In this document: in pieces, positions 1 to 64,000 of the stretch
Layout of the letters: each line of letters opens with the position of its first letter
Position numbering within the stretch: the stretch's first letter is position 1
Source: Candidatus Krumholzibacteriia bacterium
Lineage (GTDB): Bacteria > Krumholzibacteriota > Krumholzibacteriia > Krumholzibacteriales > Krumholzibacteriaceae
DNA: 64,000 nt
Assembly: GCA_023131975.1 (NCBI GenBank)
Contig: JAGLYV010000066.1
Coordinates: 1 to 64,000, forward strand
Direction: 5' to 3'
Program-made: the position numbers and the translations under genes
Notes under the pieces: model-generated
Told to the model about the DNA's origin: nothing
What the model saw: only the letters and a program-made list of their open reading frames with translations
The model's database searches: none

Positions 1-364
1 CCCAGCTGACTTTCGTTGCCGGGCTGGACGACGAGGCCGGAAGGCTTGTCGATGGCCAGGATAGAATCGTCCTCATACAGCACCGGGATCTTTTTTCCTA
101 TTGAGCCGAATCTTTTCCGGATACCGGTGGAGTCAGGCATTCCGCTATCTCTACGTGTTTTTATGCTTTTTACTGATTCGGCCACACTGACGATATCGCC
201 TGTCGTCAGCTTGTCCGTGCCGGTGGCTTTTTTCCCGTTCAGGAGGATCTTCCGTTTCCTGATGAGTGCCTGGGCCGCGTGGAAAGGCATTCCCGGAAAA
301 ATTGAACGCACGAACCTGTCGAGCCTCGCGCCGTTCCATTCTCCATCAATCTTGTGGTCTGTCA
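1..364 (-). CDS. RluA-family 23S rRNA pseudouridine synthase (RluD/RluC-like). The N-terminal part lies in the window and the C-terminus runs off the window start.
   Basis: Reverse-complement translation from the ATG at 364 gives MTDHKIDGEWNGARLDRFVRSIFPGMPFHAAQALIRKRKILLNGKK...VLYEDDSILAIDKPSGLVVQPG. This is an S4-like RNA-binding N-terminus followed by the RluA catalytic-domain entry motif (ILYEDD..ID KPxG). The ORF is absent from the supplied track because it has no stop inside the window. Confidence 0.7.
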
Positions 365-500
365 TGTTCCTGCTCCCCGTATTTTTGCGATGGGATGATA
401 GTATGCAAACAGGGGGAGGATTACAAGATGGTAGTGAGCTGCATCCTGCGCCTGTCGCAGCAAAAAGAGTGAGTGAAGCAGGTGGAAATGGAGGGGCTTC

Positions 501-529
501 TTGAATCTCGCCGATATAATAGATATAAT
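501..529 (+). promoter_or_regulatory. Candidate sigma70-type promoter: TTGAAT, 17-nt spacer, TATAAT.
   Basis: TTGAAT at 501-506 and a perfect TATAAT at 524-529 with a 17-nt spacer, about 50 nt upstream of the BNR lipoprotein gene starting at 578. Confidence 0.35.
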
Positions 530-577
530 TAGCGAGTACTCTGGAGCAATCTTCATCCAGAACCCGGGGAAGCAGGA

Positions 578-2464
578 TTGAAAGTAAGTAACAAGAGAAT
601 AACGATCATGGTTCTGTCGATAACGGCAATCGCCGTGCTGGGCAGTTGCGCGAAAGATGTCCCGACTATTCCCGCTGAACTGGAACTCCCCTGGGTCGAA
701 GTAGAGAGCCCGCGCTATAAAGGAACGGTTAGATCGATGGCCATCGGAGATGATGGGACTGTCTATCTGGGAGCCCAGGTCAGGCAGGCGGGGGCCGATC
801 CTTCTATCATATTGATCTCGAACGACGGGGGGGAGACATGGAGAGAGAACCATATCGGTATGTTCTGGATACTAAGCCTCACGATTGACAGTAAAGGATA
901 TATTTTTGCCACAGGTTATGGGTGGAAGGTGTGGCGATCGAAGGACGGGGGAGAGACCTGGGAGTCTTTTGATCAGGGTTTTCCCGAACGTAACACAGAG
1001 GTGTATTCATTCATCGGGCCGGATGACGAGATAATCCTCTGGGGAGAGAGCGAAGGTATTTTCATGTCGACAGATGCCGGGGATACGTGGGAATCACTTG
1101 GCGACACTCTCATGTGGGACTGGACCAGATTTCTAGCCGGCACTCAAGATTTTCGGTTTTTTGCTTCGACCTATGATGGGCTCTTTTTCAGTGATGACAC
1201 ATGCGCCAGCTGGGAGGGACCGGTGGAAGGACCCTGGGAGGGTGACACGCCCAACAAGGTCCTTGTCCTGAGCGATGGCACGCTTATTCTTCACGCGCGT
1301 CGGGTGTGCCGGTCGCATGATAACGGCGAGACCTGGGAAACAATCATAGATGATCGCAATACGGCCGACCAGATCTGGAAGGATGATCTGGACAGGCTGT
1401 ACTATGTTGACAACGGAATATTGATGATGTCGGTAGACATGGGGACGACCTGGGTGTATCAGATGGAAGCGATCGAAAATTCCCATAGAGTACAGATCGG
1501 TTCGGGACCATCGGGCGAGATATTCGTCAGTACAGGGCGTAACGGGGCAGGATTCTGCCGGTCTGTCGACGGGGGGACGACCTGGGAGTATCTCGGCCTG
1601 GCCGAGGGCGACCCTGAAACGATTCACTGGGGCAGCGATGGTCGTTTATATGTGTGCATGCCGTGCAGCGGTATTTTCAGGACCGATGCCTCGGACATCT
1701 CATGGGAGTGTTTCAGCGACAAGAGGGATCTTCTCTTTACATACAGTCTTGCTGAAAGATTAAATGGCGAATTGCTGGCAGGGACATTTTTCGGAATATA
1801 TTCGTCTCAACCAGAGGAAATGTGCTGGGCGAGCCTTGGAAGTTATGATTTCAACTATGAAGGAATCACGGCCATGATCGAAGTGCCGGGGAGAGGGATA
1901 TTCGCCGGTTCATATGGTAGGGGTATCTACCATCTTCCGGATGGAGAGGATATGTGGCTGCGGTTCGGGCTTAATGATTACGATATTACCTCTCTCGTCA
2001 TGACCGACTCGCTTGGCTTCTACGCCTCATGCAGTTTCGGTGGGGTCTTTAGTTATGACGAGGAAACGTTCGTCTGGGACCAGACGAACGAAGGGCTGGG
2101 CGATCTCAATGTCGAGGCGCTCGTTCTGACACCTGACGGGAGGCTGGTGGCGGGAACGAAATACTCGGGACTTTATGTCATGAACCCCGCAGAGAGGATC
2201 TGGCGGAAGCTGGGATCTGAGGAACTGCACGTAGTCGCCATGGATATCTATAATGAGACTGTCGTCATCGGAACCGATTATGACGGGTTTTACTTTTTCA
2301 GGACCGGGATGGACGGGCCGGAACAGATTCCGGTCGGAGATGGTGGAGACATCGCGGGGTTCGGGAATTATCCATATCTGACGTCGATGAGTATCGGCCC
2401 CGAAGGGTACATCGCTTTTTTAAGCCGGGACAGGGTCTTCATGAGTCTCTGTCCGATAGATTAG
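578..2464 (+). CDS. BNR/Asp-box repeat lipoprotein (sialidase/Sortilin-Vps10-like beta-propeller).
   Basis: At least eight S-x-D-x-G-x-T-W Asp-box repeats (SNDGGETW, SKDGGETW, STDAGDTW, SHDNGETW, SVDGGTTW and others). N-terminal lipoprotein signal with a K/R-rich n-region and a lipobox (AVLGSC). Putative TTG start at 578; an ATG at 608 is the alternative. Confidence 0.75.
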   Translation: MKVSNKRITIMVLSITAIAVLGSCAKDVPTIPAELELPWVEVESPRYKGTVRSMAIGDDGTVYLGAQVRQAGADPSIILISNDGGETWRENHIGMFWILSLTIDSKGYIFATGYGWKVWRSKDGGETWESFDQGFPERNTEVYSFIGPDDEIILWGESEGIFMSTDAGDTWESLGDTLMWDWTRFLAGTQDFRFFASTYDGLFFSDDTCASWEGPVEGPWEGDTPNKVLVLSDGTLILHARRVCRSHDNGETWETIIDDRNTADQIWKDDLDRLYYVDNGILMMSVDMGTTWVYQMEAIENSHRVQIGSGPSGEIFVSTGRNGAGFCRSVDGGTTWEYLGLAEGDPETIHWGSDGRLYVCMPCSGIFRTDASDISWECFSDKRDLLFTYSLAERLNGELLAGTFFGIYSSQPEEMCWASLGSYDFNYEGITAMIEVPGRGIFAGSYGRGIYHLPDGEDMWLRFGLNDYDITSLVMTDSLGFYASCSFGGVFSYDEETFVWDQTNEGLGDLNVEALVLTPDGRLVAGTKYSGLYVMNPAERIWRKLGSEELHVVAMDIYNETVVIGTDYDGFYFFRTGMDGPEQIPVGDGGDIAGFGNYPYLTSMSIGPEGYIAFLSRDRVFMSLCPID

Positions 2465-2504
2465 ATCCTGTGACTGGTCGTCTTCAGGAGACGGTGACTG
2501 GAGT

Positions 2505-4385
2505 TTGATGCTGACGCTTTATCATAAAAGAATCAGATTTCTGGCAGTATCCCTGCTCATCCTGTCGTCTCTTTCCTGTGCGGAAGATGTAGTTTTTCCG
2601 GGGGAAGACAGGGGAGAATGGACAAATGTTCCATCGGTAAGAGAGGATATCAGATCAAGTATCAGTGCCATCGCGGAAGGTCCTGGTGGAGAGCTCTATC
2701 TCGAATCGTATTGGGACACAGCTGATGACGGGACGGGGCTTATACTGTTTACAGACGATGCCGGTCTCACATGGGACCGCAGGGGAAAGGGGATGAATCC
2801 GGAAGGATGGATAGTCGATCTGGAGGTTCTCAAAGACGGTACAGTCTTTGCCTGCAAGGATCGCAACGGGGTGTTTCGTTCCTGTGACAGGGGGATGACA
2901 TGGAAGCAGGTCAATAATCGTCTGACAGATCTTGATATGGTAAGTATTGTGACCATCCCCGACGGACGTCTCCTGGTGTCGACAGATTTCGGTGGGCTCT
3001 TTTTCTCATCTGACAGGGGTGATACCTGGGAACAGTGTCTGTCAGATTCCATTTTTAACTACCGGCCGATTCTCGAGACCGACCATAACGGAGGCATCGT
3101 GTATGTTGCCTATAGCGATAAGGTTTTCTATTCTGAGGACAATTGTGCGACATGGGATATGTTACCGGCCATGCCTGGCGATACCCACTATTATGTCTCT
3201 GATTTGTGGGTAGATGGCGAAGGCACACTTTATCTGCCTATGAACAGTAAATTGCTGAAGTATTCGGCTGATGAAGGATGGGTAGACATCACGCCTGAAT
3301 ACAGTGGTTACATCCTGGATGATTTCATGATCGATGATGAAGGTGGGCTGTATACTGTTCACCGGGATCAATATGTCATGTGGTCGGGTGATCAGGGAAA
3401 CAGCTGGCAGGTGAAAGACTGGTTTACGACCGGAATGTGCCTGAGCGAGATCTTTTCAAACAGGGGATGTCTTTTCCTGGCGACAGTAGGTCATAACTCG
3501 ATGCTGTACAGGTCGTGCGATGAGGGAAGTACATGGCAGTGCGCGGGGACGGATGACAGTTATATTCTGGACCTGCTTGTAGATTCGTCCGGAAGTATGA
3601 TCGGCAGGACCCAGTTATCTATGTACAGGATGAACGGGCTGTCCGATCTGTGGACTTTGTTCTGGTTATATGACGAAAACAGGTGCGGGCAGGGAAGTTA
3701 TCCTAACTTGGCGAGGACAGCCCTCTGCCCCGACGGTGATATTCTGTTTTCCATGTGCGGACTTACCAGGGTGCCTGGCGAAGGTGGTCCGGGGTTCCAT
3801 ATAATGGGAGAGGATACCCTGGTGGTCTCAATCGAGGTCGATCCGGCCGGGATGATATTTTTAGCCACGGTCAACGGAGTCATGAGGTCGCTGGATAATG
3901 GTGGATCCTGGGAGACAGTACTGCCTGAACAGACAAAGGTGCTGGAGCTGGAGGCGAATGTCGACAGCACCGTATATCTTGCCACGGAGAATGGGCTGAT
4001 GATTTCTGAGGATTACGGCAGTACCTGGGAGACACGGATCGATTCCCTTGTGATAACTGCGATTACGTCTGATTCTGACGGAATGATCTATGCCGGAGTC
4101 GAGGGCGGCATCATGTTTTCTGTGGACAGGGGCAGGAACTGGGAGATGATCTGGCTCGATGGTTATCTCGAGACTCCCAGAACTCTGGAGATGTCGTCCG
4201 GGGGGCGGGTCGTAGCATTGACCAGTCACAGGAAACTGTATCTGATCGAGAAGGGATGCGCCGACTATCGAGTGATCTTCTCCGAACTCCCGCAGGATAT
4301 CAGGATACTTATAGGTGAAGACGGATATCTCTATTATTTTGAGAGGCAGATATTCCGTTTTTCCGTGCCTGTCGACATGCTTTGA
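2505..4385 (+). CDS. BNR/Asp-box repeat lipoprotein, tandem paralog of the preceding gene.
   Basis: Asp-box repeats (DDAGLTWD, CDRGMTWK, SDRGDTWE, GDQGNSWQ, CDEGSTWQ, LDNGGSWE, EDYGSTWE, VDRGRNWE). Signal peptide with Cys (LSSLSCAED). Same length class and architecture as 578-2464. Confidence 0.75.
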   Translation: MMLTLYHKRIRFLAVSLLILSSLSCAEDVVFPGEDRGEWTNVPSVREDIRSSISAIAEGPGGELYLESYWDTADDGTGLILFTDDAGLTWDRRGKGMNPEGWIVDLEVLKDGTVFACKDRNGVFRSCDRGMTWKQVNNRLTDLDMVSIVTIPDGRLLVSTDFGGLFFSSDRGDTWEQCLSDSIFNYRPILETDHNGGIVYVAYSDKVFYSEDNCATWDMLPAMPGDTHYYVSDLWVDGEGTLYLPMNSKLLKYSADEGWVDITPEYSGYILDDFMIDDEGGLYTVHRDQYVMWSGDQGNSWQVKDWFTTGMCLSEIFSNRGCLFLATVGHNSMLYRSCDEGSTWQCAGTDDSYILDLLVDSSGSMIGRTQLSMYRMNGLSDLWTLFWLYDENRCGQGSYPNLARTALCPDGDILFSMCGLTRVPGEGGPGFHIMGEDTLVVSIEVDPAGMIFLATVNGVMRSLDNGGSWETVLPEQTKVLELEANVDSTVYLATENGLMISEDYGSTWETRIDSLVITAITSDSDGMIYAGVEGGIMFSVDRGRNWEMIWLDGYLETPRTLEMSSGGRVVALTSHRKLYLIEKGCADYRVIFSELPQDIRILIGEDGYLYYFERQIFRFSVPVDML

Positions 4386-4451
4386 CCAGCGTAGATATTG
4401 CCATTTCGAATGTTGCTATCGTGGCCCGGGCCGCGGGTTCTCTGGCGATCT

Positions 4452-5228
4452 TTATTCCTCTTCGTCCATCTTCTCCAGAATATCTATCCATGTTTTTACC
4501 GTCTCTTCATCGGGATCAGCGAGGATCACCTTCTGAACGTTTTCAGCCTCGTACGCCCGCAAGGCTTTCAGGATGGCCGAAGCGCAAGTTTCCCTGTCCA
4601 TGCCTGCCGTTTCGGGGAAGAATCCCGGGATAACCAGTGTCTCGCTGTCAAGCTCCTCGGCCAACCGGAGAGCCTCAGAGATGGACTCTGCCAGCCGTTC
4701 TTCAGTGAAAGTATCCTGCCCACTGGTAAGGACATGGATAATATTTTTCGATGTAAGGTTGCCTGCGGAAGTGGCGACCGCGCCCCGGTGCGCTTCTTTA
4801 ATATTTGCTTTGAGTTTTTCTTCTACTTCATCGCCCGCCTCTTCTCTGACGACGAGGGCTGTCCCTGTCGTCATCGAGCCGTCCCCCGGCACGGGGCAGA
4901 AGATCGCGTCCGAGAAGACGTCGGTGACCTTTGCCTGCCTGACAGAAATGCCTGTATCCCCGATAGCAGTGAGATATTTATTTTCATCCATCGCGATTCC
5001 AGCGAGGATCACGTCCGGCCTCTTTTTAAAGTCGGATATGATGGTTGTTCCTGTCTTTCCGGCATGCAGGGCAGTTCTGATCACTTCTTCGGGTGTTATC
5101 TCTCCCTGGTCCCAGGCGAGGAGCTTGTCGGATAGTGGGGAGAGGAGATCATGACATTTACGGATCTTGATATTCTCTATGAATTGTGTTTTTCTTTCGT
5201 CTCTTTCATTGTCAATATTCCAGAACAT
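4452..5228 (-). CDS. Macro-domain-like protein (ADP-ribose-binding or processing fold). The family assignment is tentative.
   Basis: Motifs resembling the macro domain core: GAVATSAGNLTSKNIIHVLTSGQD (G-A-x-T-x-AG-x-L-x-x-K-x-(V/I)-IH-x-V-G-P-like) and ETLVIPGFFPETAGMDRETCASAILKAL (FPAISTG-like). The overlapping plus-strand ORFs 4398-5135 and 4573-5154 look non-proteinaceous. Confidence 0.4.
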   Translation of the reverse strand: MFWNIDNERDERKTQFIENIKIRKCHDLLSPLSDKLLAWDQGEITPEEVIRTALHAGKTGTTIISDFKKRPDVILAGIAMDENKYLTAIGDTGISVRQAKVTDVFSDAIFCPVPGDGSMTTGTALVVREEAGDEVEEKLKANIKEAHRGAVATSAGNLTSKNIIHVLTSGQDTFTEERLAESISEALRLAEELDSETLVIPGFFPETAGMDRETCASAILKALRAYEAENVQKVILADPDEETVKTWIDILEKMDEEE

Positions 5229-5388
5229 TTTATTCCTCCCTTTTCTGTTGTTATGGTTATAGCGCAGTTTGACTCTATTGTCATATGGTTAAGTTCGGTC
5301 TTTATCTGACCTGGCGGTTGCTGTAGAATCACGGTTCCGGAGCCGGTCTTATGATTTTTTATCCACACCCAATGAAAGGAGCATTATC

Positions 5389-7515
5389 ATGCGAGGAATG
5401 ATCAGAAGCAACTGGCACGCTGCCCTGGTCCTTGTCGCGGTAGCCGCGCTTGTGATAGTGGTATCTACCGTCCCGGCTATGGCAGGGGGCGAAAGTCCAT
5501 GGACCCCGAAAGATATCTGGAAACTGAAGAGGGTCGGAGACAACCAGGTCTCGCCCGATGGGAAATGGATAGCCTATGTCGTGTCGGCCACCGACTACGA
5601 AGAGAACAGCGGGAACTCCGATATCTGGATAATATCATCGGAGGGCGGCGAAGCGAAGAGGCTCACTACGAGTCCCAAAAGTGACAATCATCCGAGGTGG
5701 TCGCCCTGCGGGACAAAGATTGCCTTTCTTTCGGGCAGAGAAGGTTCACGTCAGGTCCATATCATTCCCGTGAATGGCGGCGAGGCGATGATGGTGACCG
5801 ATTTCCCGGGCGGTGTGGGAGAACTGGAATGGCTTCCCGACGGGAGCGGATTCATATTTACCGGCCGGGTATATCCCGATTGTCCCGATCTCGACTGCGT
5901 AACGGAAAGAGATGAGGTTAAAGAAGAGAGAAAGGTCTCGGCCGTAGTCCACAGGACTCTGATGTATCGGCACTGGGACACATATGAAGATGGTAAGGCG
6001 CAGCATATATTCAGGGTCGGAGTTGAAGGTGGCGACCCTGTCGACCTCACTTCCGGTCTCGAGTTCGACGCGCTCACATACTGGCTCGCCTCTGCCGGCA
6101 GAGATTTCGATATCAGCCCGGACGGGAGCACGGTCTATTTTGCGGGAAAACAGGACAAGGACCAGGCGGTCTCCTACAATGAAGAGATCTGGGCCGTATC
6201 GACCGCGGGCGGCGAGATAAGGAAGATCACTTCGAACCCGGCAGCTGACAGCCATCCCCGTGTATCTCCTTCAGGCAAGTATCTCGCCTGGCGTGCGACA
6301 CGTCGACCCGGGTACGAGTCGGACCGTTACGAACTGATGGTAATGGCTCTTACGTCCGGCGAACCGGTCAGCCTGACGGCAGGTCTCGACAGAAGTGTAG
6401 GCACCTTCTTCTGGAGTCACGACGGGAAGAAGCTCTTTTTCCAGATCGAGGATACGAGCGATATCAATCTGATGAGTGTCTCCGCAAAGGGCGGAAAGAT
6501 ATCTACAGTGATAGGCCGTAAAAACTCCGGCAGGGGATATCATCTCGGTGTAGATCCCGGACCGAAAGACAGGTTCTTTACCTATCTTTATCGTACGATG
6601 GAGCACTACTACGAGATCTTCAGGTGCGATGGCAAGGGGAAAAAGGTCAAAAAACTCACCGGCGCGAACGATGACATCTACGCGGAATACCATTTTCCTA
6701 CCGCCGAAGAGATCTGGTTCGACGGTGCTGGCGGAACAAAAATACACGGATTTCTCATCAAGCCGATGAATTTCGACCATACGAAGAAATACCCGATGCT
6801 GGTCAGGATCCATGGAGGGCCCCAGCAGATGTTCGGGTTTGCCTACAGGACCGAATTTGCGATGTTCTCGGGAGCGGACTACGCGGTCTTTTTCTGTAAT
6901 CCACGTGGTTCGACAGGATATGGCCAGGAGATCTGCGACGGTATCAACTATGACTGGGGTGGCAAGGTCATTGAGGATATAAGAAACGGTGTACGCCATG
7001 TTCTCGAAAACAACGAATGGATAGATCCTGCCGCGGTCGGCGCCTGGGGAGGTTCTTTCGGTGGTTTTGTCTGCAACTGGTTCCAGGGTCACAATGAGGA
7101 CGGCATGTTCTCCGTGCTTGTTACTCACGCGGGAGAGGCCGACCAGTGGAGTTCATACGGCAGCACCGAGGAGTTGTGGTTCCCCGAATGGGAATTCGGC
7201 GGGACTCCCTGGGACACTCAGGAGATGACTGACGAGCTGTCGCCGATCCGTTACGCGAACAATTTTTCGACTCCTCACCTGATCATCCATGGCGAACTGG
7301 ACTACAGGGTGCCGATCACGGGTGGCGAACAGATGTTCACCGCTCTCCAGAGACTCGGGGTGCCGTCGAAGATGATAAGGTATCCGGACGAAAATCACTG
7401 GATAATGCAACCTCACAATGCCCGGTTCTGGTACGCGTCGATACTCGACTGGTTCGAACAGTGGCTGCGGCGAGACGGAGAGGAACGGCCGATAGAGGGA
7501 TTCGAGGATCTATAG
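5389..7515 (+). CDS. S9-family serine peptidase (prolyl oligopeptidase/acylaminoacyl peptidase-like): N-terminal TolB-like beta-propeller plus alpha/beta-hydrolase.
   Basis: Signal peptide. Propeller repeats (SPDGKWIAY, SPCGTKIAF, LPDGSGFIF). C-terminal catalytic region HGGPQ...GAWGGSFGGF (GxSxG nucleophile) ...HGELDYRVP...DENHWI (Asp/His). Confidence 0.85.
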   Translation: MRGMIRSNWHAALVLVAVAALVIVVSTVPAMAGGESPWTPKDIWKLKRVGDNQVSPDGKWIAYVVSATDYEENSGNSDIWIISSEGGEAKRLTTSPKSDNHPRWSPCGTKIAFLSGREGSRQVHIIPVNGGEAMMVTDFPGGVGELEWLPDGSGFIFTGRVYPDCPDLDCVTERDEVKEERKVSAVVHRTLMYRHWDTYEDGKAQHIFRVGVEGGDPVDLTSGLEFDALTYWLASAGRDFDISPDGSTVYFAGKQDKDQAVSYNEEIWAVSTAGGEIRKITSNPAADSHPRVSPSGKYLAWRATRRPGYESDRYELMVMALTSGEPVSLTAGLDRSVGTFFWSHDGKKLFFQIEDTSDINLMSVSAKGGKISTVIGRKNSGRGYHLGVDPGPKDRFFTYLYRTMEHYYEIFRCDGKGKKVKKLTGANDDIYAEYHFPTAEEIWFDGAGGTKIHGFLIKPMNFDHTKKYPMLVRIHGGPQQMFGFAYRTEFAMFSGADYAVFFCNPRGSTGYGQEICDGINYDWGGKVIEDIRNGVRHVLENNEWIDPAAVGAWGGSFGGFVCNWFQGHNEDGMFSVLVTHAGEADQWSSYGSTEELWFPEWEFGGTPWDTQEMTDELSPIRYANNFSTPHLIIHGELDYRVPITGGEQMFTALQRLGVPSKMIRYPDENHWIMQPHNARFWYASILDWFEQWLRRDGEERPIEGFEDL

Positions 7516-7561
7516 GTCTTTCAGTCGGAGCCGGGAATATTGATCGGAGCAAAAGGGGTCT

Positions 7562-9106
7562 CTACCTGGATCTGTCCATGGCGTCGAGGCCCATGCGAGC
7601 TCCCTTGTTCGAAGGGTCGAGCCGGAGGGCCTCGGTGAAAGCTTCGCGGGCCAGTTGTCGTTCGCCCTTGCCTGCGTACACGATGCCCAAGCGGGTGTGG
7701 TACCCTGCTTCACCCGCCGCGGTATCCTTCGCGACTATCGTGTTGACCAGGCGCACAATCAGAAAGAGGGTCGCGAACATAAGTGCCAGTTCCGTCCAGC
7801 GCCTGTCCCTGAGAAGTTTCAAAAGCCCGGTCACGGCCGCGGCCGCCAGGGGAATCAGAAATACGACGACCGGGAGACGGTATCTTGCCAGCACATAGAA
7901 CGCCAGGGCGGCAGCGAAATATGTGAGGGCCCCTCCGTAGAGCAGCCATAGTCTGCCAGCCCTTTCCCTCGAAAGAAAAATGCCGAGAAGCGCGAACGGC
8001 GCGACGAGCCCGAAAGTCAATAGAGGGAGGGACAGAATGCCCCCGAATCTTCGGTGAAACGTAAGGCTTTCGACACTTGCCCGTTCGTAGCGGTTCCAGA
8101 AGAAAAGTGTCTTCTGCCAGAGGAGGTGGAAGAAACTGCCCGGATTTTCAATGTCATGCCGTATACCTTCCCTCAACCAGAACGACGACACTTCACTTGC
8201 CGACAGTTTTTCCCCGGATTCCGATTCGGCTATAGTGCGCATCCTGGCCTGCTGGACCTCCGGTGTCCCGCCCAGCGATTGTCCCCGATACGCCGGGATC
8301 GAATAGAACCCGTTAGCTTTTGGATTGTTGCCGATATACAGGTTGATGCCGCCCCCGGTCGTCAGGGGGATGAACTCACCCGAGACGATCGAATTTCTGA
8401 TAGTGAGTGGGGCGACTGCCATGATGAGGCCAGCGAATATCAATCCGCTCCGGCCGACAAAAGAGCCCGTGCTGAATCGTGGGCGGGCCTTATTCATCCT
8501 GAGGGCAAGATGTACGAGGGCGAAAGGCAGAAGTAGAAGGGCGACAGGTTTGGCTATTACGGAGAGGCCAAGGACGAACCCTGCCAGCAGGAGCCTCGGT
8601 TTTACCGGATATCCCGACTCTGGCACGAGGAGGAAGACGAACAATGTATTCAGAAACAGTATCAGTGTCGCGGGAACCAGCACACCTTCGTAGAAGATCG
8701 CCGGCAGGTAAAGGGCCATGATGGCGCCCGCGAGGATGCCGGCTGTCGATGACCGGAAAAGCCGCCGGGTCGAGGTTATCATCAACGCGCAGGTCAGCGT
8801 TCCCAGTATGGCGTGGGCAACTCTGACAGCGGTGAGACCCGGCCCCGCTATACGGTAGATAACGGAGACAAACCATGGGAAGAGAGGCGCCTGCATCAGC
8901 CTCGTGGGGACATCTTCGCCGCCCCATACCAGAAACTTTGCCCACTGATCGTATATAGCCGCGTCCAGGGTAAGGTCTCCGGCAAGTGGATCGAGCTTCG
9001 CGGTAAAGATGACATGAAGGATCCTGACGACCAGGGCCAGGAATATGACTGCCGCGGCAAGGAAGGATTCGTTTACAAATATTTTATCCTGATATGTTTT
9101 TTTCAT
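7562..9106 (-). CDS. GT39/GT83 (ArnT/PMT-like) membrane glycosyltransferase with a C-terminal TPR domain.
   Basis: About 12 predicted TM helices with an ArnT/PMT-like N-terminal region (…LDPLAGD…YDQWAKF…). C-terminal soluble TPR-like segment (TRLGIVYAGKGERQLAREAFTEALRLDPSN). Confidence 0.65.
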   Translation of the reverse strand: MKKTYQDKIFVNESFLAAAVIFLALVVRILHVIFTAKLDPLAGDLTLDAAIYDQWAKFLVWGGEDVPTRLMQAPLFPWFVSVIYRIAGPGLTAVRVAHAILGTLTCALMITSTRRLFRSSTAGILAGAIMALYLPAIFYEGVLVPATLILFLNTLFVFLLVPESGYPVKPRLLLAGFVLGLSVIAKPVALLLLPFALVHLALRMNKARPRFSTGSFVGRSGLIFAGLIMAVAPLTIRNSIVSGEFIPLTTGGGINLYIGNNPKANGFYSIPAYRGQSLGGTPEVQQARMRTIAESESGEKLSASEVSSFWLREGIRHDIENPGSFFHLLWQKTLFFWNRYERASVESLTFHRRFGGILSLPLLTFGLVAPFALLGIFLSRERAGRLWLLYGGALTYFAAALAFYVLARYRLPVVVFLIPLAAAAVTGLLKLLRDRRWTELALMFATLFLIVRLVNTIVAKDTAAGEAGYHTRLGIVYAGKGERQLAREAFTEALRLDPSNKGARMGLDAMDRSR

Positions 9107-9149
9107 CGGTATCTTTATAACCGATTAGAGGAAAGGCTTCAAGCCTGGT

Positions 9150-9521
9150 CTATTCCGGAAAATCTTCTTCGATGATATTTTCTATCATCCGTTCATCCTC
9201 GTTCTGTTTGATAAGCGACAGGACATGGTCGAATTCTGTCTTCACATTATCTTCGAAACACTCGACCATATTCTTCGCCCGCTTGCCACTGTTGATCCTC
9301 GTGAATCTCAGCCGACGCAGAAGGGATTCATACGATTTATCGGAGGTGTAGGCCGACAGGGTGTACCTGGCGACAAACTCCCCGCACTCCGCACATTCGA
9401 TATAGACCCGGATCTTTTCGCCCTTGCAGAAATACATATTGTTTTTGGTCGACGTAGAGTCGCAGTTGGGGCAATGTTCCGTCCTGGCGCTTTCGCTCGA
9501 TGTGGTCCTGTCTTTTTCCAT
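9150..9521 (-). CDS. Small zinc-ribbon protein, function unknown.
   Basis: Two CxxC pairs (CPNCDS...CAECGEF). Sits directly upstream of and co-oriented with the GT39 gene. No recognisable family. Confidence 0.4.
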   Translation of the reverse strand: MEKDRTTSSESARTEHCPNCDSTSTKNNMYFCKGEKIRVYIECAECGEFVARYTLSAYTSDKSYESLLRRLRFTRINSGKRAKNMVECFEDNVKTEFDHVLSLIKQNEDERMIENIIEEDFPE

Positions 9522-9558
9522 TTCACCCCTTCTTCCGGTGAAAAACTGTCTCCTGTTG

Positions 9559-10929
9559 TTAGAACAGGAAGTAAATGAACAAGGTTATAAACACTGTCGA
9601 AATGGCGGTGATTATCGAGCCGCCCTTTATCATATCGCTCACCTTGACGTAGCCAGAACCGTAGGCGATAGCGTTTGGCGGCGTGCTTATGGGAAGTATC
9701 ATGGCAGCTGAGGCGGCAATGGCGACCGTGACCGCGCTCGTCTCCGGAGCTACGGCCGCGATCCCTGTCACTATCGGCATCAACAGGTTGGCTGTCGCGC
9801 TGTTGGAAATAAAAGTAGTCATCACCGCAGCCGCGGTAGCGAAGAGCAGCAGTATGAGGAATATCTCCATTCCCGCGAACGGGATCAGGCCGACGATCCA
9901 GTCGGCGAGGCCGCTTTGTTTCATGGCCACTCCGAGGCTCATTCCGCCCCCGATGATAAAGAGGATCCCCCAGCCCATTTCCTTCAGGTCGTCGTCGCCG
10001 AGAAGGCCCAGTCCGAAAAATACGACAAGGGGGATGATCGCTACGATCGACGAAGGTATTCCATGGATACCTCCGGTCAGCCAGAGGAGGACGACGACGG
10101 CAAAGACTACAAGGATGAATATCGATTTGTGGTCCAGTCTTTCCTCGTCCGCCGGGATCGACATATTAATATTCTTTACCCCTGCCGGGAAGAGCCTGCA
10201 GAGCAGGACCCAGCACGTGGCGAGAAGTACTATTACGACCGGGATTCCCCGGAGCATCCAGCCGGCGAAAGACATTCCCCGGCCCATCTGTTCGAGGATG
10301 CCCATGGCTATCGCGTTTGGCGGTGTGCCTATGGGTGTTCCGATCCCCCCGATATTCGCCGCGAAAGGTATACCGAGAATGATCGCTTTTCTGAACGGTT
10401 CTTCATGCGGAAAGGACTTGATGACGGGAATGGCCACCGCGATCATCAGCGCGGTCGTAGCCGTATTGGACATCCACATGGAAAGAAAGGCCGTTGTGAC
10501 CATCATACCGAGAAGGACGCGAGATGGCCTTGTCCCGACGTGGCGGAGGATGGATCTCGATATCCTTTCGTCCAGGCCGTACCTTTTGACGGCGCTAGCC
10601 ATCACAAAGCCTCCGAGGAAGAGCAGGACGACCGACCCGAAGAACGGGGTCAGAAATATAGTGTAGCCGCTTTTATCCAGCCCCAGGGGACCGCCGTTTC
10701 TGCCGAGAAAGACTACTTCCAGGAAGACGATGATGAAAGATGTGACATAAAGCGGAAAAGGTTCGATTATCCAGAGAAGGGCAGCCGTAGTGAAGATCCC
10801 GAAGGTTATACGTCCCGCGTCGCTCAATCCGTCCGGGTGAATCAGTGTGACGGCGTATCCGGCAGAAAGAGCGATCGCTAGTATAACGATTGTTTTGATG
10901 TTTTTCGGAGTCAGGATCTCAAGATTCAT
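9559..10929 (-). CDS. DASS/SLC13-family anion:sodium symporter (CitT/ArsB-type permease superfamily).
   Basis: Polytopic membrane protein with the signature WMSNTATTALM and a duplicated hairpin region (SNSATANLLMPI). Start moved to the internal ATG at 10929 (MNLEIL...) because the longer ORF would overlap the PAP2 gene by 55 nt. Confidence 0.75.
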   Translation of the reverse strand: MNLEILTPKNIKTIVILAIALSAGYAVTLIHPDGLSDAGRITFGIFTTAALLWIIEPFPLYVTSFIIVFLEVVFLGRNGGPLGLDKSGYTIFLTPFFGSVVLLFLGGFVMASAVKRYGLDERISRSILRHVGTRPSRVLLGMMVTTAFLSMWMSNTATTALMIAVAIPVIKSFPHEEPFRKAIILGIPFAANIGGIGTPIGTPPNAIAMGILEQMGRGMSFAGWMLRGIPVVIVLLATCWVLLCRLFPAGVKNINMSIPADEERLDHKSIFILVVFAVVVLLWLTGGIHGIPSSIVAIIPLVVFFGLGLLGDDDLKEMGWGILFIIGGGMSLGVAMKQSGLADWIVGLIPFAGMEIFLILLLFATAAAVMTTFISNSATANLLMPIVTGIAAVAPETSAVTVAIAASAAMILPISTPPNAIAYGSGYVKVSDMIKGGSIITAISTVFITLFIYFLF

Positions 10930-11624
10930 TACCTCTCTCCTGGAGTCTTCGCCTGTTTTTTCCGGGCGGGGTGGTAGATCCATTTGAACGCGGTCCAGGC
11001 CAGGAAGGCCAGTGTGGTACCGATAGCCATTCCCGCAAGGACGTCGAGAGGCCAGTGGACGCCGATGTAGATCCGGGAATAGGAAACGGCAAATGCTACT
11101 ATCAGCAGGTATATAAGACTTTTCCGGTAGACCAGTCCGAGAAATACCATGGCTCCTGTCATGTTGGCCGCGTGGTTGGAAGGAAATGAGAATGATGATT
11201 TATAGCTTCGAACGACCTCCGCGGGTGTGGTTATCCACCCTTCGACGCCGTGCCAGAAGTGGACGTTGCCCAGGACTTCGCATGGTCTCATTCTTCCCAC
11301 AAGTGGTTTTATGAGCGAAGCGCAAAGCTGGTCCGATGCCGCGACGAGTGGGATCATCATGAAGGCTGCCCACCGGCCTTTTGCCTTACCGAAGATCACC
11401 AGTGCCACCCACACGATGACAAGGACGATCCTCCACTTTCTGAAGTCGGTTACTATGGGCATCAGGAAATCGAAGAATGGGTTTGCCGCTTTTCCGTTGA
11501 GGAGCCGGAAAGCGCCCAGGTCGGGCGCGGTGATGTCGTCCGTTTCCGCGGCTGACGCGAAAATCGGAAAAAATGTCATCATGACAAGTACGGCCGGAAT
11601 AAATATCAGTATTCTGAAATTCAT
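10929..11624 (-). CDS. PAP2-family membrane phosphatase (phosphatidic acid/undecaprenyl-PP phosphatase-like).
   Basis: Three PAP2 motifs: KPLVGRMRP (KxxxxxxRP), FPSNHA (PSGH-like), SRIYIGVHWPLDV (SRxxxxxHxxxD). Stop codon overlaps the start of the downstream transporter. Confidence 0.8.
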   Translation of the reverse strand: MNFRILIFIPAVLVMMTFFPIFASAAETDDITAPDLGAFRLLNGKAANPFFDFLMPIVTDFRKWRIVLVIVWVALVIFGKAKGRWAAFMMIPLVAASDQLCASLIKPLVGRMRPCEVLGNVHFWHGVEGWITTPAEVVRSYKSSFSFPSNHAANMTGAMVFLGLVYRKSLIYLLIVAFAVSYSRIYIGVHWPLDVLAGMAIGTTLAFLAWTAFKWIYHPARKKQAKTPGER

Positions 11625-11684
11625 CGTTCGAATATCGCATCATTTTACGGAAAAAACAAGGTCGTTTCCCCGGGGGGGTGCCTG

Positions 11685-12374
11685 TCAGTACGATCTGTTT
11701 TTTTCTGCGTGGGGCAACTCGACAAGCCTGCTCGATATTTCGAATCCGCCTACGACCGAATAGAGGGCAGAACCCCTGATCTCAAACGGCAGTTCGACGA
11801 GTCTCGGGGGTGAAGTGGCATTGAGATGGACGTCTTTCAGAAAATCCCCACTTTCCTGAATCGATTCAGGCAGGGTGGCGATGAATATGAAGTCCATCAG
11901 CTGAACGGCCTCCTCGGGATGAAGGGCGCACATGACGGGCCGCCCCGGGTCTTCGGCCCGTACGAGACGGAACGGGGGCTGTTTTCTGGTGAGCAGTTTC
12001 CCTATCTTCAGATACGCGAAGGTGTTGGTCGCCTGGAAGGCTGGGACGAAGATGCTGTATCTGTCGTGGCTTTCGATCCTGTCGAGCAGATAGTTCAGTT
12101 CGCTTCCCGGTAGGACCTCCCGGGCCTGACTGATCCCGTGTCTGAGCAGGTGTGAGTCGATCGGGATGATCCAGAATGGCAGAAGCAGGGTCTCGGTTTC
12201 GGAATCACCGGGAGCGGGAGATCTGAATACCTGCAGGGGCTCGAGGCCGGAGCCGGTAATGATCCAGTACCGGAAACAGGTCTCGCACTGGAAAGTGATA
12301 TAACGTCCCATTACGGGAAGCTCAGTGCCACAATGTCCGCATCTTAAATGCCTGACTATGAATTCTCCACTCAT
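11685..12374 (-). CDS. Zinc-ribbon protein (paralog family with the two upstream genes). Last gene of the SPFH/Zn-ribbon operon.
   Basis: N-terminal CxxC...CxxC (CGHCGTELPVMGRYITFQCETC) followed by an LPFWIIPID motif shared with the IPFWRMNGR/IPFVMIE motif of upstream paralogs. 1-nt intergenic gap to the upstream gene. Confidence 0.5.
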   Translation of the reverse strand: MSGEFIVRHLRCGHCGTELPVMGRYITFQCETCFRYWIITGSGLEPLQVFRSPAPGDSETETLLLPFWIIPIDSHLLRHGISQAREVLPGSELNYLLDRIESHDRYSIFVPAFQATNTFAYLKIGKLLTRKQPPFRLVRAEDPGRPVMCALHPEEAVQLMDFIFIATLPESIQESGDFLKDVHLNATSPPRLVELPFEIRGSALYSVVGGFEISSRLVELPHAEKNRSY

Positions 12375-12375
12375 A

Positions 12376-13437
12376 TCACAACTCCCCTCCGAACCATGTT
12401 TCCAGCCTGCCCTTCATCCATCTCAGGGGGGGGATGAATGCCCCGGTGTGAAAGGTATCGAAAATGTACAGTGCCGCCAGGGAGATAGCGATAAGAGGCG
12501 CCCAGGTAAAGGCCATGATCGCTGCCGCCGCGGGGACATAGAACATGCTCCTGAAATCTACATGTTTTCGTTTCGGATAATTGCCTCTGATGACTTTTCC
12601 GTCGTTTCCATCTACTGTGATCGAATAGATGATTCCCCTGTGACGGTACCGCATCATGTATATCGGATAGTAGTACAGCGAGAAGTCATTGTCGAAGATC
12701 CTGAACCTGCTTGCCCGGACGATCGATCCGCTTGGAGTGGTAAGACTCGACAGGTATTTGAACCCGTTTTTTTCGGCGATCTTTCGGGGTTTCATCGGCA
12801 GGGCTATATTCACTTTCTTTTTCAGGTCGTGATCGAATTTGTCCCAGTCGAGGCTGCGGGCCCTGAGTGATATGCCCTGAAGGCCCAGGTGCCGCATCGA
12901 GCAGGCGGGAGTCGACCAGTCTACATGTTTGAATACGAGCCTGGAGAATGGGGTCCTCTCCTCCACTGTTTTATAGTTGGTTTTTACGCCATGCGCGGAC
13001 GGCGTGAGGACCTCGACCTGTCTTCTTGTAACCTTTTCACCGCAGACCCAGCCGACCAGTCTGCCGTTCATCCGCCAGAATGGAATGTTTATCAGTTGTA
13101 TGTCGAGTATAGAGGCATGTCTGGCTTTTACGCGGCCATTGGTCTTTTCGCCGAGGTAATGAAGTGCTTCAAGCCGGGCCTTTCCGGCCGAGATCTTCGG
13201 CGGGAGATAGAACCCGCGGACGCCCATGGGGCGCGTGATGTAAAGAGCCGATCCGCAATATTGACACTTTATACTCTTTTCACCTTCATGGACCCTGATC
13301 GATCCTCCGCATTCAGGGCAGGTGACTCCGAATGTCTCGCTGGAGTGTTGCTCGGGAGCATCTCCTGAGCCTTCGTCGTGTGATTCGTATGTTCCGGTCG
13401 ATTCAAGGGTGTCGACGGCCCCGATCCCATCATTCAT
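12376..13437 (-). CDS. Zinc-ribbon protein with a C-terminal transmembrane anchor (paralog family).
   Basis: Acidic N-terminal tail, then CPECGGSIRVHEGEKSIKCQYCGS zinc ribbon, then ARLEALHYLGEK...INIPFWRMNGR, then a C-terminal TM (VPAAAAIMAFTWAPLIAISLAALYIF). Overlaps the upstream gene by 8 nt. Confidence 0.5.
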   Translation of the reverse strand: MNDGIGAVDTLESTGTYESHDEGSGDAPEQHSSETFGVTCPECGGSIRVHEGEKSIKCQYCGSALYITRPMGVRGFYLPPKISAGKARLEALHYLGEKTNGRVKARHASILDIQLINIPFWRMNGRLVGWVCGEKVTRRQVEVLTPSAHGVKTNYKTVEERTPFSRLVFKHVDWSTPACSMRHLGLQGISLRARSLDWDKFDHDLKKKVNIALPMKPRKIAEKNGFKYLSSLTTPSGSIVRASRFRIFDNDFSLYYYPIYMMRYRHRGIIYSITVDGNDGKVIRGNYPKRKHVDFRSMFYVPAAAAIMAFTWAPLIAISLAALYIFDTFHTGAFIPPLRWMKGRLETWFGGEL

Positions 13438-14131
13438 TTCCCATCACTCTTTCGCGGATGCTGAATATGGCGTACGCGATGGTCGAAACGATGATGATCA
13501 ATCCGATGCGGCTGCTCCATCCGCTCATGAAGCGTCCAGCCATCAGGAGTCCGGTGAAAATGGATCCCGCGGCGATCATGTTGGGGATGCTCAGTGGCGC
13601 GGGCATCCCGTGCGGAAGTCCTTTTGCCAGAACGAGCAGGCTCCCACCTATGACGAGAGCCCTGAATTTCCTTCCTACCGCCCGGTAACTTATCCTGTAC
13701 ACAGGCAGATGAAGGGTTTTGTGAGCGTCGGCCGGAGTCTCTTTGACAGGGTGAAACTTTTCATCTGAGGTAAGGGCCTCGTCGAAGAAAGAATAGTTCC
13801 CTGCCGGGGGAAAGGGAATGGGCATTGCCCATGACGGGGCGCCAGGGGCAGGCATCGTCTGCATCTTTCCCCTGTCATTTTCAATCATCACGAATGGGAT
13901 ATATGAAAACTCTATTTTCATGTCCTTGGGACGCGCCAGTTTTTTTTCTGTAAGCAGCGATCTCAGTGCTTCTCCAGCAACCTTGTCGTTACGCTCGTGG
14001 GGCAGGATCAGATGCTCCGGCCCGTCCTGTTTTTCGACAGCAAGCGACGAACCGCAATACTCGCAGAAGAGCATCTCCTGACCGGGATGGATCTTGTTTT
14101 CACCACCACAGAGGCTGCACTGGACATTCAT
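13430..14131 (-). CDS. Zinc-ribbon protein with two C-terminal TM helices (paralog family).
   Basis: CSLCGGENKIHPGQEMLFCEYCGS zinc ribbon; AGEALRSLLTEKK...YIPFVMIEN region alignable with 12376-13437; two C-terminal TM segments. 3-nt gap from the SPFH gene. Confidence 0.5.
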   Translation of the reverse strand: MNVQCSLCGGENKIHPGQEMLFCEYCGSSLAVEKQDGPEHLILPHERNDKVAGEALRSLLTEKKLARPKDMKIEFSYIPFVMIENDRGKMQTMPAPGAPSWAMPIPFPPAGNYSFFDEALTSDEKFHPVKETPADAHKTLHLPVYRISYRAVGRKFRALVIGGSLLVLAKGLPHGMPAPLSIPNMIAAGSIFTGLLMAGRFMSGWSSRIGLIIIVSTIAYAIFSIRERVMGNE

Positions 14132-14134
14132 CTA

Positions 14135-15277
14135 CTATTCTTCCACCTTTTCTCCGCAGTTCGTGCAGAATTTCGTGCCGTGCGGCAGGGTGGTGTCGCA
14201 ATGAGGGCAGGACAGTTCCGCCCCGAGCTTGTGGCCGCAGCCGCTGCAGAATTGTGCTTCCGTGGGGAGTTCTATCCCGCAATCGGGGCACTTGTTCATC
14301 GTGACGAGCTGTGTTCCGCAGTTCTGGCAGAATCTGGAATCGGCCATTACCTCGTTATGACATTTGTGGCACTGCAGGACTTCGACTGCTGTCCCACCGC
14401 CGCGCTGCGGTGTCATGACAGTCTGGGCGAGCATTCCCGGTATCATCATTCCGAGGCCTGCTCCCACACCTACACCCATTCCACCAGCGGCTGCCGCTCC
14501 CGCGCCGCCTCCGCCGCCACCGCTTGACGCGGCGTCGCCCATGGCCTTTGCCGCTTTGAATTTGAAGAAATCGTCGAGATTGCCGACCGCCTGAAGGCCG
14601 CTTCTCTCATCGATCATCTTCTGGACCTCTGGAGGGGGGGTGATCGAATTGATGAAGAAATCGGTCAGTTCCATGCCGTATTTCGAGAAGTCGTTGACAA
14701 GGCGCTCCTGCAGTTCGACAGCCAGTTCGTCGTAGAACTGGGGGAGCTCGAAGATCGAATCGAGTTTTTCACCGAAGAGATCGTTCATGCGGGCAACGAC
14801 TACGTCTCGAAGGTAGTCCCCGATCATCTGGCTCGTGTAGACGCCCTGCGTTCCGACTACGGAATTTATAAATAGCATCGGTTCTTTTATCTTGAACGTA
14901 TACACACCGAAGGCGCGAAGCCTTACCAGTCCGAGCTTACTGTCCTTGAACGCAACGGGATCTTTCGTTCCCCATTTCTGGTTCAGGAAAGTCTTCATGT
15001 TGGCGAAATAGACCTCTGCCCTGAAGGGGCTCTTGAATCCCCAGGGAAGGGCGAGGATCTTGGTGAGTATCGGGAGGTTTTTCGTCGTCAGTGTGTGGCG
15101 ACCCGCTCCAAAGAGGTCGAGTCCTTTTCCGTCTTTGAAAAAGACGCAGGCCTGATTGTCTCTGACGATCAGTTGTGCCCCCATCTTGATCTCGGCCGAT
15201 CCTTCGGGTGGTAACCTATGGACGATCTCTTCGCCTGTCTCGTCGAACCACTCAAGTACTTCCATGAACTGCGACAT
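14135..15277 (-). CDS. SPFH/Band-7 family protein (Band_7_1, COG4260-like) with three C-terminal zinc ribbons and a Gly/Ala-rich linker.
   Basis: SPFH core ([33 protein letters not shown]...), a poly-Gly/Ala linker, then CHKCHN...CQNCG, CPDCG...CSGCG and CPHCD...CTNCG. Start set at ATG 15277 (MSQFMEV), preceded by GGAGGAGAG. The longer ORF to 15388 or a start at 15298 are alternatives. Confidence 0.7.
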
Positions 15278-15830
15278 CTCTCCTCCATTCGCTATCATGT
15301 CTCTCAGTAATTTTCGATAGTATGCCAGGCAATAGTTGCCACCAGTCATGCAGCAATCATGGTGCCAAAGAGAAACATTCACAGTCATTTATCCGTAATA
15401 CCATCTGACAGGAAAGACGATCTGGCTGGTATGGTGTAACTATAATAATTTCACGGGGTTTGCCCCTGTGGCCAGCGATTTCCCGGTGAGACTGCGGTAT
15501 GGGTATGCATTTTGCTTGTATCTGCCCCTGCATGATTGAAGTCCTTTCCGGGGTAGATAAGCGGCAAGTATTCGTACAGCCGCTCAGGTTTTTAGCCATC
15601 GTAAGGAAGGGCGGTAATGATATTTTTCTTGCCATGATCTTGAGCGTGGGCAAGAATGTTCAGAAGTGACAGACGACATACAACACGTGCTGAAGAGACA
15701 CGTAGCAGGATTTTGAAACAAAAAGGTAAAGGAGAGCAAAGGAGGTGGTCGATCGCCTGGGCCCTGGAGGCCGTAATTGGAACTGGAAAGTGAATCAGTT
15801 TTGTTATTCAGTTTTTCAAGGAGATATCTA

Positions 15831-16430
15831 ATGAAGCGTTTTATTATTGCTATGGCACTCGTAGTTTTCATGACCGGCGCCGTTTCGGCGGAAGGTATGA
15901 TGTTCGGTATAAAGGGTGGACTTAACATGGCGAATATCACCGGTGATCTTGAAGATACCAAGATGAAGATGGCGTTCGGCGGCGGCGTATGGGTGAACTT
16001 TGCTGTCACCGAGACTTTCAGTATTCAGCCGGAACTCTTCCTGATGAATAAAGGCGTAAAAGCTGATATCGATGAAGATGCAGGGATCAAGCTCAGCTAT
16101 ATCGATATTCCGATCCTTGGTAAATTTTCGGTTCCCACAGAAGGAAATTTTGGTTTCAATTTCTTCGGTGGCCCCTATATCGGATTCCTGATGTCAGCGG
16201 AAGCATACTACGAGGATGAAGAAGAGGACATAAAGGATTTCACGGAAAGCCTCGATTACGGTCTCGTTTTCGGAGCCGGTTTTGATTACATGCTCGAATC
16301 GGGCTGCATCACCTTCGACGCAAGGTATGCACTCGGACTTGCCAACCTTGCCAAGGATGATGAGGGTGATGATGAGTCCATCAAAAATGCAGGTATTCAG
16401 ATACTCGTCGGTTACGGCTTCGCTTTCTAG
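15831..16430 (+). CDS. Outer-membrane beta-barrel protein (OmpW/OMP_b-brl-type small porin-like).
   Basis: Signal peptide (MKRFIIAMALVVFMTGAVSA), alternating amphipathic beta-strands, C-terminal aromatic terminus ...VGYGFAF. GGAG Shine-Dalgarno 8 nt upstream of ATG 15831; the ORF track begins earlier at 15777. Confidence 0.7.
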   Translation: MKRFIIAMALVVFMTGAVSAEGMMFGIKGGLNMANITGDLEDTKMKMAFGGGVWVNFAVTETFSIQPELFLMNKGVKADIDEDAGIKLSYIDIPILGKFSVPTEGNFGFNFFGGPYIGFLMSAEAYYEDEEEDIKDFTESLDYGLVFGAGFDYMLESGCITFDARYALGLANLAKDDEGDDESIKNAGIQILVGYGFAF

Positions 16431-16495
16431 AAAGCTCTTCGAGTAGATGCGCGTTGGATGTATGACAGCATTCGATGACGCTTGAAAATGATAGA

Positions 16496-16524
16496 GGCAC
16501 GGTGCGAAAGCGCCGTGCCTTTTC
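16496..16524 (+). terminator. Rho-independent terminator after the OMP gene.
   Basis: GGCACGGUGCG-aaag-CGCCGUGCC stem (about 9 bp, one G-U pair) followed by UUUUCU. Confidence 0.6.
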
Positions 16525-16745
16525 TATGACAGGTGCCAGGCCGATCGGATCAGCGGGCGGGTACAGGCCAGCAGGTGGCCTGTCCGATATTCTTGCCTTG
16601 TAAACCTCCATGTAAATGACGATAATCTGTTATCTCAGGGTCGACGTGCCCGAAACTTGCATCGAGTCCCTTTCGGTCAGAAAGGATCGGATTGACTGGA
16701 GATAACAGCAGCGCTGGGAAAAACAGAAATGATGAAAGTTCAGGT

Positions 16746-17880
16746 ATGGACAAGAGGATCCGCGTCTGCGTGATGATGCCGAAATTCCACATCGGCGGCG
16801 CCGAGGTGCAGGTGATGGGTCTTCTCAGGAATATCGACAGGTCCAGATTTGCCGTTCATCTCTGCCTCTTCGGCCACGGAGTCAGTGAAATGGAAGAGGA
16901 AGCATCCAGCCTGGTAGAAGAGATATATTACCTTGATTTCAGGTGGAGATACCTGCCTGTCAGTTTCCTGAAGCTTGTAAAATATCTGCAGGACGGCAGA
17001 TTCGATGTGCTTCACGCCCACCTTGCCTTTGCCGACCTGATAGGAAGGATCGTGGCCTGGATGGCTGGAGTGCCGATCAGGATAACGACCGAGCATGGCA
17101 AGGGACTGTGGAAATCCGGATTCCAGGTGATGATCGAGCAGGCGATGAACAGGATCACCGACATGCGGATCTGCGTCAGCCGGGATATATTGAGGATCAG
17201 GAAAGAGCGTGAACATACGGACGGTTCGAAGCTGGCCTATATTCCGAACGCGGTGGATACATCTTCCTTTGGTGGGGCCCGCAGGAGTAAAGCAGATATC
17301 ATGAAGGAGTTCGGGTGGGATCCCGCCGCTCCTCTCGTACTCTCGGTAGGGAGAGTGGTAGAGGCCAAGAACTATCCTCTGCTGGTCCGGGCAGTCTCGG
17401 ATCTATCCAGAAAAATACCTGAAGTAAAATGCCTGATCGCCGGTGACGGAAGATGTCGCGGCGAGGTAGAGACAGCAATAACAGAGGACGGACTCGAAAA
17501 TACGGTCCGACTGGCCGGATCGAGAAACGACATCGCCGACCTGCTTGGGGCGGCCGATCTTTTTGTATTATCCTCCGACCGGGAGGGATTGCCGGTGACT
17601 CTTCTTGAGGCGATGGCTTCAGAGACACCGATAGTCTCGACCGACGTAGGAGGCATCTCCGAGGCGGTCAGCGACCGCGAGAGCGCGTTGCTGGTTCCGG
17701 GCCGGGGATATCAGCGCGTTGGCCGCAGCGATGGAAGATGTGCTTTCCGATCCCGATCTGGCTGCCCGGTTGACGGAAAAGGCACGCGAAATCGTAAAGG
17801 ACAGGTTCAGCATCCTGTCGACTTCGATGGAAGTCCAGGATATATACGAAAAACTGTACAGGGAGAAGCGGCAGATATGA
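16746..17880 (+). pseudogene. GT4 (group 1) glycosyltransferase with an apparent single-base frameshift near 17700-17715. The C-terminal 57 codons are in another frame; this may be an assembly error.
   Basis: Frame A reads a GT4 N-terminal domain (MDKRIRVCVMMPKFHIGGAEVQV...) and catalytic domain (EGLPVTLLEAMASETPIVSTDVGGISE...ALLVPGRG). The conserved continuation DISALAAAMEDVLSDPDLAARLTEKAREIVKDRFS...YREKRQI-stop is found in the +1 frame, ending at TGA 17878-17880. The shift falls in the run ccgggccgggg. The track ORF 16692-19085 reads through into the next gene. Confidence 0.55.
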
Positions 17881-19085
17881 CCAAGCCTGAAGCAGTCCCG
17901 GTCGTCATGTATCACGGAGTCGCGCCGGACAGGCCCGAATGGATCTGGAATCATCTTGTCACGCCTGTCGATGTGTTCGATGGGCAGATGAAAGCTCTGA
18001 AAGAAAACGGCTGGAACACGATCACGCTCAAACAGCTCTATTCACATATGAAAGATGGCGACCCACTGCCCAAAAAACCGGTCGTATTGACATTCGACGA
18101 CGGCTACCTGGACAACTGGGTATATGCATATCCTATCCTGAAGAAATATGGTCATCATGCCGTGATCTGGATGACTACCGATTTTATTGATCCATGCCCT
18201 GATCCCCGTCCCAGGATGGACGATGCCGGTATAGATGGTAGTCATGAAAAGGGCCTGGAGAGTCTGGGTTTTCTCTCGTTTGCCGAGATGAGGGTGATGG
18301 AGGAATCGGGCCATGCCGAGATCCAGAGCCATGCCTTGACACATACATGGTATTTCTCGGGAGAGAAGATACTCGATTATCACAGACCTGCCGGAAAAGA
18401 TGGATATGATCCGCTTCCCTGGCTTTCATGGAACGCGGTACCTGAGAAAAAATACGAGTATATGTCGAGAGATCTCAGCGGAGACCTGCCCTTCGGTTCT
18501 CCTGTATACAAGCACGAAAGAGCGTTGGTGGTGAGAAAGTATTTCGACGATGAAAATCTGGCGAGACGCCTTGCCGCGCATGTAGCCGCGCATGGAGGTG
18601 CCGGCTTTTTCGACATGCCCGTATGGAGGGGCGAGCTGGATGAACTGGTGACGAATTACGGATCTCCGGCAGGCAGGTACGAGACCGATGAGGAATATGA
18701 GGACAGGGTAAGACATGAACTTGCCGGATCCCGCAGTATCCTTTCCCGTGGACTCGGCCGTGATATAGATTTTCTCTGCTGGCCTGGAGGAGGGTTCAAC
18801 GATACGACCTTGAGGATCGCCTCGGAAGAGGGTTGCCTGGCTACCACCACAGACTATCATACGCCGGGAAGGAAGAATGTCCACGGAGAAAGGCCCGACA
18901 GGATAAACCGAATAGGATGCGCTTCGCCATGGATGTGGAGGGGTAATGTATCTATCAAAAATACCGACCCCGGTTTTTTCATCGCCTCGCTGGACGGATT
19001 CACGGGAAAAAAAAGGTCGATTTGGAAAATGCGCTGTTATAAGATTAAATACCTGATCAGATATTTTTTGACTGGAAACAAATAA
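17877..19085 (+). CDS. Polysaccharide deacetylase (CE4/NodB homology domain).
   Basis: ATG 17877 overlaps the GT4 stop (ATGA). NodB motifs TFDDGY, HAVIWMTTDF, SHALTH. About 400 aa, typical of CE4 proteins with extra domains. Confidence 0.75.
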   Translation: MTKPEAVPVVMYHGVAPDRPEWIWNHLVTPVDVFDGQMKALKENGWNTITLKQLYSHMKDGDPLPKKPVVLTFDDGYLDNWVYAYPILKKYGHHAVIWMTTDFIDPCPDPRPRMDDAGIDGSHEKGLESLGFLSFAEMRVMEESGHAEIQSHALTHTWYFSGEKILDYHRPAGKDGYDPLPWLSWNAVPEKKYEYMSRDLSGDLPFGSPVYKHERALVVRKYFDDENLARRLAAHVAAHGGAGFFDMPVWRGELDELVTNYGSPAGRYETDEEYEDRVRHELAGSRSILSRGLGRDIDFLCWPGGGFNDTTLRIASEEGCLATTTDYHTPGRKNVHGERPDRINRIGCASPWMWRGNVSIKNTDPGFFIASLDGFTGKKRSIWKMRCYKIKYLIRYFLTGNK

Positions 19086-19102
19086 GAAATGGAATCGTCC
19101 AC

Positions 19103-20824
19103 ATGGTATTGCCGCTTTCACCATCACTGGTAAGAAATGTCATACATCCCGTATACAGGGGGCTCAGAGGCGACAAGCTGCTCACGACCCTCAGCGAGCT
19201 TGAAAAGAACCAGTGGCTTTCGCCTGAGGAGATCGAGGATATCCAGTGGGGGCGCATGAAAGGTTTTCTCAAGGAGATATCGACGCACGTTCCATATTAC
19301 CGTGAGCTTTTCAATGAACTGGGCCTGAAGGCGGAAGACATCCAGAAGCCGACGGATTTCCTGGAGCTTCCCCTGCTGGACAAGCACTTGATCAGGCAGG
19401 AAGCGAAGAGGTTGATCACCGAGGATCCGATGAGACGGGGATACAGGTCAAGTACCGGAGGATCTACCGGCGAGCCCCTTTATTTTTCTGTCGATCTGTC
19501 CGCGGGGCCCGTCCGGAGGGCCAACACGGCGCGTAGTTACCGGATGGCAGGGATCGATATCGGCGACAAACAGGCTTTCGTCTGGGGTTTTCCCTTTGAC
19601 ATTCCCCTGAAGGAAAGAATGGCCAGCGCGATAAAGAACTATTTCAACAACATCACATATCTTTCATCCTTCAATATGTCCGAAAACGCGATGCTCGATT
19701 ATGCCAACAAGTTGAAAAGGTACAAGCCCGACCTCGTCATAGGCTATCCCTCCGCGGTGACGCTGTTCGCGGAATTCATCAAGAGCAAGAATATAAGCGG
19801 TATCAAGCCAAAGTCGGTAATCTCCAGTGGTGAGAAGATCTATCCCCAGCAGAGGGAGTTGCTCGAGGAAGTCTTCGGGTGCAGGGTGTTCGACCGCTAT
19901 GGAAGCAACGAGTTTGCAAATGTCGCCCATGAATGTGACCAGCACAAGGGGCTGCATCTCTTCACCGATCTACTCTATTTTGAGATCTTGCGTGAGAACG
20001 GCAGGCCTGCCGCGCCGGGCGAAGTCGGAGAGATCGTGATCACCGATTTTCTGAATCTCTACATGCCATTCGTTCGTTACAGAACGGGAGATATGGCGAT
20101 TCCCACGGACAGAGTCTGTGAATGTGGCCGTGGGCTTCCTCTCATAGAGAGGATCGAGGGGCGGACTTTTGACAATATCCTCACACCTGACGGGCGTTCG
20201 ATCGGCGGGTATTTCTGGACCTATCTCTCCAGGGTCGTTCCAGGTATAAAGCAGTTCCAGGTCGAACAGAAACAGAGAAGCAACATCACTTTCCGGATAG
20301 TCCGCGGCCCCGACTGGAACGATGGAAATGAAGCCCGGCTCATCAGCGAGATCCGCGAGAACATGGGCGAGGCTGTCAATATCAAGATCGACAAGGTGGA
20401 TGAGATTCCTCTGTCGCCGGCCGGAAAGTTCAGGTTCATCGTTTCGAAGGTGGAGGAACGGATGGTCGTCAAATCGAAGGTGCACAAGGCCAATGTGACG
20501 GCAGCCGATCCTTCCAGGGTCGATTGTATAATCGTGGACGAGGATATCCTGGAGCTGAGTAACATCATCCCCGGCGAGCATGTCCTGATCGTGGACAATA
20601 CGAACGGCGCGAGGATCGAGACGTTCGTCATCAAGGGAGAGAAGGGCAGCGGAGAACTCATCTCCTGTGGCGCGGTCGCGCAGCATATCCACGATGGCGA
20701 TGAGATCATTATCATGGCCTTTACCTGGTCCGAGGAGACTCACGGACAGTTCAGCAATATTCTGATAGATGAGAATAACAAGTTCGTCCGCTATCTTACC
20801 GAGAAGGCGGGAGACAAGATATGA
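19103..20824 (+). CDS. CapK/PaaK/F390-synthetase-like adenylate-forming enzyme fused to a C-terminal PanD-like (aspartate decarboxylase fold) domain that appears catalytically degenerate.
   Basis: Residues 1-450 have CapK/PaaK features (NQWLSPEEIEDIQWGRMK, SSTGGSTGEP AMP-binding motif, YGSNE, RYRTGD). Residues 454-573 (nt 20462-20824) align to PanD (KSKVHKANVT..D..IVDEDILE...NGARIETFVIKGEKGSGE..CGAVAQHIHDGDEIIIMAF) but lack the Gly-Ser self-cleavage site (RVDCII instead of GSITI) and carry Phe in place of the catalytic Tyr (ETFVI versus ETYVI). Confidence 0.75.
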   Translation: MVLPLSPSLVRNVIHPVYRGLRGDKLLTTLSELEKNQWLSPEEIEDIQWGRMKGFLKEISTHVPYYRELFNELGLKAEDIQKPTDFLELPLLDKHLIRQEAKRLITEDPMRRGYRSSTGGSTGEPLYFSVDLSAGPVRRANTARSYRMAGIDIGDKQAFVWGFPFDIPLKERMASAIKNYFNNITYLSSFNMSENAMLDYANKLKRYKPDLVIGYPSAVTLFAEFIKSKNISGIKPKSVISSGEKIYPQQRELLEEVFGCRVFDRYGSNEFANVAHECDQHKGLHLFTDLLYFEILRENGRPAAPGEVGEIVITDFLNLYMPFVRYRTGDMAIPTDRVCECGRGLPLIERIEGRTFDNILTPDGRSIGGYFWTYLSRVVPGIKQFQVEQKQRSNITFRIVRGPDWNDGNEARLISEIRENMGEAVNIKIDKVDEIPLSPAGKFRFIVSKVEERMVVKSKVHKANVTAADPSRVDCIIVDEDILELSNIIPGEHVLIVDNTNGARIETFVIKGEKGSGELISCGAVAQHIHDGDEIIIMAFTWSEETHGQFSNILIDENNKFVRYLTEKAGDKI

Positions 20825-20914
20825 TGTTAGGGTATGGTAATACAGCCCGGTTTATGATATAATGTCCACCTATGGCACAGGGTAATGTTGCCACACGCAT
20901 CAGGAGGAGAGGGA

Positions 20915-21280
20915 ATGAAACGTCTGCTGCTTAAATCGATGATCCTCAAGGCAAGAATCACCCAGGCTGATCTTCGGTATGTCGGAAGCATAACGATAGA
21001 CGAGGACCTTATCGACCGCGCAAATCTCAGTGAGCATGAGAACGTCCATGTCATCGACAGGACCAATGGAAAAAGGCTTGAGACATATGTGATAAAGGGA
21101 GATCGGGGCAGTGGAGTGATCTGCATGAACGGGGCTGCCGCCCACCTGATCAACAAGGACGATGAAGTGGATATCATGGCCTTTTCCTGGTCTACCGGCG
21201 AGGCAGACCCGGTCTTTATCGAAGTTGACGGCGACAATCATTATACAAAAGTCGTGCGAATGGACGAATTCAGGGGTTAG
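20915..21280 (+). CDS. panD: Aspartate 1-decarboxylase (PanD), canonical pyruvoyl-dependent type.
   Basis: MKRLLLKSMILKARITQADLRYVGSITIDEDL with Gly24-Ser25 cleavage site, KRLETYVI (Arg54/Tyr58 equivalents), GAAAHL. Strong SD AGGAGGAGAGGGA before ATG 20915. The track ORF starts upstream at 20885. Confidence 0.8.
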   Translation: MKRLLLKSMILKARITQADLRYVGSITIDEDLIDRANLSEHENVHVIDRTNGKRLETYVIKGDRGSGVICMNGAAAHLINKDDEVDIMAFSWSTGEADPVFIEVDGDNHYTKVVRMDEFRG

Positions 21281-21319
21281 AGCTGATATGGGGGCTGATC
21301 GATGCGGGGCGGATTCCAG

Positions 21320-22447
21320 ATGTTCAACAGGGGATTCCACCTGTTCGATCTCTATGGCATCCCCGTTGAACTGAACATCAGCTGGGTCTTTATTCTGGCA
21401 CTTGTTACCTGGTCTTTTGCTACCGGTTATATCCCCGATACTTATGGAGATTCCTTTGGCGTGGCCACAACATGGCTGCTGGCCTTCAGTGTGGCGATAC
21501 TCCTTTTTCTGTCGATCCTGTTTCACGAGTTGAGTCACTCGATTGTGGCGGTCCGTAACGGTCTCCCCATAAAAAGGATCACTCTTTTCATGTTCGGCGG
21601 TGTCGCCCAGATGAGCCGGGAAGTAGATTCCGCCGGGCTCGAATTCCGGATGGCCGCGGCCGGGCCGCTTTTCACTCTGGTCCTGGCCCTGACGCTTTAT
21701 GGATCAGCTTATCTGTTGAGTGGGTGGCTTTTCGGCCAGGCCCTTCTTCGAATGCTCGCTAACATCAATCTCGGCGTCTTTTTTTTCAACATGATTCCGG
21801 GGTTCCCGCTTGACGGCGGTCGGATACTTCGGGCCGCGATATGGGCGAGGAACAGGAATATCCGGAAGGCGACATTGGTAGCGAGCAATATAGGCAAGGG
21901 GTTCGCCTGGTTGTTGATCATATTCGGAGCCTTCACTTTCCTCGCGTTCGGCGGCTCGATCGGTGGCCTGTGGATGATCTTTATAGGCATGTTTCTGAAA
22001 AAAGCCGCGACGGACAGTTACAGGAATGTAGTGTACAGGGAGGTTCTGGGCGAGATCAGGATATCGGATATCATGCGGGAAGAAGTGATTACCGTGGATG
22101 CCTCGATGGACCTGATGACCCTGGTGGACGAATATTTCCTGAAATACCATTTCGGTGCTTTTCCCGTAGTGGCTGACGGGATCCTGCAGGGAATGGTCTC
22201 CCTGGACGCCGTGAGAAAACGTCCCAGGGAAGAATGGCAAAGATTGACAGTCTCGGATGTAATGGGACGTGACGCCATGTCATGTGTCGTATTCGAAAAT
22301 GAACATGCCGACCGTCTTTTTTTTCTGATAATACAGAAGGGATACAGTCTGGTGCCTGTGGCCAGAGTGGACGGCAGGATCATCGGTATGGTGACCCGGC
22401 GTGATTTCTCCGATGCCGTCAAGGTAATGACATCACTTCTCAAGTAG
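21320..22447 (+). CDS. M50-family site-2 protease (zinc metalloprotease) with tandem CBS domains.
   Basis: HELSH zinc-binding motif, FNMIPGFPLDGGRIL (LDG motif), multiple TM helices, then two CBS-like segments (ISDIMREEVITVD..., VSDVMGRDAMSC...). Confidence 0.8.
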   Translation: MFNRGFHLFDLYGIPVELNISWVFILALVTWSFATGYIPDTYGDSFGVATTWLLAFSVAILLFLSILFHELSHSIVAVRNGLPIKRITLFMFGGVAQMSREVDSAGLEFRMAAAGPLFTLVLALTLYGSAYLLSGWLFGQALLRMLANINLGVFFFNMIPGFPLDGGRILRAAIWARNRNIRKATLVASNIGKGFAWLLIIFGAFTFLAFGGSIGGLWMIFIGMFLKKAATDSYRNVVYREVLGEIRISDIMREEVITVDASMDLMTLVDEYFLKYHFGAFPVVADGILQGMVSLDAVRKRPREEWQRLTVSDVMGRDAMSCVVFENEHADRLFFLIIQKGYSLVPVARVDGRIIGMVTRRDFSDAVKVMTSLLK

Positions 22448-22679
22448 CGGGTTCATTGTCCCGGGCGTAATCTTCCTCGAGTTCATCAATTTCTTCTTCC
22501 AGGAGAACGGTGACCGCTCCATACTTGTCCACCCTCCTGGCTCTCTTGCTTTCCTGTTTTCTGGTATGGTGTTCGCCCATGTCTCCGGATGAATTATTTC
22601 TGGGCTTGTGGTGCTTGATCGTGCGCTTCAAGTCGTCCGCTCCTTTTTTCGATCTTTTGCCCCCCTGGCTTCGTGGCAA
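22440..22679 (-). CDS. Small basic/acidic hypothetical protein (79 aa), weakly supported.
   Basis: Lys/Arg-rich N-terminal half and acidic C-terminus (LLEEEIDELEEDYARD), co-oriented downstream of the lipoprotein gene. No family recognised; could be spurious. Confidence 0.25.
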   Translation of the reverse strand: MPRSQGGKRSKKGADDLKRTIKHHKPRNNSSGDMGEHHTRKQESKRARRVDKYGAVTVLLEEEIDELEEDYARDNEPAT

Positions 22680-22885
22680 TCAGGATAATGCAAGAAATAT
22701 GACAAATCGGTTTGCAGATGAAGATTCGGGGGAAAAGAACGTCATATGGACGAAATGACAGGGAACCTCTGGAAGGCTGCCGCGGAAGTGGCGGAAGAGT
22801 TCAAAAGACGGTTCTGCCGTACCCTTTCAGCCTTACAGTGGGTCTTACATGTTTTCCTGGTCGTAATACGACCTCTGGCTATCTC

Positions 22886-23653
22886 CTATCCGGACGGCCT
22901 GTTTTTTTCGAATATCGCGGGATCGATCTCGACATCGAAACTGATCTCATCCCACTTGTATTCACTGGACAGCGTACCATTCTCATAAAGCCTGATGTGG
23001 AACGGTACTTTCATGCCGGAGACCTTTCTGTAATCATCCATCAGCAGATGTGTTTCACCGCCCTGGCCTGACTCGATCTTCCTGGCCAACAGATGCGAGA
23101 TGTTCAGGAAGTCCAGAAGTGTCGTGTCTTCTCCAGCGATACAGGCTACCCTTGTGAGGTCTGACCCCGAATAAAGAGAATCGTCGGGTACGCCGGGAAC
23201 GAGGTAGAACGAGTCACAACTGGTAAGGAAATACGTGATCCCGTCTACTTCCCGCATCCTTTTCTTCAGCATGTCGGTGGTTCTCTGATTCTGTCTGATC
23301 CCAAGATTTATTTCCGCCCATGCCTGCTCTCCGTTCAACGTGTAAACGAAATAGAAGGGGTGGTCGTTGGCGCTGTAATCCTGGTCGAGCAGGAGTTTGT
23401 CGGGTTTATTCGTATAGTGTGTACACTCCGCCGTCAATCTGCCCCATCCGGCCCATATCGATATCAGTGTTCCTTTTTCGATCCTGGTGGTCCAGCCCGT
23501 CAGTTTTGATTCTCCCCCTATCGCTTTCACAGCGTCATTGAGGACCCTTTTTGCCGGATCCTTTTCCGTTGGAGAACAGGCGGCAATTAACATGGATATG
23601 ACCAGTACGGCGAGCAACACCGTAGTTCGTCTTTCAATACGAAACAGATTCAT
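22886..23653 (-). CDS. Lipoprotein of unknown function (possibly LolA-like fold).
   Basis: Signal peptide plus lipobox LIAACS. About 250 aa soluble domain with no catalytic motifs recognised. Confidence 0.5.
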   Translation of the reverse strand: MNLFRIERRTTVLLAVLVISMLIAACSPTEKDPAKRVLNDAVKAIGGESKLTGWTTRIEKGTLISIWAGWGRLTAECTHYTNKPDKLLLDQDYSANDHPFYFVYTLNGEQAWAEINLGIRQNQRTTDMLKKRMREVDGITYFLTSCDSFYLVPGVPDDSLYSGSDLTRVACIAGEDTTLLDFLNISHLLARKIESGQGGETHLLMDDYRKVSGMKVPFHIRLYENGTLSSEYKWDEISFDVEIDPAIFEKNRPSG

Positions 23654-23670
23654 TTTCTTCCTCCGTATGG

Positions 23671-24885
23671 CTACACTGTGAGCTCGTTATGCGCCAGAGA
23701 CAGTTTAGTCTTTATTTCCAGCCCGAACGGGCAGGACCCCACGCAATCTCCCACGCAATCCACGCATCTGGAGGCCTTTTTTTCTTCGGGCAGTGACGAG
23801 TACAGGCCCATCGCGTACTTTTCCCTGCCGTAATTGTTGAAGTAGAGCCTGTAACGAAGTATATCGTGTATCGGCACGCCGTGGGGGCAGGCATCCAGAC
23901 ATCCGTCGCAACCGGGCCTGCAATAATCCTTATCCAGCAGGGACGCGTATCCTGTCAGAAGATTTTCTTCTCTCGAACTGAGTTTGGGATCACCGGATAC
24001 GGCAAGATACTCATCTATATCGTCGAATGTCCTCATCGACAGGGAGATCGTGTCTATGTTCGGCTGGGCGAGCATCCACTTGATCAGACCCTGTCTGGCG
24101 GTCCTTCCCTCTTTCATATATTTCGAATAATCGATCTTTTTCGCCGCTGAAAGAGTTTTCATGGCCACTACCGCAACGTTCAGGCTTCTGGCCTTAACGA
24201 GGACCGGGTCCAGTCCCCTGGTGAGAATGTTCATTCCCGGCATGATCATGTCGATGTCGGTGTTGTCGAGTAGCCACTGAAAGTCCTCCAGCATCTTCGG
24301 CCCATGTGAGCTGGCGCCCCAGAACCTGATCTTCCCGGCTTTTTTGGCTTTGGTGAAAGCCTTGACGATAGCGGGGTTCTGTATCCTCTCCGGTCCACCG
24401 AGATTCGGATCGCCGACCGAATGGATAAGGCAGCAGTCGATATGATCGGTGTTCAATCTCTTGAGGCTCTCCTCGATAGCGGTCTGGATCTGTTCCTCGG
24501 TCGTCGAGGGTGTGAACAGTTCCGGCTCAAGTTTGGTCGTTACAAACAGTTTGTCCCGCTTTTGCGGAAAGATCTGACCGATCACTTTTTCCATATCATA
24601 GTATTGCCGTGCGGTGTCGACGTAATTGATGCCCCTGTCCATGGCATATTCCAGCAGTGAGCAATCCTGCATCCCCGCGTTTCCGAAGGCTATGTCAGAC
24701 ACCTTATACCCTGTGCGTCCAAGAGTGCGATACCCCTTGATTTTCGGTTTTTGTGCGTCATCGGTAGCTTCGTCATGTCCCGCCGCGGCGCCTGAGGCCG
24801 CGAGCCCGAGCCCTGTTCCAAGGATCCCGGCGGCTGAACGGCCGAGGAAAGATCTTCTCGAAATGCTTTTTCCCTTCTTTTCCAT
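23671..24885 (-). CDS. Tat-exported aldo/keto reductase-family oxidoreductase with a C-terminal Cys-rich (Fe-S-like) domain (COG1453-like).
   Basis: Twin-arginine signal (SRRSFLGRSAAG). AKR core (GINYVDTARQY..., DHIDCCLIHSV). C-terminal CRPGCDGCLDACP...CVDCVGDCVGSCP cysteine cluster. Confidence 0.7.
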   Translation of the reverse strand: MEKKGKSISRRSFLGRSAAGILGTGLGLAASGAAAGHDEATDDAQKPKIKGYRTLGRTGYKVSDIAFGNAGMQDCSLLEYAMDRGINYVDTARQYYDMEKVIGQIFPQKRDKLFVTTKLEPELFTPSTTEEQIQTAIEESLKRLNTDHIDCCLIHSVGDPNLGGPERIQNPAIVKAFTKAKKAGKIRFWGASSHGPKMLEDFQWLLDNTDIDMIMPGMNILTRGLDPVLVKARSLNVAVVAMKTLSAAKKIDYSKYMKEGRTARQGLIKWMLAQPNIDTISLSMRTFDDIDEYLAVSGDPKLSSREENLLTGYASLLDKDYCRPGCDGCLDACPHGVPIHDILRYRLYFNNYGREKYAMGLYSSLPEEKKASRCVDCVGDCVGSCPFGLEIKTKLSLAHNELTV

Positions 24886-24918
24886 GATTCGCCTTACTTT
24901 CCTTTCATGATTCCGTGC

Positions 24919-27018
24919 CTATTCAAGCTCCAGCCCATATGACTCATCGATCATCAGAGGGGGCATCGGTCCATCGATCGGATGCATGTCCCTGACATAC
25001 CAGTCGTACCACTGAAGGTGTCTGTAAAGGACATCGATCCTGCCAGGCTGTTTTCTGTTGCCATGCCCTTCTCCCGGGTACTGCACCAGCCTGACTGCCG
25101 GGTGATCGTTCATCTTCAACCTGCGGTAGAATTCCATGCTCTGTGATGGATGTACCCGTGTGTCCGCCGCGCCGCCGATGATCAGGACGGCTGTCCGGCT
25201 TTTTTTCGCGTGATAGATCGGGCTTCTTTCCATGGCGAATAACCACTGGTCCTTGTCGGCATCGAGTTTCTTTCCTGAATGTACGTAGAGTTCTTCGTAC
25301 GGGATATCTGTCGTGCCCCTTTTGCTTATGAGATCGCTTATGCCGACGAACATGCATACGGCCCTGACATATTTCGTGTAGTACGAAGCGAACCAGGCTG
25401 ACGCGTATCCACCGTATGAGCCCCCGCCCATTCCTACCCTGTCAGGGTCCGCGATTCCTTTTGAGACAAGATGCTCGATACCGTCGGCCAGGTCGTCGAA
25501 TTCTTTTCCGGCAGCATCCATGTATCCCTCGAGGGCGAACTCTGTCCCATATCCGGTACTTGCCCTGTAGTTGGGGAAGAATACGAGGTAGCCTCTGCCT
25601 GCCAGGACCTGGGCCGGATTGAAATAGCTTCCGGTCCACCTGTTACTGTAATGCGCCTCGGGCCCGCCATGCACACCTACTATGAGGGGGTATTTCTGTC
25701 CTTCCCGGTAATCGATCGGATAGATCAGGATACCTTCGATCTCCAGGCCATCGCGGGCCTTGAATCTGATCACATCCTGACGGCCCAGGTTTCTTTCGGT
25801 GATCCACGGGTTCTCTTCTGTGAGTCTTTTCATCCCGCTTTTTCCGTATTTCCAGTAGAAGACATCTCCTGGAATATCGATGGAGTTGCCAATGAACGCG
25901 AAGTGTTTGAAATCGGGTGTGCCGGATGGGAAGTTAAACACGATGCCGGTCTTTGAGCCGTCCAGGATGACCTTTCTTTTTCCCCCCTTCGCGTCAACGG
26001 TGTTCAGGGTGTTCCAGACACCTTCGGAAGCCGAGTATACGATGGTCTTGTCGTTTTTCCACCCGATTCGGCTTACATGGCCCCTGAATCCCGGCTCTGT
26101 GAGATTCAGTGCCTGTCCGCCATCGATATCGATGACAAAGGCCTGACTGACAGCGTGATCTTTTCTGTCAAGTGAGGCCGTGTAAGCAAGTTTTTTCCCG
26201 TTGGGGCTGATCGCGAAATTTCCCAGCTTCCCCTCGTTTTTACTGATGGGAGTGAGTTTTCCGGAGGCCAGGTCCATAATATGTATTTTCTGAAACATGT
26301 AGACATGGTCGATGAGGTTTGAGGGAGTTATGGATACGGCCATCCGGTCACCCGATGGGGCGAATTCGAACCTGACCACATTGACGTTCTCTGTCAGCCT
26401 GGTCGCCTCACCCGTTCCGCCGTCTCTGTCGACGCCGATCATGTGGACATCATTGTTTCGAAGGTCTTCCTCGAAATAGATGAATCCATATCCCTTGTCG
26501 GTGAGTTTTTTTATTTTCGCGTCCTTTGCCTCGATCGCCGTGTAGGCGATCCGGTCTCCGGAAGGATGCCATCTGAAGGAGCCGACGGAAGTCTCGGAAC
26601 TTGTCACCTGCGCGGCTTCACCACCACCGACAGGGATCATCCAGACCTGCTTCTTTGCCTTTTTGCCCCGTGTCGTGAGGAAGGCGAGGAGCGACCCGTC
26701 CGGGCTGAAGCGTGGAGAGGAAATATTGACTTTACCCGTAATAAAGGGCCGGATCTCTCCGGTCTTTGCCGAGACGAGATAGAGTTCTGACCACGCGCCA
26801 CCCGGTTTTTCGTCCACGGTCCTCGGGACGGAGACGAGGTAGGCGATCCAATCGTCGCAGGGGCAGATGACCGCGCCCCGGCAATTTCTGACACCGAGCA
26901 TATCTTCGGGGGATACAGGTTCCTGAGCATCGGCCTCCGGGGCCAGAATAAACAGTGTCGAGAAAAAGAGCAGTATCCCCAGTGTACTCAATGATCTGAC
27001 AAAGATTTGTTTTCTCAT
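24919..27018 (-). CDS. S9-family serine peptidase (beta-propeller plus alpha/beta-hydrolase), second paralog.
   Basis: Signal peptide. Propeller repeats (SPDGSLLAF, HPSGDRIAY, APSGDRMAV, SPNGKKLAY). HGGPEAH...GMGGGSYGGY (GxSxG)...GGAADTRV...GEGHG. Confidence 0.85.
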   Translation of the reverse strand: MRKQIFVRSLSTLGILLFFSTLFILAPEADAQEPVSPEDMLGVRNCRGAVICPCDDWIAYLVSVPRTVDEKPGGAWSELYLVSAKTGEIRPFITGKVNISSPRFSPDGSLLAFLTTRGKKAKKQVWMIPVGGGEAAQVTSSETSVGSFRWHPSGDRIAYTAIEAKDAKIKKLTDKGYGFIYFEEDLRNNDVHMIGVDRDGGTGEATRLTENVNVVRFEFAPSGDRMAVSITPSNLIDHVYMFQKIHIMDLASGKLTPISKNEGKLGNFAISPNGKKLAYTASLDRKDHAVSQAFVIDIDGGQALNLTEPGFRGHVSRIGWKNDKTIVYSASEGVWNTLNTVDAKGGKRKVILDGSKTGIVFNFPSGTPDFKHFAFIGNSIDIPGDVFYWKYGKSGMKRLTEENPWITERNLGRQDVIRFKARDGLEIEGILIYPIDYREGQKYPLIVGVHGGPEAHYSNRWTGSYFNPAQVLAGRGYLVFFPNYRASTGYGTEFALEGYMDAAGKEFDDLADGIEHLVSKGIADPDRVGMGGGSYGGYASAWFASYYTKYVRAVCMFVGISDLISKRGTTDIPYEELYVHSGKKLDADKDQWLFAMERSPIYHAKKSRTAVLIIGGAADTRVHPSQSMEFYRRLKMNDHPAVRLVQYPGEGHGNRKQPGRIDVLYRHLQWYDWYVRDMHPIDGPMPPLMIDESYGLELE

Positions 27019-27234
27019 TTTCTATAGTTCCTTTCGATGTGGGAACGCATGATACGTCTACTACGATTATTAGCTGAAATATCCAGGAATGGTCAAGGCA
27101 TGAAAAAATCCGGTATCCCCGTTTCATCCCTTTTAGGTTGGAAGCTCGGGTTCCTGGTGGTAGACTGCGTGGAATCATGCGTGGGGCGCGAGGCATCGCT
27201 CCTGTTTGTTGGATCCTTCGGGAAAGGACGTCTG

Positions 27235-29187
27235 ATGACGAAGACCACGACAAAACTTTCACCTGAAGCATACAGACAGCTCCAGGAGGGCGAGAGCTAT
27301 CATCCAATAATACCCGCCGGGAGTCCGACGCTGGAAGTGACTCTCAGGTCGGTAGGTGTCGGCCTGGTCATGGCGATGATCTTTTCTCTCGCTTCGGCGT
27401 ATCTCGCGTTGAAAACGGGACAGGGGATGGAAGCGGCCATTCCGATAGCGATCCTCGCGATAGGCCTGGCGAATCTCTTCGCGCGAAAAAGCACTATTCT
27501 CGAGAATGTGATCATCCAGTCGATCGGGGCGGCCTCAAGCGCCGTCGTGGCCGGAGCGGTATTCACGATACCGGCTCTCTACATGCTGGATATTGAAGTA
27601 TCCTTCTGGCATATATTCTTCACCGCTTTCTTCGGTGGCTGTCTGGGAGTGCTTTTTCTGATCCCGCTCCGTGATTATCTGATCGTAAAAGAACATGGAA
27701 AACTTCCTTTCCCGGAAGCTATGGCCACGACAGAGATACTTGTCGCGGGAGAGAGCGCCGGCCAACAGGCCCGGACGCTTGTTTTCAGCGCGGTGATAGC
27801 CTTCTTCTACGATCTGTTCATTTTGACCTTCGGTTTCTGGAAAGAGATCATTTCCTTTCACTCGATAGGTATCGGAAGATGGATGGAGGAACGTTTCTCC
27901 ATGGCGATAAGGATCGATGGACTTTCCGCGATCGTCGGGCTGGGATATATAGTCGGGGTCAAGTACGCGTCGATAATCGCGGCAGGCAGCTTCCTTTCTT
28001 ATCTCGTATTCATTCCTCTGGTCTCATATATAGGATCCCATCTGACCGGGATCATTCCTCCAGGAGACGTTCCGATCATGCAGATGTCGACAGACGATAT
28101 CTTTGTGAACTATGTCCGGTTGATGGGTATCGGTGGTATAGCCGGAGCAGGGGTCATGGGTATAATAAAGAGTATCCCGTCGATCGGCAAATCGTTCAAG
28201 CTCGGGATCCAGGGTATCGCTGCTTCGAGAGCGGAGGGACATGATAACATAAGGACCGAGAAGGACATGAACCTGCGCGACGTATTCATAGGTATTGCGG
28301 CGATAGGGATATGCCTCTGGTTCTTCTTCAGAGGTGGCATGGCTGACTCGCTTGTGAGCGCCGTCGGCGTTCTTCTCGCGCTGGGGATATCCTTTCTCTT
28401 TACGATGGTGGCGGCCCGCGCGATCGGTCTTATCGGGACCAATCCTGTGTCGGGTATGACACTTGCGACATTGATCATAACCAGTGTCATCCTTACCAAA
28501 ATGGGCCTTTCGGGCAAACCGGGTATGTTCGTGGCTCTGATCATAGGGGGTGTCGTCTGTACCGCTCTGGCCGTGGCTGGAGCCTTTGCCACCGACCTGA
28601 AGATCGGTTACTGGCTCGGCGCGACTCCCCGGAATCAGCAGCTGTACAAATTTCTCGGCATCATAGTCTCGGCGGCCTTCTGTGGGCTGGCTATGATGCT
28701 CCTGGCTAATACGTACACGCTGGGATCACTCGAGATGCCCGCTCCACAGGCATCGGCGATGAAGGAGATCATCTTCGGGTTGATGGGTCCCGAAGCGGGA
28801 GTGCAGTGGATACTCTTCTCGTTCGGAGTGATCATATCGGTCATCCTGGCGATGGCCGGCGTACCGGCCCTCGCGTTTGCTCTGGGCATGTATCTTCCGA
28901 TCCAGCTCAATACCGCGGTATTGCTAGGTGGTTTTATCGCGTGGATGGTCGGCAGAAGCAGCAGGAACGAGAAAATGGTAAAGGAGCGTAAAGAAAAAGG
29001 GATCCTGGTAGCGAGTGGATTCATAGCCGGCGGGTCTATCGCCGGTGTAGTCGCCGCGGTTATCGCGGCTCTCGGGTGGGACTCGATAGTCATGATCAGC
29101 TATCCCGATACCGCCAGCGAACTGGTCGCGATCGGGATGCTCGCGTTGTTGTCCGTGTTCATGTACCAGTATTCGAAGAAAGCCTAG
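27235..29187 (+). CDS. OPT-family oligopeptide transporter.
   Basis: About 650 aa polytopic membrane protein with characteristic OPT organisation (…LALKTGQGMEAAIPIAILAIGL…, Gly-rich TM segments throughout). Start placed at ATG 27235; the track ORF begins at 27037 with a non-membrane N-extension. Confidence 0.75.
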   Translation: MTKTTTKLSPEAYRQLQEGESYHPIIPAGSPTLEVTLRSVGVGLVMAMIFSLASAYLALKTGQGMEAAIPIAILAIGLANLFARKSTILENVIIQSIGAASSAVVAGAVFTIPALYMLDIEVSFWHIFFTAFFGGCLGVLFLIPLRDYLIVKEHGKLPFPEAMATTEILVAGESAGQQARTLVFSAVIAFFYDLFILTFGFWKEIISFHSIGIGRWMEERFSMAIRIDGLSAIVGLGYIVGVKYASIIAAGSFLSYLVFIPLVSYIGSHLTGIIPPGDVPIMQMSTDDIFVNYVRLMGIGGIAGAGVMGIIKSIPSIGKSFKLGIQGIAASRAEGHDNIRTEKDMNLRDVFIGIAAIGICLWFFFRGGMADSLVSAVGVLLALGISFLFTMVAARAIGLIGTNPVSGMTLATLIITSVILTKMGLSGKPGMFVALIIGGVVCTALAVAGAFATDLKIGYWLGATPRNQQLYKFLGIIVSAAFCGLAMMLLANTYTLGSLEMPAPQASAMKEIIFGLMGPEAGVQWILFSFGVIISVILAMAGVPALAFALGMYLPIQLNTAVLLGGFIAWMVGRSSRNEKMVKERKEKGILVASGFIAGGSIAGVVAAVIAALGWDSIVMISYPDTASELVAIGMLALLSVFMYQYSKKA

Positions 29188-29208
29188 AGTCGGACGGGCA
29201 AGGTTGAC

Positions 29209-29976
29209 ATGGTCGATGAGAAGCAGAAAAAAAATCATTCTATGGACAGGGACCGCGACAATCTGACGTATATCCATACTACGGACAGCCTGTGGTCGCC
29301 GGAGGGAAGACGTTTCCAGAGGGAGAAGTATCTTCCCAGGGTCGAGCTCGTCAGGGAACGCTTCGGCGACAGCTTCGACACGATCAGGGTCCTCGATGTC
29401 GGTGTCGGGTACGGGGTTTTTCTGAATCTTCTCGAAAACGAGTTCGGTCTAAAGAATATCTTCGGGATGGACCCGTTTCCCGCCTCGATCGAGATAGCAA
29501 AGAAATATACTTCCGCGGAGATCGTTTCGGGTGATATCAACGATGAACGATGGCCTGTCCCGGAAAGATCATTCGATCTGATCACTTCATTCGATGTAGT
29601 CGAACACCTGGCACAGCCCGCCGTCTTCTTCGACAGGGCAAAGGATTATCTGCGTCCGGGCGGGTTCATCATCGTCACCACTCCGAACAGACAGTTACCC
29701 TATCTTATGCGTGCTATCCCCTGGTTTGGCATCCCCGACACCAACACGACCCATATAAACGTGAAGAGGCCCGGATACTGGAAGAGGACAGCTCGCGAAG
29801 CCGGGTATGATATCGTGAAAGCATGGAGGGGAGAGCACCTGACCCACACCAGGATCTTTCCGAAACTTTTCAGGAATATATGCGCCGCGCTGGGCGCCGA
29901 TCACAGAAAGATCCCCATCGTCAACTCCTTCGAACAGTCGTTCTGCATGCTCCTGCAGCATCGCCAGGACCTATAA
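29209..29976 (+). CDS. Class I SAM-dependent methyltransferase.
   Basis: Motif I VLDVGVGYGVF, motif II/III region DLITSFDVVEHL, post-motif PGGFIIVTTPN. Confidence 0.7.
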   Translation: MVDEKQKKNHSMDRDRDNLTYIHTTDSLWSPEGRRFQREKYLPRVELVRERFGDSFDTIRVLDVGVGYGVFLNLLENEFGLKNIFGMDPFPASIEIAKKYTSAEIVSGDINDERWPVPERSFDLITSFDVVEHLAQPAVFFDRAKDYLRPGGFIIVTTPNRQLPYLMRAIPWFGIPDTNTTHINVKRPGYWKRTAREAGYDIVKAWRGEHLTHTRIFPKLFRNICAALGADHRKIPIVNSFEQSFCMLLQHRQDL

Positions 29977-30111
29977 GATAGACCGAATCTTCAAAAGAAA
30001 AACATTGTTCAGTAATATAATAAGGGCGACATGTTTCTAGTCTCCTGCTCAACCTCGCACAGCGAAGCGCCGTACTGCGGAATCTCGCGACGAGACTGAA
30101 AACACGTTGCC

Positions 30112-30738
30112 CTACCGAAATAAATGATCGATCTGTTCGAGCTGTTTCCTGGATAGAGGATGAGTGTCACCGAGGATCTCGGTGATGAAAGAGAGCCTGG
30201 CCGTCATCTCGAGCAGTTCCATCCTGCTGAACGCTTTTTGAAGAGAGCTTCCTGTCGTGACCGCTCCGTGATTTGCCAGTATCAGTGTCTTCGAGTCTTT
30301 TGCCGCTTTTGCGACTGAAGTCGCCAGAGTCTCACTTCCCATGAGAGCGTAGGGAACGATGGCGGGTCTGCCAAGCAGAGCCCGCGATTCACCGGTGAGA
30401 TCCAGTCTGATCTCACGGCCGGTCACGGAATAGGCTGAGGCAAAAAGAGGGTGCGCGTGAATGATGGCAGTGACCCCTGGACACTCTTCGTAGATTCCGG
30501 AGTGCATCCCTGTCTCCATGCTCGGCTCGGCGCCAGCAGGATCCGCGGGTTTTCCGCTGGAGATAAGGATGATATCCGACCCGGTCAGATTATTTTTGTC
30601 TTTTCCGGAAGGCGTGATCAGAAAACTGTCCTTATCAACGCGGAGGCTGGCGTTTCCTCCCGTCGATGTGGTCAGGTCTTTCGCGCAGAGACGGCCCATG
30701 ATCTCCGCCAGATCTTTTCCTTCTTTCAGATATTCCAT
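30112..30738 (-). CDS. Class II aldolase/adducin-family protein (FucA/MtnB-like).
   Basis: GGNASLR, ITPSGK, metal-binding AIIHAHP and ANHGAVT motifs typical of class II aldolases. Confidence 0.75.
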   Translation of the reverse strand: MEYLKEGKDLAEIMGRLCAKDLTTSTGGNASLRVDKDSFLITPSGKDKNNLTGSDIILISSGKPADPAGAEPSMETGMHSGIYEECPGVTAIIHAHPLFASAYSVTGREIRLDLTGESRALLGRPAIVPYALMGSETLATSVAKAAKDSKTLILANHGAVTTGSSLQKAFSRMELLEMTARLSFITEILGDTHPLSRKQLEQIDHLFR

Positions 30739-30778
30739 TCGGCGTTGCCTTTCAGTCGGAGTGGTGAGGCTGAGGACT

Positions 30779-31978
30779 TCACCTTTCTTGTAGCCTGCCC
30801 TTACGGATGATTATCATGGTGTAGGATATTACCAGAAGCGTCAGGCCTCCCAGAAGGATAAAAGGAGCCTGTATCCCGAACGAATCGGATATATGGCCTG
30901 AAAGGTAAGCGAATATCGAGTTGCCGATAATATAGATATTCGCCGTCAGGGCGAACCCGGCGGTGCGGTTTTTTGGGTCCATGGCAACTGAGATTATAGA
31001 CAGCATCGAGGGATAGGTGGCGAACAGGGCGAGTCCAAAGAGGACGAAAGCGGTTACAATAAGAGGGAGACTATGGGCGAGGCCAAGGACAAGCGCTCCC
31101 GCCGTCATTGTTATATATGCTGTGATCAGGGTCCATTTTCTAGTCAGGGCAGAAGCTATCTTTCCGTACATCAGCGCCGAGATCGTACCCGCGCACATCC
31201 AGCCCCCGAGGATCATGCCGGTCTTCGACATCGACATTCCGAGCCTGTGGTTGAGGAGGCTGGGAGAGTAGTTCAGCATTATACCCCACGCGAGTCCTCC
31301 AAGCAGTATCATCGGAACGAATACACCGATATCGCGGAAGGCCTGTGGCCATGATGCCGGTTTCTTTTCGGCTTCTTTATGCTGGACGATCTCTTCACTG
31401 CTGATCGTGCCTGCCGACATCGCGAGGCCGATGATCACGGCCAGGAGATTGATCGTTCCCCATGTGTACAGAGGCATTTTCCAGCCGTAAGCATCGACCA
31501 GGAATCCAGTCGACGTGAAGGCGAGCAGGACACCGATGTTTCCGAAGGCGCTCTGGATGCCCATCGCCTTGTCGAGTGAGTTTCCCTTGAAAGAGTGTGA
31601 TACCCAGGAAATGCCTACAGGGTGATAGATGCTGGTGCCGAGCCGTATTCCCGCGTAAAACAGGACCAGCATCATGTAATTCCGGGAAAGTGTGAGGAGA
31701 AGGAGGGATATCCCGACCAGGAGCGCGTCGAGCGCGAGATAATATCTCGTGTGTCTCGTTTTGGCGAAATGTCCGATAAGAGCCTGGGCGACGATCGCGA
31801 TGACGAGCCCGAACATCATCATGGTACCGATGTCGGAGTATTCCTTTATCAGCGACTGCTCTGTAAAGAGGACGGGAATGATAGCCGGGAGCGTGACGAC
31901 CGAGCCATCGTTACACGCATGATGAAGCGCGACGGCGGCCAGCATTTTCCTTTTTCTCTTTTCGATAGTCAACGTCAT
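30779..31978 (-). CDS. MFS transporter.
   Basis: 12 TM topology with MFS-like loop motifs (…GIRLGTSIYHP…, …GKIASALTRKW…). About 400 aa. Confidence 0.75.
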   Translation of the reverse strand: MTLTIEKRKRKMLAAVALHHACNDGSVVTLPAIIPVLFTEQSLIKEYSDIGTMMMFGLVIAIVAQALIGHFAKTRHTRYYLALDALLVGISLLLLTLSRNYMMLVLFYAGIRLGTSIYHPVGISWVSHSFKGNSLDKAMGIQSAFGNIGVLLAFTSTGFLVDAYGWKMPLYTWGTINLLAVIIGLAMSAGTISSEEIVQHKEAEKKPASWPQAFRDIGVFVPMILLGGLAWGIMLNYSPSLLNHRLGMSMSKTGMILGGWMCAGTISALMYGKIASALTRKWTLITAYITMTAGALVLGLAHSLPLIVTAFVLFGLALFATYPSMLSIISVAMDPKNRTAGFALTANIYIIGNSIFAYLSGHISDSFGIQAPFILLGGLTLLVISYTMIIIRKGRLQER

Positions 31979-32125
31979 TCTCCCCGGCTCGATATCTCTG
32001 ATGCTGGATGAATATATGAGGCCACCCTGAAAATGTCAGCAGGTTTGTTCGATCCGGAAGACCCTGCTCGGATTTCTCGTTTCGTTATGCTATGCTCGAT
32101 GCATAGAGAAAAGGGAGGTAAAGAG

Positions 32126-33259
32126 GTGAAAGCATGGCTGCGTTCGATCGTTGTTCCAACCATTATGACTGTGATCATGACGTTGACGGCAGGTATGGCA
32201 AGTGGAGAGGATGGTGGGCATGTCAGGGTCCCTGTCGATTCCATCGGGTACGCTCTTGACCCGTCGCAGGTGGAGGCCGTCGTGTCGGTTTCGATGGAGA
32301 GACTCGATGGCCAGATCGAACCGGGATCAGACTTTTCCGATTCTCCCATGATAGGTGGGATCTGTCCTCATGATGACTATGTCTATGCCGGGCCCGCCTA
32401 TGTAAAATTGATGAAAAATGTCAATGCGCCCCTGGCCATCCTGATAGGAGTCTCTCATCGGGCCAGACGTGTCGGTATTCAGGGCGGACTTGTGTTTGAG
32501 ACATTTTCGGCATGGAAAGGGCCATACGGCAATGTTCCTGTGTCGGAGATAAGGGAAGATATCATAGCCGCTCTTCCACCCGGGATGGTGATGATAAACG
32601 ATTCGCTGCACGCGGGAGAACATTCGCTTGAGGGGTTGATCCCCTTTCTTCAATATCCATGGGACAACGCTGCCGGAAAAGACATCGTAGTCCCCAGGAA
32701 GATCGAGATCCTTCCCGTGCTGGTAACAAGGCTTGCAGGAGAGAAATTCCAGGCTACGGCGGAAACTTTCGCGGAAGTCCTGCATGGGGAACTGGCCAGG
32801 CGCGGTTTGAGACCGGGATTCGATTACACTATCATCATCTCTGCCGATTGTGTGCATTACGGAGACGAGGGATGGGGTGGCAGGAACTATTCACCCCACG
32901 GTACGGACAGGGAAGGGTATGAGAATGCGGTTGCCGAAGACAGGGATATCATCAACACAGTATTGACAGGTCCGATAAACAGGGAAAAGATAAAGGGGTT
33001 CAGGGACCGCGTGGATAGCTACGAGTTTGAATGGCCATACAAGATCCCCTGGTGTGGAGTCTATTCGATACCGTTTGGCCTGGAGGTGCTTTCGCGTCTG
33101 TGTGAGTTGGAGGGGCGGCAACCGCCATCCGGGATAATGCTCGATTACGGCACGAGCCTGGAACCCGGGATCAATGGGTTGGATGCCGGAGACCTGGGAG
33201 CCACCAATATTGCTACGTTGCGGCATTGGGTAGGGTTTACTTCGATCGGTTACTGGTAG
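32126..33259 (+). CDS. MEMO1-family protein (AmmeMemoRadiSam system protein B-like) with an N-terminal signal peptide.
   Basis: GGICPHDDYVYAGPAYV (Memo PHAGY-like motif), ILIGVSHRA, DCVHYGDEGWGG. GTG start at 32126 preceded by GGGAGG at 32113-32118; the track ORF begins at 32033. Confidence 0.6.
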   Translation: MKAWLRSIVVPTIMTVIMTLTAGMASGEDGGHVRVPVDSIGYALDPSQVEAVVSVSMERLDGQIEPGSDFSDSPMIGGICPHDDYVYAGPAYVKLMKNVNAPLAILIGVSHRARRVGIQGGLVFETFSAWKGPYGNVPVSEIREDIIAALPPGMVMINDSLHAGEHSLEGLIPFLQYPWDNAAGKDIVVPRKIEILPVLVTRLAGEKFQATAETFAEVLHGELARRGLRPGFDYTIIISADCVHYGDEGWGGRNYSPHGTDREGYENAVAEDRDIINTVLTGPINREKIKGFRDRVDSYEFEWPYKIPWCGVYSIPFGLEVLSRLCELEGRQPPSGIMLDYGTSLEPGINGLDAGDLGATNIATLRHWVGFTSIGYW

Positions 33260-33267
33260 CCAGGATT

Positions 33268-33615
33268 TCAATCCATATCGAATTCTATCAAGTCACCGAC
33301 ACTGGTCCCTGATTTTTCCAGAGTGTCAATGGGCAGTTCCAGCGCGCTTACCGCAGTCGCCGCGGAATCGGCGAAACAGTCTGGAGGAAATCGCCTGAAG
33401 AGATTTACGACTTTGCCGTCCCTGTCGAGAAAGGCAATATCGACTGCCTTTTTCAACCCGACCGTATAGATACCGCGACATGGACTTATCCACAAGACGC
33501 AGTCATTGGGGATTCCGCCGCCGTTCAGGTAGCCCAATGTCCTGCGAAAATGGGTGTTCAGAGTGAGGAGTATTTCTCCCAGCGATGTGCAGCGGGTCCG
33601 GTTACGAACAGACAT
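33268..33615 (-). CDS. DUF192-family protein.
   Basis: DIAFLDRDGKVV motif and overall length typical of DUF192 (COG1430). Start moved to the internal ATG at 33615 to avoid a 41-nt overlap with the upstream gene. Confidence 0.45.
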   Translation of the reverse strand: MSVRNRTRCTSLGEILLTLNTHFRRTLGYLNGGGIPNDCVLWISPCRGIYTVGLKKAVDIAFLDRDGKVVNLFRRFPPDCFADSAATAVSALELPIDTLEKSGTSVGDLIEFDMD

Positions 33616-33628
33616 GACGGGGCTCCCT

Positions 33629-34267
33629 TTACACCAGAGTTCCAATGAACATGACGGACAATGTGGCAAGAGCGATCTTGGCGCTCCAGGGGAAAGTCAG
33701 ATTTTCGATGCTGAAGCCGGGGGGGATCCCGAGCGCTTCAATCGGGTTTGTGGTGGTTCTGCCAGGTCTTGTGGCTATCCCCGAACCGATTTTAGCAAGC
33801 GGTGATTTGTATTCTTCCACGGGGTAGAGCATCGAAGGCTCGACAAGGGATGTAGCGTGACGTTCCAGCATACTTGTCGTTCCGGCGTGCATGACCCGCT
33901 CAAAGACACTCAGAAGAAAGACGATCGTGAACAATATAAAAGCGCCCACCGGGCCGGTAAGGCCACCGACCGCCATAGAGGTGATGAAATCCTCAAGTTT
34001 GATCCTGCCTGACCTGTAACGCGAGACCGAACAGAGAGCTCCGACGATGATTCCCAGGAGGACTATCGCCAGCCCTCCATATCCAGAGTAGAGTACCCGG
34101 GCTATGCAGGCCCAGACGATGATCATCGAAGCGGATACGATCGTGACTATGGTTCTTTCCCGGTTCATGAATATGTTATAAAAAACGGCAAGGACAGCGA
34201 GAACCTTAAGCAGGCTGATTATTATGCTTGTCGGTCCCAATTGTTGCCTTTCGATAGAGTATTCCAA
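33629..34267 (-). CDS. Integral membrane protein, unknown function.
   Basis: Five to six hydrophobic helices; no motif recognised. Confidence 0.4.
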   Translation of the reverse strand: MEYSIERQQLGPTSIIISLLKVLAVLAVFYNIFMNRERTIVTIVSASMIIVWACIARVLYSGYGGLAIVLLGIIVGALCSVSRYRSGRIKLEDFITSMAVGGLTGPVGAFILFTIVFLLSVFERVMHAGTTSMLERHATSLVEPSMLYPVEEYKSPLAKIGSGIATRPGRTTTNPIEALGIPPGFSIENLTFPWSAKIALATLSVMFIGTLV

Positions 34268-34694
34268 TTTCTACAGGTTGTAATACAAGATATATTCCAC
34301 AGTCGAGATCTGGTTGATTTGTGTGCGGCATCGATCGGGGGTCAGAATGGTTGAGCTTGTAACTCGCAGTGACTATGCCTGTTATGTGGGCTTGTCTGCC
34401 TCGGGGGCAGGGCGGTCCGGAGTGTCGGGTATTTTGAATCGGGAAAACAGATCCTCAGCTCTGGGTAATAATACCCAATTAGCAGGGGTCGATATCAACG
34501 TTGTGGGGGAGATTCCTGATGATCGCAATAATAGCGGTTTTATGATTTCCGATGATGGAGAACGATTGACGTTTGTTTCCTGTCGTTCCCGGAGGGGTGT
34601 ACGGATTTATGGACATCGTGACTGCGGGGTGGTGTGCTGCGGTCGATATCAGCCGATTACCGGGCAAGTCGTAATGGTGGACATATATCCCTGT

Positions 34695-35762
34695 TTACCT
34701 GGTTCTCAGGAGATCTTCGAAAGCGCCTTCGAGCCTTCTCATGTTTTCATCCCAGGACCCTTTTTCCCTGATAATATCGAAATTCGTGTTCCTGATCTCC
34801 AGCGTTTTTTCCCGGTCGTCCGCGGCCTCAAGAAGTGTCCTGGCCAGTTCTTCAGGCGAGTCGACAGGCACGAGAAATCCGTTGGTCCCCGGTTTGATCC
34901 ATTCCCGGTTTGCCGGTATATCGGTTACAACGGGGATATTGCCGCAGGCCATCGCTTCGAGAAGGGATACAGATGTCGAATCGGAACGGCTGGTAGATAC
35001 GTAGATGTCTGAATCTCGAAGTCTTTCGGCGATATCTTCCGGAGCCAGACGACCCGCAAAATCGAAATAGTCTAAGATCCCGAGATCGGACACTTTCCGG
35101 GACAACTTTTCTTTTTCAGGTCCGTCCCCGCAGATCGTGAACCTGGCGGCAGTGGCTGACAGGACCGTTTTTGCGGCATCGACAAGAAGGTCGATGTTAT
35201 AAATATCGTAAAGATTTCTTGTGCTGATGATATTCAGCCCACCGGTCCGGGAGGGTATTCGAGATTCGGAAGGGAAGAAAACGGATTTATCGATTCCGAA
35301 GATTATCTTGATCGTATCTTCCCTGGCGCCTCCCGCGGCTATGACAGCTTCGGTAAGGTTGTCCGCGTCGGTCGTTATCAGATCGGCCGCCCCTATCGCT
35401 CTTCTGATCTGTGCCCGGTGGATCCTGCTGGACGGATAATCCACAAGCATATCCGATCCAAGCGCGGACACGACAAAAGGTCGCCGGTTCATCAGACTTC
35501 CTATCAATCCATACCCGGTGACATAGAGCGAGTTGACAATGTCTGGACGGAACTCATCGATCCGTTTTCTGACGATAGGAAGCGAGGCCAGATATCCGGC
35601 CAGTTTTGTGGGCAGGTGCCTGGGTATCCGGACAGCAGGAAATGTACAGCCTTCGATGTCTTCAAACGACAGCAGGAGTACTTCGTGCTTCCTGTCGTGA
35701 AAGTACCCGACCCAGCGCCGGATGTGGCCAAGCGACCCGTCTCCTGTGAACGCTATTCTCAA
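34695..35762 (-). CDS. GT4 (group 1) glycosyltransferase.
   Basis: GT-B fold signatures: N-terminal MRIAFTGDGSLGH, C-terminal SRSDSTSVSLLEAMACGNIPVVTD (EX7E-like) and GFLVPVDSPEELA. Confidence 0.75.
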   Translation of the reverse strand: MRIAFTGDGSLGHIRRWVGYFHDRKHEVLLLSFEDIEGCTFPAVRIPRHLPTKLAGYLASLPIVRKRIDEFRPDIVNSLYVTGYGLIGSLMNRRPFVVSALGSDMLVDYPSSRIHRAQIRRAIGAADLITTDADNLTEAVIAAGGAREDTIKIIFGIDKSVFFPSESRIPSRTGGLNIISTRNLYDIYNIDLLVDAAKTVLSATAARFTICGDGPEKEKLSRKVSDLGILDYFDFAGRLAPEDIAERLRDSDIYVSTSRSDSTSVSLLEAMACGNIPVVTDIPANREWIKPGTNGFLVPVDSPEELARTLLEAADDREKTLEIRNTNFDIIREKGSWDENMRRLEGAFEDLLRTR

Positions 35763-35865
35763 CTGCTTCCTTTCGAGATCGGACAGTCTCTGATGGCGGA
35801 CAGTCTAAATCGAACTGTCGCTTTTGTATAGTATTTATCGACATGCCCGTAATGCGCATCGAAGC

Positions 35866-37404
35866 TCAGGGCAGGTGTATCGGGGCGCCGGGACCGGTAG
35901 GAAGCCCCGCGAGCATCCATATGGCGAGTAGCACGATCCAGAAAAAGCCGAAGACTATCGAATAGGGAAGCATTGTAGCCGTGATAGTGCCTATCCCGTA
36001 CTTCTCATCATATTTCTGGGCGAATGCCACGATGAGAGCAAAATAGCTCATCATCGGTGTGATGATATTGGTTACCGAGTCGCCGATCCTGAAAGCCGCC
36101 TGCGTGATGCCGGGGTGGTATCCGAGAAGCATGAACATAGGGACGAATACAGGAGCCATGATCGCCCATTTTGCCGAGGCGCTGCCCATGAAGAGGTTGA
36201 TGATAGCGGAAAGGACGACGAAGAAGATCAGCAGCCACACTCCGGTCAGCCCCACGTTCTGCAGGACCTCAGCACCCTTGATGGCGAGCAGGACTCCGAT
36301 GTTGCTCTCCTTGAAATAGTAGACGAACTGTCCGGCGAAGAAAACAAGGACTATATATCCGGAGAGCCCCTTCATCGAAGAGGTCATGTGCTTTACGATG
36401 TCCTTGTCGCTTCTGATCGAGCCGGTCGCTATTCCGAAGACTACTCCCGGGACAAGAAAGAAGATCATGATAGCCGTAATAAGTCCCGACATGAATGGGG
36501 ACCGGAGGACAGCGCCCGTTTCCGGGTCGCGAAGAATGCCGTTTTCGGGGATAACGAGGATCGCCACTATGACCAGCACCAACAGAGCCATCGCCCCGGC
36601 CCAGGCCAGCCCCTTTTTCTCATTAGTCGATACTTTCTCGAACGCTTCGTGGGCGCCCTTGTATTCACCGAGCCGCGGTTCGACGAATTTCTCGGTTACC
36701 CAGGTACCGAGTATCACGAGCATGAACGCCGACGCGACCATGAAGTAGAAGTTCACGGCCGGGTTGATCTGCATTCCGGGCTCTACAAGTCCGGCCGCGG
36801 ATTCGGTAAGGCCCGCGAGGATCGGGTCGATCGATCCTATGAGAAAATTAGCGCCGAACCCTCCGGAGACTCCGCAAAAAGCGGCGGCGATACCGGCGAT
36901 CGGATGTCGTTTGAACGCCGCGAATATCATGGCGCCGAGGGGGATCAGTATGACATAACCCGCGCTTGAGGCTAGATGGGAGAGGATCCCGGCCGCGATG
37001 ACGGCGGCTGTTACAAGGCGCTTGGGAGCCGATGTGACCATGTGTCTCAGAAGCGCCGAGATCAAACCCGATCCTTCAGCCACACCGATTCCGATCATAG
37101 CTACGAGGACTATTCCGAGAGGTGGAAAGTGTACGAAATTATTGGTCATATTGGAGTACATGAATCTCAACCCGGCCGGGTTCAGCATGCTGACAGCTTC
37201 GATCACCTTTCCTGTTCCCGGGTGTATGGCGGTGATCCCGGCCCTGTAGATAATATCTGAAAGGATCGCTACGAGGAGCGCGAAGACCGCGAAGAGAGTA
37301 GCAGGATGTGGAAGCCTGTTGCCCATCTTCTCGATCCTGTCCAGGAGGCGGAGGGCAAGTGAACGTTTCTGTCCATCCATAACGGTGCTGTTATCCTGAT
37401 TCAT
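35866..37404 (-). CDS. AbgT-family transporter (p-aminobenzoyl-glutamate/antimetabolite transporter family).
   Basis: About 510 aa; N-terminal cytoplasmic segment (LALRLLDRIEKMGNRLPHPATLF) typical of AbgT/MtrF, followed by polytopic membrane domains. Confidence 0.75.
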   Translation of the reverse strand: MNQDNSTVMDGQKRSLALRLLDRIEKMGNRLPHPATLFAVFALLVAILSDIIYRAGITAIHPGTGKVIEAVSMLNPAGLRFMYSNMTNNFVHFPPLGIVLVAMIGIGVAEGSGLISALLRHMVTSAPKRLVTAAVIAAGILSHLASSAGYVILIPLGAMIFAAFKRHPIAGIAAAFCGVSGGFGANFLIGSIDPILAGLTESAAGLVEPGMQINPAVNFYFMVASAFMLVILGTWVTEKFVEPRLGEYKGAHEAFEKVSTNEKKGLAWAGAMALLVLVIVAILVIPENGILRDPETGAVLRSPFMSGLITAIMIFFLVPGVVFGIATGSIRSDKDIVKHMTSSMKGLSGYIVLVFFAGQFVYYFKESNIGVLLAIKGAEVLQNVGLTGVWLLIFFVVLSAIINLFMGSASAKWAIMAPVFVPMFMLLGYHPGITQAAFRIGDSVTNIITPMMSYFALIVAFAQKYDEKYGIGTITATMLPYSIVFGFFWIVLLAIWMLAGLPTGPGAPIHLP

Positions 37405-37555
37405 TTACATCTCCTCGAAATACGCCCCCGGAGGCGATGAAGGTAGAAGACCGACTTCCACTAACTTAAGCCCACTGGCTATGACAGTCAATCTTTTTAC
37501 CCTTGAGTCTTTCGGTGCGGACGTCCTAGAATGTCACTCTGTAAGAAAGGGATAG

Positions 37556-38254
37556 ATGATGGATGATGACGATCCGGGCAAGGTTTCAAGTTCCCCGTTT
37601 TTCAGGATATTCGAACTGCTTCTCTCGAGATTCGGGCCGGGAGGCTGGTGGCCGGTCACGCCGGATGCCGGTGATGTCCCCTGCTATTCGGGCGGGCCGG
37701 TGAATGAACAGCAGCGGTTCGAAGTCGTTGTGGGAGCCGTCCTCACCCAGAACACGGCCTGGAAGAACGCGGAAAAGGCGATTATGAACCTGACCGCGAA
37801 TTCTGCTCTTGCCCCGGAACGGATAATCGGTATGGAGGAGGAAAAGCTTGCCGCGATGATCAGATCGTCAGGGTATTTCAACCAGAAGGCCGCGAGGCTC
37901 CGGAGACTCGCGCGCCACATCCTTGCCACCGGGAGACCGACGAGAGAATCGCTTCTGGAGATCAATGGAATCGGGCCGGAGACCGCGGATTCGATAATGC
38001 TCTATGCTTACGACGAACTTCACTTCGTTGTCGATGCATATACGAGACGGATATTTTCAAGGATCGGTCTGATCGAGCCGGGCGACTCGTATGAGGAAAT
38101 AAAAGAGAGATTCGAGACTGCCGTTCCGGCTGACGCCAGAGTCTATCAGGAATATCATGCCCTCATAGTAGAGCTTGCCAAACGTTTCTGCCAAAAGACC
38201 CCCACCTGCGCCAGCTGCCCGGTGAGGACCGTCTGTTTTCGCCGGATTACCTGA
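37556..38254 (+). CDS. Endonuclease III-family HhH-GPD DNA glycosylase with a C-terminal 4Fe-4S cluster.
   Basis: HhH motif LLEINGIGPETADSIMLYAY, catalytic Asp context (VVDAYTRRIFSR), C-terminal CQKTPTCASCPVRTVC (Cx6Cx2C...C). Confidence 0.75.
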   Translation: MMDDDDPGKVSSSPFFRIFELLLSRFGPGGWWPVTPDAGDVPCYSGGPVNEQQRFEVVVGAVLTQNTAWKNAEKAIMNLTANSALAPERIIGMEEEKLAAMIRSSGYFNQKAARLRRLARHILATGRPTRESLLEINGIGPETADSIMLYAYDELHFVVDAYTRRIFSRIGLIEPGDSYEEIKERFETAVPADARVYQEYHALIVELAKRFCQKTPTCASCPVRTVCFRRIT

Positions 38255-38504
38255 CGGCGCCCCCTTTTGAGAATAGTTCTTGCACATATCAGTCTGACAG
38301 ACGGTTTTCGGCAAAATGAGAGTGTGCCGCAACTTGTGTTAAACACAGGAGTTATGCGACGCGCTTCGGCTTACTCGCCATGAGCGTCGACGAAACCCGT
38401 TAAAAGACAAGCAGATAGAAAAAGGCTGGGGAACGGATGGTATCGACGGAAATTGTCGGAAAAACATCCGCCTGTGGATAAAAAGCATACGGAGTAGTCG
38501 ATCG

Positions 38505-39608
38505 ATGAACCTTTACTCTTTCGATACTGAAGAACGCCGACTGGTGATCGGGCTGGCTGAAGACGACGGCCGGGGTCTCGCGGGGAGGCTTGCCAGCCTC
38601 GCCATGGTTGCCAGTGATTGTGGGATAAATGTAATCGAGTGTCTCGATTCAGGAAGAAATGACCGATCGGAGAGATCCGCCGCGGACGAATTCATAAGGG
38701 TCAACGATCTGTTCATCGATGCTGGTGAGATCTCAGCGGATGACCTCTCTGGCGAGTCGGGATATTATCTTATCAGCCGCGAATCGGACATCCTGTGCCT
38801 GGGCGACTTGGAATCACCATCATTATATTCGCTGTTTGTGTCACCTGATCCCGGGAGCGTCGGGAAGGCATCGGTCTTTGCCTACCTGATATCCAGCATC
38901 ATGGGGTTCTCAAGTTTTGTGTCTTTCGAAGTCAGGTTCAGTGTCTATGAGCTTCTCAATAGAATAGTCGAACGTGTGGATAAATCGAGCCCGGAAAAAT
39001 GGATAAATCTTGTGATTGAAGAAAAAGAGGGCGATCTCTCGGTTTTCATCGCGGACAGAGGTGTAGAATTCGATCCCACAGATACGGATGAGTCGTATCT
39101 TGGCCGACTGTTCGGGGCCGGGATATTCAGGGGGCTGGGGTTGTCCACGACGAAAAAGATCACAGATACGCTCACCTGGGAACATAAAAGCGGATTGAAC
39201 CGCACGCTGCTGTACAAGGCAGAGAGTGGAAAGGACAATGCTGTGGAAGATGGAGGGAAAAAAATGGAAAGGTTCAAGATCAGCGCAGGCGATCCTTCCG
39301 GAGACGGAACCCGGAAGTTGCTTCTTGACGGCAGTCTGGACAGTGTAGCGTCCCTGATGCTGGAGAACACGATGTTCGAATACCTTGGAAAGGGAGAACT
39401 CTCGGTCGAACTGGATTTCGAAAAGGTCCCGTTCGTGTCGAGCGCCGGAGTCGGCGTCCTCCTGGGCATAGTCTCGACTTTTCGCGAAGGTGGCGGAAAG
39501 GTCTCTTTCGACAGAGTATCGGCGAAGATACTCTCCGTTTTCAGGTTGCTGAACCTCGATACGTATTTTGTTTTCTCCGGGACGACCGAGACGGAAAAGG
39601 CCTACTGA
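38505..39608 (+). CDS. Partner-switching-type regulator: GHKL (RsbW-like anti-sigma kinase) domain fused to a C-terminal STAS (anti-sigma-antagonist) domain.
   Basis: Middle region with GHKL-like boxes (IADRGVEFDP; GAGIFRGLGLSTTKKITD). C-terminal STAS (ELDFEKVPFVSSAGVGVLLGIVSTFREGGGKVSFDRVSAKILSVFRLLNLDTYF). Confidence 0.5.
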   Translation: MNLYSFDTEERRLVIGLAEDDGRGLAGRLASLAMVASDCGINVIECLDSGRNDRSERSAADEFIRVNDLFIDAGEISADDLSGESGYYLISRESDILCLGDLESPSLYSLFVSPDPGSVGKASVFAYLISSIMGFSSFVSFEVRFSVYELLNRIVERVDKSSPEKWINLVIEEKEGDLSVFIADRGVEFDPTDTDESYLGRLFGAGIFRGLGLSTTKKITDTLTWEHKSGLNRTLLYKAESGKDNAVEDGGKKMERFKISAGDPSGDGTRKLLLDGSLDSVASLMLENTMFEYLGKGELSVELDFEKVPFVSSAGVGVLLGIVSTFREGGGKVSFDRVSAKILSVFRLLNLDTYFVFSGTTETEKAY

Positions 39609-39630
39609 CAAAAAATAGAGAGAGTTCCCC

Positions 39631-41106
39631 ATGAGACAGGAAAGAAAAGAGATCGATCTGGCCGATGAGGCTTCCAGCGATGTCAGGCAGGGGCAACGCG
39701 AGGAAAGGGCGCTGAATCCGGGAAAAAGCCTGGAGCGGAAGGCCCATATCTTCGAAGCTCCGTTCCGGTTGTACGAGCGGCTCGGGTCGACTTTCGATAT
39801 CGACCGGATATCCAGACTCCTGCTTATGACTCTTTCGGAACAACTGGACCTGAAGACGGTATCGATATATCTGTGTGCTCCCGACAGGACCGAATTCGGG
39901 TTGGTACACTCCCTCGGTACCGGCAGTGACGCCCTGCCGGCTTCGATCAGCGCTGCGTCTGGTTTTGCCCGCTGGCTGAAAGCTGAAGACGGATTGATGT
40001 TTATCGACAGGTATTATACGTCGGGTGGGGAACCGGGTGTGGACGAGGTAGCGGTCCTGACGTCTCTCGAGAAAATCGGATTTTCCTACGCGAGCTTCCT
40101 CGAAAACGATGGCGAAGACCTGGGTATCCTCTTTTTCAGTTCCAGAACAGGAAGCAGATCCTTCGATGAGTTTGACAGGGAGTGTCTCCGGATGCTTGTG
40201 CGGGTAGGAGCGATCACCATAAAGAACGCGCTGAGATTTCATCAGCTGAAAAGATACCGGGAGAGCAGCGAACAGTTCGCGAGGGTCAAGAGCGAGTATA
40301 TGGGGGAAAATTCCGTACATCTTAAAACCGCTCTTTCTGTCCTGAAGAGTTCACTCTGGTCGATTGAAAGTGATGGCCCGGGCAACGCGATAATGGTGGA
40401 TATGGCGCGAGACGCGACAGTCAGGATGGAATCCAGTCTGAGCAGTTTTCTGGCGCTTGTAGATGCCGGGATGGAAGATACCCCTCTGGATCTTGAGAGG
40501 ACAGATCTTTCGGTAGTTCTCGAGGATTGTTTGAGAGAGTATATCCCTGAACTCGAGGAAAAGAGTGTTACGGTGAGGATGAAAGACGGCCTCGCCGGCA
40601 GAGAGGTCTTTCTGGATCCCTCCAGGATCATGGTCGTGGTCCGGAATATTGTGGACAACGCGCTTCAGGCGGTCGGCCGGGGTGGACAGCTGGTCGTGGA
40701 TACCAGGGTAGCCGCATCGATGCCTTCGCTCGAAGATGGGATCCAGCTTCAGGACTGGAATCTCTGTGAAGGTGAAATGGCCGAAGAGAAGTCCGCGCTG
40801 AGGGACCGGGATGAACACAGGCGATTTGAATCGATTTCAGAGGAGATTTCCTTTCAGAGAAGTATTGAGCAGTCGTACGCTGTCATTTCGATAGAGGATA
40901 ACGGCATCGGTATCCCGGAATCGGAAATAAGGACCATCTCCCAGCCATTCAGGAAGATCCATTGTCCCCTCGAAGGTGATTCGGGGCGGCCCGGTATCGG
41001 ACTCTCTGTAGCCCAGAATATCGTGGCGTGTCACGGAGGGATGATATTCTGCCGAAGCGAGGTCGGAAAGGGAAGTTCCTTTTCCATCTGGCTCCCGCTC
41101 GATTGA
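39631..41106 (+). CDS. Sensor histidine kinase with an N-terminal GAF domain.
   Basis: GAF-like region (residues about 60-200). HisKA-like helix region. HATPase_c (VVRNIVDNALQAV, IEDNGIGIPE, GRPGIGLSVAQNIVACHGG). A glutamate-rich insert sits between the N and G1 boxes. Confidence 0.75.
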   Translation: MRQERKEIDLADEASSDVRQGQREERALNPGKSLERKAHIFEAPFRLYERLGSTFDIDRISRLLLMTLSEQLDLKTVSIYLCAPDRTEFGLVHSLGTGSDALPASISAASGFARWLKAEDGLMFIDRYYTSGGEPGVDEVAVLTSLEKIGFSYASFLENDGEDLGILFFSSRTGSRSFDEFDRECLRMLVRVGAITIKNALRFHQLKRYRESSEQFARVKSEYMGENSVHLKTALSVLKSSLWSIESDGPGNAIMVDMARDATVRMESSLSSFLALVDAGMEDTPLDLERTDLSVVLEDCLREYIPELEEKSVTVRMKDGLAGREVFLDPSRIMVVVRNIVDNALQAVGRGGQLVVDTRVAASMPSLEDGIQLQDWNLCEGEMAEEKSALRDRDEHRRFESISEEISFQRSIEQSYAVISIEDNGIGIPESEIRTISQPFRKIHCPLEGDSGRPGIGLSVAQNIVACHGGMIFCRSEVGKGSSFSIWLPLD

Positions 41107-41111
41107 AAAAA

Positions 41112-41136
41112 GCCGACCCGAAGACACCGGGCCGGC
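41112..41136. terminator. Bidirectional rho-independent terminator between the convergent histidine kinase and cyclophilin genes.
   Basis: GCCGACCCG-aagacac-CGGGCCGGC hairpin flanked by an A-run on the left (a U-run for the minus-strand transcript) and a U-rich tract on the right. Confidence 0.55.
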
Positions 41137-41198
41137 CATTATTCATTTTATCGATTTTTTGAACTCGGGGTCCATCGATTCCGGGCTGAATGTCCGGT

Positions 41199-41834
41199 TT
41201 ATTCCTCTTCCGGAAGTATGCGCGTAATCGATTTGATGATAATCGGTTTTACCGGAACATCTTCGTAGGCACCTTTTGTCGTAGTCTTGACGAGCTTGAT
41301 CTTGTCGATCACGTCCATCCCCTCGGTCACCTTGCCGAATACGCAGTAGCCGAACATTTTTCGGGTCGCTTCCTTGTCGTTGAGGTGGGTCATGTCCTGG
41401 TGGTCGAGAAAGGAACTGTTGGCGACATTTATAAAGAACTGGTTTGTGGCACTGTCGATGGCGCCCGTTCTGGCCATGGCTACCGTATATTCGAGGTTCT
41501 TCACTCCGTTGGTGGCTTCGTTCTTAATCGGTGCGCCGGACGGTTTCTGGATCATTTCCTTCGTAAATCCGCCGCCCTGGACCATAAACGAACTGATGAC
41601 TCTGTGGAATATCGTGCCGTTATAGAATTTTTTGTCGACATAGTTCAGGAAGTTTTCCACCGTGATCGGGGCCTTGTCGTCGAAAAGCTCTATTGTAAAA
41701 TTACCCATTGTAGTTTTCACATAGACCATCGAGTGTTCCTGCTCTCCTTTTTTTCCGGCCGCCGAGATCGGCAGGGCGGAAAGGGTGATAATAGCGGTGA
41801 TCATGATCAGGCATAGTATGCTTCTGGTCTTCAT
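41199..41834 (-). CDS. ppiB: Secreted cyclophilin-type peptidyl-prolyl cis-trans isomerase.
   Basis: Signal peptide, then FHRVISSFMVQGGGF and GYCVFGKV cyclophilin motifs. GGAGGG SD 9 nt before ATG 41834; the track ORF extends to 41885. Confidence 0.85.
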   Translation of the reverse strand: MKTRSILCLIMITAIITLSALPISAAGKKGEQEHSMVYVKTTMGNFTIELFDDKAPITVENFLNYVDKKFYNGTIFHRVISSFMVQGGGFTKEMIQKPSGAPIKNEATNGVKNLEYTVAMARTGAIDSATNQFFINVANSSFLDHQDMTHLNDKEATRKMFGYCVFGKVTEGMDVIDKIKLVKTTTKGAYEDVPVKPIIIKSITRILPEEE

Positions 41835-42088
41835 GCTGTAGATCCCTCCTTCTGGAAAAGCTGCGATTTCACTCCATCTCCCCACAATATACCGGCCGGG
41901 GCTGGATAATTAAAGTAAAAATGGCTTTCCGGGGATGAGACTGCCCGTAACATACCAGAAAACAATGTTTTAAGGTTTCCTTTGTCTGTAATGTGGAAAG
42001 CAAATATTTTTCTTTCCACAATAGATGACATTCTGATACGATGCCCGAAAGCGGTCTTGAGATTCACCTGTTTGTCAAGGGACGGGAT

Positions 42089-42976
42089 ATGAGCCGAAAG
42101 CTAGTCTACGAGCATGTCGATGTTTTCACTACGAAGCCATTCGGGGGGAACCAGCTTGCCGTATTTGAAAAGCCGGGCAAGCTTAAAAAGGCCCAGATGC
42201 AGCTGATCGCGCGGGAGATCAATTTCTCCGAGACGACATTCATCTTTCCACCCAAAGACAAGGAAGCAGACGCAAAAGTCAGGATCTTTACTCCTGCCGA
42301 GGAGATTCCGTTTGCCGGCCATCCGGTTCTGGGTACCGCTTTTGTGATCCTCTCGAATAAAAAGGGAAAGAAGCCGCCGGGTCTTGAACTGGAGTTGGAT
42401 TCAGGCAGGATCTCGGTAGAGGTGATCAAGTCGAACAAGACGGAGACCAGGCTTTCCATGACCCAGCCGGTGCCGAAGTTCGGGAGCGCTCTTATGAATA
42501 GAGGGCAGGCGGCCAAGGCTGTAGGAATCAAGAACTTTGATCTCCTTGGCGGAGGAGTGATCTCGAGCGGACTCGATTTTCTGATAATGGAGGCCAGGGA
42601 TACCGAGATCGTCGGCCAGGCCAACCTGAACATAGAAGAGGCCGTCAATGTGATGGCCCGACACAAAGTCATAGGCATATATCTTTTTGCCAGGACAGAA
42701 AATCCAAAGGTCAATATACATGCCCGGTTCTTTGCGCCGACGCTCTCTGTGGTGGAGGACCCCGCTACGGGATCGGCTGCCGGGGCCCTGGGAGGCTATC
42801 TCGCCAGAATACTTAAGTTCCCGGCCGAGCTCAAACTCATAATCAGCCAGGGAAAAGAGATGGGCCGACCCAGTCTTCTTCAGGTAGATGTCCATTGCGA
42901 CCGCGGTATGGTGCAGAAAGTAAAGGTCACTGGTTCGATAGTGAGGGTGGGAGAAGGCACAATATTAATGCCTTGA
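42089..42976 (+). CDS. PhzF-family isomerase (phenazine biosynthesis-like protein).
   Basis: YEHVDVFTTKPFGGNQLAVF, ARE(I/M)NFSETTFI and tandem DAP-epimerase-like fold length (about 295 aa). Start at ATG 42089. Confidence 0.75.
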   Translation: MSRKLVYEHVDVFTTKPFGGNQLAVFEKPGKLKKAQMQLIAREINFSETTFIFPPKDKEADAKVRIFTPAEEIPFAGHPVLGTAFVILSNKKGKKPPGLELELDSGRISVEVIKSNKTETRLSMTQPVPKFGSALMNRGQAAKAVGIKNFDLLGGGVISSGLDFLIMEARDTEIVGQANLNIEEAVNVMARHKVIGIYLFARTENPKVNIHARFFAPTLSVVEDPATGSAAGALGGYLARILKFPAELKLIISQGKEMGRPSLLQVDVHCDRGMVQKVKVTGSIVRVGEGTILMP

Positions 42977-43081
42977 ATGATTTAATTATTATTTTGCTAC
43001 AGAATGTGATATAATGACAACGGTTGAGGGGTCGGGCACGTGAAAACATCGACCAGCTCTGAATAAAACCGACAATATTTA

Positions 43082-43147
43082 CCGGAAAAGGTTCTGAGGA
43101 GGTGGCCCGCGTGACCCTTTCATTGGATCTCTTTTCCGGTTTTTTTA
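43082..43147 (+). terminator. Long hairpin followed by T7A: likely terminator after the PhzF gene.
   Basis: CCGGAAAAG (43082-43090) and CTTTTCCGG (43131-43139) inverted repeat enclosing about 40 nt, followed by TTTTTTTA. Confidence 0.4.
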
Positions 43148-43168
43148 TGCGTCCATTCTGATGGACGG

Positions 43169-45241
43169 CTACTCCCTGAGATACTCTTCGAACCAGTCAT
43201 ATAGTGTGTTCCACCAGAGCTCGGCGTTCTGGGGCTTCCTTACGAAATGATCCTCATCGGGGAAGAAGAGGAGTTTCGAGGGGACTCCCTGCCGCTGCAG
43301 CGCGGTAAAGAACTCGAGACCCTGGGTATACGGGACCCTGTAGTCATGTTCTCCATGGACTACGAGACAGGGTGTTTTGAATTCCGCGACGAACCTGTGT
43401 GGCGAAAACTTTTCGTAAGTTTCCCTGCTTGTCCATGGCATGCCGCCAAATTCCCATTCCGGGAACCATAACTCCTCGGTGGCTCCGTACATCGATTCGA
43501 GATTGTAGACTCCCGCGTGGGAGACGAGGCATTTGAACCTGTCGTTATGGCCCTCGATCCAGTCGACCATATATCCCCCGTACGATGCTCCGGCCGCGCC
43601 GATCCTGGCCGGATCGATATAGTCAAAGTTTTCTATGATATAGTCCAGTCCGTTCATGATGTCGATGTACGGGGCGCCTCCCCAGTCGCCGCTTATCGCG
43701 TCGGTGAATGCCTGCCCGTATCCGGTGCTGCCGGTAAAGTTGAATGTGGCTACGACATATCCCGGTGACGCGAACATCTGGACGTTCCAGCGGTAGTGGA
43801 AGTTGTCCCCGAACGCTCCCTGCGGGCCGCCGTGTATCAGTACGATGACCGGATATTTTTTGCCTTCTTCGAAGAAGGGAGGTTTGACGATCATTCCGTG
43901 TATTTTCGTCGCTGCTCCATCGAACCAGAATTCTTCCAGCGGGTTCATCGACAGGTGGGCGAGCAGATGGGCGTTTATGTCGGTGAGCCTCGTTATCTTT
44001 TTTCCCTTGATCGTGGATGTGTAGAGGTCGGTCGGTCGATCGACACTCTGTCTGGCGAATACTATCTTCCTGCCGTCAGCAGAGATCCTCAGGTTGTTAT
44101 CATATCCGCCGGTAATCACTTTTTCGGGCGTGGTCCCACGTATGCTTACCCTGCAGATCGAGTAACGTCCCCGATCCTGGGTAGAGAAGAAGATCGAACG
44201 GCTGTCCGGGCTCCAGTCGAAGTTGCCGATACCGTAATCAAAATCTTCCGTAAGATTGAGTGTCTTTTTCTCGCGGCGGTCGTACAGCATCAGGCGATAG
44301 CGGTCAGCCTCGAAGCCGGGTTTCATCTGGGCCCTGTAGGCGATATACCTTCCGTCGGGTGAATAACGGGGATTGTTATCGTTGGACGGGTTTTCCGAAG
44401 TGATCGATGTCGTCGTACCGTCCGTGACCGACCTGATGTAGATGTCGTTGTTTGTAGAAATGGCCACCATCGGATCGGGATTCATGGAATAGCATATCTC
44501 GTTTCCGTCAGGTGAGAAATCGTAATCACGTTCTCCCCCGAGCGATATAGGGGGGACATCCGTCATTCCCCTGTTTATCTCCACGAGTGAAGAACTGTCG
44601 ATATTGGTCAGGAAGAGGTGGTTCCATCGCCCCTCTCTCCAGCTGTTCCAGTGCCGGAACATCAGATGATCGATCAATCGGGCCCTGACCTTGCTGTTTT
44701 TCCATTCATCCAGTTTTTCGGCGTTACAATCCATGTCCTCGCAGTCGGGATATACGCGAGAGGTGAATGCCAGGGTCCTGCCGTCGGGCGACCACAGGGG
44801 ATCGGATACTCCGGTCGGAATGTCTGTGACCCTGCGTGCTTCTCCTCCGCCTGTCGGGATCAACCATATCTGTGAACTGCCTTCGCGGTCGGAAACGAAG
44901 GCCAGCTCTTTCCCGTCGGGCGACCAGCACGGAGCATAGTCGCTTCCCCCGCTCCTGACAAAGTTCCACGGTTGTCCACCATCGGTTCTGACCATGTAGA
45001 TGTCGGTGTTCGACGAATTACTTTCCCTGTCGAACCAGGTCACCGTAAAGGCGACCAGCTTTGCGTCGGGGGATATCTCGAAACTGCCGATCCTTCCAAG
45101 TGAGATCAGGTCATCGAAAGTCAACGCGTGAGGGTCGCCGTTGATCTCTCCATCGTGGGCGCCGGCCGGCATGACCACGGCCACGGCATACAGCGAAAGA
45201 AGGAGCAGCATGACGGGGATTCTCGAGAATAGATATCTCAT
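43169..45241 (-). CDS. S9-family serine peptidase, third paralog (closest to 5389-7515).
   Basis: Signal peptide from ATG 45241 (MRYLFSRIPVMLLLLSLYAVAVVMPAGA) with GGAGG SD. Propeller repeats (SPDAKLVAF, SPDGKELAF, SPDGRTLAF, SPDGRYIAY). Shared motif RVYPDCEDMDC (compare RVYPDCPDLDC in 5389-7515). HGGPQGAF...GASYGGYM (GxSxG)...HGEHDYRVP...DEDHFV. Confidence 0.85.
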   Translation of the reverse strand: MRYLFSRIPVMLLLLSLYAVAVVMPAGAHDGEINGDPHALTFDDLISLGRIGSFEISPDAKLVAFTVTWFDRESNSSNTDIYMVRTDGGQPWNFVRSGGSDYAPCWSPDGKELAFVSDREGSSQIWLIPTGGGEARRVTDIPTGVSDPLWSPDGRTLAFTSRVYPDCEDMDCNAEKLDEWKNSKVRARLIDHLMFRHWNSWREGRWNHLFLTNIDSSSLVEINRGMTDVPPISLGGERDYDFSPDGNEICYSMNPDPMVAISTNNDIYIRSVTDGTTTSITSENPSNDNNPRYSPDGRYIAYRAQMKPGFEADRYRLMLYDRREKKTLNLTEDFDYGIGNFDWSPDSRSIFFSTQDRGRYSICRVSIRGTTPEKVITGGYDNNLRISADGRKIVFARQSVDRPTDLYTSTIKGKKITRLTDINAHLLAHLSMNPLEEFWFDGAATKIHGMIVKPPFFEEGKKYPVIVLIHGGPQGAFGDNFHYRWNVQMFASPGYVVATFNFTGSTGYGQAFTDAISGDWGGAPYIDIMNGLDYIIENFDYIDPARIGAAGASYGGYMVDWIEGHNDRFKCLVSHAGVYNLESMYGATEELWFPEWEFGGMPWTSRETYEKFSPHRFVAEFKTPCLVVHGEHDYRVPYTQGLEFFTALQRQGVPSKLLFFPDEDHFVRKPQNAELWWNTLYDWFEEYLRE

Positions 45242-45452
45242 ATCAGCCTCCTGCGGGTTGGGGTCAGACACTCAGGTCATTGTCAGATGTTTTACAGGGG
45301 TCCATTCTAGGAAAAAGAACCCTTTGTGGCAACTTTAATAAAAAACTGTCGTATATAAACTTGATTCTACAGGATAATTCTGCAAGTCTGAATGACGATC
45401 GTTCAGCCGGCGCGACGCGCCACGCACCATCTGCTTCCCATGGAGGAAGATC

Positions 45453-46370
45453 ATGATAGAAGTCAGTGAGATAAGAAAACAGTTTGGAGAAGTCAGGGCC
45501 GTTGACGGCCTCAGTTTTAAGGTGGCCGAAGGTGAGATCTTTGGTCTTCTCGGCCCGAATGGCGCGGGAAAGACGACTACGATATCGATGCTTTCGGGTC
45601 TTCTCGCGCCGGATTCAGGGACGATAACGGTCGCGGGCATGGATGCCTCCAGAGGCGACCGCAGGGTGAGGGCGCTGATGGGCGTGATTCCGCAGGAGAT
45701 CGCTCTCTACGAGGAACTTTCAGGCCGCGAGAATCTGCATTTCTGGGGTGGACTTTACGGCCTGACAGGCGCGGCTCTTAAAAGAGAGACCGACAGGGTA
45801 CTCGATATGGTCGATCTGACCGACAGGGCAGACGACCAGGTAGGAAAATACTCTGGAGGGATGAAAAGGAGGATCAATCTCTGTGCCGGTCTCATTCACA
45901 GTCCGAAGATCATTCTGCTCGACGAACCGACGCTGGGAATAGATCCCCAGGCGAGGATCAAGATACTCGACATCGTGAAAAAAGAAGCGGAATCCGGAAC
46001 GACGATCATCTATACCACCCACTATCTCGAGGAGGCGGAAGAGCTCTGTGACAGGATCGCGATCATAGATAAGGGCGCCATCCATGCTGAAGGGAGCCTT
46101 GCCGAACTTGTCGACCTTGTGGGAGAAGAAGATATGATCACCGTTACCGGCGATTTCAAATCGTGGAAAGGCGACAACCTGCCCGAAGGTGTGAGGCTCG
46201 ACCATATGGAGGAGGGCAGCCTGAGGTTCTATATCTCCAGGAAGGACTCTCTGGGGTCTCTTCTCAATTCCTTTTTCGGCGCGGGGATCAGTGTGGAAAG
46301 TGTCTCGATCAGGGAGCCGGGGCTCCAGGGCGTATTCCTCAAGCTGACCGGCCGGGAACTGAGGGATTGA
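45453..46370 (+). CDS. ABC transporter ATP-binding protein (ABC-2/DrrA-like exporter ATPase).
   Basis: Walker A GLLGPNGAGKTTT, signature YSGGMKRR, Walker B ILLDEPT, H-loop. Confidence 0.85.
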   Translation: MIEVSEIRKQFGEVRAVDGLSFKVAEGEIFGLLGPNGAGKTTTISMLSGLLAPDSGTITVAGMDASRGDRRVRALMGVIPQEIALYEELSGRENLHFWGGLYGLTGAALKRETDRVLDMVDLTDRADDQVGKYSGGMKRRINLCAGLIHSPKIILLDEPTLGIDPQARIKILDIVKKEAESGTTIIYTTHYLEEAEELCDRIAIIDKGAIHAEGSLAELVDLVGEEDMITVTGDFKSWKGDNLPEGVRLDHMEEGSLRFYISRKDSLGSLLNSFFGAGISVESVSIREPGLQGVFLKLTGRELRD

Positions 46371-46372
46371 AC

Positions 46373-47641
46373 ATGAATACGATACTCAGGATATTTATCC
46401 TCGATCTCAAGAGAAGGATGAAAAGCCCTCTCGCTATCGTTCTCACGATGTGTATCCCCCTGGTAATGACATTAATAATCGGGTCGGTCTTCGGTCGCGA
46501 TGGAGATGTGAAGCTGCCAAGGATAAAGATGCTTTTCGTTGATTATGACGAGGGCCTCGCGGCGCAGTTTCTCAGGCGGGGACTGGAGCTGGGTCAGCTC
46601 GCGGAGATGGTAGAGGTGATCCCTGTCGTCGAAGAAGAGGGAGAACGCCTGATGGCCGAAGGTGAGGCGTCGGCCATGGTCGTGATCCCGGACAGTTTCA
46701 CTACGAAGATAGTCGATGGTGTGCCGGTCACTATACGGGTCGTGAAAAACCCGTCGGAATCGTTTCTGCCGATAATCGTGGAAGAGATCATATCGACATT
46801 CGGAGTGATCCTCGACTGCGGGACGAATACTTTCAGAGAGCCGATCAGAAAGTCGAAAGAGATCCTGACTGACGAGGGATGGCCCTCGCTGAATGAGTTG
46901 CAGACGCTTATGGACGAGGCGAAGGCGATATTCGCTCTTGCCGGCGGGTACATGGTGGATACACTGCTCACTGTCGAAGAATCTACAGTCTCCGAAGCCG
47001 GGGACGAGGGGAACGGAAAGTCCTCGGGATTCAATGTCTTCTCATATGTCATGGCGGGAAGCATGCTGATAGGCTTGCTCTTTACCAGTAACATCATGCT
47101 CAGGGATATCGTGAGGGAAAGGGCATCGGGCACACTGACCAGGACTCTCGCCGCTCCGCTGAGCATCTGGCACGTAGTAGCCGGAAAACTGCTGGCCGCC
47201 TACATGGTCACGATGGTGGCCAGTATCGCGCTGCTGATCATAGGACGATTCGTTTTCGGCATGGACCTGGGTGGTCCCGTCGTTCTCGCTGTACACCTCT
47301 CGGCTACGATTTTCATGATCACCGGGTTGATGACATTCTGTTTCGGTCTGATCAAGAGTGAACGGGCGGCCGAAGCGATCGTGTCGGTCCTTATCATCGT
47401 GATATCCCTCCTCGGTGGAGGTATGATACCGATCAGTCAGATGGGTGAGGCGTTCAGGGTGATCGCGCGGTTCTCTCCGGTCTACTGGGCCAGCGACGGG
47501 TTCATGAAAATATTCCTCAACCAGGCCGGCCTGATCGATATCGTTCAGAATATCGTCATACTGACAGGGATAGGGCTGGTGACTCTTCTGCCAGGCACCT
47601 GGCTGCTTGGAAGAAACCTCAGGAAAGGAGGATCAAAATGA
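46373..47641 (+). CDS. ABC-2-type transporter permease.
   Basis: N-terminal TM helix, large periplasmic loop, then 5 C-terminal TM helices typical of ABC-2 permeases. Start at ATG 46373, 2 nt after the ATPase stop; the track ORF begins at 46163 inside the ATPase gene. Confidence 0.7.
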   Translation: MNTILRIFILDLKRRMKSPLAIVLTMCIPLVMTLIIGSVFGRDGDVKLPRIKMLFVDYDEGLAAQFLRRGLELGQLAEMVEVIPVVEEEGERLMAEGEASAMVVIPDSFTTKIVDGVPVTIRVVKNPSESFLPIIVEEIISTFGVILDCGTNTFREPIRKSKEILTDEGWPSLNELQTLMDEAKAIFALAGGYMVDTLLTVEESTVSEAGDEGNGKSSGFNVFSYVMAGSMLIGLLFTSNIMLRDIVRERASGTLTRTLAAPLSIWHVVAGKLLAAYMVTMVASIALLIIGRFVFGMDLGGPVVLAVHLSATIFMITGLMTFCFGLIKSERAAEAIVSVLIIVISLLGGGMIPISQMGEAFRVIARFSPVYWASDGFMKIFLNQAGLIDIVQNIVILTGIGLVTLLPGTWLLGRNLRKGGSK

Positions 47642-48873
47642 AACGGATCGATCCTCTGAGACTGACCTGGCTCATCGCCCGTACCGACCTTGCCCTGACC
47701 TTCAAGGACCGCAGTACCGTCGTATGGGCCTTCATCATGCCCTTTGTCTTTATCTTTGTTTTCGGGCAGTTCGGAAACAGTTCGGGGCCATCGGGAGCAA
47801 GTGCTACGATAACGGTCGAAAATAATGACAGGGGACCACTCGGTGACGACCTGATCAATACACTGAGACGTGAGAATATCGCTCTGGTGGACAGCCTTGC
47901 CGCGGGAGCTGACGCGGTGAGAACTCTGGTCATTCCGGACGATTTTTCCGAAAAGGTCTTTTCCAGAGAAAGGACCGCCGTCTATCTCCGCAAGAACGAG
48001 GGTTCGAACGCCCAGGCAGGGGAGACGGCTGCCATCGCCATAGCCAGGGGGCTGATCAAGGTCGTATCGGCACTTCTGGAGATCGAGAACGGGATGATCG
48101 GGGCGGGCAGCCCATACCTTTCGGTATCGGGCGACTCTCTCAACGGAAACCTGCAGATGGTGATCGATAACATGCCTGCGGGAGGCGTGATGCTGGAATC
48201 CCGGATCGATTCTCTGATGGCGAGGGATCCCGGCGTATTGATCGATAGTGAGCTGGCCGGACGAGGGGTGGAACCGCCGGGAGGTTTCCAGGGATCGGTC
48301 CCGGGCAACCTGGTGATGTTCGTACTCATGATGATGGCTTTCGGAGGGGTCACGTTAGTGATCGAGAGAAAGAGCAGGGTGTTGATGCGGATAGGTGTCT
48401 CTCCGGCAGGCCGCCGTGAAATAGTCGCGGGAAAACTGCTTGGCAGGATGATGCTCGGATCCCTTCAGATCCTCGTCCTTCTGGTCGCCGGAAGGTACAT
48501 CTTTGGAATAAACCTTGGTAACGCCATCCCCGCGCTGGTCGTTCTTATGCTTTCCTTCGCGTTCTGTGCCGGTGGATTCTCTATTCTCTTCGGGTCGCTG
48601 TTCAGTAATCCCGATCAGGTATCGGGATTCGCTGTCATAACGACGCTCGCGATGTCGGCTCTCGGGGGATGCTGGTGGCCGCTGGAAATCGTGTCGGAAC
48701 CGTTCCGGATCGTGGCCTTCCTCCTTCCGACAGGTTGGGCGATGGATGGGATCCACAAGCTTATCTCATTCGGGTACGGGTTTTCATCGGTCGTTACCCA
48801 TATAGTGGTCCTGTTGCTCTTCGGCCTCGTATTCATGGCGATAGCCGCGAAAAGACTTAAGTTGCATGACTAA
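47638..48873 (+). CDS. ABC-2-type transporter permease (second subunit).
   Basis: Same architecture as 46373-47641. Start overlaps the upstream stop (ATGA). Confidence 0.7.
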   Translation: MKRIDPLRLTWLIARTDLALTFKDRSTVVWAFIMPFVFIFVFGQFGNSSGPSGASATITVENNDRGPLGDDLINTLRRENIALVDSLAAGADAVRTLVIPDDFSEKVFSRERTAVYLRKNEGSNAQAGETAAIAIARGLIKVVSALLEIENGMIGAGSPYLSVSGDSLNGNLQMVIDNMPAGGVMLESRIDSLMARDPGVLIDSELAGRGVEPPGGFQGSVPGNLVMFVLMMMAFGGVTLVIERKSRVLMRIGVSPAGRREIVAGKLLGRMMLGSLQILVLLVAGRYIFGINLGNAIPALVVLMLSFAFCAGGFSILFGSLFSNPDQVSGFAVITTLAMSALGGCWWPLEIVSEPFRIVAFLLPTGWAMDGIHKLISFGYGFSSVVTHIVVLLLFGLVFMAIAAKRLKLHD

Positions 48874-48902
48874 ACCCGAGCCTTCGGTACAGGTGTCAGA
48901 GA

Positions 48903-50681
48903 TCAATCCATGCTGTAATGGATAATGGCTCCGTTCGATCCAACGGCATTTATATCAAAGGGCCCGTTTCCCCAGACCGATCTGAGTGTCCCCCCGACGG
49001 GGCTGCTCTGGGGATTCCAGTCCGTACCGTCGAAATGCAGGATGATCCCTTCCTGTCCGACCGCGAAGACGTCGCCAGGGCCGCTTCCCCAGACTCCGTA
49101 AAGCTGTCGGGTCGTGCCACTGTCCATCTTCACCCATTCGACTCCATCGTAATGCAATATGGCCCCCTGGTATCCGACAGCGTAAATATCGTTCCATGCG
49201 GTTCCCCAGATGCCCACGAGGAGGAATGCCGATGGTGCCGCGACCTCATCCCATTCGGTCCCGTTATAATGGATGATGGTCCCCAGGCCCCCGACCGCCC
49301 ATACGTCATCCGGAGCAGCTGCCCACACACCGTGAAGAGACAGTGTCGTGTTGCTTACCATCTCCTCCCAGTCGACTCCGTCATAACGCATGATCCGGCC
49401 TTCCCATCCGACGGCGAAGATCACGTCGCCGCCCGCTCCGGAAAAGGCGTTCAGGTCGATATCGTACGGTATCGTCTCCCTCTGCCACTCCGAACCGGTG
49501 TACTTGAAAAGAGTGCCGTATTCTCCGGATAAAAACACGTTGTTTTCCGCCGTCCCATGGACCGAGTTGAGGTGAAGGCTGGTCGGCCCCGGCCATGTGT
49601 CCCACCCGAACCCGTTGAAATGAATTATGGCTCCGTTTCTGCCGACTGCCCAGGCATCGGTTTCTGAACTGCTCCAGACTCCCGTCAGGTGTTGTGACCT
49701 CGCGTCCGGGATCCCGGTCCAGCTGCTGCCGTTATATTCGATTATCACTCCAAGATACCCGGCCGCGTAGCAGAGGCTGGTGTTGATGGCCGTGATCCCG
49801 TGGAGCCTGTACTCGGTCGCCTGGTTCATCAGGGACCAGGAATCGCCGTCGTAGAAAAGAGTCCTGCCGTGGTCGCAGGACGCGAATACCATATCACTCG
49901 AAAGTCCGCTGATCCCGGTAATATCCTCTGTGAAGAACATTCCCTCATCGATCGAAACGATCATGGGCGACCAGAACGTCCCGTCGTAATGGAGGATGTT
50001 TCCGCTGAGTCCGCCCATGAAGATGTCATCTGCTGAACTTCCCCATATCGTGCGGAACCCCGTGACATTTATCCATTCGATCTCCGTCCAGGACGAGCCG
50101 TCGTAATGGAGGGTCGCGCCGTAGTCTCCGGCGGCGTAGATGTTCGATGACGACGAACCCCAGATCGCGTAGAGATCGTCGGTGACAGATGTGACCACCG
50201 GACTCCAGTCTGTTCCATCATAATGGATCATTGTACCGTAGTAGCCAACGGCATAGACATCGCTGCCGGAGGACCCCCATACGCCGTTCAGGTCCGTCTG
50301 CACCCCCGAATCCATCATGGTCCAGGCGGTCCCGTCATAATGCAGGATCACGCCTGATTCGCACGCCGCGAAGATGTCAGAGCCGGAAAGACCCCAGATC
50401 GAATTGACCTGAAGCTCCGTGCCGGAATCCATGGTGTTCCATGAGGACCCATCGAAATGGATGATGGTGCCATCAGATCCTCCCACGAAAACATCGTTTT
50501 CGGAAGCATGCCATATTGTTCTCAGATTCCTCGAGCTGGAAACCAGGTGCCATGACCCCGTCTGTTCCCCGGGTTGCTCCGGCGCGACCGACGAGTCGCT
50601 TCCGCACGATGTGATGATGAAGGAAAAGGTCATGACTGCCATCAGGGGCAGGATGGATGTCAGATGTCTGCGTTTGAACAT
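48903..50681 (-). CDS. Lipoprotein composed of about 14 tandem ~40-aa repeats (consensus ...G.I(L/I)HYDG..W......(S/T)..L.G(V/I)WGSS..D(V/I)(F/Y)AVG..G...), predicted beta-propeller.
   Basis: Signal peptide plus lipobox (IITSCGS). Repeats visible by eye: TIIHFDGSSW...IWGLSGSDIFAAC, VILHYDGTAW...VWGSSGSDVYAVG, TMIHYDGTDW...IWGSSSSNIYAAG, ATLHYDGSSW, NILHYDGTFW, AILHYDGVEW, IILHFDGTDW and others. Confidence 0.65.
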   Translation of the reverse strand: MFKRRHLTSILPLMAVMTFSFIITSCGSDSSVAPEQPGEQTGSWHLVSSSRNLRTIWHASENDVFVGGSDGTIIHFDGSSWNTMDSGTELQVNSIWGLSGSDIFAACESGVILHYDGTAWTMMDSGVQTDLNGVWGSSGSDVYAVGYYGTMIHYDGTDWSPVVTSVTDDLYAIWGSSSSNIYAAGDYGATLHYDGSSWTEIEWINVTGFRTIWGSSADDIFMGGLSGNILHYDGTFWSPMIVSIDEGMFFTEDITGISGLSSDMVFASCDHGRTLFYDGDSWSLMNQATEYRLHGITAINTSLCYAAGYLGVIIEYNGSSWTGIPDARSQHLTGVWSSSETDAWAVGRNGAIIHFNGFGWDTWPGPTSLHLNSVHGTAENNVFLSGEYGTLFKYTGSEWQRETIPYDIDLNAFSGAGGDVIFAVGWEGRIMRYDGVDWEEMVSNTTLSLHGVWAAAPDDVWAVGGLGTIIHYNGTEWDEVAAPSAFLLVGIWGTAWNDIYAVGYQGAILHYDGVEWVKMDSGTTRQLYGVWGSGPGDVFAVGQEGIILHFDGTDWNPQSSPVGGTLRSVWGNGPFDINAVGSNGAIIHYSMD

Positions 50682-50776
50682 GCTTTGTCCTTTGAAAGAA
50701 CCGTAGTGCGCCTGTTTCTTTAATCTATAACAATTTTTGTCGGGAAGAAAATGTTTTGACGGTGAGGAAGCCGTGT

Positions 50777-51712
50777 TCAGCGGCTGGCGCGGTTACTGGC
50801 GATATACCAGGTCATGCCTTCTTTCGATTCTGTGATGACTTTTTCCGAGGCGATCATCGAATCCATAAGCTTTATGGTCTGCGGGACACTCAGCCCCAGC
50901 GCGGCGCTGATGTCAGCGGCTGTGCAGGGGCGACGCTCTATCATCGACAGGATATTCTCCGAGGCTGCTCCGTCCTCATATTTCGTCTTGCTCGACACGT
51001 CTGCCACGATCTCACATCTGTCGCCGAACATCGCGCGGATCTCCTCCAGGCGTTCGCGTGAAAGGGCACGTGTGTCACCGGTCGTGCCGGGCCTGACTGC
51101 CGTGTTGAGCTGTATCGATGCGATATCAAGGCCGGATACTATGGTCTTCAGCCCCTCCAGGTTTTCCGTGTCAGTGTTATATCCATCCACGAGGAGGATC
51201 TCGAGGCGCACTTCTCCCCGGTATCCTTCGATAAATCTGGTCAGTCCACCGATGACGTTTTTCAGCCTGATCGAGGGGTGAGGCCTGTTTATCTTTTCGA
51301 AACAGGTCTGTATGGCCGCGTCCAGAGAGGGGACCACGATATCTGCCAGTGACAGTTCGTCGCGGACGTCTTCCATCGAGATCAGGGAGCTGTTCGTGAT
51401 GACCGCGACAGGGATTCCCGAGAGGTCCTTCATGCCGCTGATCAGTTCTCCCATCCCGCTGTAGAGAGTCGGCTCGCCGGCTCCCGAAAGGGTGAGTATG
51501 TCCGGGCTTTCCTTTATCTGACCAAGTCGGGTCTTGAGCTCTTCGAGGATGTCGCCGACAGGATAGAAGTTTTTTCTTTCGACCGAGAGATCTGTAGTTC
51601 CTCCGCACTCACAATAAACACAATCGAAGGAGCATGTCTTGTAAGGTATGACGTCCACACCGAGAGACCTGCCCAGTCTCCTCGATGCTACCGGCCCGAA
51701 TATTCTGCCCAT
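50777..51712 (-). CDS. Radical SAM protein with a C-terminal winged-helix-like domain.
   Basis: CSFDCVYCE (Cx3Cx2C) preceded by the conserved GPVASRRLGRSLGVD motif. Glycine-rich SAM motif LTLSGAGEPTL. C-terminal 60 aa helix-turn-helix-like (CTAADISAALGLSVPQTIKLMDSM). Confidence 0.7.
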   Translation of the reverse strand: MGRIFGPVASRRLGRSLGVDVIPYKTCSFDCVYCECGGTTDLSVERKNFYPVGDILEELKTRLGQIKESPDILTLSGAGEPTLYSGMGELISGMKDLSGIPVAVITNSSLISMEDVRDELSLADIVVPSLDAAIQTCFEKINRPHPSIRLKNVIGGLTRFIEGYRGEVRLEILLVDGYNTDTENLEGLKTIVSGLDIASIQLNTAVRPGTTGDTRALSRERLEEIRAMFGDRCEIVADVSSKTKYEDGAASENILSMIERRPCTAADISAALGLSVPQTIKLMDSMIASEKVITESKEGMTWYIASNRASR

Positions 51713-51849
51713 CTCGTACCTTCCGTTTATGGTCTTCTGTCAATGAATCTAATCGAATCATTGCGCCCCTTCCAGAAAAAGTTGTGTGTGTGAGGGTGCA
51801 GGGATGATTTTTTCCGGATATCCTTGAAGATTCTCCGCGAAAGTAACAT

Positions 51850-51869
51850 TATCATCCGGGAGGATGATA
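51850..51869 (+). promoter_or_regulatory. Perfect 8-bp hairpin whose loop is GGGA, lying in the leader of the CoA-transferase gene. It overlaps a 12-codon uORF (51864-51902) that ends 3 nt before the main start at 51905.
   Basis: TATCATCC-GGGA-GGATGATA palindrome at 51850-51869. The uORF reads ATG ATA GTC GGT GAC TTT CAT TTG GGA TCC GGG GGT TGA. Confidence 0.25.
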
Positions 51870-51904
51870 GTCGGTGACTTTCATTTGGGATCCGGGGGTT
51901 GATC

Positions 51905-53767
51905 ATGGAAGAAAGCGCTCTGTATAAGAGCAAAAAGAGGGATATCGATGATATAGTCAGGCTCATCAAGCCTGGCAGCAGAATATTTATCGGATCGGGT
52001 GCGGCCGAGCCCCAGGCCCTGATCAAGATGCTTATTGAGAAGGGCAGGCAGATCGCGGATCACGAGACGATCAACGTGATCGAACTGGGCACTTCTCCAT
52101 ACGCGGAAGCGGTGATGAGCAGGCCTTTCAAGCAGAACGCTTTTTTCATCGGGGCGAATGTAAGGGACGCCGTCAACGAGGGGAGGGCGGAATACACGCC
52201 CATCTTTCTCTCCGAGCTTCCCGACCATATCCGTTCCGGATCGCTCAAGATCGATGTGGCGTTCATACAGGTAGCGCCTCCGGACAGGTATGGCTACTGT
52301 TCTCTTGGAGTATCGGTCGATGTCGTAATGGCAGGAGCGGAAGTGGCTTCTCTGGTCATCGCCGAGATCAACAAGCAGATGCCGAGGACTCTCGGCGACA
52401 GCTTTATTCACATCAAGGATATAGACTATGTGATCGAGAGCGACCTGCCTCTTTTGATGCTCGACCCTCCGGAATCTGACAAAGTCGCGAACAAAATAGG
52501 ACAGAATGTGGCCCGGCTGATCCATGACGGGGCCACCCTGCAGACTGGTATCGGGATGATTCCGAACGCGATCCTGTCCTTTCTCAAGGAAAAGAACGAT
52601 CTCGGGATACACACCGAGATGTTTTCGGACGGGATCATCGACCTGGTCGAGTCGGGAGTGATCACGAACAGGAAGAAGACGATCCACAACGGCAAGATCA
52701 TAGCGACCTTCTGCATGGGTACACAACGCCTGTACGATTTCGTCAACGACAACCCGCTTATCGAATTTCATCCCTGCGATTATACTAACGATCCGTTCGT
52801 TATCGCGCAGAACGAAAAAATGATATCGGTGAACGCGGCCATACAGGTCGATCTCACAGGGCAGGTCTGCGCCGACTCGATAGGCGAGTACTTCTACTCC
52901 GGTATCGGAGGACAGGTCGATTTTGTGAGGGGCGCGGCAAGGTCGAAGGGGGGCAAACCGGTCATCGTGCTTCCGTCGACGGCTCTTGGAGGCGATCGAT
53001 CGAGGATCGTGCCTTATCTCGACCAGGGAGCCGGTGTCGTGACGTCGAGAGGGGACGTCCACTATGTTGCCACAGAATTCGGCATTGTCAACCTTCATGG
53101 CAGGAACCTGAGGGAACGTGCGCTTGCCCTTATCAGTATCGCCCACCCCGATTTTCGCGACGACCTTGTCGATTACGCCAAGAAGCGCCACCTTGTGCAT
53201 CTCGATCAGATGCCTCTTGTCATCCAGGGTAAATATTATCCGGAACAATACGAAGAAGCGGTGGAGTTCGATGGCACACAGATATTTTTCCGGCCGGTCA
53301 AACCGACCGACGAATCGATGCAGAGGGAGTTCTTCTATTCGCTGAGTGACGAATCGGTCTACTATCGGTTCTTCAACAAGATCAAGGCGATGCCGCATGA
53401 GAAGATACAGCCGATGGTAAACATCGACTACCGCGAGGAGATGGCTATCGTAGGGCTTGTCGGTGAAGCGGGAGATGAGGAGATGGTCGCCATCGGGATG
53501 TTCAAGATCGATCCATCTGTCAACGACGCGGAGGTGGCTTTCCTTGTCCGTGACGACTGGCAGAAGAAAGGGATCGGAACCTTCCTGATAAAAAAACTCA
53601 TTGATATCGCTTTGGAAATGGGACTGAAAGGCTTTACTGCCGAAGTCCTTTTACAGAACAAGAAGATGATGTACGTATTCCATAAATGCGGGTTTCCGGT
53701 CAGGACAAAGCTCGAAGACGGAATTTATGTCCTCAGGATAGATTTCAGGGAGGATTCTTCCCTTTGA
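51905..53767 (+). CDS. Acetyl-CoA hydrolase/transferase-family CoA-transferase (Cat/ASCT-like) fused to a C-terminal GNAT acetyltransferase domain.
   Basis: N-terminal about 440 aa with a CoA-transferase family signature (IFIGSGAAEPQALI..., catalytic region GIGGQVDFVRGA with Glu context). C-terminal about 160 aa GNAT (FFRPVKPTDE...VGEAGDEEMVAIGMF..., Q/RxxGxG/A-like KKGIGTFLIKKLIDIA). ATG at 51905 with GGGGG SD; the track lists a TTG at 51899. Confidence 0.75.
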   Translation: MEESALYKSKKRDIDDIVRLIKPGSRIFIGSGAAEPQALIKMLIEKGRQIADHETINVIELGTSPYAEAVMSRPFKQNAFFIGANVRDAVNEGRAEYTPIFLSELPDHIRSGSLKIDVAFIQVAPPDRYGYCSLGVSVDVVMAGAEVASLVIAEINKQMPRTLGDSFIHIKDIDYVIESDLPLLMLDPPESDKVANKIGQNVARLIHDGATLQTGIGMIPNAILSFLKEKNDLGIHTEMFSDGIIDLVESGVITNRKKTIHNGKIIATFCMGTQRLYDFVNDNPLIEFHPCDYTNDPFVIAQNEKMISVNAAIQVDLTGQVCADSIGEYFYSGIGGQVDFVRGAARSKGGKPVIVLPSTALGGDRSRIVPYLDQGAGVVTSRGDVHYVATEFGIVNLHGRNLRERALALISIAHPDFRDDLVDYAKKRHLVHLDQMPLVIQGKYYPEQYEEAVEFDGTQIFFRPVKPTDESMQREFFYSLSDESVYYRFFNKIKAMPHEKIQPMVNIDYREEMAIVGLVGEAGDEEMVAIGMFKIDPSVNDAEVAFLVRDDWQKKGIGTFLIKKLIDIALEMGLKGFTAEVLLQNKKMMYVFHKCGFPVRTKLEDGIYVLRIDFREDSSL

Positions 53768-53806
53768 TAATGGACGGTAGCCGGGATACTGAAAGCTGGA
53801 AAGTAA

Positions 53807-54997
53807 TTGAAAGATGATAAAGATATGAAAAGCATCTCCCCGGCAAGGGACGGTGCCGTGTTCATCAATTCCGATCGATTGGGAGGCTATTCCTTTTCAC
53901 CGGAACATCCTTTCAGGCCCGAGAGAGTGAAGATGGTCCATGAGATGTGTGAAAGGCGGGGGCTGTTTTCGGGCAATAGTGTCAGAGTGGAACAGGTGGA
54001 GGAGATCGAGGATGGCCTGCTGGAAAGATTTCACACGAAAGAGTATATCGATCTGCTCCGCGACGCGGGGAGTGGTGGCGACATTGGTGTCGAGATGCTC
54101 TATCACGGTCTCGGGACGATGGAGAATCCGATATTCAGGGATGTCTATGATTTTGCGGCCCTGTCAGTGACAGCCAGTGTGAGAGGCGCAAGGATCGTGG
54201 CGGAGGAGGGCAGGTGCGCGTTCAATCCGTGCGGTGGATTTCATCATGCCCATCGAGACAGGGCCTCCGGTTTTTGCTATGTAAATGATATTGTGATCGC
54301 CATAGATGAATTGCTCCGCCTCGGCGCCAGAGTCGCTTATCTCGATGTTGATGCTCATCACGGAGACGGGGTCCAGGAAGCTTTTTACGACGACCCCGGA
54401 GTGATGATAGTTTCGCTCCACGAATCGGGCAAGACCCTCTTCCCCTGGGGAGGGTTCGAAAAGGAGTCGGGTGGCCAGGGGGCGGAGGGGTTTAATATAA
54501 ATATCCCCATGCTTTCCGATACGGACGATGAGACATTTCTTTTTCTATTCCGTTCGATCGTCCTGCCGGCATTGAATCTGTTCAGCCCCGATATCGTCGT
54601 TCTCCAGGCTGGTACGGACACATTCGCCACCGACCCGCTCACTCATCTCAAAATGACAAACAACGGCTATATAGAAGCGATCGGATCTCTTCACGCCGCA
54701 TTTCCCCGAATACTCGCGCTGGGTGGGGGAGGCTACAATATGGCCGATGTCGTCAGGGGATGGACATTGCTCTGGGCCGAACTTGCCGGGGTCGAGCTCG
54801 ATAGCGGTTATGGTGGAGCTCTGGGAGGGGTCCTGCTGGGAGACGCTTCTATCGATGGATCCGACCTGAGAGATATGCAGCTGTATACTACCGGGCCCGC
54901 GAAAGAAGCATTGAGGAAACACTCGGAATCACTTGTCGCCAGATTCGAAAAGGAAATCAAGCCACTACTGAGAAAGTCCGGATCCGCCGGTCGCTGA
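53807..54997 (+). CDS. Histone deacetylase-family protein (AcuC/acetoin utilisation-type class I HDAC homolog).
   Basis: GFCYVNDIV, DVDAHHGDGVQEAF, catalytic His pair context (HHAH) and Tyr-containing GGGGYN motif. Confidence 0.8.
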   Translation: MKDDKDMKSISPARDGAVFINSDRLGGYSFSPEHPFRPERVKMVHEMCERRGLFSGNSVRVEQVEEIEDGLLERFHTKEYIDLLRDAGSGGDIGVEMLYHGLGTMENPIFRDVYDFAALSVTASVRGARIVAEEGRCAFNPCGGFHHAHRDRASGFCYVNDIVIAIDELLRLGARVAYLDVDAHHGDGVQEAFYDDPGVMIVSLHESGKTLFPWGGFEKESGGQGAEGFNINIPMLSDTDDETFLFLFRSIVLPALNLFSPDIVVLQAGTDTFATDPLTHLKMTNNGYIEAIGSLHAAFPRILALGGGGYNMADVVRGWTLLWAELAGVELDSGYGGALGGVLLGDASIDGSDLRDMQLYTTGPAKEALRKHSESLVARFEKEIKPLLRKSGSAGR

Positions 54998-55019
54998 AAG
55001 AAAAGGATTGTAACAACTT

Positions 55020-57458
55020 ATGGAAAAGCAGCTGAATATCGTTGAAGCTCAGATCAATTCACTTGTCGGTGCTGTCAGGAAGACGGGGATCGCCAGGAAT
55101 ATCGAGAAGGAACTTCTCGGTGTCCAGAAAAAGCTTCACTATGGAAATATCGAAGATCAGCAGCAGCTTTTCGATCTGCTCTGTCACGTTGTGGGGGTCT
55201 CGAAGCCTCCGTATCTGATAGAAGACTGGGAAGAAGCGTGGGGAAATGTCTTTTCATACCTGGTCCAGATGATCCTCTCCTCCCCGGAGAGGTCGGAGAA
55301 GATCATTTCGCTTCTCTATGGTCCTGAAAATATTCCGGCAATTGTTTCGGAGGAGAATATACTCTGCATCAATCCCGGTTCAACATCGACCAAACTTGGA
55401 CTTTTCTCCGGATTGAAACTGATCGCGGAAGAGGAAGTTCACCTTCCTCCGGATTTTGAGGATACGATCGAGACGAGATCCGATGCCATTATCAAATGGA
55501 TGGAATCACAGGGTGTGGAGAAGGGACAGCTCACCGGCATAGCCTGCCGCGGTGGATTCGTCAGGTCCGTGCCGACCGGCACATACAGGGTCTGTCCCGA
55601 GATGCTGAAGGATCTCGAAAATCCGCGGATCGTTCATGCCTCCAATATGGCGATACCGATCGGACAGAAGATCGTGGAACGATACGCGGGCGACACTGAG
55701 ATCTTCGTCACTACCACCGATCCGGTCGCTTCAGACGAGATGAAGACTTCGGCCAGGCTGACCGGTATCAGGAAGCTTCTCAGGGACGGTTCGGGCGCGC
55801 ACTACCTCAATCATAACGCTGTCCACGGCCTGGTCTGCGCTATTCTGGGTGTTTCGAGGGAGGAGATGACGACGGTCGGCGCGCATATGGGTGGCGGAAT
55901 GTCCGTGGTCAGGCACGAGGGGGGGCAGGCGGGAGACCTGGTCAATGCTTTTTCCGGACTGCCGAGCGCCAACAGGTCGGGTAATATACCTCTCGATGTA
56001 CTCGTCGATGCTCATGACAGGGGCGAGATGAGTATCCCCGAACTCAAGAAATACCTCTTCGGCAGTGGGGGCCTGATCGACCTTGCCGGAACGAATGATT
56101 TCAAGGCGCTCATGCATTTCATGGACTCCGGCGCGGTCGACGTGCAGCACGAGAAGATAGAACTGATCCTCGATTTCATGACGAGCGGGATAGCCGGCGA
56201 GATAATGAAGTTGTCGGCGGTCGAGGGAACCATCGACGTGGTGATGCTGACAGGGGGGCTGGCGAGAAGCACCGAGTTCACAGGTATGATCAGGCGAAAA
56301 CTCCTGCCTTACTTCCCCGTAGTCACTATCCCGGGTTCGATCGAACACGAGGCCATGGTGGCGGGGTTGTTCGGGGCGAAATATAAACCGGCCACACTGA
56401 AGGATTACCCCGGAGAACGCGACAGGCTGAAGAAATTCAGGGCGATGGAGAAAGATCTTATCGATACGGAGATATTCTCTCACCCTCACCTCAGGCGCAA
56501 GGAAAACGCTCCGGTCGGCAGTCTCGACGAACTTATCTATGTCACGAGAGCTATGGTGGCCAGGTACAGGGCTCCCAGAATAGCTATCGTGGGCGCTGAG
56601 AACGAGGACGCCATGGCAGCTGCCAAGCAGGCGAACGAAGAAGGCCTCTATCCTGTGGCCAGGTTCGTCCTCGTCGGTGATTACTACAAGGTCAACCAGA
56701 TCGCATGGGACTACGATGTGAAGGTCGACGGAGACAACTATACGATAGTCGATGCTGACGATCCGGTAGAAAAGGCCCTCTCTCTTCTCGATTCCGGCGC
56801 GGTCGATCTTCTGATGAAGGGTGGAGTGAAGACGTCCGAGATCATGGGCGGCACTCTCCGGTACCTCAAGAAAAACGGGAAGCTGAAAAAAGGTTCCATA
56901 TACAGTCATGTCGGTGTCTTTGAGATACCGAGTTATCCAAAGCTTCTCATGGTGACCGACGCGGCCCTCATACCTGCCCCCAGCCAGAAGATAAAAAAGA
57001 AGATCCTGGAGAACGCCTTGCAGATAGCTTCCTATCTGAATATCGACAAACCTAAAGTGGCTGTCATCTCGGCAGTGGAAATAGCCAGCCCGAGCGTCGA
57101 GTCCTCCATGCTGGCGGCCGAACTCGCGGCAGAATACACCGACAGGGAAGACTGTATCGTCGAGGGGCCCCTTTCACTCGATGTGGCCATGTCCCCCCAG
57201 TCGGCTGCGGAAAAAAACTATAGAGGGCAGATCAGGGGTAACGCGGACATTCTTCTGATGCCCGATATCGAGGCTGGTAATGTCGTATACAAATCGCTGA
57301 CGGTATCGTCCGGGGCATTTCTGGCGGGCGCGATAGTCGGCGGAGGCGTTCCCATCGTCCTTACTTCCAGAGGCGATTCGGCCAGGTCCAAGCTGGCTTC
57401 GATCTGCCTTGCTTCGCTGGTAGCCATGAAACAGGGTGACGTTTCGATGAGTGATTGA
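55020..57458 (+). CDS. Butyrate kinase (Buk) fused to phosphate butyryl/acetyltransferase (Ptb/Pta), with an about 110-aa N-terminal extension.
   Basis: Residues about 112-470 are an ASKHA acyl-kinase (ILCINPGSTSTKLGLF; NHNAVHG; VMLTGGLARS). Residues about 500-812 are a phosphotransacylase (LLMKGGVKTSEIMGG; PDIEAGNVVYK; SRGDSARS). 812 aa single ORF. Confidence 0.75.
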   Translation: MEKQLNIVEAQINSLVGAVRKTGIARNIEKELLGVQKKLHYGNIEDQQQLFDLLCHVVGVSKPPYLIEDWEEAWGNVFSYLVQMILSSPERSEKIISLLYGPENIPAIVSEENILCINPGSTSTKLGLFSGLKLIAEEEVHLPPDFEDTIETRSDAIIKWMESQGVEKGQLTGIACRGGFVRSVPTGTYRVCPEMLKDLENPRIVHASNMAIPIGQKIVERYAGDTEIFVTTTDPVASDEMKTSARLTGIRKLLRDGSGAHYLNHNAVHGLVCAILGVSREEMTTVGAHMGGGMSVVRHEGGQAGDLVNAFSGLPSANRSGNIPLDVLVDAHDRGEMSIPELKKYLFGSGGLIDLAGTNDFKALMHFMDSGAVDVQHEKIELILDFMTSGIAGEIMKLSAVEGTIDVVMLTGGLARSTEFTGMIRRKLLPYFPVVTIPGSIEHEAMVAGLFGAKYKPATLKDYPGERDRLKKFRAMEKDLIDTEIFSHPHLRRKENAPVGSLDELIYVTRAMVARYRAPRIAIVGAENEDAMAAAKQANEEGLYPVARFVLVGDYYKVNQIAWDYDVKVDGDNYTIVDADDPVEKALSLLDSGAVDLLMKGGVKTSEIMGGTLRYLKKNGKLKKGSIYSHVGVFEIPSYPKLLMVTDAALIPAPSQKIKKKILENALQIASYLNIDKPKVAVISAVEIASPSVESSMLAAELAAEYTDREDCIVEGPLSLDVAMSPQSAAEKNYRGQIRGNADILLMPDIEAGNVVYKSLTVSSGAFLAGAIVGGGVPIVLTSRGDSARSKLASICLASLVAMKQGDVSMSD

Positions 57459-57594
57459 TCCCGGGCTATCTGATTTCCCCGTTTTTGTCACACTTTTTGC
57501 CAGTACGTATAGTTTGCACTACGGACACGCCGGCCTGCGCGTGCGTACGGGCTGTGATTACGGTTCCGTCGACTTCGGGCAAGTCTATAATCGG

Positions 57595-57623
57595 TTGCAA
57601 AATATTCGGATATGTGATAAAAT
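57595..57623 (+). promoter_or_regulatory. Candidate sigma70-type promoter (TTGCAA, 17-nt spacer, TAAAAT) about 200 nt upstream of the C1 protease gene.
   Basis: -35 TTGCAA at 57595-57600, 17-nt spacer, -10 TAAAAT at 57618-57623, inside a 360-bp intergenic region. Confidence 0.35.
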
Positions 57624-57817
57624 GCCGCAGAATACGGCACATGGTCTTGTACCCTGCTGTCAGCGTCGCGGATGCTGCCGGTGGGAATTAGCGGATTTGG
57701 ATAATAACAACGACATCATAACCGGGAGGTGAAAGGAAAACTGGCAGTTTGTTTCACTGGAAAGAGAATTTGGGATAAGGGATCGTCTTTTATCATTGTT
57801 TCAAGGAGAGATCGAGA

Positions 57818-60034
57818 ATGAAATCGAAATTACTGCTGCTTGTACTCATTATCTTCACTGCCTCGGCGCTCTTCTCGGGAGCGGCCGACGCGCAGGTACC
57901 GACCAAGGGACCAAAGAATCCCAAGTCGGTTCCGGGCACTGCTTCTGAATTCGGATATATACCGCCACCGGTCGACCTTTCACATATCGTTGTGACACCC
58001 GGCAGGCTGATGGCACCGGCGGCTTCATGGGACTGGCGTTCGACAAGCCAGGTTACCTCGGTGAAGAACCAGAATCCCTACGGGACATGCTGGGCATTCG
58101 GCACCCTGGGTTCCTTCGAGGCTTTTATACTCATCAACGAGTCGATAGCGTATGATTATTCCGAGCATAACATCCAGGGTTGCAATGTCGTTTCGACAGA
58201 CTGCAACGCGGGTGGTAACGCGTGGATGTCGGTGAACTATCTTGCCCTCTCAGGCACGATAGACGAATCATGCGACACCTACCCCGGTACCTGCCCCGCG
58301 GCGACATGCAGCAACCCTGCCTGTTCGTTCGACAAACAGGTAACCGAGTGGAGAGTCATTCCGAATGACGTTACGGCGATCAAGAATGCCGTACAGACCT
58401 ATGGCCCTCTCTATGTATCGATGTACGCCAGTTTCCCCGGTTTCAGTTCCTATGACGGAACGACATGTCTCGTCTATGCCGGAACGGAAGATCCGAATCA
58501 TGCCGTAGTCATCGTCGGATGGGACGACGACATGTGCGGTGGCAACGGTGCCTGGATCGTCAAGAACTCCTGGGGCACGGCCTGGGGTGACAACGGTTAT
58601 TTCTACATCGAGTATGGAAGCGCGAGGATCGGTTCGAACGCGAACGTCATCACCGATTACAAGAATTACGATCCCAACGAGACTATCTACTACTTTGACG
58701 AATATGGCTGGTGGAGCTCCGTCGGATACGGAGACGGCAACGACTGGGGTATGGTCGCCGTCACCCCGACGACCAGTAACGAATATCTCTATAGTGTCGA
58801 TTTCTGGGCCACAGCGGCGAATTGTTCGTACAGCATCTACGTGTACGACACATTCTCCGGCGGCGTTCTTTCGGATGTTCTCGCGGGTCCGATCAGCGGC
58901 ACTGTCAGCGATGCTGGTTACTATTCCATAGATCTTCCGACTCCTCTGCAGGTAACGTCCGGTGACGTGATCTACCTTGCCGCCGACCTGACGACGCCTG
59001 GATACAACTATCCCGTTCCATACGACGACACGGGCCCAATGGAGACGAACAAATGTTTTGTCAGCAATGATGGGACATCCTGGAGCGCCCTCGATAATGG
59101 CAACTATGCGATGGGCGACACAGGTATACGCGGTCGTATAGGACCCGAGATCGTGGCAGGCGAATGTTCGATGGAAGGGGACCCCGCGTTTTTCGTAGGA
59201 TTCCCGGGTGGCACGATCAATGTCATCAAGGGTGAGACATGGTGCTCCGATATCGCCAACACGAACTTCGGCTTCGTTTCCACCATCTGTACCGAAATGG
59301 ACACCTTCTGTATGCACTACGGAGACCTGCTCGGCTGGACGATCAGCTCTGCTGATTTCCCCGAAGGTGCATGTTTCACGGTCAACCCCGGTTCTTACTA
59401 CTGGAACGAAGTCTGTATCTCAGTTCCCTGTGATGCTGTCATCGGAGCGACGAACACGCTGACAGCCTTCATGGCTTTCTGTGATCTGAACGGTGTCTGC
59501 GCACCCGACTGCGGCGATTGTGAAGATCCGAACTGGTACGGGGGCGACCCGTATTATCAGACGACCACACAGGACTTCGAGGTGGTCGAATCTCCACCCG
59601 CACTCTACATCCTGCAGGATACGCTGTACTATGTGGAGCAGGGACAGACAGCCGCTTACATACCGTTCTCGATATGTAACGGAGATCCGTGTGCCGCGGC
59701 CACCGACTATGGTTACAGCATTGTCAGCCTTGGAGTAGTCGGCGCCGCGATCAATCAGAACGGTACTGCTGTCGGTGTCGTGGGAGGCAGCTGCCAGGAC
59801 GTCTACGGTATAATCGATGCCGGTCTTTCCGACGTCTGCGATTATGACACATTGACTATAATCGCCTGGGATGCTGCTACTGGATCGGTCTACGACACAT
59901 GCATTCAGGTCATTCATATTGTCGAGCCGGTTCCGGTACCTCTCTTCAGTACGCCGGTTATCGTGCTACTGGTAATAGCGATGTTCCTTACAGCCGCCAT
60001 CATCATGAAGCGGCGGGCTGCTGAAAGCGCCTGA
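57818..60034 (+). CDS. Secreted papain-like cysteine peptidase (C1 family) with a large C-terminal extension and a C-terminal hydrophobic anchor plus basic tail.
   Basis: Signal peptide. QNPYGTCWAFG (catalytic Cys), NHAVVIVGWDD (His), KNSWGTAWGDNGYF (Asn/Trp). C-terminus ...VEPVPVPLFSTPVIVLLVIAMFLTAAIIMKRRAAESA. GGAG SD before ATG 57818. Confidence 0.8.
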   Translation: MKSKLLLLVLIIFTASALFSGAADAQVPTKGPKNPKSVPGTASEFGYIPPPVDLSHIVVTPGRLMAPAASWDWRSTSQVTSVKNQNPYGTCWAFGTLGSFEAFILINESIAYDYSEHNIQGCNVVSTDCNAGGNAWMSVNYLALSGTIDESCDTYPGTCPAATCSNPACSFDKQVTEWRVIPNDVTAIKNAVQTYGPLYVSMYASFPGFSSYDGTTCLVYAGTEDPNHAVVIVGWDDDMCGGNGAWIVKNSWGTAWGDNGYFYIEYGSARIGSNANVITDYKNYDPNETIYYFDEYGWWSSVGYGDGNDWGMVAVTPTTSNEYLYSVDFWATAANCSYSIYVYDTFSGGVLSDVLAGPISGTVSDAGYYSIDLPTPLQVTSGDVIYLAADLTTPGYNYPVPYDDTGPMETNKCFVSNDGTSWSALDNGNYAMGDTGIRGRIGPEIVAGECSMEGDPAFFVGFPGGTINVIKGETWCSDIANTNFGFVSTICTEMDTFCMHYGDLLGWTISSADFPEGACFTVNPGSYYWNEVCISVPCDAVIGATNTLTAFMAFCDLNGVCAPDCGDCEDPNWYGGDPYYQTTTQDFEVVESPPALYILQDTLYYVEQGQTAAYIPFSICNGDPCAAATDYGYSIVSLGVVGAAINQNGTAVGVVGGSCQDVYGIIDAGLSDVCDYDTLTIIAWDAATGSVYDTCIQVIHIVEPVPVPLFSTPVIVLLVIAMFLTAAIIMKRRAAESA

Positions 60035-60138
60035 GACGCGTGACAGGCAAAGATAGACTGGACGGGCGCGCGGAGCTTAGCTTTGCGCGCCCGTGCTTTA
60101 ATGTGGACCTGCCGGCATATTATGACTAATATCACCGC

Positions 60139-63100
60139 ATGAGTATCAGGGTTTTCACCGCATATGATTTTCGTCCTCTCGAAGATGAGTTGATCCGGAG
60201 GATCGACGCTGTCAAGGCCTCGGATCCTCTGGCTCCCGTGTATATACTTGCCGGATCAAATCTGGCCGGGAGATATCTGAACGATCTTCTGTCTCACAGA
60301 ATGGGTGGGGTCTTTAATGTCGGGATAATGACATTTCCCGACCTCGTCTCACTGGTGGCTGAATCGGCGGGAATCGAATGTCCTCTGACCCTTCCCCCTT
60401 TCTCGGGACGGATAGTCATTGAAGGGATGCGGCGAAGGGGCGAGATACCACGGTATTTCGAGTCGATATCGATGACCGACGGTTTTCCGGAAGCTGTGCT
60501 GGGAACGCTGACCGATATCGATGAGGCCGGATTCGATGCTGCTATCGCGAAAAACCTTTCCGGGAAGCGGGACGCACGGGCCGGGACAAGAGACCTTCTT
60601 GATATATATATGGGCTACAGAGACAGGATCGCGCGGATCGGTGGTGACATCCACTCGTTCTTCAGGGATGTGACGGCCGCTGCTGGCAGCCTGGATACAG
60701 GACCTTCCATATTCGTCTACGGATTCTACGATATGAATGAATTGCAGTATCGGTTTCTTTCCTCGATTTCGGGGTGGGGTGGAATAGATATCTTCATTCC
60801 GGTAGACGGGGAGGAAGAGAGCCTGTCGGGACGATTCGTCAGCCGCCTGAAAGATTCCGGTTTCGATCATACGCATCTCGATAGAGAAAAAGAGCGTCCG
60901 GGTGGGAAAAAAGCTTGTCTGGACGGCAAAAAAACGAATAGGCTTACTGGCCCCGCGAGGGAGGTCTTCAGCGCTCACGATCCGGAATCGGAGATCCGCG
61001 AAATAGCCTCCAGGGTACTCGATCTGGCCGGACGCTCGATCCGGTTCGGGGAGATGGCCCTTCTGATCCCACCCGGATATGACGAGAGTCTGGTGGGAGA
61101 GATATTCGATGAGGCCCTGATCCCCTGTTACATGTCCGGGCATCCGTTTCTCGAACTCTCCGCTCACGCGAGGACCCTTCTTTCACTGGCGGGCCTGATG
61201 GTCGGAGTTCCCTCGAGGTCCCGGCTTGTCGATCTTCTCGCTTCCATTCCTCTGAATGCGAATGGGGACACAAATGGGCATCCGGACCCGTTTTCCGTAT
61301 GGATCCGCGTGAGTGCCGAATCTGGCATGACGGGCGAAAATGGTTGGGTTGAAGAGAATGTCGAACTGATCGACAGACTTGAAAGAAAGATGGATGAAAA
61401 AGACGGAGACAGAGATCTGGTAGATGCGGTAAGACGTTCGGGAGAGGTCATCGAGAATATCATGGCCCTTTCAAAGGTGGATCGGACAGCTTCCTGGAGC
61501 GACAGGGTCGAAGCCCTCTCCGGTGTGGCTGCCTGGCTTCTGGGAAAGGACGAAGAGTCCCGTGCCGTACTTCATAAGATCTCCGGGCTGGTCGAGCTTG
61601 ATCGTATAGACCGGGAATGTCCGGCGAGGGTCTTCTGTTCCGTGCTGAAGGACCTGTTGTCGCGACCTGCCGGAGCGGCGGGCAGATTCGGTGGGGAGGG
61701 AGTCAACATACTGCCATTGTCGGCGGCTCGGGGACTCAGGTTCAGGGCTGTCTTCATCCCCGGACTGACAGAAGATGCCTTGCCCGGCAGGACCGGCAGA
61801 GACCCTTTTCTTTCCGACGAGGGGAGAGAAACACTGGAGAGACTGTCGGGTTCCGGGGTGAGGTTTTCGAGAAGACAGGACAGGCCTGGAGAACTCAGAC
61901 ATATCTTCGACCTGGCCTGCCGATCAGCGGGCGAGTACCTTTTTCACAGTTTTCCGAGAAATGGAGAGGGGACAGACAGGGAAAAGATCCCTTCTTCTTT
62001 TCTTGATCCTGAAAGCGGAGAGGATGCCGTCCAGGGTGGCAGTGGGGACATTGCTGCTGAGGGCCGGGTACCTGTGACCAGAGTGCCCTGTGGTCCGGTT
62101 CATGCGTGGTCCAGGGAGCCCATAAGTGAAGAGGAGTTCAGTCTGCTATCCGTGTTCAGGTGCGGCGAAAAGGCAGGCGAACTTTTTGAGAATATGTTTT
62201 TTGCGAAAGGCCTGCGGCTGTCATCTTCGAGGTGGAAGAAAAGTAGATTGTCCGCGTATGACGGGATCATAGGTTCGAAAGAGGGGTTGAGCGCGCTTCG
62301 TTCGATGCTCGATTCCAGGACTCGTGTGTTTTCACCGACTTCGCTGGAGAGATGGGCGGGGTGCCCGTTTGTATACTTCCTTAACGATATTCTCGGAGTG
62401 GAATCGGTCGAGGAGCCTGAAGAAATGATCTCCATCGATCCTCTTCGGAGGGGGATCGTCGTTCATTCGATCATGGAGGTCCTCTATGGCGAATTAAATA
62501 GAAAGAAACTTCTTCCCCTGACCGCGGAAAATCGTGGGGTGGTGCTTGAAGCCGTGGCCAGGGTCAGCGGCGACACACTCGAACGTTTCGCCTCCAGAGA
62601 GCCTGTCGGACTGAAGATGTTCTGGGAAGTGGAAAAGAGGATGATCATCCAGTCGGTCATCGGATATATCGAATCGGAGATACGGGAACAGGACGGTATG
62701 ATCCCCATCGAGTACGAGAGCGCGTTTGGTTTCGGGCCTGACGGGGTTGATGTGGTATTGGACACGGGAAAGAGATCGATACATTTCAGGGGCAGGATAG
62801 ATCGGATAGACCGGGACCCCTCGAGCAGGTTCCGGGTCATTGACTACAAGACTGGAAAACTTGACGGCAGGAAGGACAACGACCTTGGCGGCGGAGTCTA
62901 TCTTCAGCTGCCGGTCTATCTGCTCGCCGCGGCGCGGATGCTGGGTCTTGATATCGGTGATGGTGTCGCCCAGTACAGGAAAGTCGCGCCGGGTGGCGGC
63001 AGGAGAGTCGTTACCTTTTCAGGAGAGGACTGGGAGGAGATGTCCAGGCAGCTTGGAGATGTGGTCGATGTCATCACTTCCGGCATGGAGGGCGGACTGT

Positions 63101-63258
63101 TCTTTATCTCCCCCGATAAGCAGGGGTGCAGATTCTGTGGTCTTTCGTCGGCCTGTCCTTCGATGAGGGGTTATATCCTGGAAGAGAAGGTAATGAAGGA
63201 CGACAGGTGCCGGGCGTATATATCGATGAGAAGAGGGGAGGCAGAAGGTGAAGGGTGA
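60139..63258 (+). CDS. addB: AddB/RexB-type helicase-nuclease subunit (PD-(D/E)XK nuclease with Fe-S cluster).
   Basis: 1039 aa. Degenerate N-terminal helicase-like domain. C-terminal nuclease domain with CRFCGLSSAC (CxxCxxxxC) Fe-S cysteines. Followed immediately by an AddA-like gene. Confidence 0.65.
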   Translation: MSIRVFTAYDFRPLEDELIRRIDAVKASDPLAPVYILAGSNLAGRYLNDLLSHRMGGVFNVGIMTFPDLVSLVAESAGIECPLTLPPFSGRIVIEGMRRRGEIPRYFESISMTDGFPEAVLGTLTDIDEAGFDAAIAKNLSGKRDARAGTRDLLDIYMGYRDRIARIGGDIHSFFRDVTAAAGSLDTGPSIFVYGFYDMNELQYRFLSSISGWGGIDIFIPVDGEEESLSGRFVSRLKDSGFDHTHLDREKERPGGKKACLDGKKTNRLTGPAREVFSAHDPESEIREIASRVLDLAGRSIRFGEMALLIPPGYDESLVGEIFDEALIPCYMSGHPFLELSAHARTLLSLAGLMVGVPSRSRLVDLLASIPLNANGDTNGHPDPFSVWIRVSAESGMTGENGWVEENVELIDRLERKMDEKDGDRDLVDAVRRSGEVIENIMALSKVDRTASWSDRVEALSGVAAWLLGKDEESRAVLHKISGLVELDRIDRECPARVFCSVLKDLLSRPAGAAGRFGGEGVNILPLSAARGLRFRAVFIPGLTEDALPGRTGRDPFLSDEGRETLERLSGSGVRFSRRQDRPGELRHIFDLACRSAGEYLFHSFPRNGEGTDREKIPSSFLDPESGEDAVQGGSGDIAAEGRVPVTRVPCGPVHAWSREPISEEEFSLLSVFRCGEKAGELFENMFFAKGLRLSSSRWKKSRLSAYDGIIGSKEGLSALRSMLDSRTRVFSPTSLERWAGCPFVYFLNDILGVESVEEPEEMISIDPLRRGIVVHSIMEVLYGELNRKKLLPLTAENRGVVLEAVARVSGDTLERFASREPVGLKMFWEVEKRMIIQSVIGYIESEIREQDGMIPIEYESAFGFGPDGVDVVLDTGKRSIHFRGRIDRIDRDPSSRFRVIDYKTGKLDGRKDNDLGGGVYLQLPVYLLAAARMLGLDIGDGVAQYRKVAPGGGRRVVTFSGEDWEEMSRQLGDVVDVITSGMEGGLFFISPDKQGCRFCGLSSACPSMRGYILEEKVMKDDRCRAYISMRRGEAEGEG

Positions 63259-64000
63259 ACGGGCTACCAGGCCGGTCGATTTCGAGGCCAGGCTGAGAGC
63301 AGTATCGGATCTGGATTCCTCGCTCTGCCTGGAAGCTGGCGCCGGAACGGGAAAGACTACTCTTCTTGTCGATAGATATCTTTCCATTATAGGTCAGGGT
63401 AGAGCCCTGCCGGGCCAGATAGTAGCCATTACATTTACCGAGAAGGCTGCCGCCGAGATGAAATCACGTCTCAGAAGAGAGATCGATTCCCGGATCGCAT
63501 CCCTCGGCAGGGATGATGTTTCCAGTGAAAGATTCAGGGAGGCCAGGAGCCATCTCGAGAGCGCGCATATATCGACTATTCACGCCTTTGCTTCTTCTCT
63601 TCTGCGCGAGAACCCTGTCGAGGCGGGGATCGATCCGGGTTTCGGGCTTCTCGATGATATCGAGGGCGAGATGCTTCTCGACGAATGCTGGAACACTTTT
63701 CTCTCGCGTCCGCACGAGGGGGCGGAAGATATCATTCGTTCCTGGTACATGGCCGGAGGCAGGGTCGACAATCTTCGAGATCTGGCGATGCATTTTTACT
63801 ATGGGCGTGGAAACGAAGCTCTATCCGGAATATTTGAAGACGCGGCGGGAAATATCTCTGAACATGTGCCGGTAGACACAAGTGTCTCTGAACAGACGAA
63901 GGTAGACACAGTCGTCTTGCCTGAAAGTCTGGCCGATCTTGTCGAAGAATCAATTTCGAGGCTGAAGCTGCTTCTGGAATCCTCCTGTGATGACAGGGAC
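63248..64000 (+). CDS. addA: AddA/RecB-type UvrD-family helicase-nuclease, N-terminal part; continues beyond the window end.
   Basis: GTG 63248 (overlaps the addB stop). LEAGAGTGKTTLLVDRYL (Walker A), ITFTEKAAAEM (motif Ia), STIHAFASSLLRE (motif II region). No stop before position 64000. Confidence 0.7.
   Translation, partial: MKGERATRPVDFEARLRAVSDLDSSLCLEAGAGTGKTTLLVDRYLSIIGQGRALPGQIVAITFTEKAAAEMKSRLRREIDSRIASLGRDDVSSERFREARSHLESAHISTIHAFASSLLRENPVEAGIDPGFGLLDDIEGEMLLDECWNTFLSRPHEGAEDIIRSWYMAGGRVDNLRDLAMHFYYGRGNEALSGIFEDAAGNISEHVPVDTSVSEQTKVDTVVLPESLADLVEESISRLKLLLESSCDDRD

Follow-up and report, generated by a model that had tools for sequence, protein, structure and literature searches.

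SPFH proteins are universal membrane organizers, and to our knowledge the only operon of their soluble Band_7_1 branch that has been studied is the PspA-linked one of Bacillus subtilis. This operon is pspA-ydjGHI, also named pspA-samGHI (Scholz et al. 2021, PMC8581546; Ravi et al. 2024, PMC11237479; Baur et al. 2026, bioRxiv 10.64898/2026.02.06.704340). The YdjI protein is soluble and reaches the membrane only with YdjG and YdjH, and two-hybrid assays with the B. subtilis proteins showed contacts of YdjH with both YdjI and PspA (PMC8581546). YdjG is composed of zinc ribbons, a YpeB-related domain and a transmembrane (TM) segment (Ravi et al. 2024, PMC11237479), and the SamGHI phenotypes in B. 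subtilis are independent of PspA. Envelope stress induces the B. subtilis operon, which belongs to the sigma-W regulon. Here we describe a related gene cluster in the window, i.e. the whole 64-kb stretch of Krumholzibacteriota DNA that was analyzed.

Organization of the A-B-C-D operon

As deduced from the map of open reading frames, the operon is real and consists of four tightly coupled genes, A-B-C-D, at positions 11685-15277 of the minus strand. The genes and their immediate surroundings are:

15278-15776, no strand assigned: intergenic region 5' of A, common to a divergent outer-membrane β-barrel gene (OMP_b-brl)
14135-15277, minus strand: gene A, 380 amino acids, ATG at 15277
13430-14131, minus strand: gene B, 233 amino acids
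12376-13437, minus strand: gene C, 353 amino acids
11685-12374, minus strand: gene D, 229 amino acids
10929-11624, minus strand: PAP2-family lipid phosphatase gene (Pfam PAP2 on the gene call), 60 nt 3' of D

A gap of 3 nt separates A from B, B and C overlap by 8 nt, and C and D are 1 nt apart. The start of gene A was placed at 15277 because a Shine-Dalgarno sequence (GGAGGAG) lies directly 5' of this ATG, and because the gene called independently on a Logan contig and the alignment of orthologues give the same start; for the same reasons a start at 15388, which would yield a protein of 417 amino acids, was dropped. The intergenic region 15278-15776 is presumed to be the promoter region of the operon, and a search for a sigma-70 consensus 5' of A gave none that was convincing. 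Base composition was ordinary.

Gene A encodes a YdjI-like SPFH protein

The A protein matched the Pfam family Band_7_1 (PF13421) with 210.8 bits, the gathering cut-off being 24 (E 2.3e-62). The following features were located in it:

14594-15202, minus strand: SPFH (Band_7_1) domain, residues 26-228, covering profile positions 7-209 of 211
14402-14530, minus strand: Gly/Ala-rich low-complexity linker, about residues 250-292, taken from the translation
14144-14380, minus strand: three tandem CxxC...CxxC zinc ribbons at the C-terminus, residues 300-378

The DZR, Zn_Ribbon_1 and Zn_ribbon_3 models each matched three stretches in the ribbon region. A orthologues have between one and three ribbons, and the Gly/Ala linker is conserved both in the Geobacter orthologue, which is 54% identical to A, and in alignment A5. 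Across Krumholzibacteriota A is 70-88% identical. When compared with the genuine B. subtilis YdjI, A aligned over the full length, including the linker and ribbon (26% identity; E 4e-31). Apart from the Gly/Ala linker, no segment of A exceeded the TM threshold in the hydropathy analysis, and no sequence match to A was found among solved structures at E<=0.01. Having a Band_7_1 domain and C-terminal ribbons that follow a linker, with no TM segment, A belongs to the Band_7_1/COG4260-type SPFH proteins (YdjI/SamI), and its sequence suggests a soluble protein of the cytoplasm that resembles YdjI/SamI.

Genes B, C and D share a zinc-ribbon head

A single CxxC...CxxC ribbon is present at the N-terminus of each of B, C and D, so that with the three ribbons of A the operon encodes six in total. 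The architecture of the three proteins is as follows:

13430-14131, minus strand: B; ribbon at residues 3-29 (C5/C8/C23/C26), 'IPFV' strand, 'LPVYRISYR' hairpin, two C-terminal hydrophobic segments (~residues 180-227)
12376-13437, minus strand: C; disordered N-terminus, ribbon at residues 38-64 (C40/C43/C58/C61), two helix-plus-sheet (PepSY/YpeB-like) units, long β-hairpin at residues 109-177, hydrophobic anchor at residues 298-329, amphipathic tail
11685-12374, minus strand: D; soluble; ribbon (C12/C15/C30/C33), ribbon-to-'LPFW' head at residues 8-72 that is common to B, C and YdjG, C-terminal α/β domain with the motifs 'FVPAF', 'ATLPESIQ' and 'ELPF'

According to hydropathy, the TM-like C-terminal segment is kept in all B orthologues (38/38) and all C orthologues (40/40), and no membrane anchor was found in D, as in A. 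These results agree with an earlier note on this DNA, which from the sequence alone had described four coupled minus-strand genes, an SPFH protein in which a Gly/Ala linker precedes three ribbons, six ribbons in the operon, and TM anchors in two of the three small zinc-ribbon proteins.

The same note had taken B, C and D for three paralogues. B and C are indeed homologous over their full length (BLASTP 2e-9; hhalign 98.5%, E 1.9e-15, 213 columns), C carrying a central insert of ~120 amino acids relative to B. In contrast, BLASTP detected no similarity of D to either B or C, and the broad C-family profile aligned with D only along the ribbon-to-PFW head (74 columns, 96.8%, E 3e-10). Since the match of D is confined to this head, paralogy of the three proteins holds for the N-terminal module only.

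Beyond its first ~70 residues D forms a confidently modelled domain, for which no neighbour was found in the PDB, and the structure model of C resembles YpeB/PepSY domains. Profile searches, proposed for Pfam in the earlier note, placed B, C and D in no family of Pfam, NCBIfam or PADLOC, the only matches being sub-threshold ones to generic zinc ribbons; the C-family and A profiles gave nothing useful against PDB sequences.

B and C are related to YdjG, and PspA and TPM partners are absent from the cluster

The broad C-family profile (A4) aligned with the genuine YdjG family (A6) over 257 columns, from the second zinc ribbon of YdjG to its TM segment (hhalign 98.1%, E 1.2e-13), and B is joined to the YdjG family through C. 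The narrow profile restricted to Krumholzibacteriota C proteins reached only 48% against YdjG; as the match depends on the broad profile, the relationship between C and YdjG is a remote one. In these comparisons a YdjG sequence was used only as the search seed, and the proteins compared were those found in the databases and verified by genomic context, YdjG (P0340) being encoded in the order PspA / P0340 / TPM / Band_7_1. Besides this homology, B and C have the ribbon, the YpeB-related α/β region and the C-terminal TM segment of the YdjG/SamG proteins. Together with the similarity between A and YdjI, these data support the choice of ydjG-ydjH-ydjI as the nearest analogue, which had been made in the earlier note.

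That note had also stated that pspA is absent, and no such gene appeared in any place checked. No PspA_IM30 gene lay within ~8 kb in the Logan copy of the window, in Geobacter or in any of the three Krumholzibacteriota loci examined, and a tblastn search of the 64-kb window with B. subtilis PspA as single query protein gave no match. The cluster and the Pfam-labelled flanks of orthologous loci contain no PspA or TPM gene, and Pfam revealed no TPM domain (TPM_phosphatase, as in YdjH/SamH) in B, C or D. The possibility that D is the equivalent of YdjH was rejected for lack of similarity, with an hhalign probability of 0.4%. The protein through which YdjI and PspA are contacted in B. subtilis, YdjH, is accordingly without a homologue here, which we count against the interpretation preferred below.

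Conservation and variants of the cluster

A scan that covered the species with a C homologue recovered 42 species-level loci in Krumholzibacteriota, in which the order A-B-C-D is kept wherever the contig allows and which are all syntenic, with housekeeping genes around them. The flanks contain housekeeping envelope genes, glycosyltransferases, a polysaccharide deacetylase, a PMT_2-type transferase and an outer-membrane β-barrel protein. Outside this phylum, Geobacter sulfurreducens has orthologues of all four genes in the same order (that of B with E 1e-18), and so does an unrelated contig (L133). The conservation of the neighbourhood, another point raised in the earlier note, is therefore evident within Krumholzibacteriota and in Geobacter. 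As judged from these sequences, the cluster is an old module conserved across bacterial phyla, and its housekeeping neighbours, its ordinary base composition and the lack of plasmid or phage matches of C were counted in support of vertical inheritance.

More distant metagenomic loci were found with the conserved A alignment. All those with enough sequence 3' of the A-like gene (46/46) carry B/C/D-type genes, and in 30 of them a single protein combines a C-like with a D-like half. In this two-gene form A is followed by a single C-like/D-like fusion protein. The fusion gene was the sole recurrent neighbour when the genes around distant A loci were clustered, a clustering contaminated by antisense ORFs. 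Such a natural (Rosetta-stone) fusion predicts that C and D interact. The fusion protein has no membrane anchor, and hence tethering by B and C cannot be universal across the wider family.

Some of the loci depart from these forms. In locus L134 the genes B-C-D have no adjacent SPFH gene; this locus, the anchorless C-D fusions and the remoteness of the link between C and YdjG are further observations that count against the interpretation preferred below. An 852-amino acid ORF in locus L041 had the appearance of a natural B-C-D fusion, and it was discarded as the product of a frameshift-ridden long-read assembly because its translation is garbled exactly at the TM segments and the YYP hairpin.

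Proposed role of the A-B-C-D proteins and alternative explanations

The explanation that we favor is that A-B-C-D probably forms a conserved module related to the membrane-stress module YdjG/YdjI (SamG/SamI) and having neither PspA nor TPM, in which B and C would hold an SPFH oligomer at the membrane. B and C, as diverged YdjG paralogues with a cytoplasmic ribbon, PepSY/YpeB-like α/β domains and a C-terminal inner-membrane anchor, would form a hetero-oligomeric tail-anchored receptor at the cytoplasmic face of the membrane, and this receptor would recruit and position the A oligomer. D may be an adaptor on the C-type subunit, and the whole assembly could organize or monitor a membrane patch, either as a scaffold or as an envelope-stress sensor, without an adjacent PspA. 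The topology, interactions, oligomeric state and physiological role that we propose for A-D are drawn by analogy from B. subtilis (PMC8581546; bioRxiv 10.64898/2026.02.06.704340). The earlier note had suggested a membrane-associated system, hitherto undescribed, for scaffolding or stress. This is supported, with corrections: the homology to the YdjG/YdjI module agrees with a membrane-associated system, such clusters occur well beyond this genome, and the function is one suggested by homology.

A wider proposal, to which we give tentative credence and rather less than to the preceding one, is that the A-B-C-D cluster and the fused A plus C-D form are versions of a widespread, phylum-spanning and PspA-independent SPFH machine, general and possibly ancestral, with a D subunit of a fold unseen in solved structures, and that the PspA-SamGHI system of Firmicutes might be a specialized offshoot of it.

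An alternative that we regard as unlikely is that the proteins form a client-specific SPFH cage controlling a membrane enzyme, as HflK/C does with FtsH, the client being the PAP2 phosphatase or the envelope-polysaccharide machinery. The scaffolding of membrane enzymes is commonly discussed for SPFH proteins in the literature, polysaccharide and envelope genes flank the cluster, and the PAP2 gene, besides its closeness to D in the window, starts no more than ~150 nt from D in roughly a dozen Krumholzibacteriota loci, so that in this lineage the transcription unit may include it as a fifth gene. However, a weak terminator-like hairpin (11672-11657) lies between D and PAP2, several Krumholzibacteriota loci have no PAP2 gene nearby, and the linkage does not extend to Geobacter, where D is followed by a phasin gene and UbiB, or to other loci, which show GyrI-like genes, PLD genes or nothing recurrent 3' of D.

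Conflict systems repeatedly contain SPFH and zinc-ribbon modules, and the cluster could accordingly be regarded as an anti-phage or abortive-infection system whose SPFH and zinc-ribbon components would detect infection and disrupt the membrane. A remote A-like protein (30% identity) is encoded on one IMG/VR contig, next to a small protein with a zinc ribbon that follows it, and C gave very weak PADLOC matches (E 1e-3 to 1e-2). Nevertheless, these matches are confined to the ribbon, and A, B and D have no family in PADLOC-DB v2; tblastn with C gave no match in 72,556 plasmid records and 50,697 phage records, and only 1 of 326 candidate stretches in viral contigs was confirmed. Moreover, the cluster proteins showed no effector domain, whether nuclease, protease, NTPase or another, and the base composition is not anomalous. 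The constant synteny of the 42 loci and the 70-88% identity of A are what one would expect of a core gene and not of a mobile, patchy island; a defence island or mobile element was rejected on the synteny, the conservation and the null plasmid and phage searches. We consider a defence function very improbable, in agreement with the earlier note, which had already ranked it as the less likely option.

Finally, B, C and D can hardly be nucleic-acid-binding or transcription-related proteins with a regulatory link to SPFH, a reading suggested by homologue labels ('TFIIB-type zinc ribbon', 'RPC12/RpoP', 'PriA-like'), by sub-threshold Pfam matches to Zn_ribbon_PriA, Zn_Ribbon_TF and similar models and by the DNA-binding ribbon mentioned for YdjG by Popp et al. 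2022, because the matches fall below curated cut-offs and span only the ~25-residue ribbon, the other 200-300 residues consist of PepSY-like α/β domains and membrane anchors, and neither a helix-turn-helix nor any other DNA-binding domain was detected.

The pairing of an SPFH protein with YdjG-type proteins thus reaches far beyond Firmicutes, without PspA or TPM and with a conserved extra subunit, and its component list is now defined, with four proteins in the A-B-C-D form and two where C and D are fused. If the proposal of a general PspA-independent machine is true, it would represent a distinct class of bacterial membrane-surveillance complex. Geobacter sulfurreducens offers a genetically tractable host for the study of membrane recruitment and sensing by a soluble SPFH protein.

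Comparison with known systems

The HflK/HflC-FtsH complex also combines an inner-membrane SPFH assembly with a pair of paralogous subunits. The paralogous pair of HflK/C, however, consists of SPFH proteins and its client is a protease, whereas here the paralogues are the non-SPFH anchors B and C, and the conserved core encodes no protease or other client. As in the SPFH-NfeD operons (qmcA-ybbJ of E. coli; yqeZ-floA and yuaF-floT of B. subtilis), an SPFH scaffold is translationally coupled with small membrane-anchored partners, although the partners here are zinc-ribbon/PepSY-like proteins, with no NfeD match in B, C or D (Pfam, E<=1). Unlike the stomatin and flotillin types, A has no N-terminal membrane anchor or hairpin and belongs to the Band_7_1 subfamily.

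With pspA-ydjGHI the cluster shares a soluble Band_7_1 SPFH protein with one or more C-terminal ribbons and the tight coupling of the genes in a single operon. It differs in having neither pspA nor the TPM-domain protein YdjH, and in the position of the SPFH gene, which is the first here and the last in B. subtilis. The YdjG-type component is represented by two diverged paralogues, the short B and the long C, with one ribbon each instead of the two of YdjG, and an anchorless two-gene variant with fused C-D exists. In addition, the cluster includes the soluble subunit D, whose domain has no known fold relative, and its hosts, Krumholzibacteriota and Geobacter, are Gram-negative.

Organization of the four-gene cluster and its surroundings

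The ORF map of the region 11685-15277 revealed four minus-strand genes, termed A to D in order of transcription, which are listed here together with the gene that follows them:

14135-15277, minus strand: A, 380 aa
13430-14131, minus strand: B, 233 aa
12376-13437, minus strand: C, 353 aa
11685-12374, minus strand: D, 229 aa
10929-11624, minus strand: PAP2 lipid phosphatase gene, 60 nt downstream of D

The 3-nt gap between A and B, the 8-nt overlap between B and C and the 1-nt gap between C and D bear out the tight coupling of the four genes noticed in the earlier note. Although the longest possible ORF for A begins at 15388, the ATG at 15277 was preferred as its start because it is immediately preceded by a Shine-Dalgarno sequence (GGAGGAG), is supported by a separate gene call on an identical Logan contig, and is the position from which the orthologues of A align. 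An intergenic region of about 500 nt and then a divergent outer-membrane β-barrel gene lie 5' of A, and the base composition is ordinary.

Several other genes of the window were also recorded. An ORF of 797 aa (16692-19085, plus strand) encodes a GT4 glycosyltransferase fused to a polysaccharide deacetylase domain, which are separate adjacent genes in related loci. In a 573-aa protein (19103-20824, plus strand), an AMP-binding/CapK-like region is joined to a C-terminal PanD-like (aspartate-decarboxylase) domain, and the cluster has this CapK_C and Asp_decarbox fusion nearby in the Krumholzibacteriota loci L002-L004 as well. Between an SLC13-type transporter gene and PMT_2/TPR genes, the segment 9150-9521 (minus strand) encodes a small protein of 123 aa with a CxxC...CxxC motif (HCPNCDS ... 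CAECGEF), for which Pfam gave no family at E ≤ 1e-3.

Features of the A-D proteins

Profile searches against Pfam, as recommended in the earlier note, assigned residues 26-228 of A to Band_7_1 (E 2.3e-62); this domain is followed by a Gly/Ala-rich linker and three CxxC...CxxC zinc ribbons, and no real membrane segment was detected in A by hydropathy. B, C and D, which are in no curated family, matched no Pfam, NCBIfam or PADLOC family and gave sub-threshold matches only, on the N-terminal ribbon of about 25 residues. Each of them carries exactly one ribbon, which together with the three of A makes the six ribbons that had been counted in the operon.

The proposal that B, C and D are paralogues held for B and C, which are homologous from the ribbon through the anchor (BLASTP 2e-9; orthologue alignments, hhalign 98.5%, E 1.9e-15, 213 columns), but not for the whole of D, which showed no similarity to B or C by BLASTP and matched a broad C-family profile only in the ribbon and the next strand with its LPFW motif (74 columns, 96.8%, E 3e-10). 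C contains a central insert of about 120 residues relative to B and, because the distant relatives of the B/C family are C-sized, B looks like a shortened form of the family. Hydropathy revealed C-terminal hydrophobic segments in both B and C, in agreement with the earlier note that two of the proteins end in transmembrane anchors, and none in D. All orthologues compared (38/38 for B, 40/40 for C) retain these segments. The D protein of the window lacks a variable segment of about 50 residues, around residue 78, that is present in its closest orthologues (P0122 and P0123, 280 aa); since it is also missing from a few further orthologues, the difference looks like a natural in-frame insertion or deletion within a variable loop. 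No catalytic motif was apparent as conserved in B, C or D, and the residues conserved between Krumholzibacteriota and Geobacter D proteins are structural only, which fits adaptor roles.

The predicted structure of C (mean pLDDT 74.7) comprises, from the N to the C terminus, a disordered segment, the zinc ribbon, two helix-plus-antiparallel-sheet units, the first with a very long β-hairpin (residues 109-177), and two helices, i.e. a long hydrophobic helix (residues 295-331) and a short amphipathic one.

Conservation of the cluster

Close homologues of C (45-90% identity) came from Candidatus Krumholzibacteriota MAGs. When single genomes representing each GTDB species were scanned for C-bearing loci, 42 loci were obtained, every one from the Krumholzibacteriota group. 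BLASTP against the locus ORFs showed the same order and strand of A, B, C and D wherever the contig was long enough. Identities to the window proteins were 70-88% for A, 31-58% for B, 44-62% for C and 29-53% for D.

When the C profile was searched against 1.84 billion representative proteins, 1734 clusters were retrieved at E ≤ 1e-3 and 242 at E ≤ 1e-10, many of the matches being full-length relatives of 320-380 aa. Among them was the hypothetical protein AAR34411.1 of Geobacter sulfurreducens, whose gene lies, downstream of ruvCAB, in a cluster encoding a Band_7_1+DZR protein (358 aa) and then proteins of 239, 325 and 217 aa. Sequence comparison indicates that all four are orthologous to those of the window (A, 54% identity, E 5e-146; B, E 1e-18; C, E 3e-32; D, hhalign 98.8%, E 1e-16). 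The A-B-C-D arrangement was also found at locus L133.

Other arrangements were observed in individual loci. In one distant locus (L132:2466-4227), the SPFH gene is separated from the B-C pair by three additional genes, which encode an 86-aa protein with two transmembrane segments, a YbjN-like protein and a multi-transmembrane protein of 347 aa without a Pfam family. Another locus (L134:4189-7775) has a B-C-D triplet without an adjacent SPFH gene and with a phospholipase-D-family gene after it. The sole match in a viral collection (L130:6001-7625, IMG/VR) carries a gene for a protein with Band_7_1 and zinc ribbon that shares 30% identity with A; the product of the next gene, of 150 aa, matches B in the zinc ribbon only.

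A fused C-D protein in distant relatives

Metagenome contigs were scanned with the conserved A alignment, and the 80 loci obtained were then searched with HMMs of A-D. Genes of the B/C/D type adjoin A in all 46 loci in which 1.5 kb or more of sequence follows A. In 13 of these 46, B and C are separate genes; among the 13 are all loci of this set with an A of 70% identity or more to that of the window, plus L086 and L089 (A 55-59%). In 30/46, a single protein of 410-490 aa matched the C model with its N-terminal half (ribbon, PFW strand, YYP hairpin) and the D model with its C-terminal half (second ribbon, LPFW, FYVPAF, C-terminal domain), and in the remaining 3/46 such a protein gave a significant match to D alone. 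Such a fusion is an argument for joint action of C and D. No hydrophobic anchor was found in the fusion proteins, which shows that tethering to the membrane via the partners is not general in the wider family.

A two-gene form, with the fusion gene directly after the SPFH gene, was observed at L074:7221-8636, L093:7138-8553, L107:7073-8335 and about 27 more loci. An 852-aa ORF of a long-read MAG that covers B, C and D (L041:5230-7788) was rejected as a real triple fusion and attributed to an assembly frameshift, because its translation is garbled at the transmembrane and YYP-hairpin regions.

Possible roles of the cluster and comparison with YdjGHI

Whereas the anatomy, homologies and conservation of the cluster are established by the results above, the topology, contacts and physiology of the A-D proteins are inferred by homology. 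In the most likely model, B and C would form a tail-anchored hetero-oligomer at the cytoplasmic face of the inner membrane that docks an oligomer of A, D would bridge to the C-type subunit, and the whole assembly would organize or monitor the membrane.

Because the PAP2 gene often directly follows D, it is possible that in this lineage the proteins act as a client-specific scaffold on PAP2 or on the envelope-polysaccharide machinery. The PAP2 start lies within about 150 nt of D in about a dozen Krumholzibacteriota loci (7 nt in L003 and L027), and PAP2 may be a lineage-specific fifth gene of the operon; however, the gene is absent from the Geobacter cluster, and the linkage is missing in other loci too. 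A defence system, which the earlier note had ranked as less likely, is indeed unlikely: no PADLOC models or effector domains were found for A-D, the distribution is syntenic and core-gene-like, and C had no match on plasmids or phages, with one distant viral contig as the only viral occurrence. A nucleic-acid-binding role of B, C and D is very unlikely, as the nucleic-acid-related database names reflect just the generic ribbon.

The proposed membrane-organizing assembly finds its closest counterpart in the Bacillus subtilis pspA-ydjGHI operon, whose ydj genes have been renamed samGHI (2026 preprint, bioRxiv 10.64898/2026.02.06.704340). [quoted passage not shown] YdjG has been described as zinc ribbons with a YpeB-related domain and a transmembrane segment (Ravi et al. 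2024, PMC11237479). With a YdjG sequence as search seed, genuine proteins of B. subtilis were retrieved at 99% identity, and the position of one of them (P0340) between PspA and TPM/Band_7_1 genes confirms that it is YdjG. The ydjGHI analogy stood for A, 26% identical to YdjI over its full length (E 4e-31), and for C, which aligned with YdjG from the second ribbon of the latter to its transmembrane segment (98.1%, E 1.2e-13, 257 columns), but failed for D, unrelated to the TPM protein YdjH. Since the broad C-family profile gave this 98.1% and the narrow Krumholzibacteriota-only profile 48%, the C-YdjG relationship is real but remote. As the earlier note had stated, pspA is absent from the cluster: no PspA gene was found in the flanks of any locus with Pfam-labelled genes, and tblastn of B. 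subtilis PspA gave no match within the 64-kb window.

A literature search found no paper describing the four-gene form or its fused variant. Nothing in these results overturns expectations, and they define an uncharacterized, widespread complex together with a tractable organism for its study. The cluster is best filed as a YdjG/YdjI-type SPFH module spread over at least two phyla, which differs from that of B. subtilis in being devoid of PspA and TPM, in its duplication of the anchors and in an additional subunit, D, whose C-terminal domain has no structural neighbor in the PDB.

What the first reader, a model, noticed from the sequence alone, without database searches (positions are those of the whole stretch)
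16746..21280. Polysaccharide-modification neighbourhood: GT4 (frameshifted) - CE4 deacetylase - CapK-PanD-like fusion - canonical PanD
Five co-directional, tightly spaced plus-strand genes. The first two overlap by ATGA and the next intergenic gaps are 17 and 90 nt.

PanD makes beta-alanine from aspartate and a CapK-type ligase activates carboxylates. A CE4 deacetylase can expose a sugar amine and a GT4 builds the glycan. Together these suggest a pathway that decorates a surface polysaccharide or glycolipid with beta-alanine or a related acyl group. This would be distinct from the usual role of PanD in pantothenate/CoA synthesis; no panB/panC are adjacent.
Basis: inference. Interest (0 to 1): 0.6.

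Follow-up and report, generated by a model that had tools for sequence, protein, structure and literature searches.

The report
Two-part PanD tethered to sugar-modifying ligase
An uncultured Krumholzibacteria genome carries a conserved gene cassette in which an aspartate decarboxylase appears to be split between a small protein and a domain fused to an ATP-dependent ligase, most likely to make beta-alanine on the spot and attach it to a de-acetylated sugar of a surface glycan.

Summary
They are GT4 (a real, reproducible +1 frameshift that reads through into the next gene), a cytoplasmic CE4 deacetylase, a 573-aa PaaK/CapK-type adenylate-forming ligase fused to a PanD-like domain (F), and a 121-aa PanD (S).

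The ligase-F fusion occurs in 45 distinct loci from several phyla. S lies downstream in 37 of 40 testable loci, and CE4 lies directly upstream in 29 of 45. In Nitrospirae the cassette sits inside Wzx/Wzy polysaccharide clusters. No panB or panC lies in the 64-kb window.

The new point is that S is not canonical. In 41 of 41 loci it lacks Lys9 and His11, which 140 of the 150 nearest PanD representatives keep. It retains the Gly24-Ser25 processing site, Thr57, Tyr58 and Asn72. F is the mirror image: Lys9, His11 and Arg54 are invariant, while the processing loop, Tyr58 and Asn72 are lost. PanD active sites lie between protomers, and Lys9 and Arg54 come from the neighbour.

I therefore predict an obligate S/F heteromer. 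It would make beta-alanine next to the ligase, which would amide-link it to a sugar. Nothing here is biochemically tested.

The parts
16746..17880 (+). GT4 glycosyltransferase gene carrying a +1 frameshift. There is an extra G in the GGG run at 17699-17701. The N-terminal part is in the frame of 16746. The authentic C-terminal 60 codons (AGDISALAAAMEDVL...REKRQI*) are in another frame and end at TGA 17878-17880.
   Evidence: Pfam Glyco_transf_4 and Glycos_transf_1. The best NCBIfam match is the TIGR03088 PEP-CTERM/XrtA-type GT, at 173 bits and below its cut-off. Three-frame translation compared with intact orthologues shows the break. The same frameshift occurs in three other assemblies that differ from the window by 3-7 SNPs.
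17877..19085 (+). CE4 (NodB/PgaB-type) deacetylase of 402 aa. The start overlaps the GT4 stop as ATGA. No signal peptide or membrane segment is predicted, so it is probably cytoplasmic.
   Evidence: Pfam Polysacc_deac_1 at 9e-18, and NCBIfam PgaB N-deacetylase domain at 4.5e-32, below its cut-off. Motifs are TFDDG (DDG at residue 74), H-x3-H (HALTH) and WPGG (residue 302). Maximum hydropathy is 0.79. It lies directly upstream of the fusion in 29 of 45 loci.
19103..20446 (+). Ligase part of the fusion protein (residues 1-448). It is a PaaK/CapK/F390-synthetase-type adenylate-forming (ANL) enzyme with both sub-domains.
   Evidence: NCBIfam DVU_1553 family, FlxY and PaaK, all below their cut-offs. 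PDB sequence hits are PaaK and BT_0428. The AF2 model has pLDDT 86.3. Foldseek finds PaaK1/2, BT_0428, HCL, ClxA, NatL2 and AjiA1. Motifs are STGGSTGEP at 117, YRTGD at 326 and the GK(F)R catalytic Lys at 441-442, which are invariant or nearly invariant in 24 homologues. The precomputed Pfam assignment is PF27533 CapK_C.
20447..20824 (+). F: the PanD-like domain fused to the ligase C-terminus (residues 449-573) with almost no linker. It keeps Lys9, His11 and Arg54 (PanD numbering). It has Asp-Cys in place of the Gly24-Ser25 processing site, Phe in place of Tyr58 and Cys in place of Asn72.
   Evidence: Pfam Asp_decarbox at 1.7e-26. The alignment to M. tuberculosis PanD 2c45 has E = 9e-19. The residue table covers 46 loci.
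20915..21280 (+). S: a stand-alone PanD of 121 aa. It keeps the processing site YVGS (Tyr22, Gly24, Ser25) and also Arg54, Thr57, Tyr58 and Asn72. It has Met for Lys9, Leu for His11 and Asp for Ile86.
   Evidence: TIGR00223 at 116.7 bits, above the cut-off of 106. A ribosome-binding site lies before ATG 20915. The residue table covers 41 loci. It is downstream of the fusion in 37 of 40 loci.
21302..22447 (+). M50 (site-2-protease-type) membrane peptidase with two CBS domains, 21 nt after S. It is a frequent neighbour in Krumholzibacteria-type loci only. Whether it belongs to the system is uncertain.
   Evidence: Pfam Peptidase_M50 and CBS, with four hydrophobic segments. It follows S in most Krumholzibacteria-type loci but not in Nitrospirae.

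Best explanation
This is a conserved cytoplasmic sugar-tailoring cassette with four steps.

Step 1 (inferred from family): the GT4 adds an N-acetyl-hexosamine to a lipid-linked or other glycan intermediate.

Step 2 (inferred from family): the CE4 removes the N-acetyl group and exposes a free amine.

Step 3 (pattern shown in sequence, assembly inferred): beta-alanine is made from L-aspartate by a heteromeric PanD built from S and F. S supplies the self-processing Gly24-Ser25 site, which becomes the pyruvoyl cofactor, together with Thr57, Tyr58 and Asn72. F supplies the neighbour-subunit residues Lys9, His11 and Arg54. In an alternating S-F-S-F ring, half of the interfaces would be complete active sites and half would be dead. 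S alone would be inactive or unprocessed. Beta-alanine would therefore only be produced when S is docked on the ligase.

Step 4 (inferred): the PaaK-type ligase adenylates beta-alanine and transfers it directly to the sugar amine, without CoA. The product is an N-beta-alanyl amino sugar whose free amine is a strongly basic group on a surface polysaccharide.

In this particular genome the GT4 carries a frameshift. The first step may therefore be impaired, or performed by a GT4::CE4 read-through protein.
For: Conservation of the cassette:
- More than 100 protein clusters of the 573-aa fusion exist at 48-80% identity.
- There are 45 distinct genomic loci.
- S is downstream in 37 of 40 loci and within 300 nt in 34.
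- CE4 is directly upstream in 29 of 45 loci. GT4 is upstream of CE4 in 19 of 26.

Glycan context:
- In Nitrospirae the cassette is embedded among Poly_export, Wzz, Wzy, Wzx, epimerases and further GTs.
- Ligase-only relatives occur in the same GT4-CE4-ligase order in Armatimonadetes and Desulfobacteraceae-labelled MAGs and one unclassified MAG. The Armatimonadetes locus lies between Wzy/UDP-glucose dehydrogenase and Wzx genes.
- None of 33 ligase-only loci has an S-type PanD.

Complementarity of S and F:
- S has Met or Ala at position 9 and Leu, Met, Ile, Phe or Val at position 11 in 41 of 41 loci. It keeps Tyr22, Gly24, Ser25, Arg54, Thr57, Tyr58 and Asn72 at 100%.
- F has Lys9 and His11 in 46 of 46 loci and Arg54 in 45 of 45. 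Position 24 is Asp or Glu, position 25 is Cys (35), Ser (6) or Gly (5), and position 58 is mostly Phe.
- An unbiased test used the 37 positions that are at least 85% conserved in 115 canonical PanDs. S has lost only Lys9, His11 and Ile86. F has lost Leu20, Tyr22, Gly24, Thr27, Tyr58, Ile60, Asn72 and Pro103, and Ser25 survives in only 13%. The two sets do not overlap.
- Among the 150 nearest PanD representatives from 1.84 billion proteins, 140 have the full canonical signature. The only two with Met9 are S-type, and the one whose context I examined sits in the same cassette.

Published PanD structures:
- Active sites lie at protomer interfaces.
- Lys9* and Arg54* come from the neighbouring subunit, while Pyr25, Thr57 and Tyr58 come from the other (PMC3314653; PMC4410942; PMC6969166).
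- Strands containing residues 2-14, 82-94 and 52-59 form the adjacent-subunit face (PMC11808261). This matches where S has drifted.

The ligase:
- All adenylation motifs are intact, including the catalytic Lys.
- The structural neighbours listed by Foldseek include ClxA, NatL2 and AjiA1. From my own knowledge of benzoxazole biosynthesis, these PaaK-family enzymes form esters or amides without CoA.
- All four proteins lack signal peptides and membrane segments.
- No pantothenate genes lie in the window.
Against: - No biochemical or structural data exist for any member, and I found no literature on the fusion.
- The heteromer could not be modelled, because only single-chain prediction was available.
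- GT4 and CE4 are missing from the 10-kb flanks in about a third of loci, which keep only fusion-S-M50. The link to de-N-acetylation is therefore not obligatory.
- Three fusion loci have no S nearby: L006, L017 and L038.
- In Krumholzibacteria-type genomes, including this window, the cassette is not inside a recognisable polysaccharide cluster.
- The ligase substrate and the direction of the amide bond are not determined.
- S and F are each monophyletic but not sister clades in a simple NJ tree, so their origin by one duplication is not shown.
- I could not check whether these genomes have a second, canonical panD.
Confidence: 0.5

Rival explanations
1. The heteromeric PanD is the same, but the amide runs the other way. 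The ligase adenylates a carboxylate on the glycan, such as a uronic acid. The amine of beta-alanine attacks, giving a uronamide that carries a beta-alanine spacer. CE4 would then perform a separate tailoring step.
For: From memory, not tested here: CapK-type ligases are named after capsule loci, and S. aureus type 1 capsule has taurine, a close analogue of beta-alanine, amide-linked to GalNAcA. The Armatimonadetes ligase-only locus contains a UDP-glucose dehydrogenase. F is attached to the ligase C-terminal sub-domain, which in ANL enzymes shapes the nucleophile tunnel (plus general knowledge).
Against: No sugar dehydrogenase is a conserved neighbour of the PanD-bearing cassette. The conserved partner is a deacetylase, which creates an amine rather than a carboxylate. 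ANL pockets normally bind small carboxylates.
Confidence: 0.2
2. S works on its own as an ordinary homotetrameric PanD. The fused domain is a non-catalytic module for oligomerisation, aspartate or beta-alanine sensing, or scaffolding, and does not complete the active site of S.
For: S scores above the NCBIfam PanD equivalog cut-off and keeps the processing site and the proton donor. Three fusion loci lack an adjacent S.
Against: S lacks Lys9 and His11 in 41 of 41 loci, while 140 of 150 of the nearest PanD representatives keep both. Lys9 pairs with the substrate alpha-carboxylate (PMC3314653). F keeps exactly these residues at 100%, and the losses in S and F do not overlap. A merely structural domain would not be expected to conserve them.
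Confidence: 0.15
3. The cassette makes a soluble small glycoside rather than a polymer. This would be a mycothiol/bacillithiol-like route: GT4 makes GlcNAc-X, the deacetylase makes GlcN-X, and the ligase makes beta-alanyl-GlcN-X.
For: The enzyme logic is the same as MshA-MshB-MshC and BshA-BshB-BshC (general knowledge). The GT4 gives sub-threshold hits to BshA (85.7 bits) and MshA (61 bits). All the enzymes are cytoplasmic. In Krumholzibacteria-type genomes the cassette stands alone, without Wzx/Wzy genes.
Against: The best GT4 match is an exopolysaccharide-type GT, at 173 bits. In Nitrospirae, and in the ligase-only Armatimonadetes locus, the cassette lies inside Wzx/Wzy clusters. The deacetylase is CE4, not the LmbE type used by MshB and BshB.
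Confidence: 0.1
4. The pair is the housekeeping beta-alanine source. The ligase is then either a CoA ligase making beta-alanyl-CoA, or a non-orthologous pantothenate synthetase that forms pantoyl-AMP and condenses it with beta-alanine. The sugar genes would be neighbours by accident.
For: Fusion-S occurs without GT4 or CE4 in about a third of loci. The relatives include a 2-hydroxyisobutyryl-CoA ligase, whose substrate resembles pantoate. I could not show that a second panD or a panC exists in these genomes.
Against: No panB, panC, panE or coaBC lies in the window. Ligase-only homologues sit with GT4 and CE4 and in polysaccharide clusters. In Nitrospirae, S itself is inside an exopolysaccharide cluster. 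The family is patchy within phyla, like an accessory trait.
Confidence: 0.05

Closest known systems
Canonical aspartate 1-decarboxylase PanD (pyruvoyl-dependent homotetramer; E. coli, M. tuberculosis)
   Same: Both S and F are clear sequence homologues. S has the Gly-Ser self-processing site and Thr57, Tyr58 and Asn72. Taken together, S and F contain every residue of a canonical active site.
   Different: No single chain has a full set. S lacks Lys9, His11 and Ile86. F lacks the processing loop, Tyr58 and Asn72. F is fused to a 448-aa ligase. The context is glycan genes, not panB/panC. The predicted assembly is a heteromer with half the sites active, not a homotetramer.
Trypanosomatid S-adenosylmethionine decarboxylase with its dead paralogue 'prozyme' (PMC5201418)
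   Same: A pyruvoyl-dependent decarboxylase becomes active only in complex with a catalytically dead paralogue.
   Different: The fold and family differ. Prozyme activates allosterically by relieving autoinhibition. Here the dead paralogue is predicted to donate catalytic and substrate-binding residues (Lys9, His11, Arg54) in trans. It is also covalently tied to the next enzyme of the pathway.
PanD-PanZ (PanM) activation complex of enterobacteria (PMC4410942, PMC3473359)
   Same: A partner protein binds at the PanD protomer interface and is needed for maturation and regulation of PanD.
   Different: PanZ is a GNAT-fold protein, not a PanD paralogue. It binds outside the ring and responds to CoA. 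Enterobacterial PanD keeps Lys9 and His11.
MshA-MshB-MshC and BshA-BshB-BshC (mycothiol and bacillithiol); also NodB/NodA and LpxC/LpxD
   Same: The three-step logic is the same: glycosyl transfer of GlcNAc by a GT4, de-N-acetylation, then re-acylation of the freed amine. In MshC that last step is ATP-dependent. This rests on general knowledge, plus sub-threshold GT4 similarity to BshA and MshA.
   Different: The deacetylase here is CE4, not LmbE-type. The ligase is an ANL/PaaK-type enzyme, not a Cys-tRNA synthetase paralogue. The predicted acyl group is beta-alanine made in situ. The context in two phyla is polysaccharide, not small thiol.
PaaK-family ligases: PaaK1/2, BT_0428, 2-hydroxyisobutyryl-CoA ligase, and the CoA-independent condensing enzymes NatL2, AjiA1, ClxA and BagE/FevW
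   Same: The fold and the adenylation motifs are shared. Foldseek E-values are 1e-20 to 5e-28.
   Different: Sequence identity is only 17-22%, and scores are far below every NCBIfam equivalog cut-off. The C-terminal PanD-like domain is extra. The context is glycan genes rather than aromatic-acid catabolism or benzoxazole synthesis. The substrate is unknown.
Heteromeric pantothenate kinase of apicomplexans (PMC8366970; bioRxiv 10.64898/2026.01.22.701186)
   Same: Two degenerate paralogues assemble into a complex with fewer complete active sites than subunits (titles and abstracts).
   Different: The enzyme family and organisms are unrelated, and there is no fusion to a downstream enzyme.

Membership tests
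Aspartate 1-decarboxylase PanD (PF02261 / TIGR00223) | Sequence homology to the PanD double-psi beta-barrel above curated thresholds | tested here: met
   S scores Pfam 128 bits and TIGR00223 116.7 bits against a cut-off of 106. F scores Pfam 92.8 bits against a cut-off of 25, but TIGR00223 only 78.9 bits, below 106.
Aspartate 1-decarboxylase PanD (PF02261 / TIGR00223) | Gly24-Ser25 self-processing site that yields the pyruvoyl cofactor, with Thr57 | tested here: met
   Met for S: Tyr22, Gly24, Ser25 and Thr57 in 41 of 41 loci. Not met for F: position 24 is Asp (45) or Glu (1), and position 25 is Cys (35), Ser (6) or Gly (5). Actual cleavage cannot be tested here.
Aspartate 1-decarboxylase PanD (PF02261 / TIGR00223) | Lys9 and His11, described as strictly conserved; Lys9 pairs with the substrate alpha-carboxylate from the neighbouring subunit | tested here: not met
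   Not met for S: 0 of 41 have Lys9 and 0 of 41 have His11. Met for F: 46 of 46 for both. 140 of the 150 nearest PanD representatives have both. The role is taken from PMC3314653.
Aspartate 1-decarboxylase PanD (PF02261 / TIGR00223) | Tyr58 proton donor and Asn72 | tested here: met
   Met for S at 100%. Not met for F: position 58 is Phe in 39 of 46, and position 72 is Cys, Ser, Gly or Thr in 42 of 46.
Aspartate 1-decarboxylase PanD (PF02261 / TIGR00223) | Homotetramer with four equivalent active sites, producing beta-alanine for pantothenate, usually with panB/panC in the genome | not testable with these tools
   No multimer modelling or whole-genome search was available. No panB or panC lies in the 64-kb window.
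ANL adenylate-forming enzymes, PaaK/CapK/F390-synthetase branch (COG1541; PF27533 CapK_C) | Adenylation motifs: the P-loop (S/T)(S/T)G(G/S)(S/T)(T/G)GxP, YRTGD, and the C-terminal catalytic Lys | tested here: met
   STGGSTGEP at 117, YRTGD at 326 and GKFR at 441. Thr118, Gly119, Gly123, Gly329, Asp330 and Gly441 are invariant, and Lys442 is at least 90% conserved, in 24 homologues. The fold matches PaaK1/2 at E = 5e-28.
Phenylacetate-CoA ligase PaaK (TIGR02155), the name given by JGI | Score above the equivalog cut-off; a paa catabolic gene context | tested here: not met
   87.3 bits against a cut-off of 646.3. No paa genes are nearby. The JGI name 'phenylacetate-CoA ligase' and the NCBI name 'aspartate 1-decarboxylase' are both partial or misleading.
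CE4 carbohydrate esterase (NodB homology domain) | Pfam Polysacc_deac_1 above its cut-off, with the Asp-Asp and His-x3-His metal and catalytic motifs | tested here: met
   64.9 bits against a cut-off of 23.1. TFDDG, HALTH and WPGG motifs are present. It is not a PgaB equivalog: 111 bits against a cut-off of 322, and it has no signal peptide.
GT4 retaining glycosyltransferase | An intact GT-B protein with both Rossmann halves and the C-terminal helix | tested here: not met
   Both domains are detected. A +1 frameshift at 17699-17701 separates the last ~60 residues in this genome, and it is reproducible in three other assemblies. Orthologues elsewhere are intact.
Wzx/Wzy-dependent polysaccharide gene cluster | Flippase (Polysacc_synt), polymerase (Wzy_C), chain-length regulator or export genes in the same cluster | tested here: inconclusive
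   Met for Nitrospirae loci L002, L003 and L042, and for the ligase-only locus L052. Not met in this window or in L001, where the flanks are an outer-membrane beta-barrel protein and an M50 peptidase.

The most novel reading that the evidence does not exclude
PanD here has evolved into an obligate two-gene enzyme with a split active site. A small subunit carries the pyruvoyl cofactor. A pseudo-PanD domain welded to an adenylating ligase donates Lys9, His11 and Arg54 in trans. Beta-alanine would then be generated only at the ligase and channelled straight into a previously undescribed N-beta-alanyl (cationic) modification of surface glycans. The cassette is found in Krumholzibacteriota and Nitrospirae MAGs and in MAGs labelled Latescibacterota and Eisenbacteria. 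Relatives of the ligase that lack the PanD domain, some with the same GT4-CE4 partners, may form a general family of enzymes that swap the N-acyl group on amino sugars.
Probability: 0.4. Interest if true: 0.75.

Novelty: new variant of a known kind. Interest (0 to 1): 0.66.

Why it matters
PanD is a textbook self-processing homotetramer and a drug target, and Lys9 and His11 are described as strictly conserved. A natural lineage in which these residues have moved to a second, fused polypeptide would be the first heteromeric PanD. It would also be a clean bacterial example of complementary degeneration that creates an obligate enzyme pair, physically coupled to the enzyme that consumes its product.

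The finding also assigns a testable role to a widespread but uncharacterised branch of PaaK/CapK-type ligases, which is currently mis-named 'phenylacetate-CoA ligase' or 'aspartate 1-decarboxylase' in databases. And it predicts a new glycan substituent, beta-alanine, in phyla known almost only from metagenomes. In practice, automated metabolic reconstructions that count this gene as paaK (aromatic degradation) or panD (pantothenate prototrophy) are probably wrong.

Tried and rejected
- Sequencing-error explanation for the GT4 frameshift. I rejected this as the simplest reading. Three other assemblies (Logan, ENA, NCBI) differ from the window by 3-7 SNPs and carry the identical extra G.
- Pantothenate operon. 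Pfam scans of all 48 larger ORFs found no panB, panC, panE or coaBC in the window.
- Regulatory RNA in the intergenic gaps. Rfam gave no hit at E <= 1 over 15300-22600.
- Promoter and terminator scan. The counts equal the shuffled expectation, so this says nothing about operon structure.
- Literature. Searches on aspartate decarboxylase with polysaccharide, on CapK with phenylacetate-CoA ligase, on beta-alanyl O-antigen, on F390 synthetase with capsule, and on Krumholzibacteria with pantothenate found nothing on this fusion or cassette.
- F as a second self-processing PanD. Rejected, because position 25 is Gly in 5 of 46 loci, Gly24 is always Asp or Glu, and Tyr58 is mostly Phe.
- Origin of S and F by a single recent duplication. 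Not supported: each is a clade (37 of 40 and 33 of 40 NJ bootstraps), but they are never sisters (0 of 40). This simple tree is weak evidence either way.
- Modelling the S/F complex. The single-chain model of the fusion confirms only the two folds.
- Whole-genome search for a second panD or for panC in cassette-bearing genomes.

Full report
**What is in the sequence**

Between 16746 and 21280 on the plus strand there are four tightly packed genes.

The first gene is a GT4 glycosyltransferase starting at ATG 16746. Its frame breaks in the GGG run at 17699-17701. Upstream the protein reads ...ESALLVPG. The authentic C-terminus (AGDISALAAAMEDVLSDPDLAARL...YREKRQI*) continues in another frame to TGA 17878-17880. 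This aligns with the LLVPPGD/LLVPSGD region and C-termini of intact orthologues. That stop overlaps the next start as ATGA (17877-17880).

The shifted frame happens to contain no stop. Mechanically there is therefore a single 797-aa ORF, or 779 aa from ATG 16746, joining GT4 to the next gene.

The extra G is not peculiar to this assembly. A Logan assembly, an ENA scaffold and an NCBI MAG contig each differ from the window by 3-7 SNPs over 3-9 kb. All three carry the identical sequence, and all were called as a 779-aa GT4-CE4 protein.

The second gene (17877-19085) is a 402-aa CE4 deacetylase with the TFDDG, H-x3-H and WPGG motifs. It has no signal peptide or membrane segment.

After a 17-nt gap comes a 573-aa protein (19103-20824). 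Residues 1-448 are a PaaK/CapK/F390-synthetase-type adenylate-forming enzyme. Residues 449-573 are a PanD-like domain (Pfam Asp_decarbox, 1.7e-26).

After a 90-nt gap and a strong ribosome-binding site, ATG 20915 opens a 121-aa PanD. It passes the NCBIfam equivalog cut-off.

The corrections are that there are four genes, not five, and that the last gene is not canonical (see below).

**Organism and surroundings**

The fusion protein is 100% identical to a protein of Candidatus Krumholzibacteria MAGs. I scanned all 48 larger ORFs of the 64-kb window against Pfam and found no panB, panC, panE or coaBC.

The immediate neighbours are an outer-membrane beta-barrel protein upstream and an M50 peptidase with CBS domains 21 nt downstream. 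No Rfam family matches the region. The promoter and terminator scan is at background level.

**Conservation**

The 573-aa architecture is found in more than 100 protein clusters at 48-80% identity. Sources are Krumholzibacteriota, Nitrospirae and MAGs labelled Latescibacterota or Eisenbacteria. A scan of one genome per species returned 80 loci, which I analysed with tblastn/blastp.

Among 45 distinct loci with the fused architecture:
- 37 of the 40 with at least 500 nt of downstream sequence have a stand-alone PanD downstream, and 34 of these lie within 300 nt.
- CE4 lies directly upstream in 29 of 45.
- GT4 lies upstream of CE4 in 19 of 26.

The invariant core is therefore fusion plus PanD, and the GT4-CE4 pair is a frequent but not obligatory partner. 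Loci without GT4 and CE4 keep fusion-PanD-M50. One of them has a divergent Wzx flippase and a sulfotransferase next door.

**Evidence that the cassette belongs to glycan assembly**

In three Nitrospirae loci the cassette is embedded in classical Wzx/Wzy clusters. Neighbours include Poly_export, Wzz, Wzy, several epimerases, a nucleotidyl-transferase, further GTs, acyltransferases and a flippase.

The scan also returned 33 loci with relatives of the ligase at 31-43% identity that end exactly where the PanD-like domain begins. None of them has an S-type PanD. Three have the same GT4-CE4-ligase order: an Armatimonadetes MAG, a Desulfobacteraceae MAG and one unclassified MAG. The Armatimonadetes locus sits between Wzy, UDP-glucose dehydrogenase and epimerase genes on one side and a Wzx flippase and an acetyltransferase on the other.

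All four cassette proteins are predicted to be soluble. The chemistry is therefore cytoplasmic, acting on nucleotide- or lipid-linked intermediates. This differs from the periplasmic PgaB.

**The two PanD homologues are complementary halves**

Aligned to M. tuberculosis and E. coli PanD, the stand-alone protein (S) reads LLKSMILKARIT where PanD has LKSKIHRATVT. Lys9 is Met and His11 is Leu. It keeps YVGS (Tyr22, Gly24, Ser25), Arg54, Thr57, Tyr58 and Asn72.

The fused domain (F) reads VKSKVHKANVT, so Lys9 and His11 are present. It has Arg-Val-Asp-Cys in place of Tyr-x-Gly-Ser, Phe for Tyr58 and Cys for Asn72.

Across loci the pattern is absolute.

| Position (PanD numbering) | S (41 distinct loci) | F (46 loci) |
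|---|---|---|
| 9 | Met 38, Ala 3; never Lys | Lys 46/46 |
| 11 | Leu, Met, Ile, Phe or Val; never His | His 46/46 |
| 22 | Tyr 100% | variable |
| 24 | Gly 100% | Asp 45, Glu 1 |
| 25 | Ser 100% | Cys 35, Ser 6, Gly 5 |
| 54 | Arg 100% | Arg 45/45 |
| 57 | Thr 100% | Thr 38, Ala 7 |
| 58 | Tyr 100% | Phe 39 |
| 72 | Asn 100% | Asn 3 |

To avoid cherry-picking, I took every position that is at least 85% conserved in 115 canonical PanD representatives, 37 positions in all.
- S has lost exactly three: Lys9, His11 and Ile86.
- F has lost Leu20, Tyr22, Gly24, Thr27, Tyr58, Ile60, Asn72 and Pro103, and it keeps Ser25 in only 13%.
- The two sets do not overlap, so S and F together retain the full set.

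A family-wide HMMER search of S against 1.84 billion cluster representatives found 3264 PanD-like proteins. Of the 150 nearest, 140 carry the full canonical signature. The only two with Met9 are S-type. The one whose context I looked up (Met9 but His11 retained) again sits in GT4-CE4-fusion-S-M50.

In an NJ tree S and F each form a clade (37 of 40 and 33 of 40 bootstraps) that spans Krumholzibacteria-type and Nitrospirae members. They are not sisters.

**Why this points to a heteromer**

Published PanD structures place the four active sites at protomer-protomer interfaces (PMC4410942; PMC6969166). The pyruvoyl group, Thr57 and Tyr58 come from one subunit. Lys9* and Arg54* come from the neighbour. 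Lys9* holds the substrate alpha-carboxylate as an ion pair (PMC3314653). The 'adjacent-subunit' wall is formed by strands covering residues 2-14, 82-94, 41-48 and 52-59 (PMC11808261).

S has drifted precisely on that wall, at positions 9, 11 and 86. F has drifted precisely on the pyruvoyl side. In a head-to-tail ring with S and F alternating, every S(pyruvoyl)/F(Lys) interface would be a complete canonical site for aspartate. Every F/S interface would be dead.

From memory only: the E. coli H11A mutant was crystallised unprocessed. If so, F may also be needed for maturation of S.

The nearest precedents are:
- the trypanosomatid AdoMetDC/prozyme pair, a pyruvoyl enzyme switched on by a dead paralogue (PMC5201418);
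- PanD-PanZ;
- the heteromeric apicomplexan PanK.

Here, however, the dead paralogue would contribute catalytic residues in trans, and it is covalently joined to the next enzyme.

**The ligase**

The adenylation motifs are intact: STGGSTGEP, YRTGD and the catalytic Lys in GKFR. They are conserved in 24 diverse homologues.

The AF2 model is confident (pLDDT 86.3, pTM 0.74). Its best structural matches are PaaK1/2, BT_0428, 2-hydroxyisobutyryl-CoA ligase and the benzoxazole-pathway enzymes ClxA, NatL2 and AjiA1. From my own knowledge, those last three form esters or amides directly from the adenylate without CoA.

Scores against every NCBIfam equivalog are far below the cut-offs, for example PaaK at 87 bits against 646. 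It is therefore neither a phenylacetate-CoA ligase, as JGI names it, nor simply an 'aspartate 1-decarboxylase', as NCBI names it.

F follows the ligase C-terminal sub-domain with essentially no linker.

**Proposed mechanism and its status**

Shown by the data:
- the gene content, order and conservation;
- the reciprocal residue pattern;
- the intact adenylation motifs;
- the cytoplasmic location;
- the polysaccharide-cluster context in some phyla.

Inferred:
- GT4 installs a HexNAc.
- CE4 frees its amine.
- The S/F heteromer converts aspartate to beta-alanine beside the ligase.
- The ligase forms beta-alanyl-AMP and acylates the sugar amine, giving an N-beta-alanyl amino sugar with a strongly basic free amine.

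My confidence by part is:
- that this is a conserved functional cassette, about 0.95;
- that S and F form a complementary heteromer, about 0.7;
- that the product is a beta-alanine-sugar amide on a glycan, about 0.5-0.6;
- for the specific direction (beta-alanine carboxyl onto the sugar amine), lower still.

The rivals are reverse amidation of a uronic acid, S acting alone, a mycothiol-like small glycoside, and housekeeping or pantothenate-type chemistry. They are listed separately with their tests.

In this particular genome the GT4 frameshift may impair the first step, or it may create a GT4::CE4 fusion protein. The other three genes are intact.

**Verdict**

The most interesting feature, a PanD active site split between a small subunit and a ligase-fused pseudo-subunit, was not in the original finding. 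I found no description of it in the literature searched. I rate it a new variant of known kinds, namely a pyruvoyl decarboxylase with a dead-paralogue partner and a 'deacetylate then re-acylate' sugar-tailoring route. Interest is about 0.66.

Noticed in passing
window 21302-22447 (+): An M50 site-2-type membrane peptidase with two CBS domains follows the stand-alone PanD by 21 nt. The same gene follows it in most Krumholzibacteria-type loci, even at ~45-59% identity, but not in Nitrospirae loci. This could be plain synteny or a functional link.
   Followed up: partly
window 17699-17701: The +1 frameshift in GT4 is shared by three other assemblies of near-identical populations. It leaves an open 779/797-aa GT4::CE4 reading frame. 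This may be a recent gene-fusion or pseudogenisation event rather than an assembly error.
   Followed up: yes
window 11685-15388 (-): Four abutting or overlapping minus-strand genes. An SPFH/Band-7 protein has a Gly-rich linker and three C-terminal double zinc ribbons (14135-15388). It is followed by three proteins of 233, 353 and 229 aa with N-terminal CxxC...CxxC zinc ribbons and no significant Pfam family. This looks like an uncharacterised operon.
   Followed up: no
window 51899-57458 (+): A run of unusual acetyl-metabolism fusions: acetyl-CoA hydrolase/transferase fused to a GNAT domain (622 aa), an HDAC-family deacetylase (396 aa), and an 812-aa protein with both acetate-kinase-like and phosphotransacetylase (PTA_PTB) domains.
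   Followed up: no
L079, L082, L083 (Ignavibacteriaceae, Dehalococcoidales, Zixibacteria MAGs): Four tandem paralogues of the ligase-only (CapK-type) enzyme lie in a row, at 27-36% identity to the window ligase. This suggests arrays of ligases with different acyl specificities.
   Followed up: no
L087-L089 (protein P0122): An S-type PanD with Met9 but His11 retained, in the same cassette. It may be an evolutionary intermediate in the loss of the Lys/His face.
   Followed up: partly
L006, L017, L038: Three loci have the ligase-PanD-like fusion without any stand-alone PanD within the available flanks. L017 and L006 also lack CE4. The partner may be encoded elsewhere, or these fusions may work differently.
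   Followed up: partly
window 48903-50681 (-), 22886-23653 (-), 33629-34267 (-), 16-504 (+), 9150-9521 (-), 45720-46205 (-): ORFs of 123-592 aa with no Pfam family at E <= 1e-4. The 255-aa one (22886-23653) is conserved next to the aldo-keto reductase in related loci.
   Followed up: no
database annotations of the fusion family: The same protein family is named 'aspartate 1-decarboxylase' by NCBI and 'phenylacetate-CoA ligase' by JGI. Either name would mislead automated metabolic reconstructions, towards pantothenate prototrophy or aromatic degradation respectively.
   Followed up: partly

Follow-up and report, generated by a model that had tools for sequence, protein, structure and literature searches.

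The 64,000-nucleotide stretch of DNA analyzed here (the window) encodes two PanD-type polypeptides, a degenerate domain fused to the C terminus of an adenylate-forming ligase and a free protein encoded just downstream, which we propose assemble obligately into a mixed PanD ring whose active sites are split between the two and whose β-alanine would be used by the ligase tethered to it. On the residue patterns, gene linkage, and conservation described below, we regard this proposal as evenly poised between right and wrong. A fuller version is put forward tentatively, its chances falling somewhat short of even. In it, a pyruvoyl enzyme would have been split between paralogs by reciprocal degeneration, β-alanine would be made on a ligase-bearing ring, the dead interfaces would have been repurposed as holding sites for β-alanine, and the product in Krumholzibacteriota, Latescibacterota, and Nitrospirota would be an N-β-alanyl amino sugar, a glycan or glycoside modification not described before. 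The features concerned are listed in Table 1.

Table 1. Features of the fusion locus, with positions in the window
Feature	Positions	Strand	Basis and remarks
GT4 glycosyltransferase, frameshifted near 17700 in this assembly	16692..17880	+	Pfam; stop overlaps deacetylase start (ATGA)
Cytoplasmic NodB/PgaB-type (PF01522) deacetylase, ends 17 nt before the fusion gene	17877..19085	+	Pfam Polysacc_deac_1, E = 9e-18
Fusion gene, 573 aa: PaaK/CapK-type adenylate-forming ligase plus C-terminal PanD-fold pseudo-subunit	19103..20824	+	ORF, profile, and structure comparison
Complete ANL enzyme, aa 1-452	19103..20458	+	N-terminal domain aa 1 to ∼344, C-terminal subdomain aa ∼345-452
PanD-fold domain, aa 453-573	20459..20824	+	Keeps K459, H461, R504, and T507; lacks cleavage site, Tyr58, and Asn72
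Shine-Dalgarno-like AGGAGG, 7 nt 5' of the free PanD start	20902..20907	+	Read from the sequence
Free PanD, 121 aa	20915..21280	+	ATG at 20915, 90 nt past the fusion stop; PF02261, TIGR00223

Architecture of the fusion protein

That a single open reading frame encodes a ligase with a PanD-like C terminus, as the first-pass annotation of this DNA had stated, was confirmed by the ORF itself and by Pfam, Foldseek, and phmmer searches of the PDB. The protein is 100% identical to a database entry (P0001) that NCBI names "aspartate 1-decarboxylase" from Candidatus Krumholzibacteria, its AlphaFold confidence is high, and the 573-aa architecture is shared by more than 100 homolog clusters from many samples and at least four phyla. 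Across these clusters the database names are either "aspartate 1-decarboxylase" or "phenylacetate-CoA ligase," neither of which fits the fusion protein.

The same annotation had assigned the first ∼450 residues to a CapK/PaaK-type ANL enzyme, and this assignment is borne out. The best Foldseek matches of the ligase part are PaaK2 (2y4o), BT_0428, and PaaK1 (E ∼ 1e-26), each over ∼440 columns, which is their whole length. The two-domain fold, a phosphate-binding P-loop (T118-E124, positions 19454-19474), and the A10 lysine (K442, positions 20426-20428) are all present, the latter two being conserved in the ligase family, and these features place the protein in the PaaK/CapK branch of the ANL superfamily. 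With its P-loop and A10 lysine, the ligase looks competent. It has the full-length fold, P-loop, and A10 lysine of the known PaaK-family ANL enzymes (PaaK1/2, 2y27/2y4o; BT_0428, 4r1l; NatL2, 6siw; ClxA, 9s3l; Pfam CapK_C, PF27533), but identity to them is just ∼20-24%, and a PanD-fold domain is known from none of them. The direct products of some of these enzymes are amides or esters, not CoA thioesters; the structural neighbors of the window ligase include NatL2, ClxA, EhpF, and GH3, which we take to be PaaK-family members that form amides or esters in this way, without CoA.

Every curated equivalog cutoff that was applied to the ligase is missed by a wide score difference (PaaK, 87 versus 646; F390 synthetase, 64 versus 459; DVU_1553, 151 versus 300; FlxY, 127 versus 520), and by these scores it belongs to none of the named subfamilies. 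The Pfam AMP-binding score is 23.8, below the gathering score of 29.9. Four invariant residues of the ligase part, Cys278, His285, Cys339, and Cys341, may form a metal site.

The possibility, raised together with the first-pass annotation, that the C-terminal extension is an ordinary ANL C-terminal subdomain carried by CapK homologs generally was rejected, because the whole of the ANL part precedes residue 453 and unfused homologs end there: distant CapK-like homologs and two close ones (L103 and L118) stop directly after the GK-x-RF motif and lack a PanD domain.

The fused domain lacks the cleavage site and keeps Lys9, His11, and Arg54

PanD, which is a drug target, is known from textbooks as a homotetramer that processes itself; in the ordinary enzyme, four identical subunits form a ring, and each active site lies between two neighbors. 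One subunit contacts substrate analogs through Pyr25, Thr57, and Tyr58 and its neighbor does so through Lys9* and Arg54*, with an ion pair between Lys9* and the α-carboxylate; strict conservation in ADCs has been reported for Lys9, His11, and Ile86 (PMC3314653). The adjacent subunit provides Arg54*, and the R54A variant is inactive (PMC6969166); the active site is treated further in PMC7770189 and PMC4410942. A study of PanD conservation (PMC4537548) contains no per-residue data on Lys9, and no mutational data that make Lys9 indispensable were found in the literature searched.

The C-terminal ∼120 residues of the fusion protein had been said to align with aspartate 1-decarboxylase, and profile and structure comparisons agree. 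Pfam Asp_decarbox (PF02261) matches residues 453-560 with E = 1.7e-26 (92.8 bits; gathering score, 25), phmmer against the PDB finds Mtb PanD (2c45, E = 7e-19), and the domain has the double-psi β-barrel PanD fold. Alignment with E. coli and Mtb PanD likewise upheld the claim that the Gly24-Ser25 site is absent and that Phe replaces Tyr58: R-V-D474-C475 (D474-C475 at positions 20522-20527) stands at Y-x-G24-S25, F508 (position 20624) at Tyr58, and C522 at Asn72. Kept are K459 (Lys9, position 20477), H461 (His11, position 20483), R504 (Arg54, position 20612), and T507 (Thr57). No PanD-like pseudo-domain was found described in the literature searched, which is not proof that none has ever been described.

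This pattern is a property of the family. Lys9, His11, Arg54, and Gly73 are each present in 113 of 113 fused domains, and Thr57, Gly73, and Ala74 are largely kept. Position 24 is Asp in 110 and Glu in 3, position 25 is Cys in 77, Gly in 20, and Ser in 16, Tyr58 has become Phe in 99 of the 113, and Asn72 is lost, with Cys, Ser, Gly, or Thr in its place. The same residues recur in 45 independent loci, where Lys9, His11, and Arg54 are found in 45/45. As Gly24-Ser25 is absent, the fused domain cannot form a pyruvoyl group, and the Gly at position 25 in 20 of the domains rules out processing as a family trait.

The domain is conserved as strongly as the enzyme to which it is joined. Mean pairwise identity is 0.60 for the fused domain, and the two domains of the ligase have values of 0.56 and 0.61; 26 positions of the domain are at least 95% conserved, and the β1 strand, K-S-K-I-H-x-A, is at least 95% conserved throughout. 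This level of conservation indicates purifying selection on the pseudo-domain and argues that it is not a relic.

The free PanD lacks Lys9, His11, and Ile86

The first-pass annotation had noted a real PanD downstream of the fusion. A PanD gene is indeed there, matching PF02261 with E = 2e-37 (128 bits) and scoring 116.3 bits against the TIGR00223 cutoff of 106, but its product is not a complete PanD. Tyr22, Gly24-Ser25 (positions 20984-20989), Arg54, Thr57, Tyr58 (position 21086), and Asn72 are intact; Met stands at Lys9 (position 20939), Leu at His11 (position 20945), and Asp at Ile86 (position 21170). The protein thus has the equivalog score and the Gly24-Ser25, Thr57, Tyr58, and Asn72 of a PanD and lacks Lys9, His11, and Ile86.

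These substitutions recur among the relatives of the free protein. Lys9 is found in 0 of 37 locus partners and 0 of the 119 nearest clusters (0/156), with Met, Ala, Val, Ile, or Leu instead; His11 is found in 3 of 37 locus partners and in none of the 119 clusters, and Asp86 is found in all 119. Tyr22, Gly24, Ser25, Arg54, Thr57, Tyr58, and Asn72 are each kept in at least 118 of these clusters, Arg54 in 119/119. When all PanD relatives are represented at 50% identity, the canonical signature is complete in 140 of the best 150 representatives, and the only two full-length entries without Lys9 are both of the cassette type. Loss of Lys9 therefore appears specific to the cassette clade and almost unique among PanDs. 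In a scan of genome contigs that used the full-length family alignment, the pattern KSKIH[KR]A drew in overwhelming numbers of ordinary PanD genes; L006 was the only true fusion in that scan, and the loci chosen by the pattern were left out as a control for Lys9 conservation.

Thus, no single polypeptide of the window is a complete PanD: the fused copy is without Gly24-Ser25, Tyr58, and Asn72, the free copy is without Lys9, His11, and Ile86, and together they carry the full strictly conserved set. Known PanDs (PF02261/TIGR00223; E. coli, 1aw8; M. tuberculosis, 2c45) differ in being homotetramers of one complete subunit, with active sites between neighbors, and in the window one of the two copies is in addition covalently joined to a ligase.

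The two genes are linked and often adjoin glycan genes

A PanD without Lys9 lies within 2 kb downstream in 37 of the 41 fusion loci that have room downstream (within 310 bp in 36), so that the dead paralog is inherited together with an incomplete partner, and the reciprocal retention of residues holds in all of the paired loci. The four fusion loci without an adjacent free PanD are L090, L102, L110, and L117, and no PanD lies near L103 or L118, whose ligases lack the fused domain. The pair is found in Krumholzibacteriota, Latescibacterota, Eisenbacteria, and Nitrospirota; in Nitrospirota the fusion stop and the PanD start overlap. In the window the two genes are in the same reading frame, with three stop codons intervening. 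Complete genomes, CP070727.1 among them, also carry the cassette.

A deacetylase gene is directly upstream of the fusion, often with a GT4 gene before it, in 13 of the 18 loci with enough upstream sequence, and a deacetylase gene has this position in L001, L002, and L004 as well. In the other 5 of the 18 it is absent beside the pair, and the neighbors look like housekeeping genes. The deacetylase is a frequent but not obligatory member of the cassette. Its best NCBIfam match in the window is the PgaB N-deacetylase domain, below the cutoff, and the window GT4 protein, whose frame changes between residues 321 and 323 (tblastn), matches stp2, EpsE, BshA, and MshA, all below cutoff. The Nitrospirota cassette is situated inside a Wzz/Wzy/Wzx polysaccharide locus. 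GT4 genes also adjoin unfused and distant CapK-like relatives. An M50/CBS protease downstream, syntenic in Krumholzibacteriota and Latescibacterota and absent in Nitrospirota, was left out as a part of the system. No UDP-sugar dehydrogenase, panB, or panE gene belongs to the conserved cassette in the loci compared.

A proposed mixed ring and a use for its β-alanine

From the reciprocal residue patterns we infer a hetero-oligomer in which the free PanD would supply the pyruvoyl side of each working site (the pyruvoyl derived from Gly24-Ser25, Thr57, and Tyr58) and the ligase-fused domain would supply Lys9, His11, and Arg54, with Lys9 and Arg54 holding the two carboxylates of aspartate. The simplest such assembly would be an alternating A2B2 ring with two complete and two dead sites. 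As sites would be complete only in the mixed ring, aspartate would be decarboxylated only on the ligase-bearing complex.

Some of the conservation goes beyond what a simple split site needs. Such a site has no need of Arg54 in the free PanD, yet it is kept in every one of the nearest clusters, and no need of Thr57, Gly73, and Ala74 in the fused domain, yet these are largely kept. Retention of these residues is a hint that the "dead" interfaces themselves serve a purpose. To each of them the fused domain would contribute Asp24, Thr57, and Gly73-Ala74, and the free PanD would contribute Arg54, Met9, and Leu11; if repurposed, these interfaces may hold β-alanine and pass the product to the adenylation pocket.

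The use of the β-alanine forms a second and weaker layer of the proposal, in which the attached PaaK/CapK-type ligase would consume it. Most likely the ligase would adenylate β-alanine and pass it on to the amine of a hexosamine residue that had been installed by the GT4 enzyme and de-N-acetylated by the NodB/PgaB-type deacetylase. The outcome would be an exchange of N-acetyl for N-β-alanyl on a glycan or glycoside. No report of a β-alanylated polysaccharide or glycan was found in the literature searched, which is not proof that none exists, and that literature held nothing relevant on CapK biochemistry or on pantothenate metabolism in Krumholzibacteriota. Decarboxylation by the free PanD of an aspartyl adduct made by the ligase was also considered and is unlikely, because Arg54, which binds the free β-carboxylate, is invariant in both copies.

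Alternative explanations

The two proteins might not mix at all. The fused domain would then form a homotetramer of its own that tetramerizes the ligase and provides a noncatalytic pocket (Lys9*, His11*, Arg54*, and Thr57) for substrate capture or allosteric control by aspartate, β-alanine, or another dicarboxylate, and the free PanD would be a self-sufficient homotetramer that works without Lys9. Several observations fit: with Lys9, Arg54, Thr57, and the Gly73-Ala74 backbone region kept, the homotetramer pocket would be complete but for the cofactor and proton donor, an unprocessed mutant of the E. coli enzyme binds malonate between Lys9 and Arg54 so that no pyruvoyl is needed for binding (PMC3975893), and Arg54 is kept in the free PanD. 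Decarboxylation could even be favored by a hydrophobic side chain close to the leaving carboxylate, so that homotetramers of the free PanD might be active. We nevertheless consider an arrangement without mixing unlikely: it leaves unexplained the loss of Lys9, His11, and Ile86 from the free PanD, which is almost unique among PanDs, as well as the tie between that loss and the retention of the same residues in the fused copy, and it calls for two unusual events, independent of each other, where one would otherwise do. The pocket it describes is essentially the aspartate or β-alanine binding or recruitment module suggested in the first-pass annotation.

The ring might be mixed as proposed and the ligase might work in the reverse sense, adenylating another acid and using the amino group of β-alanine as the nucleophile. 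The CapK family takes its name from the S. aureus type 1 capsule locus. One candidate acid is a uronic acid of a glycan, converted to its β-alanine amide, by analogy to the capsule of that type, in which taurine, the sulfonate isostere of β-alanine, is amide-linked to GalNAcA (PMC12043029). Another is pantoate, which would make the ligase a nonorthologous pantothenate synthetase in place of PanC. GH3 enzymes, which are among the structural neighbors of the ligase, and other ANL amido-synthetases work in this sense, PanC-PanD fusions exist, and the several loci with housekeeping-type neighbors and without the deacetylase fit a core metabolic role. The conserved cassette, however, offers neither the UDP-sugar dehydrogenase that would go with a uronic acid nor the panB and panE that would go with pantoate, the deacetylase of the 13 loci has no role with either acid, and the position of the Nitrospirota pair inside a polysaccharide locus stands against pantoate. 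A reversed ligase is, in our judgment, distinctly unlikely.

The first-pass annotation had offered a further role for the dead domain, that of a partner of the downstream PanD in the manner of PanZ (PanM), triggering or controlling self-cleavage at Gly24-Ser25, or inhibiting the enzyme, without contributing catalytic residues. The partnership part of this suggestion fits the tight co-occurrence of the two genes (37/41). Processing of some PanDs does require a protein partner (PMC3473359, PMC4410942), and, since the cleaved loops lie at protomer interfaces (PMC4410942), a neighboring pseudo-subunit would touch them. PanZ resembles the fused domain in that it is a second genome-encoded protein that binds PanD protomer interfaces and controls activity; but it is an unrelated GNAT-fold protein that binds on the outside of the tetramer (PMC4410942), depends on acetyl-CoA, is restricted to some Gammaproteobacteria, and gives no substrate-binding residues, whereas the fused domain is itself a PanD paralog, with no similarity to PanZ and no GNAT match in Pfam or NCBIfam. 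A purely regulatory role also leaves the invariance of Lys9 and Arg54 and the loss of Lys9 from the partner unaccounted for. As the fused domain keeps Lys9, His11, and Arg54 and the free PanD is without Lys9 and His11, catalytic complementation is likelier than PanZ-like regulation, which we consider highly improbable.

Finally, that the fused domain is without function, whether as the decaying remains of a gene fusion, as a read-through, or as an artifact of assembly, as its missing catalytic residues, the resemblance of some database PanD "fusions" to gene-call read-throughs, and the frameshift two genes upstream in the window might suggest, is effectively refuted by the number of homologs that share the layout across samples and phyla, by the residue invariance and ligase-like conservation of the domain, and by the high AlphaFold confidence.

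Relation to known systems

Returning to the mixed ring, its nearest parallels are in trypanosomatids, where S-adenosylmethionine decarboxylase with its "prozyme" and the deoxyhypusine synthase heterotetramer each need a dead paralog in a hetero-oligomer; the former enzyme is pyruvoyl-dependent, and in the latter the active-site residues are split between paralogs across the interface. We know of no cases of reciprocal loss across an interface other than these polyamine and hypusine enzymes of trypanosomes. They differ from the window proteins in belonging to eukaryotic parasites, in having unrelated folds, and in that the dead paralog is free rather than a domain of a downstream enzyme, and those complexes are experimentally established whereas the mixed ring of the window is predicted from residue patterns. 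If the proposal is correct, the family would gain its first natural PanD that is obligately heteromeric and whose active site is divided, and this PanD would give a clean bacterial example of subfunctionalization by reciprocal loss across a subunit interface and a case of substrate channeling in which a pseudo-subunit of the producer is tethered to the consumer. The neighboring "aspartate 1-decarboxylase" may then be inactive alone, which would affect pantothenate and CoA metabolic reconstructions of these uncultured phyla, and a β-alanine-containing glycoconjugate would be a possible new product.

The proposed order of glycan reactions, in which GlcNAc is installed, its acetyl group is removed, and the freed amine is acylated, has counterparts. 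In mycothiol and bacillithiol synthesis (MshA/B/C and BshA/B/C) a GT4 enzyme is followed by a deacetylase and then by an ATP-dependent amino-acid ligase, and in Nod factor synthesis deacetylation by NodB, the founding PF01522 deacetylase, is followed by reacylation by NodA. The likeness would be functional only. The window GT4 has weak, below-cutoff similarity to BshA and MshA, but the deacetylases MshB and BshB are of the LmbE type and the ligase MshC resembles tRNA synthetases, unlike the window enzymes, and none of these pathways uses β-alanine or an ANL ligase.

Database fusions also join PanD to the next enzyme of β-alanine or pantothenate metabolism (PanC-PanD and PanD-CoaX; P0161, P0157, P0147, and P0176). 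In these, some of which may be gene-call read-throughs, the PanD part is fully canonical and the partner is a pantothenate-pathway enzyme. As PanC is a β-alanine-consuming ligase joined to a canonical PanD, tethering of PanD to a consumer of its product is a recurring theme.

Organization of the gene cluster

The GT4 glycosyltransferase, deacetylase, fusion and free PanD genes lie in close succession on one strand. The GT4 gene changes frame near position 17700, with aa 6–321 in one frame and aa 323–378 in the next (tblastn), and its true stop codon (17878–17880) overlaps the deacetylase ATG at 17877. The frame change and the overlapping stop and start codons rule out the 797-aa ORF of GT4 plus polysaccharide deacetylase (16692–19085) as a real fusion, and the two are separate genes in the homologous loci L001, L095, and L116. 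The frame break stems either from an indel in the assembly or from pseudogenization of GT4.

Genes in and next to the cluster
Feature	Position (nt)	Strand	Remarks
GT4 glycosyltransferase	16692–17880	+	frameshift near 17700 in this assembly
PF01522 deacetylase	17877–19085	+	ATG overlaps GT4 stop
Fusion gene, 573 aa	19103–20824	+	
Free PanD, 121 aa	20915–21280	+	starts 90 nt after fusion gene; AGGAGG ahead
M50/CBS protease	21302–22447		next after free PanD

A protein identical to the fusion protein, from a Candidatus Krumholzibacteria MAG (P0001), carries the database name aspartate 1-decarboxylase, and relatives are named phenylacetate-CoA ligase by JGI; the present database names for the fusion protein are misleading.

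The fusion protein joins a complete ligase to a PanD-like domain

The first-pass annotation described the fusion protein as an ANL enzyme followed by a catalytically dead domain with the PanD fold, and both parts of this description held. An AlphaFold2 model (mean pLDDT 86.9, pTM 0.72, from an alignment of 110 sequences) matches PaaK2 (2y4o), PaaK1 (2y27), and BT_0428 over ∼440 columns, their full length (Foldseek, E∼1e-26), and by this model aa 1–452 make up an entire adenylate-forming enzyme of the PaaK family. The P-loop (T118–E124) and the A10 lysine (K442) are almost invariant across the family, and, judged by these motifs, the ligase has its catalytic equipment. No named subfamily fits it, as the NCBIfam equivalogs for the DVU_1553 family, FlxY, PaaK, and F390 synthetase all score well under their cutoffs. 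Its structural neighbors include NatL2, ClxA, EhpF, and the GH3 amido-synthetases, enzymes that form amides or esters directly and not CoA thioesters. Four further residues of the ligase part (19934–20125), C278, H285, C339, and C341, are invariant, and their pattern (C-x6-H … C-x-C) looks like a structural metal site. Three homologs of ∼500 aa (P0106, P0109, and P0115) lack aa 367–437, most of the ANL C-terminal subdomain, but retain the PanD-like domain together with the A10 lysine; the gap runs from one to the other of two similar short motifs (TPDGRS and SPAGKF), and these proteins may be genuine deletion variants or assembly artifacts.

The C-terminal region (aa 453–560) matches Pfam Asp_decarbox (92.8 bits, E=1.7e-26) and, by sequence, Mtb PanD 2c45 (E=7e-19). 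There is no linker at the junction: the final strand of the ligase (…GKFRFIVSKVEE) continues directly into PanD strand β1 (RMVVKSKVHK). Since unfused homologs end right after the GK-x-RF motif, an ordinary ANL subdomain can be rejected for this region. The predicted loss of the autoprocessing site and the catalytic tyrosine was also seen, with D474–C475 at the Gly24–Ser25 position and F508 at that of Tyr58, and the fused domain belongs to the PanD family by structure but fails its catalytic definition.

We also rejected the idea that the fused domain is a relic. More than 100 homolog clusters (90% identity), named from Krumholzibacteriota, Latescibacterota, Eisenbacteria, and Nitrospirota MAGs, share the ∼573-aa architecture. 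Among 110 full-length members, mean pairwise identity is 0.60 in the PanD-like domain versus 0.56 and 0.61 in the ligase domains, and 26 positions of the PanD-like domain, including the entire β1 motif K-S-K-I-H-x-A, are at least 95% conserved. The sole true fusion locus recovered from the species-representative genome collection (L006, GTDB genome contig JAQVGR010000109.1) has an apparently truncated or frameshifted fusion gene, a 508-aa stop-to-stop ORF overlapping the free PanD ORF.

The fused domain and free PanD have lost reciprocal residues

Active-site residues were counted in 113 homologs of the fused domain, with the same pattern in 45 non-redundant loci, and in free PanD from the 119 nearest clusters and 37 locus partners.

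Active-site residues (PanD numbering) in the fused domain and free PanD
Residue	Fused domain	Free PanD, clusters	Free PanD, locus partners
Lys9	K 113/113	0/119 (M115/V3/I1)	0/37 (M31/A4/I1/L1)
His11	H 113/113	0/119	3/37
Tyr22	variable	at least 118/119	
Gly24	D110/E3	at least 118/119	
Ser25	C77/G20/S16	at least 118/119	
Arg54	R 113/113	at least 118/119	
Thr57	T 103/113	at least 118/119	
Tyr58	F in 99/113	at least 118/119	
Asn72	C/S/G/T	at least 118/119	
Gly73	G 113/113	at least 118/119	
Ala74		at least 118/119	
Ile86	I in 66/113	D 119/119	

The first-pass annotation took the downstream protein to be the real PanD, but it is incomplete, lacking Lys9, His11, and Ile86; it passes the PanD equivalog threshold and fails the criterion of strictly conserved Lys9, His11, and Ile86. 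The Asp at the Ile86 position (21170–21172) is a third reciprocal difference.

When free PanD was scored against 1.84 billion 50%-identity representatives, 140 of the best 150 had the full canonical signature (K9-H11-Y22-G24-S25-R54-T57-Y58-N72-G73). The only full-length sequences without Lys9 among these 150 were the cassette clade's own two representatives; the other deviants were sequences with an aberrant N terminus, variants at a single site, and one fragment of a fusion. By these comparisons, PanDs in general have not drifted away from Lys9.

Free PanD and the fused domain may form a mixed ring

In PanD, bound substrate analogs are contacted by one subunit through Pyr25, Thr57, and Tyr58 and by its neighbor through Lys9* and Arg54* (asterisks mark the neighboring subunit); Lys9* ion-pairs the α-carboxylate, Arg54* binds the β-carboxylate, and Lys9, His11, and Ile86 are counted among the strictly conserved residues (PMC3314653). 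A second paper also places Arg54* in the neighbor subunit and reports the R54A variant as inactive (PMC6969166). Tyr58 donates the proton, and cofactor formation requires Thr57 (PMC3975893). Set against this literature, the residue pattern shows that free PanD has kept the cofactor side of the site and lost part of the neighbor side. The fused domain is its mirror image, with the neighbor side kept and the cofactor side lost, and the two retained sides together hold all residues of a normal PanD site. All four sites would be without Lys9 in a free-PanD homotetramer and without cofactor in a fused-domain homotetramer.

Gene linkage agrees with a mixed ring. Of the fusion loci, 41 extend 500 bp or more past the fusion gene; a PanD without Lys9 lies within 2 kb in 37 of these (within 310 bp in 36), and an adjacent free PanD is missing in 4. 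The reading frames of the two genes directly adjoin in Nitrospirota. Close ligase homologs without the fused domain (L103 and L118, 60–62% identity in the compared region) have no PanD nearby.

From the reciprocal residues and this linkage, the best explanation is that free PanD and the fused domain form an obligate hetero-oligomer with split sites, a reading of sequence and literature to which we give roughly an even chance. Its simplest form would be an A2B2 ring in which the two proteins alternate, so that two of the four sites are live and the others dead. We found no mutational evidence making Lys9 indispensable, and a non-polar residue beside the leaving carboxylate might be tolerated. 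Arg54 of free PanD and Thr57, Gly73, and Ala74 of the fused domain are retained though the simple ring model does not need them. We speculate that the dead interfaces, which would consist of Asp24, Thr57, and Gly73–Ala74 of the fused domain and Arg54, Met9, and Leu11 of free PanD, still bind a carboxylate; a candidate is β-alanine, which lacks the α-carboxylate that Lys9 would hold and whose amine could pair with the always-acidic residue 24.

The first-pass annotation had suggested that the dead domain might regulate the downstream PanD as PanZ does. The linkage favors a partnership, but its role is likely catalytic, and neither the fused domain nor free PanD resembles PanZ. By analogy, the closest conceptual relatives are enzymes completed by a dead paralog, examples being two of trypanosomatids, the AdoMetDC–prozyme pair and the heterotetramer of deoxyhypusine synthase; unlike the present pair, these are eukaryotic, have folds unrelated to PanD, and do not have the dead paralog fused to the next enzyme. 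The literature searched held no description of the fusion architecture or of a heteromeric PanD, and we assign the pair to the known kinds PanD and ANL ligase, as a variant.

Possible role of the ligase

Of 18 loci with sufficient sequence, 13 have a cytoplasmic NodB/PgaB-type deacetylase (best NCBIfam match the PgaB N-deacetylase domain, below cutoff) immediately 5′ of the fusion gene; the other 5 lack it beside the pair, and their neighbors are housekeeping-type genes. A GT4 gene with weak similarity to stp2, EpsE, BshA, and MshA is often ahead of the deacetylase, and GT4 genes also adjoin unfused and distant CapK-like relatives. The four-gene set of Nitrospirota sits within a Wzz/Wzy/Wzx-type polysaccharide locus.

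This neighborhood points weakly to glycan β-alanylation, the most economical scheme and one that, estimated separately from the ring model, we regard as possible rather than probable. GT4 would install a HexNAc, the deacetylase would free its amine, and the ligase would adenylate β-alanine from its own PanD ring and acylate that amine. The same order of chemistry occurs in NodB followed by NodA and in MshA/B/C. No β-alanylated glycan was found in the literature searched. The orientation may also be reversed, so that the amine of β-alanine attacks either a uronic acid or pantoate in adenylated form; the uronic acid version has a precedent in the taurine amide of the type 1 capsule of S. aureus (PMC12043029), and PanC–PanD fusions in databases show that tethering of PanD to a β-alanine-consuming ligase recurs. 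Canonical PanD is joined to PanC (pantoate-β-alanine ligase), type III pantothenate kinase, or an FAD_binding_2 (NadB-like) region in P0161, P0157, P0147, P0176, P0183, and P0142, some of which may be gene-call read-throughs.

Nearly every locus of Krumholzibacteriota and Latescibacterota has, downstream of free PanD, an M50 metalloprotease carrying a CBS pair, which is absent in Nitrospirota. In four metagenome loci (L101, L107, L110, and L115), a second CapK-like ligase paralog with no PanD domain follows free PanD, as does a second deacetylase in L115. Further conserved synteny in loci of the L001/L004 type includes a Band7/zinc-ribbon protein, an OMP β-barrel, a methyltransferase, kynureninase, an aldo-keto reductase, and an S9 peptidase.
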